DNA of 64,000 nucleotides, taken from the NCBI GenBank assembly GCA_002269645.1, contig NIVC01002455.1, forward strand, positions 62,001 through 126,000, written 5' to 3'. The notes beneath the pieces were generated by a model. That model worked only from the letters and a program-made list of their open reading frames with translations. It ran no database searches and was not told the DNA's origin. The stretch is from Macrostomum lignano (taxonomy: Eukaryota). Shown here one piece after another: positions 1 through 64,000 of the stretch. Both the position numbers and the translations under genes were made by a program. Each line of letters starts with the position of its first letter. Positions within the stretch are counted from its first letter, which is position 1.

Positions 1-2130
1 GTGGAATATTCTGGTGGAGTTTTGATGTCCAACAACCTGACAATGTGGAACTTGGACCCTATCAGCGACTTTCCGGCAAGTTCGTCAAGTCCTAGCGGAT
101 ATGATCGGCGCTTTCTCACAGAGAACTCAATTCTTCTGCTGACTCGAATGAATTTAGGATCGGGAGAGTTCAACAGCACCGATTTTATAGACAACCGGCT
201 AGTGTCTGCAGTGCAGTCTGCTCCAATGTTCTTCAGGCAGAAGCTGAATTTAGGCGCGATTTTACATCTTGATCCGAGTGGTTGTTCAAATGTTCAGTAC
301 GACCGTGCATACATGTTCACCACATACGACTCCAAGATAACTAGTGTCCAAATGACTCGAATGAAGACTATGTACCTCGACCGAAAAACTGGGCAGCTTT
401 GGTATTCGAGGTGTCAGTTGCACCATGCAGTCCATCAGTTATATTTGGATAGAGGATCTCCTTCCGCAATCGGCATTTGCTTGTCAGTTTCCTTCTCAGG
501 CGATGTTGTGCCATACGCAAAGATTAGTGCCGTAAGAGAGCGCATTCTTAGCTCAGATTTTTCTTATTCGACCTGTTCTGAACCTCGGAGTGGAAACTGT
601 ATGCTAGTGCCAGACACCGAGCAAAACGTCACCATCTATTCAAGCATGGACAACACTCCGTTGGTGTGCCCGATTGTCTGCGCTGATTCAGCAACTTCGT
701 TCACATTTTATCAAAATGGTCAGAAGCTGATACCAGCTTCTTCTGACTGGAGCGACTTTGGAGCGCAAGGTGTTCGGATTGCGAGAACTTCGAACATCAT
801 TGAGTTTTCCAAAGATGTCACGTCAAGCCAGGCCGGTGAGTACAGGTGTATCGCTGGGGGCGCCAGCTTTACCTACTATGTTTCGGTTGTCTCAATGCCA
901 ACATTCTCAGCGAGTATTGGTGGTCAAACCGCCACTGTACCCTCAAAGGTGTTCGCCATGCAGGGTGAGAGTCTGTCCTACAGCTGTGGAGTAACATACT
1001 CGGGTCTCAGCTCAACAGTGTCGTTGCAGCCTCTGTTCTTTCTGCCCTCCGTGTCCAGTAGCGTTTTGACATGGACTGAGCAAAGTGTGGCGAGTTTTAA
1101 TAATTTTGTCAGTCCCAGTGGCAGTTCAGCCGTCAGTATCAGCACGCCAGCAGTTGGAGCTGGAGTTCAGCTGATGAATGTCTCAATTCAAAGTGTACCA
1201 CCTCAGCATCCAAGTTTTGGTTACAATTTTACTCACAGATTCTTGTGCAATGCCACAGTGTCAGGAACCGATGCAGCAAACTTGGGAATGTCCAGCTATG
1301 GCACACAAAGTGGCGGTGACATTGTGTATGTCCCTCGACCAACAAAGGAGAACTTCGTTCTAGGTGAAAATAATGACTGTGCAACACAAAAGTGTCACCT
1401 TGGAAACGGTGCGACGTTCAATTTCGCTCTTAGTCGTGAGTACTCGTCCTACTTGAATTATATTGGAGTGGATGTGGATTTGTTCCTTCGCATCGACAAT
1501 CTTCTACTGACTGACGTTAAGATTCTCATGAGCAGCAACGTTTCAATCATTAGGTCGAACTGGACAAGCATCAGTTACGAGATATTGCCGATCACGGATG
1601 AAGCAGTTCGAACTGAGCTGCAGAAGCGAAGCAGCCTGACTCCGGTGTACAACTTTCGGTATAGAAATGGGTCCGAAATGGGCAATGCGAAAATTCAGAA
1701 GGGTCGATATGGATCACCGACTGTCGCTCTCGGTTCAAAAGACTGTCGTACAGATCCGTTGTGTTTTTACTCGACTGACTTTGATGCCTCTGGCAGCTTG
1801 AGCTTCCTTTCCGTCACTCTGGACTTCAAAAAACCGCAGCCGCCACTGTCGACCGCCAACATGACAATAATGATAGTGGTTATTGTCGTTTGTGTTGTGC
1901 TAATCATTGTCTTGATTGTACTTGTTGTCTACTTTGCCAAGCGCGAACCGGCAAAGAGTTACGCCCTGGAGGAGAAGGAGCTGGAGCAGGGGCGCAATCC
2001 AAATGCGGAGGCTAAAGATGAAGAGTTCAAAGAGTATGTGCGCCAGTCAGAGGCTCCGGGGATGAGGGGAGACGACATTCAGATGCACGGCACAGCTTAT
2101 GATAATTCCAGTTTTATGTACGGTGAGTAA
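1..2130 (+). CDS. Type I membrane protein with two Ig-like domains, a TM helix and an L1/neuroglian-like tail (paralogue A; 5' end outside the window)
   Basis: Uninterrupted 709-codon ORF. Ig-like Cys pairs (LVCPI...AGEYRC; GESLSYSC...RFLCNAT), a hydrophobic TM (IMIVVIVVCVVLIIVLIVLVVYF) and tail AKSYALEEKELEQGR...EEFKEY. Its first residues (VEYSGG) align to about codon 145 of paralogue B (VEWSGG), so the true start is upstream of base 1. Confidence 0.85.
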   Translation: MEYSGGVLMSNNLTMWNLDPISDFPASSSSPSGYDRRFLTENSILLLTRMNLGSGEFNSTDFIDNRLVSAVQSAPMFFRQKLNLGAILHLDPSGCSNVQYDRAYMFTTYDSKITSVQMTRMKTMYLDRKTGQLWYSRCQLHHAVHQLYLDRGSPSAIGICLSVSFSGDVVPYAKISAVRERILSSDFSYSTCSEPRSGNCMLVPDTEQNVTIYSSMDNTPLVCPIVCADSATSFTFYQNGQKLIPASSDWSDFGAQGVRIARTSNIIEFSKDVTSSQAGEYRCIAGGASFTYYVSVVSMPTFSASIGGQTATVPSKVFAMQGESLSYSCGVTYSGLSSTVSLQPLFFLPSVSSSVLTWTEQSVASFNNFVSPSGSSAVSISTPAVGAGVQLMNVSIQSVPPQHPSFGYNFTHRFLCNATVSGTDAANLGMSSYGTQSGGDIVYVPRPTKENFVLGENNDCATQKCHLGNGATFNFALSREYSSYLNYIGVDVDLFLRIDNLLLTDVKILMSSNVSIIRSNWTSISYEILPITDEAVRTELQKRSSLTPVYNFRYRNGSEMGNAKIQKGRYGSPTVALGSKDCRTDPLCFYSTDFDASGSLSFLSVTLDFKKPQPPLSTANMTIMIVVIVVCVVLIIVLIVLVVYFAKREPAKSYALEEKELEQGRNPNAEAKDEEFKEYVRQSEAPGMRGDDIQMHGTAYDNSSFMYGE

Positions 2131-3811
2131 AATCTTTTACTTTGTTTTGTTAACCTAATATTCGTATTCTACTACTAAAATTAATTTATGAGTAGTCACA
2201 ATCGCAGCTAGACGTGGCTAAAATAATTAATTTCCAGAGAGCGTAGAACCTGACCAAGCAGTGGCCGCCCCAGAGAACATTCAGGTGGAGCAGACTGATC
2301 AGGTGTGATTTCAGCTTTGACTTGACGTGTATCAACATTTGCTGCAGACTTGGTTGCTAAATTACGAGCTATTTGATTTTTTGTCGCCTTATTAATATTG
2401 TAGATGCTTTCATTCAATTTTTAATTCAGAATTTCAAAAAATAGCATTGATCTCCACTTCTTGTACAGCCTAAGGCTGTGGCTTTCTCCAAATCTTGACC
2501 AAACTTTTTATTTCTTCTGCTGCGATTATACTGCTATTATAGTGCTGTTAACATTGAATAATTTGTAATTAGTTGTTTTTTATTAATTATAACCTTTACT
2601 GAAATGCTGTGTATTTAACATTCGTTGTTTTTGTTTCTACTATGGCTTTAACTCGATATTTAAAATATTTGAATCTCTTTTCTGTTGAATTGCCAAAATT
2701 TTATGGTCTGAATTTCAACAGCTTACAATGTGATCTCTGGCACTTTGCCAGTTTAAACCAGTGAGACGAAGTCAAGGCAGTTGGCACGAGAGGCGCAGGT
2801 TCGAGCCTGGCCCTATTGTACGAGTATTCGAGCGTATTTATTAACTTTAATTTACCGGACTAAAAGCCGAATAAAAACCTTGGAGACTTAAAAGCGAGAA
2901 AAAAAAAATCAATACGCGCTTGGCGGGTCAGCGACAGCCCGCACCGCATTAAAAAACCGCCACCCAGGCCGCGGGCACGTGACCAAGGCCCGGCCCACCA
3001 CCCCCGCACCAACGCACAAGAGCCACGCCCCACTGGTTTAACACCCAACCAAGCTACGCCCGGTCGGACCAATCAGTTGGGTCCACTCGATCAATCATTT
3101 TTCTGCCTTGGCTTTAAGCGCTCATTTTCTAACCGTCGTGTAAAGCTTTCCTGTTGGGCTGCATTTTTAAAATGCAGTTTTATTGTTGGACTGTGATTAA
3201 ATAAAAACAATTCAAATCACACTGATTTTGATAATCTCACTTTTTTTGCTTTTTGTTATTCCCGATTTCAAATCAAGTATTTTTTACTTATTCATACATA
3301 AACTTCACTAACCAATGAGTCTCAATCAGTACGATTTAGATTTGATATAACGCACTATTTTTTTAAACAAACTGACTGAATTGAACTATTGGCTGTACCT
3401 GATTTTTGACCTGATATATGTCTAGATATAGTCTATAGCGAGTATTAAAATGACTCATATTCAAGTGCCTTTTTTCCTAAACCGGATTCAATGCTTAAAA
3501 ATTGTAATCGGAATATATTATATCAAATAAATTTGCCATATCGGTGCTCATCAAGGAGCATTGGTCCAGTAAATGACATCAAACTTCTGAAAATATTTTT
3601 ATATATTTTTTTGAAATCCCAAATCGCTTCAAGATGTTTTGGCAAGAATGGAACCCTGTAGCTTAGCAAAAATATTCCTTCGTTTAAAGTTTCAATTTAT
3701 GATGGTTGTAAGTCCTGGAGGTCTTACTTACGTCAATTCATCCCCATTTTACCTTTGGCATTGTCGAATAGTTTCCTGGGTCGACAAACTTCTCGTCTGG
3801 AGATAAGAAAA

Positions 3812-4095
3812 GGGCTGTAGCCCAGTGGTTCGAGCGTCGGACTCACGACTGAAAGGTCGGGGGTTCGATTATTGACCCAACTCAAAACAATTTGTGTCCT
3901 TAAGCAAGACACTTAACTCTGCATTGCTTCAGTTCTCCCAACTGTAAAATGGGTGCAAACATTAGCTGGGGACAATTGAGGCTGTGTGTGGCGACCCCCA
4001 GTCCTTGGGCTGAACAGCAGTACGCAGCCTTCAGATGCGCCTGCACATCAGATGCACAGATGCACATCTGGCCGTTGCAATATTGATTATTAATT
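3812..4095 (+). mobile_element. tRNA-headed SINE, family A (copy 1)
   Basis: A box (TAGCCCAGTGG) and B box (GGTTCGATT) followed by TGTGTCCTTAAGCAAGACACTTAACTC...CTGTAAAATGGG, which resembles the CORE/MIR central domain. Body matches copies at 10127 and 25475. Confidence 0.85.
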
Positions 4096-4109
4096 AGAGG
4101 AGTAACTTC

Positions 4110-4802
4110 TCTCCGTTACAACAACAACAACAAAGTACACTGGATAGTCTCTGGTGTCACAGGGCGCGTCTCAAGGCTAGAGTGCAAACATAGGCCGCTC
4201 CGCCGTCAGAGTCCGGGGCGCCGGCGTCAGCCAGCAGGCAGTCGACGAAACGCCGAGTGCGCGCCTGTCCTCGCCGGTAGGGTGCCTGCAGCGTGAGCAG
4301 CAGCACCTCCTGCACCGGCTGTGGGCAGTACGACTCGGCGCGGATGATATGACCTGCCAGCTGGAGTCGCCGACGGCGCAGCAGGTCACTTGGACGGGCC
4401 AGATCGAGTCGAGAGACTCGATCAAGATCAATTCAAGATCAGCTCATCGCTGATCTTGAAGGCGGTGCGCAGCAGGCCAGCGTGCGCCGCGTCGACTTGA
4501 TGTTCGAGCGAGTCGAGTCTCGGCGTTGTAAAGCAGGACGGTTTCGACTACCGCCTGGAACAGCGCCGCCCTCTGGCGGTCCGGAAGGGCCTCAGACTGC
4601 AGGATCGCCCTCACAGAGCGGAAGGCAGCCCAGGCAAGCCCGCGGCGACGACGCAGATCCTCGCGTACATCGGGGACCAGACCACCGAGGTAGACGAACT
4701 TCTGACATCGCGGAAGTTCCGTTGCCTGTCCGTCAGCGCCTCGGCATAGGATAGCAGCCTCGATGTCGTCCGGCACGCACAGCACGACGGTCTTCTCCGT
4801 TA
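4110..4802 (-). mobile_element. 5'-truncated RTE-clade non-LTR retrotransposon with a (TTG)n tail and a 9-bp target-site duplication
   Basis: Minus-strand translation gives the RT C-terminus (KTVVL...FVYLGG...LAWAAF...LFQAVVETVLLYNAET; after a frameshift LAGHIIRAE...RRGQARTRRFVDCLLAD). (CAA)5 at 4119-4133 is the tail. TCTCCGTTA is duplicated at 4110-4118 and 4794-4802. Confidence 0.85.
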
Positions 4803-5323
4803 ATAAGCTATAAAGACCTCAAGTTCTTCCACTCTTTTATGTCCATGGACGATTTCTTTCTCGATCCAACTGTACTTACGACAAAGAGAGAAACTGGCGT
4901 AATACTGATCTTACACAGCAATTTAACTCACCATAGAACTTACAGCAGTTTAGAGCAGCCCCCCCAGGTGAGAAATCGGCAATTTGGTAACTGAAAATAA
5001 GCAACGTGTAATATACAGACGAATTGTAATACTTGAAGTATACTCCGCACTTTTGTAATGATAGCAGTCAACCAATTTTTTGGCTTCCTCATCGAAAAAT
5101 TCAGTAAAGCCAATCTTAGCCACGAAAAAATCTCGTAGATACGCTCGTATAGGAAATAATATGCATTTATTGTTGACTGCATCGCTATTCGAAACATGAT
5201 TATGAATTGAGCTTTCACGAGATTTGGAAGGAAACTTAAGGCTTACTGGCAGCCTTCTTTGTAAGTGTTCGATCTGACTCCCTAATGAGATACGAACAAT
5301 TACGGCAATCATATTGTTATGAT

Positions 5324-5395
5324 TGTCAGCCAGTCGACGAAAGGCCGAGTGCGCGCGTGTCGTCAGCCGTAGCACCTAGCTGTTGCACCGGTTGT
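5324..5395 (-). mobile_element. Short degenerate second fragment of the same RTE 3' region
   Basis: GTCAGCCAGTCGACGAAAGGCCGAGTGCGCGC...AGCACCT...TGCACCGGTTGT matches 4226-4322 with deletions. Confidence 0.55.
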
Positions 5396-6592
5396 TAGTT
5401 GATGTGATCGATAGCGCAACAGGTCGCTTAGACAGTTGAGCAGGCCGGTGGGGCGACACAGTGCCGTGCTGACAGTATGTCAAGTTAGTGTTTATACGGG
5501 TATTACGTCAGCCGAATGTGATCGGTGGTACACTGCAAAAGTACTCATTTGCCAGCGACATCCATATAGACGTTGGAAGCCGTTTTTTTTTGTATGGCAG
5601 TGCCGCTCTATGTATTTCGCTCATCGCCTGTGTTGCACGCGCAAGCTTGTCAGTGTTGTAAGAACAATAAGAATCAATGAGTCCATTAGTGCTTGCAGAT
5701 TCTTGTAAGCATGCTACTTCATCTATTGGTACATTGTGTACGGAATGTACTTGCACTCAAGAATTTTTCAACAATTGTACATGTAAAGTTAGAGTCAGCG
5801 ATTGAATGGTATAAATTATTTAATCGTCTTTATTGTAGATAAGCTATTCTACGTAGTCGAGCCATTAGCTTCAACAATTGTTCACCATGGACTTGGATTT
5901 TCATTCAAGACTTTTGTCAAGTAGCTAAAGAGACATTTTAATTTCAAGTAATGGAAATGAAGTCAAAATGGTATTTCACTATACCGTGGCTTGTCATGCA
6001 ACTGTGGAAAACTTTTCGTAACGTAAAATACTGTTACCGGTTTTAAATCGTTTTTATAAACTTCCTTCTGGCATAACAAATTTTCTAAGAAGTCTGACAT
6101 TTACATCATATAAGTGAATTTTCATTTGTTATATTTTCTCTATAATAATTCTTTTAATCTAAGACATCATTCCATTTTTATTTTAAAAATGCATCGGCAC
6201 GAATTTAAAGCTTGCGCCTTTGGCACACTGCTATGTAGCTAGACCCGAATCGTGTAGTTGCAGCAAAAACGGTCGAAATCTGAATCAATCTTCTGCTTTA
6301 GTTGCTTCTATAACTACCTGCAGTTCGTCACGGTATTTGTAAGTAATAACGTTTCTTTTTTCGATATATTATTAATTTAGATGTAACGTGCACGCAAATA
6401 TTTAGCTCAATATTTGTGCTGTAGAGATAGTTATTCTATTGCCAAACTAAAATTGAGTTCAGTAAAAACTTTAATTAGCGAATCTTAGTGAAATAACTGC
6501 AGTTGGCTTTACTATTAAGCTTGCAATAATCGAATTATAGGGTGCCAATATTTCAATGCATATTTCACTCATGTCCATCCAATGTCCAGATT

Positions 6593-9106
6593 ATGGCCTT
6601 CTTGGCGCTATTCTTCCTGGCGCTGGTCTCCGGTTGCACGCTCGCCACCCAGCAGATGCCGCGGTTCCAGTTCTCACCGTCCAGCAAGGTGTTGCTTTCC
6701 TGGAGCGACACCTGGGAGGTCGGATCGTCCAACATGCTGTCGATTCTCACCGAGGGCAAGCACATCAACATTCAGGTGTCCGTGAGCGGCGATCGCGGCG
6801 AAAGTGGCCTAAAAAGAGTTCTAATTTACGAGTGCCCGCAATCCCAGGCCAAATGATTGACATGGACACTCTCCAATCGAGCTTGTCTCCCGAACATCGA
6901 TGCCCGAATACCATTCCATTCACTGTACAGGCGGGCAACTCCGAAAACCATTTTCAACTGAAGATGAAAGCCTCAGAGGTGCACTATACCCAGGTGGCTA
7001 GCAGGAGAGTGAAACTCGTTGTGCGGGTCGAATGGTCTGGCGGGGCAATCCAGTCCAATCCGCTCTTTCTGTACAACTTTGACCCACTTGGCGCATTTAG
7101 CGTTGGAAAGATGGGAGCATTGGATTTAAAATTTCTTACCCCTGCCGCGATTGAGCTGATGACCAGGTTGAACTATTCCAGCCCACTTGACGACCAGTTT
7201 CCAGCTGTACCCTTCATTGAATCGTCAATTTCAAGCTTTGTCAAAAACTCACCGCAGTTCGTCAGGAGCAAAATAACACTAGGCTCAAGCCTGTACTTTG
7301 ATGCAGGCTCCTGCTTGCACAATCAACTGGGAAAGGCCACGCTGTTTACAAGCTACTACTCCAAATTTGACTTGCGACATCAAAAGCTTCAAAAAATAAT
7401 GCACCTGGATGTAGAGAGCGGCTATTTAGACTTTGCTGCTTGCGGTTTAAAACAGGAGATTACCTCATTTTATTATGAAAAGAAGCCGCAGTATACCATT
7501 GGAATCTGCACCATCATTTCGTTCTCAGGAGAATCTGAACCCTACTTAAAAATTCAGGCAGCAGATCAGCGCTATTCAATTGACAAAGTCCATTACTCCG
7601 GATGTCCCATATGGTCTACAGCCTGCAAAGTGGCACCAAATGCTAAGAAAACTTTGACCATAATGGCCGGCATGGACAACACCGCCCTCGTCTGTCCCAT
7701 TCTGTGCAGCGATAAAAGCCAGACGTATCAATTTTTCAGAGACGGCAACCCACTTTATGCGTCCCAATTAGAGGAGTGGACAGTCATAGATGGCATTCGG
7801 GTGTCGAGAACTGGCAACATCATCGAGTTTACACCTTCCGTCTCAAGTGCTCATTCCGGGATATACAAATGTGATGCTGGATCGGAACACTTTTTTGAGT
7901 TCAACGTCACTGTGGTCTCGATGCCGCACTTTGCTGTGACCTACTCTTCTGCAGCCAGTGGAATTCCAAGCTCTGAAAGTTCGGGTCTGTTGCCTGAGAA
8001 GGTGTTCGCGATGGAGGGCGAATCTCTGTTCTACAGCTGTACAGTGATGTTCTCTGGATTGAAGTCGGTCACAGTGGAGCCAACGTTCTACATGCCAATG
8101 GTCAGTAACGGCAAGGTGAACTGGGACCGTCTGACAGATGAGGCATTTCGTCAAAAGTTTTCAAATGGAGACAGTTGGATGAGCGTGACTACGACCTCAA
8201 CTTCGACTTCAAGTAAAACTTTGACAATGGACGTGATTCGCGTTCCCCAGCTAATCCGTCACTGGGCACCAACTTCAGTCATCGATTTGAATGCAATGCT
8301 TCTCTTAATCAGTTTGAGTCTGTTTCACAGGTGGGCATGTCAGAGTATCGTAATCAAACGGGTGCCGATGTCTTTTTTCTAAATCGCCTGACGAAGGACA
8401 GTTTTCTCATAAACCCAAACAACAATTGTAGCGTTCAGAAATGCAGCGTCTCGAATGGCGCCAAGTTCGAATTTGCTCTTTCGGAAAGCACCGCAGCCTA
8501 CCTCCGGGACGTCGGGGTCGAGGTTTCTGCTTACTTCATGTTGGACGATCTTCTTCTTGAAAATGTGAAGTCCTTGTTTGTGAAAGACGCTTCTGCCATC
8601 AGATTTGACGCTAAAACTTTTACTCTGACTTACAAAGTTTTGCCAATATCTCAGGAAGGCGTTTTGAATGAGCTGCAGAAACGAAAAAACCTTACAGCCG
8701 TTTACAATTTCCGCTATCAGCCAAAAACGGCTTTGACAAACCTTCGACACAACAAAAGTGCTTACGGCAGTCCAAGCGTCGCTCTCGCCAAAGAGACTGC
8801 CGGGCGGACAAGTTATGCTTTTACTCCACCGACTTTGATTTATCTAATGGGCTTGAATTTCTTCGAGTTGACCTGGCCTTTCTAGATACACCATTACCCG
8901 AGCCTGGAGTCGCTTCTACTCGTACTTCGGGTGTGATTGTCAGAGTGGCCATCGCTGCCAGTGTGGCTTTGATTGTTGGCCTGGTGGCAGCTTACCTCAT
9001 GACCAGGACGCCTGAAAGGGCTTACCAAGTTGAGGAGAAAGAGAAGATGGGCACAAAGCAGATGCTGAACGCTTCCATTGCGTCCATTTACCTAGAGCTG
9101 TCGTGA
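6593..9106 (+). pseudogene. Ig-like type I membrane protein paralogue B (about 838 aa if three 1-bp deletions are corrected); frameshifted gene or assembly error
   Basis: ATG at 6593 with signal peptide MAFLALFFLALVSGCTLA. Homology to paralogue A moves through frames 2,1,0,2. Adding one base at CCC 6835-6837 (site uncertain), CCCC 8245-8248 (VPPANPSLGTNFSHRFEC vs A: VPPQHPSFGYNFTHRFLC) and AAA 8790-8792 (AKRDCRADKLCFYSTDF vs A: SKDCRTDPLCFYSTDF) restores one ORF with a TM and a tail ERAYQVEEKE, ending at TGA 9104-9106. Confidence 0.8.
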
Positions 9107-9860
9107 TTGAGATATGACACATCGACAGACAGCACAGAAAATAATGCATGCATCGTTTAATACTGTTTTTCTATTTAAGTCTTTATGCCAGGAGTGTTTC
9201 TGAGACCGTGCAAATATGTTAAAATATCTTAGTAATTGGAGCTGGTGTTTTAGAATAGGTACTCCAAAAATTTCCTACTTTTTCATAAAAAGTTAACTAG
9301 ACCCCGAATTAGAAGACAAACTGTAATAACGAGCACAATTACAAGCGTACTCGTAAGTTCCACAGTACAGGTGCTGCTTGTTGTGTCTTTTATACTCTGA
9401 AAGATACTTACAGACGCTTCTGTGTTCGGTACTTTTTAAATCTGCGAGTATATCATACAATCGAATTATTAAGTAAGTTTTTGCTTTCATTTTTCGAAGG
9501 CTACTCTCTGTAAAATTCATCATTATTGCCATCACGCGACTCATGTGGAAGTCCTACGAATATTTGCAACCGTGGACAACTGATGTAGAAGGACTTCAGT
9601 TGTACATGATTGCGATACAAAATAGCGTTGCTTGTCCGCCAGCTCGTATTTTACTAAAGACAAAAAGAATTAACCAGTAACTATTACTATATTTATATCA
9701 CTAATTCAGCCGATGACCTAAATGTTATTAAACTCTAGCTATGCACGCAACTCTGAAATAATAAATGTTTAATGCAAGTATTATGTTCTATGATTAACAT
9801 GTAAAAGTTCAATTACGAGTACACACTATAACTATTAGTTATGTCCTTTCCAACCTTCCC

Positions 9861-9994
9861 NNNNNNNNNNNNNNNNNNNNNNNNNNNNNNNNNNNNNNNN
9901 NNNNNNNNNNNNNNNNNNNNNNNNNNNNNNNNNNNNNNNNNNNNNNNNNNNNNNNNNNNNNNNNNNNNNNNNNNNNNNNNNNNNNNNNNNNNNN
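9861..9994. other. Assembly gap (134 N)
   Basis: Run of N from 9861 to 9994. Confidence 1.
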
Positions 9995-12021
9995 CCGATG
10001 TGAGTCCAGTTGTACTGCTTGAGCACAGCCCCGATTGCCTGCAAAAGTGTTGGCAGTGGTCTTCGCATGGCAGTAATAGTTGTGACAAAGGGGTTGTAGC
10101 CTAGTAAGGGGGTTGTGGCCTAGTTAGGGGGTCGTAGCCTAGTGGTTAGAGCGTCAGACTCACGACTTGAAGGTCGTGGGTTCGATTCCCGATCCAACTG
10201 GAACAATTTGTGTCCTTGAGAAAGACAACTAACTCTGCATTGCTTCAGTCCACCCAGCTGTAAAATGGGTGCCAGCATTAGCTGGGGTAATTGAGGTGTG
10301 GTGTGCGACCTCCCCAGTCCTTGGACTGAACAGCCGTACGCAGCCTTCAGATGCGCCGCGCAATAGCTGTGGCTGAGCTGTCGGTTGCACATGTGCCCAA
10401 TAGGGCAGTGTAATCAATTACGCTCGTATTATTATTACAACAATAATTCCAGCCTATAAACTACTGCACCCGATGCATCCTGTTGAATTTTAGAATATGA
10501 TGAAGTTCAAGCATCGCACCGTGAACTCACATCAAACTGGGCGGTGTCGCTCGGGATGGTTCGGAAGAAGTTCGGATAGGCCGAGCGGTCGCTCAGGCCG
10601 GGCCGCTGGCCGAGTAGGAGACCAACGGGATGCCGAAGTCGTTGAGCAGCGGCGCGAGCGACACGGCCGAGTCGGTGGTAAGCTGGGCCGATGACGCCGG
10701 GCACCAGGGTCTGGTTGGCTGAGCAGGAGGCTGCGGTGGACACCAGCTCGGGGAAGATGGAGTCCAGCAGTGAGTCCGTCACCTGGCGCCTGCCGCAGGT
10801 GTCGTGAACGCTCAGCACTGCGGATGCAGGTGTTCATTGAGAAATTATTCTCAAAGCCCATTTTTAATGTTTCTCAATCCGCTGACTCAACCTTGCTACT
10901 CAAGCTCATGCACTTTTACAGACCACTGACTCAACCCTGCTACTCAAAGCTCATACACTTTGAGACGCCGTGAAGCCACAATTACTCACCGAACTCACTC
11001 GGAATGTAGCTGTCATTTATTGCCAAGCCGGCTTCCGTTCCAGAATCCTTATTTAACAGATCGAACGCCCATTCCATACGCTTTGATGCTTGCCAGGCGT
11101 CTGTGGAAAGAAATTGCATTCATTTTAGCTCGTACTTTATTACATTACATTACATTACATTTTTCCAGTGGAAAGTCGAATCAAGTAATTAATTTCTTAC
11201 AGTTTACAGTTCTTACAGAAAGTAAATCTTTATTGAATAACCAAGCTATTGAACCCATGCTTTTCATTGTCTATGGTCCAAAGGAGATCTAGGGAGCAAA
11301 AAATTCGAAATTTTAGCGCGCGGTTTCATCAGTTGTGCAACAACTACTTGGCGCTGGCGCCAATCCGGTGCTGGCGCCGTATTGGTGCTAGCGCCGCTTT
11401 AGTGTTAGCGCCATATTCGTGCTGGCGCGCTTTAGTGTTAGCGCCGTATTCGTGCTGGCGCCGCTTTGGTGCTGGCGCCGCTTTGGTGCTGGCGCCGTAT
11501 TGGTGCTGGCGCTGCTTTAGTGTTAGCGCCGTATTCGTGCTGGCGCCGCTTTGGTGCTGGCGCCGCTTTGGTGCTGACGCCGTATTGGTGCTGGCGCTGC
11601 TTTAGTGTTAGCGCCGTATTCGTGCTGCCGCCGCTTTAGTGTTAGCGCCGTATTCGTGCTGCCGCCGCTTTAGTGTTAGCGCCGTATTGGTTCTGGCGCC
11701 GCTTTGGTGCTGGCGCCGCTGTGTGCTGGCGCCCCCACGATGGTGTACATGAAGACGCCGTACCCTAATAAAAATCCTGACTAAAGCCCTGACTCACCTT
11801 CAACCAGATGCGAGCAGCCGAAACCGTCGGTGCCGGCCGACGCAGCGCCGCCAGCACGGGCACCCGAACGAGGCCGCGCTGCCGCCGCTGCCTAGCGAGA
11901 AAGGCGAATAGGCGGCCGATGCGGCGCAGGCCTCAGCCTCCAGAGACGATGCTGCCGATGCCGGCCGAAAGACAGCAAGCAAGACTAAGGACAGAGACAC
12001 AGACAGCCAACTGACGGCCAT
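9995..12021 (-). CDS. Class C GPCR (mGluR/CaSR-like) N-terminal Venus-flytrap exons; frameshifted and cut by the gap
   Basis: Exons with GT-AG ends and matching phases: 12021-11798 (signal peptide MAVSWLSVSLSLVLLAVFRPASA...GCSHLVE; needs a net frame correction), 11100-10999 or 10990 (DAWQASKRMEWAFDLLNKDS), 10817-10531 (VHDTC...VPGVIGP..TDSAVSLAPLLNDFGIPLVSYSAS..GLSDRSAYPNFFRTIPSDTAQFD; frameshifts near 10680 and 10601), 10038-9995 (AIGAVLKQYNWTHI). These are hallmark class C ligand-binding motifs. Confidence 0.8.
10090..10437 (+). mobile_element. SINE family A (copy 2; head at 10127, preceded by two extra copies of its 5' unit)
   Basis: TAGCCTAGTGG A box, GGTTCGATTCC B box, CORE-like body and (TTA)n tail. 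Lies in a GPCR intron, antisense to the gene. Confidence 0.88.
11350..11733. repeat. 17-bp GGCGCC-containing minisatellite
   Basis: Units such as GGCGCCGCTTTGGTGCT, GGCGCCGTATTCGTGCT and AGCGCCGCTTTAGTGTT in GPCR intron 1. Explains ORF 11249-11605. Confidence 0.95.
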
Positions 12022-12586
12022 TTCTCTGCTATACTCAGAGTTAAACTCGAATCGATGAGTTGAGTCACAGCAACTGTTGCGATCAGATGATATTAAGAAC
12101 AGCAATCGCGAGAACAGAAGACACACAGACACAGGCGGTTCAACTGCAGCGGCAATATTAACAAAAAGTTGGTGGGTACGGGCGCGCCATTGCGAGGTTG
12201 GGGGGGGGGGGCCGGGTGCAGGCCAGTTTAGCCATTCTTCATTCATGCTTGAGCCTCTGGCGCAGAGATGCTTTGCTGGCATTGAATCTTGCCAGATAGA
12301 CTTGGAAACAAATCTCTCTTTCATTTCAGAGAGGACTCGCTCTAGAGAGGCGCAGGAATCTCATTCGCAAGAATAGTGGGGCGGACAGTTCAGTTGTGTC
12401 AGGGTGCGGTGTGCTGTAATTCTATCGCAGAGTAGCTATTATGGTATGCTGGCGATTTCGAACCTTTTGTTGCTTCATGCTCTACTCATACGTAGGTGAA
12501 GATCTAGTAGTGATAAATTGGCAGCGTTTGTTCGATTTTTTTATTAGTTACGAACTTACCAACTGAATAACTAATAAACTACATTA

Positions 12587-18280
<5,694 letters not shown>

Positions 18281-18492
18281 CGCTACGTTATATATAATAT
18301 TTATTAAATAGCGCATGAATGTCAAGTGACACTGGAAATTTGGTGCCTCTGGCAAAAATTCAAAATATCTTTTAACCGCTCATAGCCAGCATTCTGTTTT
18401 ATTAATTGAAAGAATTAATTATGTTGAAAATTGAAAACAAAAATTCAAATCCTGAATAAGTGCAACTGGCGGCTGCAACTCTGTCCCAGAGC

Positions 18493-21400
18493 TTATTTGG
18501 AAGGGTTTAGCGAAACTTGCTTGTGTGGCTGATGTGTCTGCTGCTGTTGCTGCTGCTGTTGCTGCTGCTGTTGCACAGTTGAAGCCAACGGCAAAGCCCG
18601 AAGATTTGACGCGGTCAATCCCTGACGCCTCTCCACGACCCTGGCAGTGCCGAAGCCCGCGTATTCAACATTGGCGTCCGCTTGCGCCTCATTTGCCGCA
18701 TTGACCGCCTTGGCAGCTGCTGCCTTCTTGTCAGCCTGGAGGTTGCTCCGGTTAATTATGTTGTTGCGCGACTTCGGCATCACTGAAATGCCGCCCGGGT
18801 AGGTAGACAGATTAGAAGGCAATTGGTAGGCAGAAAGGTAGGTACGTAGATAGGTAGGTAGAGAGATAGACAGATTGATAGGTAGGTGGGTAGGTAGGTA
18901 GGTAGGTAGGTAGGTAGGTAGGTAGGTAGGTAGGTAGGTATGTAGGTAGGTAGGTAGGTAGGTAGGTAGGTAGGTAGGTAGGTAGGTAGGTAGGTAGGTA
19001 GGTAGGTAGGAACGTAAGTAAATTGGTAGGTAGGTAGGTAGGAAGTTTTCTAGATATGTAGGTCAGTAGGTAGGTAGAGAGATTGATAGGTAGTGCGTAG
19101 GCAGGTACGTTAGCAGAAGTACTCTATAATAAAGGGTCGAAAAAACAGAAACAAACCCCTGGATGGGGGCAGCACATTCCGGCCAAACTGTCCGCTGTAG
19201 TTGCCGGGTGGGCGGTACCGGCCAACAACATAGACCCGGCCGGATTTGGACACCGCCCGGCCGAAACCGACCTCGGTTGAAGATCGCCAGACCAGCTGGG
19301 TAAAATGGCCTGCGATGCGGGATCACATCGAGTCAGCGTTGTGCTAGATGGTCCAGCAGTTGGTGTTCACATCTCTAAACTGTCACATCCTCAAACTGTC
19401 ACATCCTCAAACTGTCACATCCTCAAACTGTCACATCCTCAAACTGTCACATCCTCAAACTGTCACATCCTCAAACTGTCACATCCTCAAACTGTCACAT
19501 CCTCAAACTGTCACATCCTCAAACTGTCACATCCTCAAACTGTCACATCCTCAAACTGTCACATCCTCAAACTGTCACATCCTCAAACTGTCACATCCTC
19601 AAACTGTCACATCCTCAAACTGTCACATCCTCAAACTGTCACATCCTCAAACTGTCACATCCTCAAACTGTCACATCCTCAAACTGTCACATCCTCAAAC
19701 TGTCACATCCTCAAACTGTCACATCCTCAAACTGTCACATCCTCAAACTGTCACATCCTCAAACTGTCACATCCTCAAACTGTCACATCCTCAAACTGTC
19801 ACATCCTCAAACTGTCACATCCCCAAACTGTCACATCCTCAAACATTTTCATTCCTAAACTCTTCGGCCATTTGCTCACCGCAGGCCAGCTGATCCTCGC
19901 CTGTCCACTTGTACTGATCAATTTCGTGGTACCACAACTCGGAAAACAGATCGCCTTTAAAGAGAATTGCCGAGCAAGAAGAAGAAGATTAGCATTGCAG
20001 GATCCAAGGTGCAAAAATGATATTTTCAAAACGGGAGCATTACCTGGAAAATTAGTGAATCCTTTTCTAAACTTCATAGCCACATTCTCGCCCAGTCCGA
20101 GCGAGCTGCATTTGGGATCGTGCGCCATCTTGTCCTTGCCGGCCAGGACCTCCGCCCAGGCCTGGGCCAGCCTGGACAGCTCAGGGTTCAGGCGCAGCGG
20201 CGGCGACCGGTGCAACGCTCGGAACTCGTTGTGCGACACCAACAGCTGGTTCTCGAATTTCTTCTGGCTGAAGATCTGAGGGTCGGATGAATTTAGATAG
20301 CAAATTTCTGCTTTGGTGTCTATAAAAATCAGTCTACACATATGTTGAGATTATGTGGCAGAGCAGCGCGGTGGCAACCGCGTCTGACTCTCTCGCTACG
20401 AACCCGTGGTTCGATTCCGCGCAACCACATTCATTTGGGGCTTGTGTGTGCACGAAAATTGGCCCAGGGGGTTTGTCATGTCATTCAAAACCATGAGGGC
20501 CAACACCCCAAGGCACAGAGACTGTATATGCCTGACGATTAGAAAGTCAGTGCCGCTGTACACCCTGTGTGAGCTGTGTGTGTGAGAGCATGTCTGCCCT
20601 CAGGAGTACAGCGGAACGGGCAGAATTGCCTTACCCGGGTTTCACGTAACAGCAACAACAGCGTTACGGGATGTGCCTTGGGGCCTGGTAGTTACAAGTA
20701 AATGTGTACTTTTGAAGGGAGTGGGAATGCAGGTGCAAATTCAGGTGACCCGCAGAGTCAGCCCGCCATAGGAGGCAATAAGGCCTGTCTGATTTCGTTG
20801 ACACCTGAGCATGCATACGGATAAGTACGGAGGCACACTCTCGCACAGGATGTAAGAGCTGCCCTGACTCTTTCATCGTTATTTTAGGCACTAGTTCTGT
20901 GTCAGTCTGCTGTTCACATGAATCCGGTGTTCTAAAACTGTATTAAAGCAAAACAACTGAGCTGAGCTGCTCACTTTCTCATCGGATTTTGTCTCCTCCT
21001 TTTTCTCCGGCGCTCGCACGTGGCTCTGCTGCAGTGTCTGGCGAAGCAGCAGCGCCGCCACCGGACTCGAGGCCGCTTTGCCGCCGCCACCATCGGCGCT
21101 GCGCTGCGGCACAAAGTCGGTCAGGTTGCGCATTGCGGCGCTCCCTCCGCCCCCTCCGGCGCCGGTGCTGAACGTCACCGAGCGACGTTTCGCGGCGCCA
21201 AAGTCGCGCATCGCGAACGAAATCGGCGACGGCATCATCATTGGCTCCTTGACGATCTCTTCGCCGGCTGCTTTCACCACTGGAGAGAGATATTGGGCAG
21301 CAGTGACAGGTGCTTTATTCTGTTTAGTTGAACACAAATCTGTTAGCTACTAATTAGTAGTCTATATTGGACACGAACAGACATGTAAAAGTACATTTAT

Positions 21401-22734
21401 TTATAGAAAAGTTTACAATCGATAATGATACTGGTGCTTGAATCTGTGCAATGGTAGACATGTGCATTGCATATAGTATATGCAGCACAGATGTCATTAC
21501 TCCATGCTACTTATTTTACGCTAATGCAAAGATAAGGAGGCCGGCTGGATAGATAATAAAGATTGAAAAGCAGTCACGTGATGAAATTTCTAAATTGGGT
21601 AAATATTGGGGAGCGGCTGGTGGAATAAGGGTGAAAACTAATTGCTTTTGTGCCTGGGTGGTTTTGTCTTGGAAAATAGAATTTAGAATAGAATATCGAT
21701 TGACCATTCTAAATCATATTTTAGGACACTCTACTGAACTTAAGCGACTCGTCTCTCACGTGCATCCTTATCTCTCCCAGTCTTCTCTCAGACCGTCTTC
21801 CATCACTTATCTAATGTACACTTATTCGCGATCGACTGATTATCAATCAATGTACATTAGACCCGCCCACACTCAAGATGGAGTGTAAATCTTTCTAACC
21901 CTCCTCGTATCTTATCCATTTTTAATTGATTACGTTGCCCGTCCTGGATTAGCCTTTTTATTAATAACCAACCCTCCAGCTTGTCAAGTATGAAGTTGCA
22001 ATGCGGCCAGCATCGCTCACCATCATCAGCGCTTGGTAGAACATTCTTTCTAAATTCTCCTTTATAGTTGCCAGGCGGTCTGTAGCGGCCTACAACGTAC
22101 ACTCGGCCGGTGTCGGACACGGCCCGGCCGAAACCGACCTCTGTAGTGGACTTCCAGACTAGCTGGGTGAAATGGCCTGCCAATGATTATCAAATTGATG
22201 GGATGGAGAACTCCTTTGTAGATACGCTTAGCAACACTCAGCTGTGGGTTATGCGATTTGTGCGTCACAAGGCCTAGATTATTGGCCGGTGAGGAGAGAG
22301 TGAAGAGATTGAAGCTTGCAGTTAGAATTCTCAGTCCTCATTAACTGGTTTGGGGGTTGGAAATCTTAACATATTACTGTTTGTTTCTTCTTCTAGAAGC
22401 TCAGCAGAAAGCAATAGTTTTGCCTACCGCACTCGGGTTGCATCTCGTTGCTGTTCCAATCGTACGAGTCGATCTCTTCGTACCACATGTCCGTGAATAC
22501 GTCGCCTGGTAGGGTTTTACAGGGCATATGATAGCGTAGTTGCGTTTTAGTTAACAATTGACTACTTATAATTAAGTTCGCTGACGTTTTACAGCAATGG
22601 CTATATAGAGAATACAGGTCATATATTTAGAGCTGCGAGAGTATAAAACATTTTAAAATGCAGTTTTTCCCTCAGTCAATGTTTGTCTGAAGCATCAAAT
22701 TGGCTTCTCAAAGAAGAAAAATTAAAGAGAGAGA

Positions 22735-22810
<76 letters not shown>

Positions 22811-25800
22811 GTGGGAGAGGGAGAGGGAGAGAGAGAGGGAGATGGAGAGGGAGAGGGAGAGGGAGAGGGAGAGGGAGAGGGAGAGGGAGAGGGAGAGGGA
22901 GAGGGAGAGGGAGAGGGAGAGGGAGAGGGAGAGGGAGAGGGAGAGGGAGAGGAAGAGGGAGAGGGAGAGGGAGAAGGGAGAGGGAGAGGGAGAGGTATAC
23001 TCAGCAACATTGAAAAGTCGCCACTCTATGCGCCAGTGAGCAATTTCTCTTGGACTATTCTGAAATAAAAGATACGAGAAAACTGATCGGGGTAGCTTTA
23101 ATCCGTCCAACCCTCGCACACCGCTCGCCCACCACTTCATTCCTCAACTCAAGTCTGCCGCGGCTTAGCTGAGTTGCGTCACTCGCAAAGATTGAGAGAC
23201 TTTACCCGCACTCGCAAAAGTGGCGACCACAGACAGAATCTTCTGTGATTGCGACGCTTCGATGTTGCTGAGTATATAAAGAGATATAGAGATAGAGTAG
23301 AGAAAAAGAGAGAGAAAGAGCAAAGAGCTTACCTGGGAAGTTAGTCTCTCCAATGCGGAACTTCATAGCGATATTCTCTCCGGTGTTATTACTTGAGCAG
23401 TTGGGATCGTGCGCCATCTTGTCCCGCATCGCTAACACGTCTGCCCAGTCCTGGGCCAGCCTGTTCAGCTGGGGATTAAGCCGTAGCGGGCCGGCCTTGT
23501 GCTGGGCCCGGTACTCGTTGTGCGAGACCAGCATTTGGGTGACGAATTTGCGCATATTGAAAGCCTGTTTGTTGATTTGTATAATGTTTGCTTTTTCGCA
23601 TTTTTAGCTATTAGACTAGAAATCTTTGAGGTGCCGCAGGTCGTACGAGTATGAAAACATATTTGTAAAAAACTGTGATTGCATCGGATTATGCGGCAGG
23701 GCATAAAGGCGGAAATCTTCCATCCCCTGGGGGGGACCGAGTGCTAGTCCACCTATAGTAAACCTTCAATCTTCTATTATAAATTAAAAACCAATATGGC
23801 AAAGCATACCGGAACTGCCTCCTCCTCTAGATCTTCAGCTGAGGGTCTTTTCTGCCGAGTGTGCGAGCCGCCCAGCGTCTGGTGCAGGATGTTGGCGGTC
23901 AGGGGCCCCTTGGCGCCGCCTCCGTCAGATTTTCCCGACAGAGCGCCAAACAGCGACTTAGACGAGGCAGGCTCTGAATTGGCCGGGCCCTGAGCTTTTG
24001 ACTTCAAGGAGCCAAACAAAGACATTGCCGATACAGGCGCCGAGGCAGTAGGGCCAGCCGAAGACTTGGCACCAAGAGCGCCGAACAAAGACTTAGTAGA
24101 TGGGGCGGGCTCCTCATTAGTCGCTGTTGATAGCGGGGCTTCTGGTGCGGAGCTCGGAGATGACTTGACGGCAGGAGGCGTCGGCACTCGTTTGGCGGGC
24201 TCTCGGTCTGACGACGGCTCTCGCTCCGCCTTCGGCGACCGAGGCGCAAGTGGAGCAGCAGCTTCTCCTTTCCTGTTTTCAGCTGCTATGCCGGACACCC
24301 GCGATGCTCGATAGTCTGTTTGTAACAGAGGGATGAGCAAGCCAGTAAAATGCAAGATTTACACGCCGCTACCTACTTGCTAGGGGTGAGAATTTCCTTA
24401 GTGCTAGCAGAGATGTCTTATGAGCGGCAACTCACTCAAAGCAAACTCACTCCCAGAGGCCCGAGCTCTGGACACGCGCGGCAAAACGTTTCTTGGAAAT
24501 TCTCCGGGATTATTTCCCATCGGGCGGTAGCGGCCAACAATGTAGACGCAGCCGGACATGGAGATGGCTCTGCCGAAGCCGGCCTCGCGACTGGCGCGCC
24601 AGACCACTTGGGCAAAATGACCTGCGGTTTTCGGAATCGATCGGTGAGCGCCATTCAATGTAGCGAGTCTTTTCTCACTCTGCCGCGACTGTCAGCAAGT
24701 TTTTGCTCTTAGGTTTTTCAAATATTTAACTTACTGCATTCGAACTGATCTTCTAAGCTTCGCCAATTGAAATTGTGCACTTCAGCGTACCAGGTGTCCA
24801 CGAACTCTTGAGCTGATTATGTACCGGATGAGCACATTAAAAAGTTATCAATGGACACTTGCCATAGAAAAAATTTGAAAAATGTTTTGCAATACATTAT
24901 GTACTGTAGGATACTCTGACAATGGGTATGAGTATCTCAGTCAGAAGCTACCGCAGTAGAAGGCTTAAGAGGGTTTTAGCCTAGCAGTGGGGTTGTAGCC
25001 TAGCAGAGGGGTTGTAGCCTAGCAGGGGGTTGTAGCCTAGCAGGGGGGTTGTAGCCTAGCAGGGGGGTTGTAGCCTAGCAGGGGGTTGTAGCCTAGCAGG
25101 GGGGTTGTAGCCTAGCAGGGGGGTTGTAGCCTAGCAGGGGGGTTGTAGCCTAGCAGGGGGGTTGTAGCCTAGCAGGGGGGTTGTAGCCTAGCAGGGGGGT
25201 TGTAGCCTAGCAGGGGGGTTGTAGCCTAGCAGGGGGGTTGTAGCCTAGCAGGGGGTTGTAGCCTAGCAGGGGGTTGTAGCCTAGCAGGGGGGTTGTAGCC
25301 TAGCAGGGGGTTGTAGCCTAGCAGGGGGGTTGTAGCCTAGCAGGGGGGTTGTAGCCTAGTAAGGGAGTTGTAGCCTAGCAAGGGGGTTGTGGCCTAGCAA
25401 GGGGGTTGTAGCCTAGCAAGGGGGTTGTAGCCTAGCAGGGGGGTTGTAGCCTAGAAAGGGGTTGTAGGTAGTAAGGGGGTTGTAGCCTAGTGGTTAGAGC
25501 GTCAGACTCACGACTTGAAGGTCGGGGGTTCGATTCTTGATCCAACTGGAACAATTTGTGTCCTTGAGCAAGACAACTAACTCTGCATTGCTTCAGTTCA
25601 CCCAGCTGTAAAATGGGTGCCAGCATTAGCTGGGGTAATTGAGGGTGTGTGTGGCGACCCCCATTCCTTGGACTGAACAGCCGTACGCAGCCTTCAGATG
25701 CGCCGCGCAATAGCTGTGGCTGAGCTGTCGGTTGCACATCTGCCCAATAGGGCAGGTGTAATCAATTATTGTTATTATTATTTTTAACTCAGTAGCAATC

Positions 25801-28800
25801 CCTCTCGCGTTGACAATAATTTGGGACTGATATATCAAATTTGGCCTGGTCGCGTGTCGTGCGACTTCCAACCATGAAGGCCTATTTTTAAGAGTGCGCG
25901 CCTGCCTGACAATGGGACACTGTAGACCAGGGGCCCTCGGGTCCTTTGAAACTTCACAATAGCAGTCCGGCCCGCCTAAGGTTTGTGCCTCTTCTCAGCG
26001 CTCTCAGCCTTCTCTCCTCAGCCTTCTCTTATCTCTCCTATCTCTCTCTTATTCAATATCTCCCTTCTCTCATCTCTCTTCCCTCCTTTCCCTTCTTTCC
26101 TCTACCTTGTCTCATCTCCCTTCTCTCATCTCCCTTCTCTCATCTCCCTTCTCTCATCTCCCTTCTCTCATCTCCCTTCTCTCATCTCCCCTCTCTCATC
26201 TCCCTTCTCTCATCTCCCTTCTCTCATCTCCCTTCTCTTATCTCCCCTCTCTCATCTCCTTTCTCTCATCTCCTTTCTCTCATCTCCCTTCTCTCATCTC
26301 CCTTCTCTCTTTTCCATTCTCTCATCTCCCTTCTCTCATCTCCCCTCTCTCATCTCCTTTCTCTCATCTCCCTTCTCTCATCTCCCTTCTCTCTTTTCCA
26401 TTCTCTCATCTCCCTTCTCTCATCTCCCTTCTCTTCTCTACCTTCTCTCCTCTCCCTTATCTCATCTCCCTTCTATTCTCTTTGCGCTCTTCTCTTCTCC
26501 TCTATTCTCTCTTTTGTTTCCCTTCCTCTGGTCCGCAGTCATGCGCTGGCCATCTAACCATTTAGGTAAAAAATCAAGCCAAACCCTGCTGTAAACCCTG
26601 TGCTTGCTCAAAGGTCAGCTGCTTGCCGCCTCGGCTTGTTGCTCAATTGTCGCCAAAAGCCTTCTTACCTGTCACTTCCCCATGGCCAATGTCGCACTTT
26701 CTGGCCACGTTCTCGCCAATGCCAGCTGCGTCGCATTTCAAATCGTAGGCCAGCGAGTCTCGCTTTGCTAGCAGCTCCGCCCAGGCTTGCGCTTGCCGGG
26801 TCAGCTCCTCGCTGAACCGCAGCGGCGGCGACTGGTGCAGCGATCGGTACTCGTTGTGCGCAGCCAGCATCTGGGCAGCGAACTTGCGCGTGGTTGCATT
26901 CTGCAGGAGGGAGCAGCAGGGCAAACTACGCTGACATGTAACTTATTTTTTGTTGGAGACAGGGGCTCTGCGCACCCTGGTGCACTTCAAGCGACATTGT
27001 CACACAACCGGCGAGAGGCATTGCTGCCCATTCCACCGACTTCCCTGAGCAGCACACAAGCGCGCGGATACGGATGCAGTCACACGCACAGGCACAGACT
27101 CACACAGGAGTGTACAGCGGCCCTAACTCTATTAGTTAGGCATGTACACTTCACTGCGCCTTGGGGGTTGGCCCTCAAGGGCGTTAATTGCACGAGCAGA
27201 GCCAAGCCGAGATTCCGATTCAGCCCCAAACTTTTGTGACTGCACTTGGAATCGAGCCTGGGCCGCTGGCATATCAGAGCACCTCTAGGCTACGGCCCTC
27301 CCTGATAAGCAGCTTCTGGTACTCATTTCATAGCGTAAATAGAAACTTAAAAATGCAACCAATGAAATCAAAAAGGCCCTCACACTGTTCAGAGTGTTTG
27401 CTGAATCCAGATTAACAAATCTAGCCGTTGCCTCTTGCTGGCAAATGCCTTTGAAATGATCTGAAAAGAATTAAAATGTCAAACAGAACAGTGTAGCCAA
27501 TTTGAAGTTTTAATTAAACAGAATCAAGCTGTCACGAGCCACTTAAAAAAATCATTATTATTCCTCGACCTCAAGGCAGTTCAGATTGATGCACGTGACA
27601 ACAGCAAGGGCGAATGTAGTAGAAGAACGGCTATCTTGGTTTGTTTTAGAGAAACTATTAAAATATTGGTCATTGGTCAAAGCAGATCTAATTATTGTAC
27701 TTTTAATTCACCTTGCCTGTTTTATTGCTTAGCTCACTTATTGCAAAGTTTTATTACATTTTACGTAAATGCGCCAAGCCAAAACTCATAAGCTGGCCCA
27801 GTACGACTTTATATCTTAGTTTCCTGGCTCTTATTGTTATTTATTATAGTAAATCATAACAGTTTTGAAAGCAATTTCCTAGTTTACAATGCATACACAT
27901 AAACCTCCAACAGGTCTTCATGCTTCTAGCAAAGATTTGCTATATAAAATCCTCCTCTCTGACTCGTGGTTGCTCTGGCGCAAAACAGAACCCTGGGGAA
28001 CTCTGGCGCAAAACAGAACCCTGGGGAACTCTGTCGCAAAACAGAACCCTGGGGAACTCTGGCGCAAAACAGAACCCTGGGGAACTCTGGCGCAACGCCT
28101 TCGGCGAAATGGTTCCGCAACCAGAGCTAAGGCAATTCTGGCCATTCCGCTGACTCCTGAGCACATGCAAGCCCTCCAATACTGTACTCAAGTATGCACA
28201 CACACACACACGCTCACACGGGTGTACAGTGGCCCTGACTGTCTAATCGTCAGACATGTACACTCTGTGTGCCTTGGATGTTGGCCTTCATGGTTGCGAA
28301 TGGCACGGCAGCCCCGTGGGCCAAGTTTTGTGCACACACAAGCCCCCAATGAATGTGCATGGTTGCGCACCGAATCGAACCAGCTTGGTCGTGACGCGGA
28401 GTCGGACACGTTTACCGCTGAACTTCTCTGCCCCATTATCCACGATTAAGTGTAAATGCCACTTTAAACACCGTATTGGAGATGAAGTTATGATCCCCTG
28501 AAAACTGCAACTACCGTATTGCATGCACCTGAAAGCCGTGGAAACTCCGGGATCGGCTTACCGGGATCGGCCAGCGGCCGAACAATCAGCGCCGAATCGA
28601 GCGGTGAATCGGCGGCAGCTTCTATTGAGAACCGGAGCGGCAGAAGCCGTACGCACCTGCTTGCAGCTTTTGAATTGCTTAACTCCAGGCTCGAGGCTGT
28701 AGCGGTTGGCGAGTCGCCCCGCCGTTTCCGCCCAGCCGCGATGACTTTCGCCTGCGGCACCTGAAATCGGCGACTCTCGTAGCGGCTTCTTCGGCTGCGG

Positions 28801-28901
28801 CTTCGGGATCGGGAGCGATTGTCCTTCAGGTGGCGCTTGGCGGATTGCAACTGCCAGTCCTGCTGCGTCTCGGAACTTGACAGCCAGGGCAGCTCCACCA
28901 T
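18493..28901 (-). CDS. GLIPR2-like: Triple CAP/SCP-domain protein of GAPR-1/GLIPR2 type (14 exons, 2925 nt, 974 aa)
   Basis: Exons: 28901-28562, 27460-27384, 26900-26669, 24812-24735, 24621-24451, 24315-23810, 23564-23333, 22505-22428, 22176-22021, 21279-20975, 20275-20044, 19954-19880, 19309-19157, 18782-18493. All are GT-AG with compatible phases and the total is divisible by 3. The motifs HNE[YF]R, GEN[VI]A, WYxE, [GS]HF[TA]Q[VL]VW and GRYRPxGN each occur three times. AATAAA on the minus strand at 18398-18403 and 18300-18305. The first two and last exons are less certain than the CAP exons. Confidence 0.88.
18835..19075. repeat. (TAGG)n microsatellite
   Basis: GGTA tandem run in the last intron of the CAP gene. 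Confidence 0.95.
19368..19845. repeat. 16-bp minisatellite (CTCAAACTGTCACATC), about 30 near-perfect copies
   Basis: Directly visible in CAP intron 12. Explains ORFs 19305-20279 and 19348-19893. Confidence 0.98.
20355..20662 (+). mobile_element. tRNA-headed SINE, family B (copy 1)
   Basis: GGCAGAGCAGCGCGGTGG...GGTTCGATTCC head, body TTGGGGCTTGTGTGTGCAC...TGAGGGCCAAC...CCGCTGTACAC and a CAA-rich tail. Matches reverse-strand copies at 28112-28434 and 27003-27298. Confidence 0.8.
22726..22995. repeat. (GA)n grading into (GAGAGG)n
   Basis: Directly visible in a CAP intron. Confidence 0.97.
24971..25474 (+). repeat. 19-20 bp minisatellite GGGGG(G)TTGTAGCCTAGCA, about 26 copies, derived from the SINE A 5' end
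   Basis: The unit equals the first 16 nt of the SINE A head that follows at 25475 (GGGGGTTGTAGCCTAGTGG) plus a short linker. Confidence 0.95.
25475..25778 (+). mobile_element. SINE family A (copy 3)
   Basis: Nearly identical to 10127-10437; A/B boxes, CORE-like body and (TTA)-rich tail. Confidence 0.9.
25928..26588 (-). mobile_element. Non-autonomous hAT-type MITE with an expanded internal CT-rich minisatellite
   Basis: Begins CAGGGG and ends CCCTG. Flanks CTGTAGAC and CTGTAAAC are a 7/8 match (8-bp TSD). Internal CTTCTCAGCGCTCT and CCGCAGTCATGC...AGGTAAAAAA match the reverse complement of 48368-48564. The interior is about 14-bp CTCATCTCCCTTCT repeats. Confidence 0.75.
27003..27298 (-). 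mobile_element. SINE with a family B 3' body but a different head
   Basis: Minus strand GGGCCGTAGCCTAGAGG...GGCTCGATTCC head. The 3' half (TGAGGGCCAAC...CCGCTGTACAC...TGTGTGAG) matches family B. Confidence 0.7.
27973..28094. repeat. 28-bp minisatellite (CTCTGGCGCAAAACAGAACCCTGGGGAA), about 4.4 copies
   Basis: Directly visible next to the 3' end of the SINE B copy. Confidence 0.95.
28112..28434 (-). mobile_element. SINE family B (copy 2)
   Basis: The reverse complement aligns along the whole of 20355-20662, including the B box GGTTCGATTC. Confidence 0.8.
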
Positions 28902-31807
28902 CTAACCTGGCTAGCGAGAAGTACAAATTATTGTGATAAAAATCATCTGATTCTTAGCTCCAGAGTTTTCCAGATTGCTAATCCAAAATCAAATGTTCCT
29001 GAATCTAACTCAGGTGTAAAAGGTTTATTATTATATTGATGCAGGATTCATAACTTACACAGTTACGGTCGCGTTTTTCTGTTGTCCTCAGATTGGAACG
29101 ATATGTGCAGAACTTATCTGAGTTGGCTGACATGAGATGCTAAATGTAATAGCATTCCCAAAAATAATTCAGCTGAGCAGTCTGTCCTCAACCATTGATT
29201 TGAGTTTTTAAGGAAACAAAACCACTGCTGCATAATACAAAAATGCTTATTCTATGGTCTGGACTGCAGGTCTTGAAGAGCTTGAAAGCTTGGAATAATA
29301 AATCTATCGTATACTCGATTATATATGCTCTTACTACACGTGTTATGTGTATGAAACTTGACAGAAGTATGCGAAATTAAAAACCGTTATTTTTGTGCGT
29401 CACATGATCGATGTCTATACCGATACATACATGTGAGTGTAAAAACCAAGAGTGCCACTTAAGAGATACTGCAGCAGTACATGTATGTCTCTTGCATACA
29501 AATCCATTAATTTAACTGTTTTATCAATTTTCATTCCGTTCAGTAGTCATAATGCCGTATTGATGTTTAGTTTTATCTAATGACAAAAACAGGATCGGTG
29601 GCAGAAGATATATATACATGCAATATGCATTTGTAGCTGCTATATGACGAATACCAGAATTCAAAAGAGTATTAGTTAGCTATTAGTATTTATTGCGCGA
29701 ATTAGTAGTCGTACAATGTAAAATTTGGAAGGAAGATTGTTACTACAATTGTCTTAAAACGTAAACATCGTGTAATTTTAGGGGGGGGGGGGCAATATCC
29801 TGAAAATATAGACAGTGGAGATAAGAAAATCACTTTTTGATGACAAAATTTATAATTGCAGCGAAGATTACCATTCCTTTAATCTAGAATGCACAATTAG
29901 GTTACTCTGTTGTATTGTATACAGTGGTGTAGTGAAAGTAAACTTTTCCAATTGTTTTCTTTTTATAAACCCAAACCCAAAGTTGACGTATACACATGTA
30001 CGTGTATGTATACTCCAGTAGGTGCTGATCTAATTTGAATCCAGTAGAATCCAGTAGTAGTAGTTTTTTAAATAGGATTTGTACGCTTTCCTTTCAGTGG
30101 GTCTTAATTTACGATTAATTTAGCGTACAATCGAAATCTGTCTCATTTCTACAAATATCAACGAAAGCGTATTTCACAACTTGATGAAACATCATTTTTA
30201 TATGCAACATGACAAGAACTTTGTATTTTTGCTATAGTTAGCTTCAATATTAAAATTATTATTTAACTTATTCTTAATAGTAAGACTGGTAACGACTTTT
30301 TGTTTAATTAATATAAAGCTACTCAAGACTATTTAAAGTTAGGTTTCGCTGAATGACCACATGCTATATACTATATACAATCGACTAACGGCACGCCAAT
30401 ATTGACAAGCTCAAACCAGTGCAAAAATACTCTTTTTTAGCCCGGTTCTAGTCTTTTTACGTAATTTCTTTCTTCACTTCTTCTGTAACAACGAAACAGA
30501 AAAATGAAGTGATTGCTCCAATTCACTAGTTTCTTCAAAGGCTTCAGTAAGAATATTTATCCTTTGCTTACAGAAGCAAAGAAGATATGAAACTGTAAGT
30601 ATTTATATATTTGTGTTTTTTAGCTAACATACCAGTTAGTAATAAAAGAATAAGCCTAAACATGGCCACCATTATTTCTAAAATTCTGTTTCTGAGGACA
30701 ATGTCATTGTATAGCTCAAGATAGCCTTTGAAATTCTACTACAGCTACATGTCATAAGTCATAATTGATTCTAGTGATGGTCAAAAGTCTGCTTTTTCAG
30801 ACTTTTTTTGCAGAAAGTTTTGCAGACTTGCAGACCATTGGTTAGTACCATGGGTGAAGGAATATTTTGGATTGCTTATCTAAAATAATCTATGGTCATT
30901 TTGGCCTGTGAAAACTATGAAAGGAAAAAATAATCCTATAGGCCCTATAATAGATAGGACTTAACTTGTTGCTGAGCTTTTAAGAATCCAAAAATGCATC
31001 TAACATACCTGATTCAATAGCAAATAAAATCTTACAGCCCAAGGGTTTTTTAACTTTTATCTGCCTATAGGTTTATAGCAAGGATAATTTCAAGTTTCAG
31101 ATGAGTAATCCATGGATTCTTTCATCTATAGTTAATGCTAAGTCCAATTAAATTCATTTAAATCACAATTTTATAATCACTCTATATTTCTATCTATAGG
31201 CCTATATAATGAAGACATTTTGTAGCATTGCCATTAGATAGATTTATATTTGTAGTTTTATTTATTGATTCTTTTTTAGTTTAAACAAGTATTTAAAATT
31301 AAATTTAAACAATATTTTTTGGAAACCCAATAGCCAAAAACAACTTACCTTTGCTATATAAGAAAGTATTAATAAATTTTAGATAATTTTGCAATATAGT
31401 AAAAATTAAATCAAAGAGTGATTTTTCTTATCTCTTACTTTTTTGTAAGCCATAATATCGCCCATAGTATATTAGATTTTCTTATAAAACTTATTTTTTG
31501 CAAATATATACATAGAAATTAAAAGTGAAATTTGTATGTCTACTTGTTGAACAATATTTATAGTGAATTTTTTAGATGGCTTGACCAAATATTTTAATTG
31601 GTTATATGATATCAATTGATAAAAATCATCTATATTTTTATCAAGGTGATGTCTGCCTTTGTCTTTAAGTTTTCTTGTTAGAGCTAGACATTTGTAATTA
31701 TTTGAATTATATTTTACATTGTTTGTGAATGTTCACTTTTTCTGCTCATTTAGATATTTGGTTATACATGACTGTCATTTTATCTTAATAAATTTTAGGG
31801 TGAAGAC

Positions 31808-34800
31808 ATGAAGAAACATGATGGGCTCCTGGCATTACTCATTCTGCTGTTCTGTCAGGCCTTAATTAGCAGCAATGCAATTAAAATTGCATCAGAGTAC
31901 AAGTTTTCTCAGCAGCACTACAATGCAACAGTGTTCAAGTTCAAGAACACGCCTGTCCAGCTGCAGCGGACACTCATCAGTTTAAAGACAGACAAGGCTG
32001 TCTCTTTCAGAGTAGCTGACGATAATTTCGTCAACTTCTTCATGCCATGGTCAGAGCATGTCGGCGGGGTCACATTCCTGCGTTTGCGCACGACCAACCT
32101 CGCTGCCAGCAGTCGAAATTTCACTGGCACCCTTGCTGTTCCAATCTCTGCCGAAATTGCTGGCGTTCCAACAGTTTCGCCTCGATGCATTCTCTATTTG
32201 AAGGTGTTGGCAGTCACCGAGCTGTGCCCATTCATTTCGGCAATCTCTTACACCTTTAGCATCGATTCCACCCAGAGTCTGTTCTCCACAATCGGTCACG
32301 TGCAGGTTGAAGTACCCTCCGGAGGCGAAACGTCGTACGTGCTCTACCTGCGGGACTTGTCTCCAGTGTTTACTCTGAATCCACACACCGGAGCCTTAGT
32401 ACTCACCAGCCGTCCGCTACAGAAAGAATACAAGCTTCGTGCTATTGTTGTCAATCCGAAGACGCGTAGCTGTCCGATTACAGAGAACTATAGTGATGTA
32501 CTGGTGACTGTCATAGTAAAAGATTTGGATAGGGTACCTGTGCAACAAATTACTGGTACCGTGAACGTCCTAAACCATGTGAATAATTTAGGCAAGGCTG
32601 GCAGTGTATTTGCGTGGCTTAATCTCACTGGAGCAAGCAATAGGTCTTCTGTTCAGATACTAAACAGCGAAGCTAACAACTACTTCGAATTTGTGCACAC
32701 CTCCGATTCTGCGTATCGACTGCAGCTGCGCAACGATTTCAGTTTTTCTCCCAGTGTGTCCCAGCGGCAATTCAACGTGAACTTTTCTGTTACTGATCCG
32801 GTTGATCAGGGCCAGCATTTTACGGGAAACTTCATTGTTAATCCTAACGATCGTAGTCTTCTTGGAATCGACCCCACTAACTTGGAATTTTTCGTATCCG
32901 TTCCAGAGTGTATGCCAGTTGGGTCTATTATCTTCCAGTTTCATTCTACTATCTATAATCAGACGCTGCCGCATATTAAATATCGCTACAACATGCTGCA
33001 AGGCAATTCTTACGTACATCTAGATGAAGACACGGGTGTCCTTGTTATCAAGTCGCCACTAGACGCTGAATCTGCTCCGAAGCTGTCTATATTTGCTCGA
33101 ATTCGCGATGCAGATAACCTAAGACGACTAATATTTCACACTCTCACAGTTGATGTGACTGACTGCAACGAATTCGCGCCCTCAATCGCGAACAATGCAA
33201 CAGTTCATTCCGTATCTGAGTCGGCAACGGTAGGAACTACGGTTTTAACGGTAGACGCTGATGATGCCGACGCCACACCGAGCGACTTGATCGTAAGCAT
33301 GGCTGAAAGTCCCGAAGTTCCCTTTGGCATTGTCGGGAAACGAATTGTGGTCAGTCGGTCTCTAGACTCAGAAACAATGGCCGCAAACTATACTCTCTAT
33401 GTGAGAGTCTCTGATCAGGGCCAGCCAATTCCAAGGGAATCACTAGCTATCTATTATGTCAATATTAATCCAGAAGACGAGTTTCGTCCGGAATTCGAGT
33501 CGGACTCTTGTGTTGTCGACCTATTGCGAAGCGATAAAAGCTTCGAGACAGGACATTTTCCAGCTCTGGATCTCGACTATCCATTTGCACCGGTGACTTA
33601 CAAAATCTTCGACGATCCTCTTGGTGGCAGATGTTTTACAATTAGTAGCACAACTGGCAATTTAAAACTAGTATGTGACCTAAATGGAGTGATAAATGAT
33701 CAAATTGTGCTCTCTATAGTTGCCACTGACCGTGCGGGTCGCGAGTCGCCAAAGTTGCGTGTGCGATTCAACATCTTAGACAATTTGCAGTTTTCTACCA
33801 AAAGAACGCGCTGTGTTCAGCACGTACGTAGTGTTACCGAATTATATGAGGCTAACAAAAAGGCGCGCAATAGTCACGAAGTGTCTGTTCAAATGTTTGA
33901 ATCATTACAGTCTCGGTCTTTTGGTGATCACTTGCCTAACCGGCCACCGTTGTTGAACTCCGTGCTGTCGTCGTTTTCTGTTCCAGAAAATATTGGAATC
34001 GGACAAACAGTGGCCAGTTTTTTTGCAGAGGATCAGGATCCTTATGGATCTTACAATGGTCGTCTGCAGTTTCGCATTGATTCTGGGAACATTGGCTACG
34101 CATTCAATGTTACTCAGAGGCTTGATAAGTTTTCAACTGATGAAACAGACGACAGTGAAGGCTCTAGGCGCGTCAGCTTAGTTGTTCTAAATGAATTAGA
34201 TAGAGAGAAACGTGAGACCTACATGCTTAACATTACTGTGTGCGATATGGGCGAGCCAAGTTATTGCTCCACATTATCTCACGTAATGATTCGCGTGTTA
34301 GACGTCAATGACAACTCGCCACTGCTTGAATCGCCAGTATTTGATGTCACTGTTCCCGAGGACACGCCGATTGGTACTGAGATTTGTCGATTTTCCGCTA
34401 CGGATCCTGACGCCGGTTCCAACGGAACTGTCCGATACAGCGTCAGCGATACGAACGCCTTTTCAATCAATTCAAACACTGGCGTCCTGCGCACAGCATC
34501 TCGAGACCTGCTAGATCGCGAGTCCGTCTCGGTATACGATCTTCTAGTGCGCGCGCACGACAGCGGGCAGCCCGAGCGCAGCTCGGAGCTGCACTTCCGT
34601 GTAAATATTGCCGACGAGAATGATCATGCGCCTACTTTCATCACGAAGAGTCCCGGTCCAAGTAGCAGCGAGAGACTGGCGTTAACTATCAGCGAGGACA
34701 TTCCTGTCAATTCTTTTCTGACTCGACTCATTGCCGTTGACAGCGACTATGGTGAAAACGGACGCATTGTGTACAGCCTGTCTGGCGTACCGAAAGTTCT

Positions 34801-37800
34801 GTCGCACTTTGTAATCGACCAGGACTCGGGCTGTCTGTACTTAGCCAAGCCTTTGTCGGCAGAGCTGTCGCCCTATCAATTGTTTGTGGACGCCAGAGAC
34901 TCTGCGATAGCGCCGAAGCGGAGCAGAATCTCTCTAAACATCAACGTTGTTGCAGCGGTGCCTCCGCCAGTTTATATAATCTTCTCCGAAGCTGTCTACT
35001 CATTTTCATTAAGTGAAGATGTAAGAGTTGGTACATCGGTGGGTCGCATTAATACTACAATTTATCCTAATATCGCCGCATCCGGCAGTATCACCGTTGG
35101 CTATGTTATCACGTCGGGTAGTGGACTTGGACGATTCACTATTGACCAGACTGGTGAGTTTTCATTGGAAGTTATTTGTGGCCTAGGAATTGCATTCCAG
35201 TGCGGCAAAGTGGGATAAGATGGAACACAGGTTATTTGCTCATTTTCTTTTCTGCTTAGACTGCCGTAGACCCTGCTCTGCTAAGCCCGCATGAGTCATG
35301 GGCGAGGAGAGCTAGCCGGGCCGCCCTCTTATGTCACGAGAGTCCCAGTTCCCCTAGGCCTAGCTAAACTCTTGTTCCCCACTCCTAGAGAGTCGCCCCG
35401 GCCCCCTTTTTGCTTTCCTATGGTCCCCTCTGCCAGATGTCTCTGTTAGACGAAGAAACGCACAGCTCGAGTAGCGGGGCAGAGAGGCGAGCTGTCCAGC
35501 CTGGGCAGTGATGAGGCATTATTGCGCGTGGCTGAAACAGGCAAAAGACTTAATACACAGCTGCTGGCTAGCTGAGCTCTTCCCTTGGCCTAATCGGCGT
35601 CGCTTCCGGGTTTTTCTTGTTGAAATGTTTGGTCTTCGTGCCTGTTTTAACTTTCAAACAAAAGCTGTGGCGCTAGTTTCTTTATCTATAATGCAGCTCT
35701 TTTGTTCTTTGCCGAGTGGCGCCTGCTATTAATGGCACAATAGCTTGAATTGACTCTAGAATAACACAGTTTTGTCCCCCCCCTCGGGGGTTAGTTGGAT
35801 ATAACAATCGGTAATAAGGACCAACGCAGATATGACAACTCGATGGCTTAAGCCCGAAGTAAATAGCGTTTGCTTGTTAGTCTCGGAGAACCTTAGAAAG
35901 CTGAATGAAATATGGGATCCTAATTCTCGGAGACCTGCTGCTTGGCTCTCCTGAGAGAATCGGATCGTGTCTGCAGGTGGGGCTTGAGGTCGAGCTTAAG
36001 CGAGCAATCGTGTATTGCTATCGGCTGTTTCGCCACGGCCCTGTATGTAACACGTGTGCAAGCGTGACCGCAGTGTGTAGATATGGTGGCGTGGGCGCAT
36101 GATTAAGTGGGGCTCCCTTCGTCCCTCTGAATTCAATAATTTGCAACAGGGCGCGGACAGCGTGTCGACTCTCTGCGGGTCTCTTAAGCCATCTATCCTT
36201 CATCATCCGGTACCCGGTGTTTTTTTGTGTTTCTTTTTCGATTTTGTCAGCAAAAAAATTTGCCTCAGTCAGTCTCACTGTACGTCTGATGCTTCGTTAA
36301 ATTCGTCATCATTCATCAATAATTTCATCTAACTCCACTCCACGGAAAAGTTTCTCTTGAACAGCAATAGCCAACCTATAGAGGAGGCCGCAGAGAGAAA
36401 AAATGGCGTGAGAGTGCATTTTGAAGAGAGGCGGCGAGTTTTGGTGGCTGTTGGTGTCCAGAATCGGTGTCTATTCACTCTCATCTGCGACTGCTATTTA
36501 TGAAAATACTGTACGATTCGAAATATTCGTATAAGGACTCGGATTTTTAGACGTATTCGCATACACAAAATTCAGATAAACGATTAGTAATTTAATTCAA
36601 AATCAAATATTGAGTGACAGGCTTTACTTTGTCAAACCAAAAAACTCTTAATTCTAAAAGCACTAAATTAATGCCCCCTAATTTTGTGTCTAAAGGCTTA
36701 GTTGGCAGGAAAACTCTTCCAGCTCTGCTTGCCCCTGGGTCTTTCTCATTACTAACCTGGAAAAAGACTGTGTTGCATGTCTCTTCTGCTTTCTACCTTC
36801 ACTAATTAACTATCGGTAGTTGCCGGAAGGAAAGCCTAGTAAAAACAGGCTGTATAATAATACTATAGAGAGCTTTTACACCTGTATTTTACCTACAGTT
36901 TGTAGCTAATATAAGTAAGCTCTCCTGTTTCGATACAATCTACGTAATAGTTAATTAAACCGTGTTCTTTGTTTCTTTTGCTACAATAGTTTCATAATAC
37001 GACTAAAATATTTGTTATGTTTTCATTGGACCTAGAAAAAATCCTACGTAAGTAAGTTCTCTTTATACAACCTCACATCTGTTTCTCCCAGCTACGTGCG
37101 TGAATCGCGTGCTTCAATTAGAAACGTATGGCGCTTAATTTCCTGTTAATGCTAAGCACCTCTTACCTAGTGCATTCCCATTTTGGTCTTAATTTTCCTA
37201 GGGGGTAATTCCCTTGACTACCCTTAAAAATATAAAAATAGTCCATGGTATAGGGCAAAAGCTAATGGGCGCTAAGGCTGATTATTGTCTATTTTTCATC
37301 CCCAAAAGAGCGCCCGAATTTTCTGTCGCTCTGCATGGCAAATGAAATCAGATCGACTGGATCTTGCACGTTAGCGCTGCGGCGTCTTTAGGGGGGGGGG
37401 GTCGGGTGGGTTAGGCGGGGCAGCCCAAGGGAAAGGGTAGTCAACACCGTTGCGGATTCCGCAAGGTTGTACCTCGTATAGCCGGCTGGCTTTGTACTTT
37501 TACTAAAGAAATTTCTACAGCACTTATTCGTTAGTCGGGTATACTGTATGTACTTTGCACAAAAAACGAAAGAAAAAGCAGCAAAAATAATCTACAAGTC
37601 CCATATTTTGGGCGTGGTTTAGAAAGTCCTTTTCTGCAGTTATTAGCGCAATTTTTCATTGATTGCATAAATCGATAAACATAAATTGTGATCTAATTAG
37701 ATGACGAGAAATTTTGTCATGGTTGCTCCCGCCGTTTACCCCGCCGCATAATGTTTTCGTCACGACTCACCAACAGGCGAGATTCGCACTAGAATTCCGC

Positions 37801-40800
37801 TGGACAGGGAGAGCCAGCCGGCCGGCTTGTGGCTCACAGTGCACGCCTATCTGCTGGCCGGCCAGACCGTGGTCACCCACGCCGAGGAGAAGATCTCAAT
37901 CTGCCAGGTGTACATCAACCTAGAGGATGTGAATGACTATCGACCGATGCCAACTGACCAGACGCACTACAGGCTGCAGCTGGTGGAGGCCGCTCCGGCC
38001 GGCACTGTACTGCTTAGCAGCATACCGGCTATGGACCAGGATCTGGGCGACAATGCCAGCATAGTTTATGCCATTACCGACGGCAATACTGCGGGACATT
38101 TTCGTATCGACCCTGAGACAGGTGAGAATATCTGAGCTTATCTCATTAGTACTAGTGTGAAAACTAGCACATAACTATGCAGCTGCTTGAAAAGGTGCTA
38201 ATTGTTTCGCTAATAATAAAACACCTGTCATAATTTTATAAGGCGTTTGTATATACTTTGCACGGCGTAAAGCTAAATTGTGTCCTATTGTGTCTCTCAC
38301 ACCTCTAGGCCGGTTGACAACAACAGAATTGGCAGTTGATCGCGAAGTAGCCGACCAATTCCTGCTGACTGTCAGCCTCGCTGACCGGGGCGCGCCGCCT
38401 CTCAGCACCGACCTGCTAGTGGAGATTGCCGTATCGGATTTAAACGATTCACCGCCTAAGTTTGTACGGCCGCTGTTCCAGGTCACGGCTATTGCTGACA
38501 GCTCAGCTGAGGGGACGTCAAACGGTGAGAGTTAATTGGATGATGCCGATGATGGCTCAAATGCGATCCTGCGCCATCCGCTCTACCTACTGCATTAATA
38601 ATTATTGGATTAAGTTAATTTAATCTGTCACAGATGCTTAGATGGGACTGGGAAATGATTTATCACTAGTAGGCTTTTTAGTTCCCTCTCTGGAACAGCT
38701 GATGCCCAACTTTTATTGCCATTGAGACATCTACTAAGCCGGTGGTAATACGCTAATTTAATAAGGAATGCCTCCATGCCACTCTATGGGGCCCTTTTAG
38801 TGCGCGTGTACTTTAAACATTTGCCTGCCGCCCTCAGATGACGAGCAAGTCCTGCTGACTCGCCTGCCAGCCGTCGACAAGGACCTGCTAGAGAATGCCA
38901 CCATTCTGTACTCGCTGCAGCCGTCTGGGTCCGGGGTTCGAATCTCTAAATCTACAGGCGAATTGAGCATCTCTCCCAGGCTGCTCAGATTAGATACTGG
39001 CGTCGGTTCCAATATGATGACATTCACCGTGGTTGCTAAGGACGCCGGCAGGCTGGAGCTGTCAGCGATGGCTTCTGTCAAGCTGACGATCGAGCAGCAG
39101 CAGCCGACTTTGCCGGAGCCCGACGCTGGCACAGCTGTCGACTTGTTTCAAATTGATGTCTCCGGCGGCGACGGCGCCGATGCGGTTGTCCGATTGTTCG
39201 ACAATCTGGCGCTGGAGGACAGCGTGCCGAGATTGTTGGTCACACCGGCTGTTACCATGGCAACTAAAATGCTGTTTACTCTCACTGGTGAGTTTGTGAA
39301 GATTTCTTATACCTATCTATACTGACATCTAATTCATTTTTTACCTGGCAGGCTATCCCATATTCCAAAGCATAGTCTATCCCATATTCCAAAGCATAGT
39401 CTATCCCATATTCCAAAGCATAGTCTATCCCATATTCCAAAGCATAGTCTATCCCATAATCCAAAGCAAAGTCTATCCCATATTCCAAAGCATAGTCTAT
39501 CCCATATTCCAAAGCATAGTCTATCCCATATTCCAAAGCATAGTCTATCCCATATTCCAAAGCATAGTCTATCCCATATTCCAAAGCATAGTCTATCCCA
39601 TATTCCAAAGCATAGTCTATCCCATATTCCAAAGCATAGTCTATCCCATATTCCAAAGCATAGTCTATCCCATATTCCAAAGCATAGTCTATCCCATATT
39701 CCAAAGCATAGTCTATCCCATATTCCAAAGCATAGTCTATCCCATATTCCAAAGCATAGTCTATCCCATATTCCAAAGCATAGTCTATCCCATATTCCAA
39801 AGCATAGTCTATCCCATATTCCAAAGCATAGTCTATCCCATAATCCAAAGCATAGTCTATCCCATATTCCAAAGCATAGTCTATCCCATATTCCAAAGCA
39901 TAGTCTATCCCATAATCCAACACATAGTCTATCCCATATTCCAAAGCATAGTCTATCCCATAATCCAACACATAGTCTATCCCTTATTCAACCACATCGT
40001 CTAACAAAGCTTCATATTCATTCTCTACTCTGTATATGTAGTTGAAATTATACTCAAAAATACTCGTATTTGCGCCTATTATATTTTATTATATAGTATA
40101 TCACAGTGTACGGTATTTTCAGTAGCTGTTATTTAATGTGCAAGCTTAGGGTAATCCAGCACTCTAGCTAGCCATAAAGTTATGTTTTATGCGAATTTTC
40201 ATCGTTCAGTTACACAATAGAAAGCTGTGGCCGTTTCTTAGCCAGCTGCCCAATGCGCTAGCCTAAGACCATTCATTCATTCGTCTGCTCCATCGCGCTT
40301 TGCAGGCCGGGGCAGCGAAGATTTCTACATGCCGCAGGCTGGCGGCCGGCTGCAGCTCATCAGGCGGCTCAGCCACGCCCGTCAGGCGGTTTACAATCTC
40401 ACTGTTGGCGCCAGACTCGGTGCTCGCTTGCAGACCAAATCGGTGAGATTGATGCGTTACCTGAGTTGATTATTTGAGAATGTTTGAAAATTCCCAGATA
40501 AAGGGCATGGGAGAATTTGGGGTCTGGCCGGATGACCTGGATGTTGCCTGAGCCACTGATAGTGTCCCACAGAAAGCATTGATAACCTTTAACACCTGAG
40601 CCACTGATAATGTCCCACAGAAAGCATTGATAACCTTTAACACCTGAGGCACTGATAGTGTCCCACAGAAAGCATTGATAACCTTTAACACCTGAGGCAC
40701 TGATAGTGTCCCACTGAAGGCATTGATAACCTTTAACACCTGAGCCACTGATAGTGTCCCACAGAAAGCATTGATAACCTTTAACACCTGAGCCACTGAT

Positions 40801-41801
40801 AATGTCCCACAGAAAGCATTGATAACCTTTAACACCTGAGGCACTGATAGTGTCCCACAGAAAGCATTGATAACCTTTAACACCTGAGGCACTGATAGTG
40901 TCCCACTGAAGGCATTGATAACCTTTAACACCTGAGCCACTGATAGTGTCCCACTGAAGGCATTGATAACCTTTAACACCTGAGCCACTGATAGTGTCCC
41001 ACTGAAGGAAGTGACCTTTAGGAGATCAGGAGAAATCCAAGAGTGCTGCATGGTGCTATCAGCTGCAGGTAGTGAGTGAGTCAGTAAAATTCATCCCAGT
41101 GTGTCAGACACCCCCTTCCCTGTGCCATTCTGCTCGTGGATTTCGTTGGTCCGACCTGAATAGCGCGCAATGTCTCTATTCTGCGCATATTTGCTTTTTA
41201 TTATATGAAAGCGTTGCCGCATTGCCTTAGCTATAGACCAGGATAGTGCTATAGACCAGCTATAGGTGGTAGCATAGGTAAAGCACTCGAACTGCCTTAT
41301 AAAGGCATTCGATAGGCTTAGGATATAGTAGATTCGGAATACAATCTAGTCAGCCCAAGGTGAAATCGAATTGCGCCGCGGCGGTCTGGTGGCGTAGGGC
41401 GAGACTGGGGAGGATGGGTGGAGAGATAGGGGGGGGGACAATTAAATAAGGCGTAAGGATAAGCAGATAGGGAATGGATTGAATTTGAGTGCAATGCTAC
41501 ATTATATATGCTGCGTCCAGTGGAGAGGGGGGTTGAAAGTTCTCTGCCGATTTTTTCATTTTAAGTAGCGATTTCTTTTCCGTGCGTGTGTTTATATTGT
41601 AGCTGTATAGCTATGTGGCGTATCCTATCTGCCGGCGCTGGTTACAAGGAAAGGCATTCTGTCTAAGTGGGGCTGTAGGCTAAACTTGTGATAAAAAGGG
41701 ACACTAAAAGATGAAGGAGAGATTAGTAGGAATAAACAAAAAAGCTGGAGTAGGGAGAAGGACAGGCATACAGACAGATCGAAGTAGGGAAACAGACAGG
41801 C

Positions 41802-41838
<37 letters not shown>

Positions 41839-44800
41839 GGCAGACAGAAGAGGAGTGGGCAAACAGGCAGACAGACAGACAGACAGACAGACAGAAAGAA
41901 AGAAAACTTAACATTAAAGTACTACAACAGGAGGCGGGGACCGTGGCTATGTGTACTTTTATTAGCACAGAAGTTGTAGAGAAAGAAAAAGAAGATTGAG
42001 TCGCTAGCAATTTGATCTCTAATTGGTTTCCCATGCTTGCCTAGGCTATAATTATTATATATTAGTTTATATAAACAAAACAGGTTTAGTCTGAATCTCG
42101 TAGCCATATTAGCCTGTAGTCTAAAATTACTTATTATAAAGGACTGGTTAAATAGATTTTTGAAGGATCTACAATTCTACATAGTAACAATTTCTGTTGA
42201 CAGAATTAATTTCTATTTAGCATTCAATTTGAATATAATCAAATTGTACTTATTTGCGCAAAAACTCGCAGTTAAAGCTTGATTGATTGTGCGCAGTTAA
42301 ATGTGAATACTAGCTATTATAAAGGCTAGTTTCCGGGAGGGGGGTGAGCCTGGCTAGTGCGGCGGTAGACGTTTTTGTCTGTGCCAATTTCATTAATAAT
42401 TTATGTATTAGCTCTACAGCTCTTAGCTGCCATGCACTGTGCCCTGCGCTTGATAACTTTACAGCGTCTGTTGTGGTGATAAATTTCTACTGAGAGGGCG
42501 CGTACTCGCTTTTTGAGTAAGGCAGAAGCCACTCAACAGTGGGGTAGTTTTTTCCTGGCTTTTTTAGGCGAAGCTCAGTCCCACTCATTGGGTACTTCTA
42601 AGTCATCCACTATTAATAATTATAAATGCTATATAAATAAAAGTACTTTTTGGACTGTTGGACAGAATTAATCCCAAACGGAAACATTATGTTTTCCTCA
42701 ATTGTCAAAACTTTGAGCAGTAAGCATATAAAAAATACGGCCTTAAAAAATGAGGATCTGAGAGGGATTTTGAGTCCCTACAATTGAGGATCTCAGAAGG
42801 ATTTTGAGTCCTTACAAATGGGGATGGAAGAGGGATTTCAAGTCCCTACAGATGAATCTGAGGGGGATTTCGAGTCCCTACCAATTAAGAGCTCAGAGGG
42901 ATTTTGAGTACCTACAAATGAGGATCTCAGACTTTGGGATTTTGGGTCCCTACAAATGAGGATCTGACTCATAGGGATTTTGAGACCCTACAAATAAGGA
43001 TCCCAGACTCATAGGGATTTCGAGTCCCTACACATGAGGATCCCAGACTCGGTAATTTTGAGTCCTTACAAAAGAGGATCTAAGAGTACTTTTAGACATC
43101 AATAGTACCTGGTGTAAAAAAACGGCTATCCTGATTTGGGTGGAAGAACCTCCTGTTTCTATACTAAATAACAGTAAAAGTTAATATTGCTAAAAGTACA
43201 CCCTCACCCCCCCCCGCATACAGCTGGCACTGCTAGTGTCTCAGTCCAACCGGAATTCGCCAATGTTCAGCAAGCCAGTGTACGATACATCCGTTACCGA
43301 AGGCGCCAATCTTCAGCTGCTGCAGGTGTTTGCAACTGATCCGGATCCGGGACCTACTGGCCACCTCCAGTACAGCCTGGTTAGCGCCGCTCAGTCGGCC
43401 AGCTTGGATCATTTCAGCCTCGAGCCGCTCACCGGCCGCCTGGCCGCCATGCCGCCGCCGTCGCCGCCGCTAAATCACGAATCGGCCGGCATCCACGAGC
43501 TGCTTGTCCGAGCGGTGGATTCCTATTCTACTGATAGGCGATTCAGCCTGGCCAGGGTGATTGTCACTGTGACAAATGAGAATGAGCACTATCCTGTTGT
43601 GGTGACTGCCAGGCCGTCACTGCCCGACCTGCCAGCCGGTGCTAGCATAGCTCAGCGCCAGTACCAGGCTGAGGCGCTTAATAAAATGTCCCGATCGCCT
43701 CAGGAGCCGGCGTTGCTAAGCGCTAGCGTCCTTGCCAACGCTCGGCCGGGCTATCCGCTGTTGCAGGTTTACGCATTCGATTTGGACTCGGGACGGAGTG
43801 GTCAGCTGGCGTACTCGGTCATTTCTGGTGAGTTGATTAAAGATTTAGTATCGGGGTATTCTCTTTAAAAATTGACCTTGAATGTCCTACGCAAAGAGCG
43901 CCTGGTTATTTTAACTCCCTCAGAGATAAATCGTTCGTAATCGCCCCTTGAATTCTCTTCAGAGAAAAATCCCCCTTTAAAAATCCCTAGGGAAAATCAC
44001 CCCTTAAATTTCCCTAGGGAAAATCACCCCTTAAATTTCCCTAGGGAAAATCACCCCTTAAATATAAATTCCTCTAGGAAAAAATCGCCCTTTAAATTCC
44101 CCCATCCATGAATCGCCCCTTAAATTCCCTTGGGAAATAATCGACTTTAAATTTCCCTCGGAAAAAATCGCCTCTAAATTCCCTTAGGAAATAATCGGCT
44201 TTAAATTTCCCTAGGAAAAAATCGCCCCTTAAATTCCCTTGGGAAATAATCGACTTTAAATTTCCCTAGGAAAAAATCGCCTCTAAATTCCCTTAGGAAA
44301 TAATCGGCTTTAAATTTCCCTAGGAAAAAATCGCCCCTTAAATTCCCTTAGGAAATAATCGACTTTAAATTTCCCTAGGAAAAAATCGCCTCTAAATTCC
44401 CTTAGGAAATAATCGGCTTTAAATTTCCCTAGGAAAAAATCGCCCCTTAAATTCCCTTAGGAAATAATCGACTTTAAATTTCCCTAGGAAAAAATCGCCT
44501 CTAAATTCCCTTAGGAAATAATCGGCTTTAAATTTCCCTAGGAAAAATCGCCTCTAAATTCCCTTAGGAAAAAATCGGCTTTAAATTTCCCTAGGAAAAA
44601 ATCGCCCCTTAAATTCCCTTGGGAAATAATCGACTTTAAATTTCCCTAGGAAAAAATCGCCTCTAAATTCCCTTAGGAAATAATCGGCTTTAAATTTCCC
44701 TAGGAAAAAATCGCCCCTTAAATTCCCTTGGGAAATAATCGACTTTAAATTTCCCTAGGAAAAAATCGCCCCTTAAATTCCCTTAGGAAATAATCGACTT

Positions 44801-47800
44801 TAAATTTCCCTAGAAAAAAAAATCGCCTGTTAAATTCCCCCATACAAGAATCGCTCCTTAAATTCCCTTAAATAAAAATCGCCTCTCAAATCCCCCCCGG
44901 AAGAAATTGTCTTTTAATTTCTTTCATCGAGGAATCGCCATTTAAATTTTCCCATAGAAACTGATCCATTGTTAACAGGCGCAAGGATAATATGGCTATT
45001 AAAAGTACTTATTATATAGGCCGCTAGGTCATTGCCCATACCGAATTTCTGTCTGGCCCGGCTTGCTGATCGCGCAGCGTGCCTACAGATAAATTTATGT
45101 AAAAAGCCGCAACTGTATTTGCATTCGCTACTAAGCATGCGTATGGATATAGCTGAAGCTGGATTGAAGCGTGCGGCCAACCGCAATAGTCTGTGCTTAA
45201 CGGGGAGCTCAACTCAATTCAGGGACAAAAATATTTCTAGGCGAGCGACAGCGGTGGAGCTCCGTCGCTGCAGTCTTGCCTTGCCCCAGCTCATCCGCTT
45301 GGTCCCGTGTGCACTCCCCCACTCCCCTTATTCTCCCAATTCCCTGGAATCTTTCTCTATCTCAACCCCTGCCAGCCGCCGTCAAATCCCAAATCTCCAA
45401 CCCAGGGGCCGTTCTCTCTGTTCTCTCTGTCCCATCTGCTTCTACTCGCCCTCTCTCCTAGAAGCAGTAGCTCTCTTTCTCTCTCGCTCTCTGTTCCTCT
45501 GTCTATCCAGAGGGAGAAGCGGGCAAAAAGCGCACAGGCTCAGCGCGCGTAGTGTGTGTAGCTAGTCGCTATACTCCAGCCTCCGATCTCGCAGGCAGCC
45601 AGCTAGTCTGAATTAGTTAGTTCCAGATCTTCTACTAAGGCTCTTCTACTTTAGCTTTTTAGATCTGGTGCTGGGAAGAATTGAAGCCGCATTGATTGGT
45701 TAGCTATATGAGAAAATGATATTGTAATAATATGGGATAAGAATCCAGACGGGACAAATGTGTTTTATCTTAGGAAAATGTGTTATTAAAGATTACTGAT
45801 GCATCATACAGGCTCTATGAGCCGATGTAGGAATCTTGGAACTCCCGTAATAGTTTTTTCTTCATTCTTGGCATCCTGGACCAACCTGAAAATTCGGGAT
45901 AATAAGAGGACAGAGAAGCTCAGTGGTGAACGCGTCTGGCTCTCGCGCCGCGACCCCTGGTTCGATTTCGTGCGCAGTCACATTCCTTTTTGGGCCTCGT
46001 GCGCACTAAAATTGGCGCCGTGGGGGGGGAGTTCATAGAGCTTCTCTCCTCTCTCTTCTCTTTTCTTTCATCTACTCTCTCCTCTCATCTCATCTCAAAT
46101 TTCTTCTTTCTTTCCCCCATTCCATCTTTTTTCCACTCTCATCTGGCCTGCAGCAATGATCAAGATTCCCTATCTGGCCCTTAAAGTAAAAAGTTTACCA
46201 ACCCGTGATTCATAAAGTGTCTGTAGTTAGTCGCTATTTATAGGAGAATAGTGAGAATCTGGCAGCGATTAAGATTGAACTGTTTAATAATAATACTAAT
46301 AAAAGAGACACAAATGGAAACAGCAAGACAACAATAAGGCAGACAGGTAAATCAGACAGGAGCTGGTTTGCTGTTTTGACTGATCTGCGTTCTGCACTGT
46401 CTGTAAGCTCTATAGCTGTAGGTAAACTGTGAGATTGATCTCTGAGGCACTTGAGAAGTCTGAAGATTGTTATTATTTATCTACTTTGTTTATACGACAT
46501 TTAATGATTATGGTTATATTTAGTCTATTAGCTGCATAGCAAGACTTATTTCTACGAGCGTAGTAGTAGGTAAAATTTTTAGTAGCTAAAACTTCAACTA
46601 GAATGCATTCAATATCTGGTGGCTTCGGTTACAGCAGTTGACTGACTGGTTCAAATGAACTTAACTGGTTTGATGTATACAAAGAATATGTTGATTTTCT
46701 CTAAGTGTTATTTTTCAGCTCCTGTGTCGGCTTCTCTGTGTGCTTTTCTCTATACACAAACATACAGTATGTATAAACATATTGTGCTATCCTATTTCTG
46801 CCGTTCCCACAGTCTCCATTATTTGTCACTTTTTGCCAGTTCTGGTTGACTTTGACTCTGCCTTATTGTAATAATAATCTTTCGTTACTTTCATATTATA
46901 TATAATATCAAAAGAAACCATTGCCTGAGAATGAAAAAGAAACAGCGGGCGATTGGGAAGTTAATTAAATCTAGCTATCTGTCTATCTATCTGTTTCTCT
47001 GTTGCTTCTGTGTGCCACTGTTTTAATGCAGAGGCCGCCTTCTGTCTCGCCCGGAATCTGATTTCTTCTGGGATTGAAGAAAAAATTGCTTTGAACTGTC
47101 TTAATCCACTTTAGTTTTGTGTTTGTATGCATAGATATACTTTCCCATTTGGTCTTTCTGTTACTCCCTACTTTGGACTGTCCAGCTGTTCGCTACAGGG
47201 TTAATTATATTTATGATTCACTTTATGGTCACCTTCTGTCTGCGAGTGATTCTTCTGTGTCCGTTTTTCTTTGCATGTTCTTTTGTATGTGAGTATCTGT
47301 CTGTTTTTTGTCTGTTCTATCTGTGTCTTTCTGTTCTATCTGGGTGTCTGTCTGTTCTTTCTGTTCTATCTGGGTGTCTGTCTGTTCTATCTGTGTCTGC
47401 TCTGTCTAGGTGTCTGTCTGTTCTATCTATGTGTCTGTCTGTTCTATCTGTGTCTGTTCTGTCTATGTGTCTGTCTGTTCTATCTGTGTCTGTTCTGTCT
47501 AGGTGTCTGTCTGTTCTATCTGTGTCTGTTCTGTCTAGGTGTCTGTCTGTTCTATCTGTGTCTGTTCTGTCTCGGTGTCTGTCTGTTCTATCTGTGTCTG
47601 TCTGGTCTATCTGTATGTCTGTCTGTTCTATCTAAGTGTCCGTCTGGTCTATCTGCTTATCTTCTGTCCATTCTATCTGTGTGTCTGTCTGTTCTATCTG
47701 AGTGTCCGTTTGGTCTATGTGGGTGTCTGTCTGTTCTATCTGCGTGTCTGTCTGGTCTATCTGCTTGTCTGTCTGTTCTATCTGCTTGTCTGTCTGTTCT

Positions 47801-50800
47801 ATCTGCGTGTCCATCAGAGTGTCTTTTTGTTCTATCCAAGTGTCTGTCCGTTTTATCATGGTGTCTGTCTGTTTTGCCAGGTTGTCTGCCTGTTGCTCTT
47901 TGAATTTTGAGGATGCAAAGAGTCTCGCCTCCATTTTATTAGATTCCTTTTGTGTTTCCAGCTTTCAAATTTTATATTCTTGATTTTTAAGTGTGTTTTA
48001 GAATTCGTAAACGTGTGCAGGCGGGTGGGACTAGCAGATGTGAAGCTCAGGTTATAAATGCTTTTCCCGTTGGGTGCACTTCATCTTGGGCTTAATCTTC
48101 TTTTGCCCTTCTCAATTCTATTTCTCTGTCTGCCAAATTTCCCTACTGACCTCCAGCTTTAAGAGTGCTCAATTCCCTGCTGGACCATTATGGACCGGAG
48201 GAAGTGGGCTGAGCTGAGAGAGAGAGAGAGAGAAATTGGGCGGAGAATTTATGACCCGAGATTGAGGCAGAGAGATGCTTCGCTCCTACCCTCCGCTCCT
48301 TTTCCTTATGCCCCACACGGGGCCAATAATAAAGTGCAAAAACAGACGGTAATAATACAGTCTACACTAGGGGCCGGCAAACTTTTTTACCTCAAGGGCC
48401 AGATAGAGAGTCTAGAGCATAACTGCGGGACGGAGGAGGGAAATAGAGAGAATAAGATAGGAGATAGGAGGAGAGGGGAAGGATGAGAGAAGAGAGATTA
48501 GTTAAGATTAGAGAGAAGAGCGCTGAGAAGAGATTTTTTGCTGGCCGGAGTTTGCCGTCCCCTGGTCGACATGTCGACATGCTATGCTCCGATTATTAAA
48601 ACGAGTCGCGTCTTGAGTATTGAGGTTCATATTAAGCTCACCAAAGTTTTATATATATGGTACCGTACTAAGCAGCGGTCGGGGGTTCTGTTACTTCAAA
48701 GCAGAATTCCCTGAGGACAGAGCGGGTTTCCATCCTCTTTTGATGCGTTCCCTCCTACACAGTGTGCGTGATTATTGTTGTGTTGCGTGCGTTGATAAGT
48801 TTGTCTTCGTGGATAAATCGGAAATCAACAAAAATTGCTCAAACTGAAATTGCTCTGCTCCGTTCGGGTCAGCCCAATTGGGGATTGGCTATCCATACCG
48901 TAGCTTCTGTGCCGCACCCTCTGATGGGAGAGTATATCTTTGCAACTTCTGAATCCCCTAAGTGCCCCTGCACCGAACTTACCCCCTCTCTCCACACCCC
49001 TGTCTAATTACTGGCAATTCGGACTTTTTTGTTGCTGGTTCGCAATTTCGAATCCTCTTTGTGAAAGATTTGAAATTTTTTCTCTCTAAAATAAAAAGCG
49101 GTGATGTCTGTTTCTTATCGAGAAAAAGAGAGTGTTCGTGTGGTAGAGGTGTTGCGCTACTGGCTACGGGCCAGAAATATTTGCACGACGAGAAATGTTC
49201 AACTGTATGTCAGGCACTGCTGGGTTGTTTAACTTCTTTTTTATTTTAATAGCGCCTTCCTTGACGCTTCAAGTAAAGAATGTTTCAGCTCCGCCCTCGC
49301 CGCAGAGGCTACGGCAGGGGGATAAAGGGTAAGATGAGGGATTCTGAGGACACAAACATTTGTTCGGCTGGGCGGGGCGAGCTTGTCTTATCGTTAAAGG
49401 AATAGCGGTGGAGCGGAGCAGTGCAGTATCTAAGGGGTTTTGGGGGATTTTTCTCCCAGAATTTATGCGGCCCGTAGCGGCGATGATTGCTTTTGCGACC
49501 TAGAAGAAAATTAGAAATCTATTTGCGCTCTCAAAGTCTCCTCCCTCTCTCTCTTCCCTCTTGTGCCAATCAAGTCGGCCGCTTTGGTCTCTCTGTGTGT
49601 CCTCAGTGTGTTTTGGCATTCAGAACTTGTCTACATATAACACAACGTTTTGTTATTTCCTGAGATTTTCAATTTCTGTCTGTCTCTCTCTTGCTTAGCT
49701 CTTGACTTCTTTCCTTTCCTTTCCTTCCCCCGCTCTTTTTTTTCTCTCTTCTGTTCTCCCCAAGGTTCAATGTATCTCTACCCATAGTTATTTTTGCGCC
49801 TACCGACAAATTTAATGATAAAAATAGTTATTGATTAATATTTATAAGACATGCGATCAGAGAGTCTTGCCGACAAAAGTAGTCTTAAAAAATAGCGAAT
49901 ATATATGCTTACAGCGATTAGCCATACAAAATGGGAGGTTTCAGGTGCCTACTTGACTAAAGTCAAACTGCTTTACAATAGAACGGACATGTCAAATCCA
50001 GTAGGCGCTTTTAAAGTAAAGGTGCTCACGAAAGCTCTCTACAAGAGGGCCGCACTGTCAGCTGTTTGCTGGGAATCTTCCCCAGTAGGAAGGAAGTCGC
50101 TTGGCCTCTCTCTTCCCTCTTTACTTGCCGTATATACAGTAACCGGCTGCATGCTTGATTCACTTTCCGCATCAAGGATTTATAATTTCTGAATGAGTAG
50201 TTGGCGCTGCAGTCGTCAATCTTTTGACGTTTTGTGGAAAAAATAATAGAGAGGAGTTTGAGTAGCGACGGGATAATCCAGGTAGGGTGAAAGGGGGCTT
50301 TAGCAAGTGTTTCCGAGTCAATAATATTTGATTGAAGCGCTGGCTGTCTCACCTAAACAGGTCTGGCTCCCTCAATGTCTTAAGTTTTTTGTAACCTTAG
50401 TTGAGTGGCGTGTGTTTTTTTTTTGCGAACAGAAATACTTCACTTGGCTAAACTATATAGTGCAGGAAACTCGGGTTTTACTTGGCTTCCTTGGCGCTTA
50501 GGAATTGTTTTGATGAAAAGTTATTTACGATACATATCGGCAAGTCAACGAGTATCCTATCATAATCTCCAATACCTACCCAATGCTGTGAATTAGGGGT
50601 AGGAGCAATACAGAAGTAAAAAAACGGGTGAATGGTGGAGGTCGATGACTCGAGACGACATTTTTTATAGAGCGAGTGTTTAGCTGGCGGTCTGGACCGG
50701 GGTTAACCTCAGATTACGTAATAATGGATGGCTAATATACGCGTCTGCAGGGCATGTTTTCCCGCTGAGTGGATACTGATGCCTCTGTCTGTCTGTCTCT

Positions 50801-53275
50801 CGCCCTGTCTCTCTTCATATCATTTTTAGCACGCTTTGCGCAGCAGCTCCAGAATATGGCTGCTGTCAATCTCATTTCACATATTCAGTATTCAGCAGAG
50901 TTTGGCAGAGACTATATCATCTCCATGCCTATAGTAGTTTAGGCGCTGAGTTGAGCCGAAAATCATTTAATCAATGCGGGGTACAGATATATGGCAGATG
51001 CGTTCGCTCTTCATCTGATTGATACCTATAGTTTCGAGAGGTTGGGGTTTCGTGGGTTGGGGGGGCAGAGTAGTGGTTACTCGTGTATGCGCGATCACAT
51101 CACATGTGCATTGTACAGTGCCTACATACGAGCGTATCCTTTGTGTCCTCTGTGTCCAGTTGTAAATAATAGGTTTCAATTTTGCGTTTTCACACCTGGA
51201 GCTGGTGGCTAGACTCCCATTCAGCGCATGCAGTGACCTTGAAGAGACCAGACTGTATTGCATTGCCCTCTTGTTCGCAATTTATAAACCCCCACCCCCC
51301 AGCAAAAAAGCATCCTCAGTGGTCGCTTTTTAACCCTTTTCTCACTACTGCTAACACTACTAGCTATTCAATTAATCTGGCCGCCATCTCGATCCATTTG
51401 CGCAAAAACCCGTCGCGCAAGGGTAGCACGCGATGAAGCCAATAAAACTGGATGAGGGGGGAGGAGGCTGGGGCCGGGCGAGAGGCAGATGGAGTCAGAG
51501 AAAGTGGATTGCGGGAAGGGTAGTTTGATTTTTTTCAAGGTGAAAATTCTCAACTACCTTGTCGCCCTGGCTGCATGCCCCCATGGTACGTAGAAAAATA
51601 GCTTCTTATCTCTCTTTTCTAGTCTAGCTTCCTAAAAGCCTGAATCTAATTCCTAGTTTTTCCTTTGCGCAGCTTTCACTAATGCCTGCATAAAAATGTG
51701 TGTGTCATTTCCAACCTTTCTGCTGGTTTGGCTACATTATTACGTAATAGTCATTTTGCTGCGGCACCTGATGAAGCAGAAGAGTTAAAAAATGCACTAC
51801 GCCTCTGCCTCTATGCGAGACCCTAGTTCTGCTTTTTTCATCCACTTAATAATGAGAGGAGAGATCCCGGATGGAATGTGCCGTTTTCTGGCAATGAAGA
51901 AACTGCATTTCCCGGCATTCACTGCTGCATCTCAGCTAATATTGACTGCTAGCTATATTTCTACACAATTGCATTGGGTAGTTGCTTCGATAATTATGGG
52001 TAAATAAATTGACTAGCCAGTTGATTGACGCGATTAATTGCTGCCTAATTTCATAATAAGCGGCAAAAGAACACAGAGTTGAAATCTCGGGTCAAATTCA
52101 ATATCGAACATTTATGAGCATATCCGGCCTCGTGACCTCAGTTAATCCTCTTATTAAACGTTCTCATCTATCTCTCTCTTTCTAGCTTGTTTAATTCTGC
52201 ATTCTGCACACCATGGCTGTATTGTATGCAGTTGGGTTGGAAAGGAGGAAGGCTTGAAATAAATCCCTCCCTAATCAATCAGCGGTTTTGCTCGTCGATA
52301 AAGTGCGCGCACAACAGATAGACGCCGCAGATGCCTGGAATTCCCACTGTGTTTTTTCTTTCTTCGTTCCAAAATAGCTGACTGAATACTGCTGCTGCTG
52401 CCGCTGCCGCCTCAGGCAGCTTTTTAATTGATTCTGTTTTGCTGCTTCAATGACGGGCCGCGCACACCATCATACTCATGCACACAACACAGCGGCTTTC
52501 CTCGGGCATCTGAGATTATCTTTGTTTTTATCCCCTCTCCTGTTCCCCTCAGAGACTTATTACTAATCCTTCCCCGCTGGTGCAGTGTTATCCCCTATCT
52601 ATTCTGAATGTTTCTGAGCGCTGCTTTCTTTCTGCCGTTTTTCCCTGCTCTCTTTTAAGCAGATCTTGCTTGTACTGTTCCAATTTGACAAATCTAGGAT
52701 GGCATTGCTTAATCGCTAATTAAGAAAATCGATCCTTGAGCTGGAGCCTGTCTCTAGCGCCTGAGCTGTCGCACTCTTCTTGTACTAATCTGACAAGACA
52801 CCGAGGCGCCTATCTGTCACTCGTAGCGATACTTCTTCTAGTTTAAAGAATCTAAATATCAAAGTTTCCCTATTCTAAATTATTAAACTCCCCCAGCTTA
52901 GAGCCAAGTTGAAAATTTCCAATTATCGAAGTCGTCGTCTCTGGGGGGGGATTCCTGGTGGGTTGGGGATTGAAATCGCGGAATAGAAAAAAGGGTTTTG
53001 AGGGGAAAAATTCGCGCAGCTGAGAAACCGGCCGACTGGGGGTGGGAGGGGCGCTTCGGCCAGCTGAAGCGATAAAAATCCTGATGACGTAACACAGCGC
53101 AATTCTGCTTTTTAAAAGGATTGTGGGTAGCGGAGATGGCAACGGGGCTGATTCCTGTGTCTCCCTTGGGGAATTGTAAATATTGGAAAGTGGAAAATGC
53201 TTCGCTTTCGGCGCTTGAAATGAAAGGAATCGCTTTGCTGATAATTTAACCGGTTAATTTGATTGCGGTTGCAGC

Positions 53276-53320
<45 letters not shown>

Positions 53321-56300
53321 CTAAGACACTAAAATACAAACAGACACTAAGACACTAATGCAGACAGACACTAAGACACTAATGCAGACAGACACTAAGA
53401 CACTAATGCAGACAGACACTAAGACACTAATACAGACAGACACTAAGACACTAATACAGACAGACACTAAGACACTAATACAGACAGACACTAAGACACT
53501 AATACAGACAGACACTAAGACACTAAAATACAAACAGACACTAAGACACTAATGCAGACAGACACTAAGACACTAATACAGACAGACACTAAGACACTAA
53601 AATACAAACAGACACTAAGACACTAATGCAGACAGACACTAAGACACTAAAATACAAACAGACACTAAGACACTAATGCAGACAGACACTAAGACACTAA
53701 TACAGACAGACACTAAGACACTAAAATACAAACAGACACTAAGACACTAATGCAGACAGACAGACAAGCAAGCAGACAGACACTAAGAAACTACTACAGA
53801 CAGACACTAAGACACTAAAATACAGACAGACACTAAGACACTAATGCAGACAGACACTAAGACACTAATACAGACAGACACTAAGACACTAAAATACAGA
53901 CAGACACTAAGACACTAATACAGACAGACACTAAGACACTAATACAGACAGACACTAAGACACTAAAATACAGACAGACACTAAGACACTAATGCAGACA
54001 GACACTAAGACACTAATACAGACAGACACTAAGACACTAAAATACAAACAGACACTAAGACACTAATGCAGACAGACACTAAGACACTAATACAGACAGA
54101 CACTAAGACACTAATGCAGACAGACACTAAGACACTAATACAGACAGACACTAAGACACTAATGCAGACAGACAGACAAGCAAGCAGACAGACACTAAGA
54201 AACTACTACAGACAGACACTAAGACACTACTACAGACAGACACTAAGACACTAATACAGACAGACACTAAGACACTAATGCAGACAGACACTAAGACACT
54301 AATACAGACAGACACTAAGACACTAAAATACAAACAGACACTAAGACACTAATGCAGACAGACACTAAGACACTAATACAGACAGACACTAAGACACTAA
54401 AATACAAACAGACACTAAGACACTAATACAGACAGACACTAAGACACTAATGCAGACAGACAGACAAGCAAGCAGACAGACACTAAGAAACTACTACAGA
54501 CAGACACTAAGACACTAATACAGACAGACACCAAGACACTAATGCAGACAGACACTAAGACACTAATACAGACAGACACTAAGACACTAAAATACAAACA
54601 GACACTAAGACACTAATACAGACAGACACTAAGACACTAATGCAGACAGACAGACAGGCGGAAGGAAAGACAGACAAGTGTCTGCACAAGTAGACAAGCA
54701 AATAACTAACAAATAAGTGTGCAAGCCGCAGGTAGAAATTTGGACAAGTAGACAGACAAATATAAAGGCAGGAACTCAGAAAGACCAGTAGGCAGGCTGT
54801 ATGTTGGACGGTAAAATTTGCATTATCTGGATTTTATCTCATTACTACTGGAGTATGAATTCAACAAATCGCAAACGAATCCCACAACAGGCAACGATCT
54901 GGGCCTGTTCGACCTGGACTCTGAGACCGGACAGCTGAGCACCGGAAAGCTGCTCGTAGACTTTGCCGGTCACAACCTGAGCCTGAGTCTGGCCGTCAGC
55001 GATCTGGGCTCGCCGCCCAAGGCCAGCCTGTGCTTAGTGAGCATTCGCATCATCAACCACGAGCCCAACAGGCCCGTGGTGTTCGGCCAGCACCACTACA
55101 ACGTCAAGATTGTGGAAGAGGCACCGCCGGGCAGTTTCGTTATTAAAGTTGACGCCAAAGCTAACGACATGCCGCTTGTGTATTCCATTACTAGCGGCAA
55201 CGAGCTGGGCCTGTTCGACATCGCGCCATCCACCGGGGTGCTCATCGTTAAAAATCCCGTCGATCGAGAGACTCACGGCGATTTCTTCCGTCTAGGCGTT
55301 CAAGTGCAGGCGGTGGACACCCGCCTAGCCGTGCTCACCGAGGTTCTCGTCAATGTGCTGGACGTTAATGACAATCGGCCGGCGTTCCTGTCCGACAGAC
55401 TGGCCGACGGCGTAGTGTCCGAGGATGCGCAGCGTGGCCAGATTGTTCGCGAAGCTGGCCGACCGCGGCCGCTGACCATCAAGGCTGCGGATGCCGACTT
55501 TGGCGTGAATCAGGTAACGGGAGTAAACTTTATGGCCGCTAGCTGTAGTCACGTGACCGACTGAAGTTCGACTAACTGACTGGAGTCCCGTGACCGATAG
55601 AAGGGTTGCTAGATGGAGTCACATGGCCGATAGAAGGGTTGCTAGATGGAGTCACGTGACCGATTGAAGGTTGCTAGATGGAGTCACGTGACCGATTGAA
55701 GGTTGCTAGATGGAGTCGAGTGACCGATTGAAGGTTGCTAGATGGAATCACGTGACCGATTGAAGGGTTGCTAGAGGAAGTCACGTGACCGATTGAAGGG
55801 TTGCTAGATGAAGTCACCTGACCGATTTAAGGGTTGTTAGATGTAGTCACGTGACCGATTTAAGGGTTGTTAGATGTAGTCACGTGACCGATCGAAGGAT
55901 GGCTAGATGGATTCACGTGACCAACTGCAGTTTTTGTGTGTATTTAGTTAGTTATCAATCATATCGGTAGAATCGCGATCACAGAGCTCTCCGCCACCCA
56001 TCCCAGGAGCTCACCTACGAGATCGCTGACCCGGCCGCCGACGCCGCCTTCTCCGTCGACCCTGTGACCGGCGCCATTCGCGTCAGCCAACCGTTGGACC
56101 GCGAAACTCGCGACCTGTACGAATTCGACGTCTGGGTGCGCGACAGCGGCACGCCGAAACGGCTGCGCTCGGCCAAGCCGGCCCGGGTTCGAATCCGCAT
56201 TCTAGACGTTAACGATTGTCCGCCGCAGTACAGCCGGGCGGACTACTACACTGTGCTGGAGTTGCCCAGCTACGACGGCGCCAGGCTGGCCAGGATTCGA

Positions 56301-59300
56301 GCCTACGACCGCGATTTAAATAATAGCGTCAGTTTGAGCATAGTTAGCGGCAATGCCGATGGCCTGTTTCAATTGCATCCGGTTAGTGGACTGCTCACCC
56401 TGGCCAGGCCGGAACTGCTTCGGGAGCACTATTATTTCCTAGTTATTAGCGCTACGGATTCCGTGCACGTGTCTTTGACTAATATTTCTATCAATGCCAG
56501 GTAAGTTTTGTTATATTATTTTCTATTTTCTAACCACTATGATATGTAAAATGTTTTGTGTCAGTGCCATTTGGCAATGCCAGTTTCAGTGCCATTTGGC
56601 AGCGCCATTAGTCATCCGGGGTCTAAATTAGGGATGTCGTAGCATGGCACACTTTAAGACACAGCAAAGTCTAAGCTATGACCAAGTGCACAGTGTTATC
56701 TATAAGCAGTGCAATTTTTATCAATATTTTATATACTATTAAGATAAAAAACATCAAAGCCTGCATTTAACATTCCGCGTCGGTCCCGCTTGTTAAGAAA
56801 AAAATTACAGACAGACAGACAGAATGAACAAACAACAAGCTTGTAGTTTGTGATACAATTTCGCAAATAACTGATAAGCGCTGCTATATTATAGAAATAG
56901 ACAGTTCTCTTTAAGTGACTCTGTGTTCACCTCTGCCGTTTCCAAGCTGTTATGCAGCTCGATTTCATATTTTTGTTACTGGCTATACCCGTCTAGGTCG
57001 GTGTTCGAGCCTGTCTGGTGCCTCACACCGTCTTTCCCTACTCCTATCTAACTCAACATTTGACTTGCTCAGTCTGTAAGCCGCTTTATCTACTCTCTAT
57101 GTTAGATAAATATGGAGCTGACTGAAGATTTTCATGCTCGATAGATAAAGCCTGTCGGCAGTGGGTGTGTGTTGCTTTAATTTTTCCTCTGCCCCCTGGT
57201 TTCCGTTCATTTTCGGTGCACTGTTCTTAGTGTGCTAGTTCTTGATATTCTCTCTGTGTGTTATTATGAATATGTATCCTTGTGTTTAGGGACGCCAAAA
57301 ATAAAATCAGATGTGAAGCTTTGGGGTGTGCCATGTTTTAGACCGTCGAAGTTCACTTAGCACCCTGAAAATCGCCTTTAAACAGTCCTTGGAGAATCGC
57401 CCCTAAACCGCTCATAAACCGCCCCTTACGAATCGCCCCCCAAACCGCCCTAAATCGCCCTTAGATAATCGCCTTTAAACCGGCCTTGCAGAATCGCCCC
57501 TAAACCAGCCTTGCAGAATCGCCCCCTACGAATTGCCCCCAAACCGCCCCCAAACCGCCCCCAAACCGCCCCTTACAAATCGCCTCCAAACCGCCCCCCC
57601 CAAACCGCCCCTAAACCGCCCCTTACGAATCGCCTCCAAACCGCCCCCCCCAAACCGCCGCTAAACCGCCCCTTACGAATCGCCTCTAAACCGCCCCCCA
57701 AACCGCCCCCCAAACCGCCCCTAAACCGCCCCTTACGAATCGCCTCCAAACCGCCCCCCAAACCGCCGCTAAACCGCCCCTTACGAATCGCCTCTAAACC
57801 GCCCCCCAAACCGCCCCTAAACCGCCCCTTACGAATCGCCTCTAAACCGCCCCTAAACCGCCTTTAGAGAATCGCCCCTAAACTGGCCCTCAACCGCCCT
57901 TTGAGAATTGCTCCTAAAACACCCTGAAAATCGCCGCTAACCCGCGTTAAGAATCGTCCCTTAACCTTAAAAGTATCGAGCTGTAAGAGTCCTAGTTAAA
58001 TTTTTTGTAACGAATAATAGCCATTTCGTACCCATTAAGCTTAATTCTTAATTTGTCCTCTAATTCCTCGAATGTCTGCAGGCAGCGCACCGCCAATCTC
58101 CAACTGCTGCCAGCTAATCTGACTGTCCACGTCCAAGAGAACTCGGCCGAGGTGACCACCTTGGCCAAATTCCGGCCCTACCCGGCTCCGCTGAACTATC
58201 CATACAGATTCAGCCTGATCTCACCTAGCGAGTATTTCAGCGTTAACTCTATTACTGGCGTCCTGGCCACGACTGGCCGACCTATGGACGCGGAGCAGGC
58301 TAGGCGGCACGTTCTGCTGGTGAGAGTCTGTGCTTGGGAAGGGATGCTTCATTTACAGTTCACTGTCAAATATAAGAGATAGATCATGGACCTCCAGGTT
58401 ACAGGCTGGTCAGCGTTGCAGAATGACCGGTGTTAAGTACTAATTTATAGGAAAAAACTCGGTTATCCCCTGCAGTTATCCCCTGTCACAGACAGACAGA
58501 CCAGTACAATCCCTGTTACAGTCGATTATCCCCAGTTACAGGCAATTATCCACAGTTACAGTTAATTATCCCCAGTTACAGGCAATTGTCCCCTAGTTAC
58601 AGTCAATTATTCCCTAGTTACAGGCAATTATTCCCTGTTACAGGCAATTATCCCCTAGTTACAGGAAATTATCCCCTAGTTACAGGCAATTATCCCCCAG
58701 TTACAGGCAACTATCCCCTAGTTACAGGCAATTATCCCCTAGTTACAGACAATTGTCCCCCAGTTACAGGCAATTATCCCCCAGTTACAGGCAATTATCC
58801 CCCAGTTACAGGCAATTATCCCCCAGTTACAGGCAATTATCCCTCAGTTACAGGCAATTATCCCCTGTTACAGGCACTCATCCCCTAGTTATACAGGCAA
58901 TTATCCCCTAGTTACAATCAATTATCCCCTAGTTACAGGCAATTATCCCCCAGTTACAGGCAATTATCCCCCAGTTACAGGCAATTATCCCCCAGTTACA
59001 GGCAATTATCCCCTGTTACAGGCACTCATCCCCTAGTTATACAGGCAATTATTCCCTATTTACAATCAATTATCTTCTAGTTACAGACAATTATCCCCCA
59101 GTTACAGGCAATTATCCCCCAGTTACAGGCAATTATCCCCCAGTTACAGGCAATTATCCCCTGTTACAGGCACTCATCCCCTAGTTATACAGGCAATTAT
59201 TCCCCATTTACAATCAATTATCCCCTGTTACAGGCACTCATCCCCTAGTTATACAGGCAATTATTCCCCATTTACAATCAATTATCCCCTGTCACCCCAC

Positions 59301-59856
59301 ACCAACCCCGTCCCCCAGATTCGCGCCACAGCGGAGTCCAAGCTGGGTTTCGCCCAGGTGACAGTGCAGGTAGACGACACGAACGACAATCGGCCAGTGT
59401 TTGTGAACCGGCCCTACAACTCTATCATGTTCGCTGGTCAGCCACTTGGCAGCGTGGCGCTAATCGCGCGCGCTATCGACGCCGATTCGGGCGCCAACGG
59501 ATTGGTGCGATACGAGTTGCGCAATCATCATTCGGAATTCTGGATTAACGCCACAGGCGGCCAGGTGTACACCAGGAAGATTATTGAACAGCCGGCCGTG
59601 TTCACATTGGAACTTCGGGCTATCGATGCTGGATCGCCAATTCAACAGTTCAGCACGGTGGCGGCCACAGTCCAGGTAGTAGCTAATAACACCCCTGTGT
59701 TTCCCAACGGCTCAGTCACCGTGTCAGTTAGCGAGTCGCTCCGGCCCAACTCTGAGATTTTCACTGTGCAAGCCGAGGCGCCCGGCTCTGCCACGCTAAT
59801 CTATACTATTGAGAGCGGCAATGTTGGCGAAATGTTCTCGTTGGATTTTCAAACTG
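31808..59856 (+). CDS. FAT-like: Fat-like giant cadherin (FAT1/2/3, Drosophila Fat2/Kugelei type); 3' end outside the window
   Basis: Exons: 31808-35153, 37777-38121, 38309-38524, 38838-39287, 40306-40442, 43224-43827, 54891-55513, 56007-56500, 58082-58319, 59319-59856. All are GT-AG with compatible phases; 6991 nt, about 2330 aa. Signal peptide, many cadherin motifs (LDRE, DxNDNxP, AxDxD), and an N-terminus (FSQQHYNATV...FLRLRT) that resembles FAT1/3. Confidence 0.93.
39353..39983. repeat. 24-bp minisatellite (CTATCCCATATTCCAAAGCATAGT), about 26 copies
   Basis: Directly visible in Fat intron 4. Explains ORF 39282-39971. Confidence 0.98.
40548..41008. repeat. 48-bp minisatellite, about 9.6 copies
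   Basis: Unit CACCTGAG[CG]CACTGATA[GA]TGTCCCAC[AT]GAA[AG]GCATTGATAACCTTTAA. The 16-aa periodicity of ORF 40470-41051 confirms the period. Confidence 0.97.
41793..41895. repeat. (CAGA)n microsatellite
   Basis: Directly visible in Fat intron 5. Confidence 0.9.
42752..43085. repeat. Imperfect ~30-bp minisatellite (ATGAGGATCT...GGGATTTTGAGTCCCTACA)
   Basis: About ten diverged units just upstream of Fat exon 6. Confidence 0.85.
43960..44905. repeat. 27/28-bp minisatellite with alternating higher-order units
   Basis: AAATTTCCCTAGGAAAAAATCGCC[CT]CT alternates with AAATTCCCTT[AG]GGAAATAATCG[AG]CTTT. Confidence 0.95.
45913..46030 (+). mobile_element. SINE family B, 5' fragment
   Basis: AGCTCAGTGG...GGTTCGATTTC head and TTTGGGCCTCGTGCGCACTAAAATTGGCGCC match the start of family B. 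Confidence 0.65.
46040..46207 (-). mobile_element. Partial copy of the hAT-type MITE
   Basis: CT-rich interior, then CTATCTGGCCCTTAAAGTAAAAAGTTTACCAACCCGTG, matching the reverse complement of 48368-48420. Confidence 0.65.
47290..47890. repeat. TCTG/TCTA-derived compound repeat (TCTGTCTGTTCTATCTGTG)
   Basis: Directly visible in Fat intron 6. Confidence 0.93.
48368..48564 (+). mobile_element. 197-bp hAT (Charlie-like) MITE
   Basis: TIRs TAGGGGCCGGCAAACT and AGTTTGCCGTCCCCTG match 14/16. Flanks GTCTACAC and GTCGACAT are a 6/8 match (degraded 8-bp TSD). Confidence 0.78.
49900..50352 (-). mobile_element. Degenerate L2/CR1-like LINE fragment (RT C-terminus)
   Basis: LKLLSIIFS...KVNQACSRLLYIRQVKR and, further on, LL*RAFVS resemble KLLGVxFS...KAxxRLYxLRxLK...LLYRAFV. 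Contains stops and frameshifts. Confidence 0.5.
53275..54658. repeat. 24-bp CAGA-derived minisatellite (CAGACAGACACTAAGACACTAAT[AG]), about 1.4 kb
   Basis: Directly visible upstream of Fat exon 7; QTDTKTLI periodicity in the ORF track. Confidence 0.97.
55548..55922. repeat. 32-33 bp minisatellite carrying the palindrome GTCACGTGAC
   Basis: About 12 units of GTCACGTGACCGATTGAAGG(G)TTGCTAGATGGA in Fat intron 7. Confidence 0.95.
57365..57965. repeat. C-rich compound minisatellite (AAACCGCCCC / GAATCGCC)
   Basis: Directly visible in Fat intron 8. The minus strand has many G3+ runs. Confidence 0.93.
58462..59291. repeat. 21-bp minisatellite (CAGTTACAGGCAATTATCCCC)
   Basis: Directly visible; fills most of Fat intron 9 up to the acceptor region. 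Confidence 0.96.
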
Positions 59857-61698
59857 GTGAGCGCTATAATTGTTTTACTGTTTACTGTATATAGTACATG
59901 CTTAAACCTACCTGTGTCTCTGTGTGTTGTCCGCATTACTTTGGCTCTCTCTCTCTATCACTCTGTCTATTAGGTAAGTATATCCGCTCCGATGCTATGT
60001 AATAATAGTTTAGCTAAGCTTAGGCCACACAAGAGTTTAACATCACTGACAACAGCGACTCCTTGGACACTCTTACTTGGTAAACACTGCTCTGGCTGAA
60101 CTATAAAAGCAGCAAGCAGCAGCCTTTTGAGTTGTCCGCTTTTGTGCAAATATATGTGTATATGTATGGATGTATGTATGTATTGGTAAATATTGTATGC
60201 CTTGCTCTATATTAAAACTGCTAATCTGTGTGCGTGTGTGCGTTTGTTATTCACCGGTGCGGGGCACTATTTGACCTGCGGCTTGGCTCTGACGTTGTGT
60301 GCAGTTTTTTTGCGTTTGTGTGTGTGTGCGCGTCTTAAAACCTATCAGCTAATCTCTTCTCTGGCAATAGCTTAGTCTGTGTGCAATAGTAGCAGCTTAT
60401 ATAATATAGTTTATTAGTATTATCTCTGTATTTGCGTAGGCGGCTCGTCTGTTTCTTTACAATTACAAGCGCAATTTTTTACTCTATGTTGGTAGAATAG
60501 AAACCAACTTGACATTGATTGAAGAAACCCGTTGAAAATGTTACTTTGGCAAGAATCGCGAAAGAGTCTTTGCAAACAACTCACTAGTGACTCTAGCGAC
60601 TCCCTGTGACTTTTTAACGACTTAACGAGTTAAGCGCCAACACAGCGTCCAAGAGTCGTTGTGTGTTGGCGCTTAGCTTTCTAAAAACAACTTGATTAGA
60701 CTAAACAGAGCTTTTATAAATGCGAAATGCGATTCTAATTCATAAATTGACGCATGAATAGTATAGCATGAACTTTTTATTATTAGTGCTTGCCATTACG
60801 TTTTGCATTTTAAAAGGAGATCTGTTTAAACAAAAAAACTGCATGCGCTCTGGCTGCCAAACCCCTCAGTTCGAACGCTTAGCGCGGCATCTTCATATTT
60901 AGCATCGTTGCATTAATATTTACAATACTAGCTAATTATTTTACTACTTTATCATCAATTTTTGTTTAATTTTCGCAGCGCCGTCGAGAAATGCAACGCC
61001 GAATTTTGGTAGGCCGTCCCCATCGATAATTTTGCTCTCTATTTATATTTTACTAGACACAAAAACCGAACCCACATCTTTGAAACACATCTCTGCCTGG
61101 TGCTGCTATGCTTTTCATTTTGAGCATTTCTTTGCGGTTGTTGTATCCACTCTCTGGTCTATCACTCTTTAGCCTGCATCTATTGCATTGAGCTTCTTCT
61201 GTCTCTTATTCATTTTTACACCGGTTTCTCGAGAGCACTCACGTATGTGTTTATAAAGAATTGTGTTTAGCAGGTGTTGCTATGGAGCTCAACTACTGTC
61301 TGTCGGCATTTTTCTGTGATGTCGAAAACAACCCTATTGTAGAATTTCATTTTTTGTGGACAAGTTTTATTTTTTTATTTCATTTATTAGACTTTTTCTT
61401 CATTTTTTTATAAGCATTAACAAAAATTGAATTTTATTACCCTTCAGCGAGCCCAATTCTTCAAAACCTGTTTAGACCTACCTTTGCCATTGATACGCTT
61501 GCCTTAGTTAATGTTTAGCGAAATGGCTGCTGCATTTTGGTGAATTACTCTATAGTAGATTTTGCATTTTTACACCCACCCTTTGTCATGGTAATTTGCA
61601 ATTTGATTGGAGCATTCCTGATCCCAACTCTGCCACTGGTGACGCAACACTTGCATAGTATCGTAGCTTATACCCATTGGCCCAGCTCCTCCTGCCAT

Positions 61699-62362
<664 letters not shown>

Positions 62363-63309
62363 TAATATGTCAATCTCTGCCTCTTCGCTTCAGCCAATTT
62401 CTGATGGTAAAATTTAGTATTGAAAAAGCGAAAAGCACTGCCGCCCTCTCTATCCCGCATGAATCTGCATGTCTAACTGTGCCTAGATCCGTATTGCTTT
62501 GCCAAATACTGCAAAATGCATTATGTATTGTATTTTTTCTAATTGAATTCCTGTCTAACTGCGACAGACTACAACAGTCGAGGGCCTTGTAAGTACCATA
62601 TTTGTAGATTCGGATCATCTGTGATTTTTTATCAGCACAATCAATCAATAATCGGCCGCAAATTTATCAAGCTTTCGCTTCTGCGAATATTCAATTTTTA
62701 TTGATTGATTTTTTTTTACAGAAAATAACTAAGAAATAGAATAATATTGTCTGATATCGTTGACTTCTGGTTAAGGGATTCTAGGGAGGTGGGGGCTACC
62801 AAGAAACCTTGAATTGTTGCATTTTGTCCAACCATTTCAAAGCGCTGCAGGTCAGTGCAGAGAAATTTATTCATATGGATAATTTCTTTTTCTTGTCTTG
62901 CCTTGACTTGATACAGTTTAGCCAGAGAGAGTGTGTATACAAGTGCGCAAGGCCGTCCCCTATGCCATATTCGCACCAGGGTATCGGTTTGTTGGGCACG
63001 ACTTGCGGCTAGCTTTGGCGGAAACTTTCTTCTTGTTAGTCTGTTCTGGTCTATTTGCTATCATTTATCCTCATGTGCAGGCGGTCAAGATAGTCATCTG
63101 CAATATGGAATCATGATTTTTCTTTCTCCATATTTCAGTGCACAATACAACTGCTTAAAATATCCTAGTTTAATGTATTCAACGCGTCATTAATCTGCTT
63201 GCGCAATGGTTTTCTGCTTGATTGCTTGCTTGTTACTAGAAAAATATTATAGCATTTTTTTCAAACGTAGGCTGCTCCTTTGAAAAGTTAATGTCCCATT
63301 TTTCAATTT

Positions 63310-63700
63310 TGTGGCGCCCTATTAGTTCTATTGTGGCGTCTTTGTTAGCACTATTTTGGCGCCCTATTAGTTCTATTGTGGCGTCTTTGTTAGCACTATT
63401 TTGGCGCCCTATTAGTTCTATTGTGGCGTCTTTGTTAGCACTATTTTGGCGCCCTATTAGTTCTATTGTGGCGCCCTATTAGTTCTATTGTGGCGTCTTT
63501 GTTAGCACTATTTTGGCGCCCTATTAGTTCTATTGTGGCGCCCTATTAGTTCTATTGTGGCGCCTCTAATAGGTCTATTGTGGTGCCCTTGTTAGGTCTA
63601 TTGTGGCTCTCTTATTAGGTATATTTTGGTACCCTTAATATGTATTTTGTGGTGCCATTATTAGGTCCATTGTGGCGCCCTTATTACGTCTTATTTGGTT
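63310..63700. repeat. ~22-bp GGCGCCCTATTAGTTCTATTGT minisatellite with higher-order variants
   Basis: Directly visible; decays towards 63700. Confidence 0.9.
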
Positions 63701-64000
63701 GCCCAATAGATCATTAAAATGCTGCCATTTGTAATGCACTGCACTTTATGCCGAATGTAAAAGTTTGCAAATCACGGATATGAGGTCAAATGTGGTCACG
63801 GTATGCAATTAGTTGGTTAGTCGATGGTAAGGCGACACCAAGGCCAGAGAGATTGGTTAGGAGTGTATTATTTTCCGTCTGGACTAAAGGTGTTATCCTG
63901 GCAGCCAGCATTGGATGCTGGGGACAGCATCGGATTTAGTCTTCAGTTCGCCAGTTCAGCTTTTTTTGTTTAGTTGCCAGGTGCCAAGTTTCTGGTATAG

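What the first reader, a model, noticed from the sequence alone, without database searches (positions are those of the whole stretch)
18493..28901. Three-domain intracellular-type CAP (GAPR-1-like) protein built from symmetric exon modules
Seen: three CAP domains, each split 232 bp / 78, 78 or 75 bp / C-terminal exon. Modules exon 3-6 (987 nt) and exon 7-10 (771 nt) both start and end in phase 0, and both linkers carry LxQTLxxSHxR. There is no signal peptide; the N-terminus has RSRSRSRSRR and the C-terminus polyQ. Domain 1 has Tyr (SLAYD) where domains 2 and 3 have the first tetrad His (KMAHD). Known: GAPR-1/GLIPR2 is a single-domain protein that dimerises and oligomerises, and schistosome SmVAL11 has two domains; the 78-bp middle exon matches my recollection of human GLIPR2. 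Inference: an intragenic triplication producing a covalent CAP oligomer with one degenerate site.
Basis: partly seen in the sequence, partly recalled or inferred. Interest (0 to 1): 0.72.

Follow-up and report, generated by a model that had tools for sequence, protein, structure and literature searches.

The report
Flatworm gene with three CAP domains
A minus-strand gene of the flatworm Macrostomum lignano encodes three GAPR-1/GLIPR2-like CAP domains in a row. It is real but ordinary, because such multi-domain versions are widespread in animals and most of this one is already in UniProt.

Summary
On the minus strand, 28901-18493, a 14-exon GT-AG model gives a 2925-nt ORF (974 aa) with three Pfam CAP domains (E 2.5e-56). 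Each domain is split 232 / 78, 78 or 75 / C-terminal exon by two phase-1 introns. The 987-nt and 771-nt modules, the LxQTLxxSHxR linker motif, the RS and polyQ tracts and the Tyr-for-His change in domain 1 are all present.

The window is Macrostomum lignano. UniProt A0A1I8HNE1 is a partial model of the same gene with the same junctions.

The three domains group together in a neighbour-joining (NJ) tree (bootstrap 84%; D2+D3 90%), so a lineage-specific intragenic triplication is supported.

- Among 181 proteins retrieved by the homologue searches, 99 have two CAP domains, 37 have three and some have up to eight.
- Three-domain proteins named GLIPR2 exist in shark, tilapia and salmonids, and similar unnamed ones in echinoderms and beetles.
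- A crinoid three-CAP gene has the same 232/78 phase-1/1 layout, which is the published signature of group 2 VAL genes.
- A non-canonical tetrad in one domain is also common.

Unresolved without RNA-seq are the N-terminus (exon 1 has no outside support) and a rival reading as three SL-trans-spliced single-domain genes.

The parts
28562..28901 (-). Proposed exon 1 (340 nt). ATG at 28901 with an in-frame stop just upstream. Encodes a disordered N-terminus with RSRSRSRSRRSR (28817-28782). Donor CCCG|gtaagc, phase 1.
   Evidence: The only open frame that splices in phase into exon 2. The codon-usage signal is marginal, and three protein searches found no other protein containing it. Inferred, not shown.
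27384..27460 (-). Exon 2 (77 nt), DHFKGICQQEATARFVNLDSANTLNS, phase 1 to 0.
   Evidence: 100% match to residues 1-25 of UniProt A0A1I8HNE1. Only one of the three frames is open.
24451..26900 (-). CAP domain 1, exons 3-5: 26900-26669 (232), 24812-24735 (78), 24621-24451 (171). Tetrad YEEH, with the Tyr inside SLAYD at 26756-26742.
23810..24315 (-). Linker 1, exon 6 (506 nt), phase 1 to 0. Disordered and Pro/Ser/Ala-rich, with three SLFG[AS]L repeats and LHQTLGGSHTR (23887-23855).
   Evidence: Open in the required frame with a clear codon-usage signal. Homologous to linker 2.
22021..23564 (-). CAP domain 2, exons 7-9: 23564-23333 (232), 22505-22428 (78), 22176-22021 (156). Tetrad HEEH.
   Evidence: Junctions are identical to those in A0A1I8HNE1.
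20975..21279 (-). Linker 2, exon 10 (305 nt), with LRQTLQQSHVR (21046-21014). An alternative weaker acceptor lies at 21312.
   Evidence: (A0A1I8HNE1 uses SADD|VVKAAG and DEK|IFSQ).
19157..20275 (-). CAP domain 3, exons 11-13: 20275-20044 (232), 19954-19880 (75), 19309-19157 (153). Tetrad HEEH. The exon 13 donor GGG|gtttgt is weak.
18493..18782 (-). Exon 14 (290 nt): C-terminal tail with Q12 (18573-18538) and a TAA stop ending at 18493.
   Evidence: In-frame codon-usage score is clearly above the other two frames. No homologue found.
18300..18408 (-). Two AATAAA poly(A) signals, starting at 18403 and 18305, about 90 and 190 nt after the stop.
   Evidence: By contrast there is none in the inter-module introns 6 and 10.

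Best explanation
This is a Macrostomum lignano group 2 VAL / GLIPR2-like gene. As modelled, it encodes one cytosolic 974-aa protein with three GAPR-1-type CAP domains joined by long disordered linkers.

Origin. It arose by two rounds of tandem duplication of an exon block inside the gene, in the macrostomid lineage. D1 split off first. Then a linker+domain block (exons 6-9) was most likely copied to give exons 10-13. This is easy in this family because the ancestral unit (about 232 nt, about 78 nt, then a C-terminal exon, with both internal introns in phase 1) is phase-symmetric, so copies stay in frame. The same expansion has happened repeatedly in other animals.

Function, inferred from GAPR-1. 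Each domain keeps the alpha-beta-alpha CAP core and an aromatic WYxE[VI]xx[FY]xW segment on the 78-bp exon, which I take to be the caveolin-binding-type motif. D2 and D3 keep the His/Glu/Glu/His tetrad that binds Zn2+ in GAPR-1. D1 has Tyr for the first His and probably does not bind Zn2+ in that way, yet dN/dS of about 0.3 indicates it is still under purifying selection. Tethering three domains would raise avidity for membranes, lipids or partners, which GAPR-1 achieves by non-covalent dimerisation and oligomerisation.

Shown: the domains, exon structure, relatedness and residue states. Inferred: one mRNA, the N-terminus, localisation and biochemical activity.
For: - Domains and model: three PF00188 stretches in a single continuous 14-exon GT-AG model with consistent phases.
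- Coding signal: the proposed frame scores best for codon usage in every exon, including both linkers.
- Independent model: UniProt A0A1I8HNE1 joins D1-D2-D3 with identical junctions.
- 3' end: no AATAAA or ATTAAA in the 245-nt and 699-nt inter-module introns, but two just after the final stop.
- Closest structure: GAPR-1 is the best solved relative of D1 and D2.
- Tetrad states.
- Duplication history: D1+D2+D3 clade 84% and D2+D3 90% bootstrap. L1 and L2 are homologous, with 0 of 500 shuffles reaching the score.
- Selection: dN/dS 0.21-0.32 with dS about 1.3 for all domain pairs.
- Ancestral intron pattern: the same positions in a crinoid three-CAP gene (232/78/245, 274/78/221, 250/78/152, modules in phase 0) and in the M. 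lignano single-domain paralogue (81-nt middle exon). Phase 1/1 is published for group 2 SmVALs (PMC2270263).
- Precedent: multi-CAP relatives are abundant.
- Zn2+ role: His54/His103 in GAPR-1 (PMC6900432).
Against: - No transcript evidence for any junction.
- A0A1I8HNE1 is a partial, frameshift-patched automatic model, so it is weak as independent support.
- Three protein searches found no other protein covering exon 1, exon 14 or the linkers. Low-complexity words may have crowded the candidate lists.
- The Logan collection (assemblies of public sequencing runs) holds short contigs for apparent relatives of the single-domain paralogue (P0067, P0208; source species unknown). It holds none for this gene.
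- The exon 6 donor (gtatgc) and the exon 13 donor (gtttgt) are off the M. lignano GT[G/A]AG consensus.
- Exon 1 codon usage is barely better than in another frame.
- dS is saturated, so dN/dS values are rough.
- The NJ tree is a simple distance tree on 151 columns.
Confidence: 0.7

Rival explanations
1. These are three tandem single-CAP genes rather than one fusion, each a CAP domain plus a disordered tail. They would be transcribed as an operon or as neighbours and resolved by SL trans-splicing. The M. lignano spliced leader ends in ATG, and the first exon of each domain (26900, 23564, 20275) begins in phase 0 directly after AG. The SL would therefore supply an in-frame start for each: MNATTRKF..., MAFNMRKF..., MIFSQKKF.... 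A mixed version is also possible, with both fused and internally trans-spliced products.
For: - The SL sequence ends in ATG, 30% of M. lignano genes are trans-spliced and 15% lie in operons. Operon gaps peak near 100 bp, with a 1-kb cut-off (PMC8629364).
- The inter-module gaps are 245 and 699 nt, the latter holding a 243-nt repeat.
- Read-through past the linker donors reaches stops after 10 and 28 codons.
- Exon 7 also has its own in-frame ATG at 23555.
- The single-domain paralogue P0180 is likewise a CAP domain plus a tail of about 100 aa.
- All homologues start directly at the CAP domain.
Against: - No AATAAA or ATTAAA in either gap, whereas the true 3' end has two.
- Phase-matched GT donors sit exactly where the L1/L2 similarity ends.
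- Only the exon 3 acceptor (CTGCAG) fits the published trans-splice motif [T/C]TNCAG. Exons 7 (AAACAG) and 11 (CCTCAG) do not (PMC8629364).
- An automatic gene model fused them.
- Fused multi-CAP proteins are the rule in relatives.
Confidence: 0.22
2. It is a single fused gene, but the mature mRNA starts at exon 3 by SL trans-splicing. The protein would then be about 836 aa and begin MNATTRKF, right at domain 1 like its homologues. The RS-rich exon 1 would be outron, UTR or an unrelated ORF.
For: - The exon 3 acceptor CTGCAG matches the trans-splice motif, and the SL ATG would be in frame.
- The exon 1 codon-usage signal is marginal.
- No database protein contains the exon 1 peptide.
- A0A1I8HNE1 lacks exon 1.
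Against: - Exon 1 is a 113-codon open frame from an ATG preceded by a stop. It ends at a consensus GTAAG donor in exactly the phase exon 2 needs.
- Exon 2 is open in only that frame and is included in A0A1I8HNE1.
- An upstream cis donor normally suppresses trans-splicing (rule quoted in PMC8629364).
Confidence: 0.3
3. The three-domain architecture is ancient and shared with the three-CAP GLIPR2-like proteins of echinoderms and vertebrates, or it is an orthologue of the double-domain SmVAL11 plus one extra domain. On this view the within-protein similarity is due to concerted evolution.
For: - Three-domain proteins with the same intron layout exist in crinoid, starfish, brittle star, shark and teleosts.
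- Double-domain VAL11 orthologues are reported across flatworms, including a planarian (PMC3435950).
Against: - Each M. lignano domain's nearest relatives are its sister domains and the M. lignano single-domain paralogue, not position-matched domains elsewhere.
- Echinoderm and beetle domains group by position within their own clades only.
- dS of about 1.3 between domains argues against recent homogenisation.
- SmVAL11's two domains are reported to have different intron boundaries (PMC3435950), whereas all three here are identical.
Confidence: 0.08

Closest known systems
Human GAPR-1 / GLIPR2 (PDB 1smb, 4aiw)
   Same: It is the best solved-structure relative of D1 and D2, E 3e-25 and 5e-28 over the full domain. 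It also has no signal peptide. The His54/Glu65/Glu86/His103 tetrad is kept in D2 and D3, and the aromatic WYxE...W segment is conserved.
   Different: GAPR-1 has one domain of 154 aa and an N-terminal MG, which is myristoylated according to my recollection of the literature. This model has three domains, long linkers and starts MVEL, with no Gly2. D1 has Tyr at the His54 position. About 40% identity.
Multi-domain GLIPR2-like proteins of other animals. Examples: 'GLI pathogenesis-related 2' of Hemiscyllium (501 aa), Oreochromis (500 aa), Hucho (534 aa) and Salvelinus (731 aa). Uncharacterised three-CAP proteins occur in Anneissia, Acanthaster, Amphiura and beetles, with 4-8 domains in amphioxus, lungfish, Brienomyrus and Hydra.
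   Same: They have tandem GAPR-1-type CAP domains without a signal peptide. The crinoid gene has the same 232/78 phase-1/1 layout with phase-0 modules. Non-canonical tetrads in some domains are common.
   Different: Their linkers are short (20-50 aa) and they start directly at domain 1. The M. lignano domains do not group with theirs, which points to independent expansion. The LxQTLxxSHxR and SLFGxL linker motifs and the RS and polyQ tails are unique to the M. lignano gene among the 224 proteins retrieved.
Platyhelminth group 2 VALs, including the double-domain SmVAL11 (Chalmers et al. 2008, PMC2270263; Chalmers and Hoffmann 2012, PMC3435950)
   Same: Same phylum. No signal peptide, no six-Cys pattern, and two conserved phase-1 introns within the SCP/TAPS domain.
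   Different: There are three domains rather than one or two. All three have identical intron positions and are each other's closest relatives. SmVAL11 instead pairs an early-diverged clade 2a domain with a clade 2b domain that has different intron boundaries. Orthology to VAL11 was not tested, because no SmVAL11 sequence was in hand.
M. lignano single-domain paralogue (PAA70587.1 / A0A1I8I0J0 / A0A1I8HYI6)
   Same: It is the closest outside relative of D2 and D3 (56-58% identity) and of D1 (51%). It has the same intron positions, with an 81-nt middle exon, and is also a CAP domain plus a disordered tail.
   Different: It has a single domain and an unrelated tail. Short assembled contigs for apparent relatives of it are in the Logan collection.

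Membership tests
CAP / SCP-TAPS superfamily (Pfam PF00188) | Significant match to the CAP domain profile over its full length | tested here: met
   Three stretches, whole-protein E 2.5e-56 and 190 bits against a cut-off of 21.1. The best stretch covers profile positions 4-117 of 117.
CAP / SCP-TAPS superfamily (Pfam PF00188) | Conserved His/Glu/Glu/His tetrad of the central cavity | tested here: met
   D2 and D3 are HEEH and D1 is YEEH, by hmmalign against GAPR-1 numbering. This is met for two of the three domains.
CAP / SCP-TAPS superfamily (Pfam PF00188) | Alpha-beta-alpha sandwich fold | not tested
The fold is inferred only from full-length sequence alignment to 1smb.
Group 2 (intracellular, GAPR-1-like) VAL / GLIPR2 type | No signal peptide | tested here: met
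   No hydrophobic stretch was found: maximum KD19 0.82 over the whole protein and maximum KD10 0.89 in the N-terminal 60 residues. No SignalP was available, and the result depends on an unverified N-terminus. The alternative start at exon 3 is not hydrophobic either.
Group 2 (intracellular, GAPR-1-like) VAL / GLIPR2 type | Two conserved introns inside the domain, both phase 1 (PMC2270263) | tested here: met
   Phase 1/1 in all three domains. The same positions occur in a crinoid homologue and in the M. lignano paralogue.
Group 2 (intracellular, GAPR-1-like) VAL / GLIPR2 type | Lacks the six conserved cysteines of secreted group 1 proteins | tested here: inconclusive
   The domains carry only 2-4 Cys, and GAPR-1 is by far the best PDB match, ahead of the secreted members. 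No explicit alignment to group 1 VALs was made.
Group 2 (intracellular, GAPR-1-like) VAL / GLIPR2 type | Intracellular or Golgi-membrane localisation, with N-myristoylation in GAPR-1 | not testable with these tools
   The modelled N-terminus MVEL has no Gly2. Localisation is unknown.
SmVAL11-type double-domain orthologue group | N-terminal clade 2a domain plus C-terminal clade 2b domain with different intron boundaries (PMC3435950) | tested here: not met
   All three domains share identical intron positions and form one clade. No SmVAL11 sequence was included, so the clade assignment itself was not tested.
Single transcription unit (one fused gene) | Transcripts spanning the exon 6/7 and 10/11 junctions | not testable with these tools
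   Only indirect support is available: phase-matched donors, no poly(A) signals in the gaps, and an automatic model that fuses the domains.

The most novel reading that the evidence does not exclude
Because the M. lignano spliced leader ends in ATG, an ancestral single-CAP gene that was trans-spliced at a phase-0 acceptor would yield tandem copies already in frame with one another. The locus would then be caught between an operon of single-CAP genes and a fused three-CAP gene. It might express both forms from the same acceptors, used in cis when the upstream linker donor is used and in trans otherwise. That would be a concrete route from SL operon to multidomain protein. It could also help explain why CAP-domain multiplication recurs.
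Probability: 0.12. Interest if true: 0.55.

Novelty: new member of a known kind. Interest (0 to 1): 0.2.

Why it matters
The main value is as a corrected annotation. It gives a complete 14-exon model for a gene that UniProt holds only as a frameshift-patched fragment. It also shows that the "GLIPR2 is single-domain" view is mammal-centred.

The comparative result is modestly useful. The phase-symmetric 232/78 exon unit is shared from flatworm to crinoid, and it has been multiplied independently in several animal lineages.

The biology of covalently linked GAPR-1 domains, such as avidity for membranes, Zn2+-dependent assembly and autophagy control, is unstudied. This locus offers no special handle on it beyond what shark, fish or echinoderm genes already offer.

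Tried and rejected
- Protein searches. Three homologue searches were run with the core protein, with the non-CAP parts only, and with the N-terminus to D2 stripped of low-complexity runs. The aim was to find any M. lignano or macrostomid protein or transcript ORF covering exon 1, the linkers or exon 14. Only A0A1I8HNE1 came back, and one attempt timed out.
- Structure prediction. I did not substitute the frameshifted P0001.
- Pfam. The N-terminal 139 aa and the C-terminal tail gave nothing.
- Linker homology. The C-terminal tail and the N-terminus were tested against the linkers and neither was significant (z 1.4-1.9 and 0.3-1.4).
- tRNA scan. I scanned for a tRNA-derived origin of the intronic repeat and found none.
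- Literature. A search for described three-CAP GLIPR2 proteins found nothing specific.
- Scripts. A first Biopython bootstrap run timed out and was replaced by a numpy version. An exact-splice script failed on L002, so I read the junctions directly.
- Alternative acceptor. I considered 21312 for exon 10, which gives 338 nt. I rejected it in favour of 21279, which has a better polypyrimidine tract and is the one used in A0A1I8HNE1.

Full report
**What is there**

The window is eukaryotic. On the minus strand between 28901 and 18493, tblastn with the GAPR-1/GLIPR2 sequence finds three sets of CAP-domain segments.

I rebuilt the exons from the sequence. Fourteen exons, all with GT-AG introns and consistent phases, give a 2925-nt ORF of 974 aa.

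Each CAP domain is encoded by a 232-nt exon, a 78-, 78- or 75-nt exon, and a C-terminal exon of 171, 156 or 153 nt. Both internal introns are in phase 1. Single linker exons of 506 and 305 nt join the domains.

Pfam finds three CAP stretches, E 2.5e-56.

The two LxQTLxxSHxR motifs, the RS run, the Q12 run and SLAYD against KMAHD are present. The Tyr aligns with His54 of GAPR-1, so the tetrads read YEEH, HEEH and HEEH. No hydrophobic N-terminus or TM segment exists.

**Organism and existing annotation**

The best database hit is UniProt A0A1I8HNE1, an 'SCP domain-containing protein' of Macrostomum lignano. It matches the window exons at 100% and uses the same junctions: EVT|AQE, NFPG|DVF, SADD|VVKAAG and DEK|IFSQ. 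It also includes exon 2.

It is a fragment running from exon 2 to exon 11. Several stretches are frameshifted or read through introns, which is typical of an automatic model on an indel-rich assembly. Most of the gene is thus already in a public database, unnamed and incomplete.

**How unusual is the architecture?**

It is not unusual. The full-library search with domain 3 alone found 9441 relatives. I pooled its 150 listed hits with the other proteins retrieved so far, 181 in all. Of these, 99 have two near-complete CAP domains, 37 have three, and others have four to eight.

Named examples:
- Three-domain 'GLI pathogenesis-related 2' in a shark (501 aa), tilapia (500 aa), Hucho (534 aa) and Conger. 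A longer 731-aa GLIPR2 is annotated in Salvelinus.
- Three-domain proteins in crinoid, starfish, brittle star and beetles.
- Four domains in amphioxus, five in lungfish, seven in Brienomyrus and eight in Hydra.

The sampled proteins start directly at the first CAP domain, without a signal-like sequence.

**The exon pattern is ancestral**

I mapped the crinoid Anneissia three-CAP protein onto its genomic locus. The exons are 232/78/245, 274/78/221 and 250/78/152 nt. The phase-1 introns lie at the same two positions, and each module is in phase 0.

The M. lignano single-domain paralogue (PAA70587.1) has the same two positions, with an 81-nt middle exon. Chalmers et al. 2008 (PMC2270263) list 'conserved intron phase 1/1' as the gene-structure signature of the signal-less, Cys-poor group 2 SmVALs.

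The symmetric modules are thus a family trait. They make tandem copies stay in frame, and they are not a peculiarity of this gene.

**Is it an intragenic triplication?**

Yes, as far as the data go.
- Identities are D2-D3 70%, D1-D2 50% and D1-D3 54%.
- The nearest outside relative of every domain is the M. lignano single-domain paralogue, at 51-58%.
- In an NJ tree of 49 domains, D2+D3 has 90% and D1+D2+D3 has 84% bootstrap. Echinoderm and beetle domains group by position only within their own clades. The expansions are therefore independent.
- dS is about 1.3 (saturated) for all pairs and dN/dS is 0.21-0.32. The copies are old, and all three, including D1, look constrained.
- Linkers 1 and 2 are homologous over about 85 residues (z 5.2, 0 of 500 shuffles). 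Neither resembles the N-terminus or the C-terminal tail.

With D2 and D3 as sisters, the simplest history is that the last duplication copied linker+domain (exons 6-9, 972 nt) to exons 10-13 (765 nt), a phase 1-1 unit.

**The 'degenerate' site**

His54 and His103 coordinate Zn2+ in GAPR-1, and H54A abolishes Zn2+/heparin-induced amyloid-like assembly (PMC6900432). D1's Tyr therefore probably disables that site.

This too is common. Only 65% of the 424 related domains are HEEH. Tyr is the second most frequent residue at that position. Of 151 multi-domain relatives, 92 have at least one non-canonical domain.

**What remains uncertain**

(a) One mRNA or three?

M. lignano trans-splices 30% of its genes to a leader that ends in ATG. 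About 15% of its genes sit in operons, with gaps typically near 100 bp and under 1 kb (PMC8629364).

Exons 3, 7 and 11 all begin in phase 0 right after AG, so the leader would give an in-frame start at each. Read-through of the linker donors meets stops after 10 and 28 codons.

Several points argue against three separate genes:
- Neither inter-module gap has AATAAA or ATTAAA, while two follow the final stop.
- The linker donors are phase-matched.
- Only the exon 3 acceptor fits the published trans-splice motif.
- Fused relatives are the norm.

I put the fused gene at about 0.7.

(b) The N-terminus.

Exon 1 is a 113-codon open frame from an ATG preceded by a stop. It ends at a GTAAG donor in the phase exon 2 needs. 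However, its codon-usage signal is marginal and no other protein contains it. The alternative is the leader ATG spliced to exon 3, giving about 836 aa that start at the CAP domain.

**Function**

No function can be shown here. By analogy with GAPR-1, I expect a cytosolic, membrane-peripheral protein in which three tethered CAP domains give multivalent binding. D2 and D3 would be Zn2+-competent and D1 not.

The linker motifs are unique to this gene among the 224 proteins retrieved. The N-terminal region and the C-terminal tail have no Pfam match. Their roles are unknown.

**Verdict**

The feature is real and was accurately read, and the triplication inference is supported. It is nevertheless an ordinary member of a widespread, already annotated class. 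Interest is low.

Noticed in passing
window 12673-18280: A (CTAA)n microsatellite of about 5.6 kb and about 1400 copies ((TTAG)n on the gene's strand). It begins about 210 nt after the CAP gene's stop codon. It accounts for the GC 0.25 and GC-skew -0.9 block in the composition profile.
   Followed up: partly
window 19367-19844, 22726-22995, 24971-25490, 26008-26474, 27973-28095, 18825-19077: Most of the larger introns of the gene are filled by tandem repeats: 16 bp x30, GA-rich, 19 bp x28, 14 bp x33, 28 bp x4.4 and (GGTA)n. They create long spurious ORFs on both strands.
   Followed up: partly
window 20349-20591 (intron 10), 28194-28440 (intron 1, inverted), 27087-27180 (intron 2): A dispersed repeat of about 250 bp at about 80% identity is present three times inside the gene. 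ARAGORN finds no tRNA in it.
   Followed up: partly
window 31808-35218 and further + strand ORFs to about 59900: A large FAT-like cadherin gene lies divergently upstream of the CAP gene. The first ORF has a signal-like N-terminus and five Pfam cadherin stretches, E 4.6e-80.
   Followed up: partly
window 1-2130 and 6556-8885 (+): These are two paralogous long ORFs with similar sequence blocks. One has a C-terminal TM segment (weak Syndecan-type hit) and the other a weak Ig_2 hit. They are probably tandem copies of a single-pass membrane protein gene.
   Followed up: no
window 39282-39971 and 40470-41051 (-), 47213-47903 (+): Further tandem-repeat blocks give long repetitive ORFs (YGIDYALE..., INAFSGTLSVAQVLKV..., CLSVLSV...). 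They probably lie in introns of the cadherin gene.
   Followed up: no
window 24074-24091, 24005-24022, 23939-23956 (linker 1): There are three SLFG[AS]L repeats spaced about 22 residues apart in linker 1. A related SFAMRDFGAAK lies in linker 2. Neither was found in any other retrieved protein.
   Followed up: partly
UniProt A0A1I8HNE1 (P0001) against window 24436-24654 and 24004-24249: The public model switches into other reading frames and reads through part of intron 5. This is consistent with homopolymer indels in the older assembly. The window sequence restores the CAP frame.
   Followed up: partly
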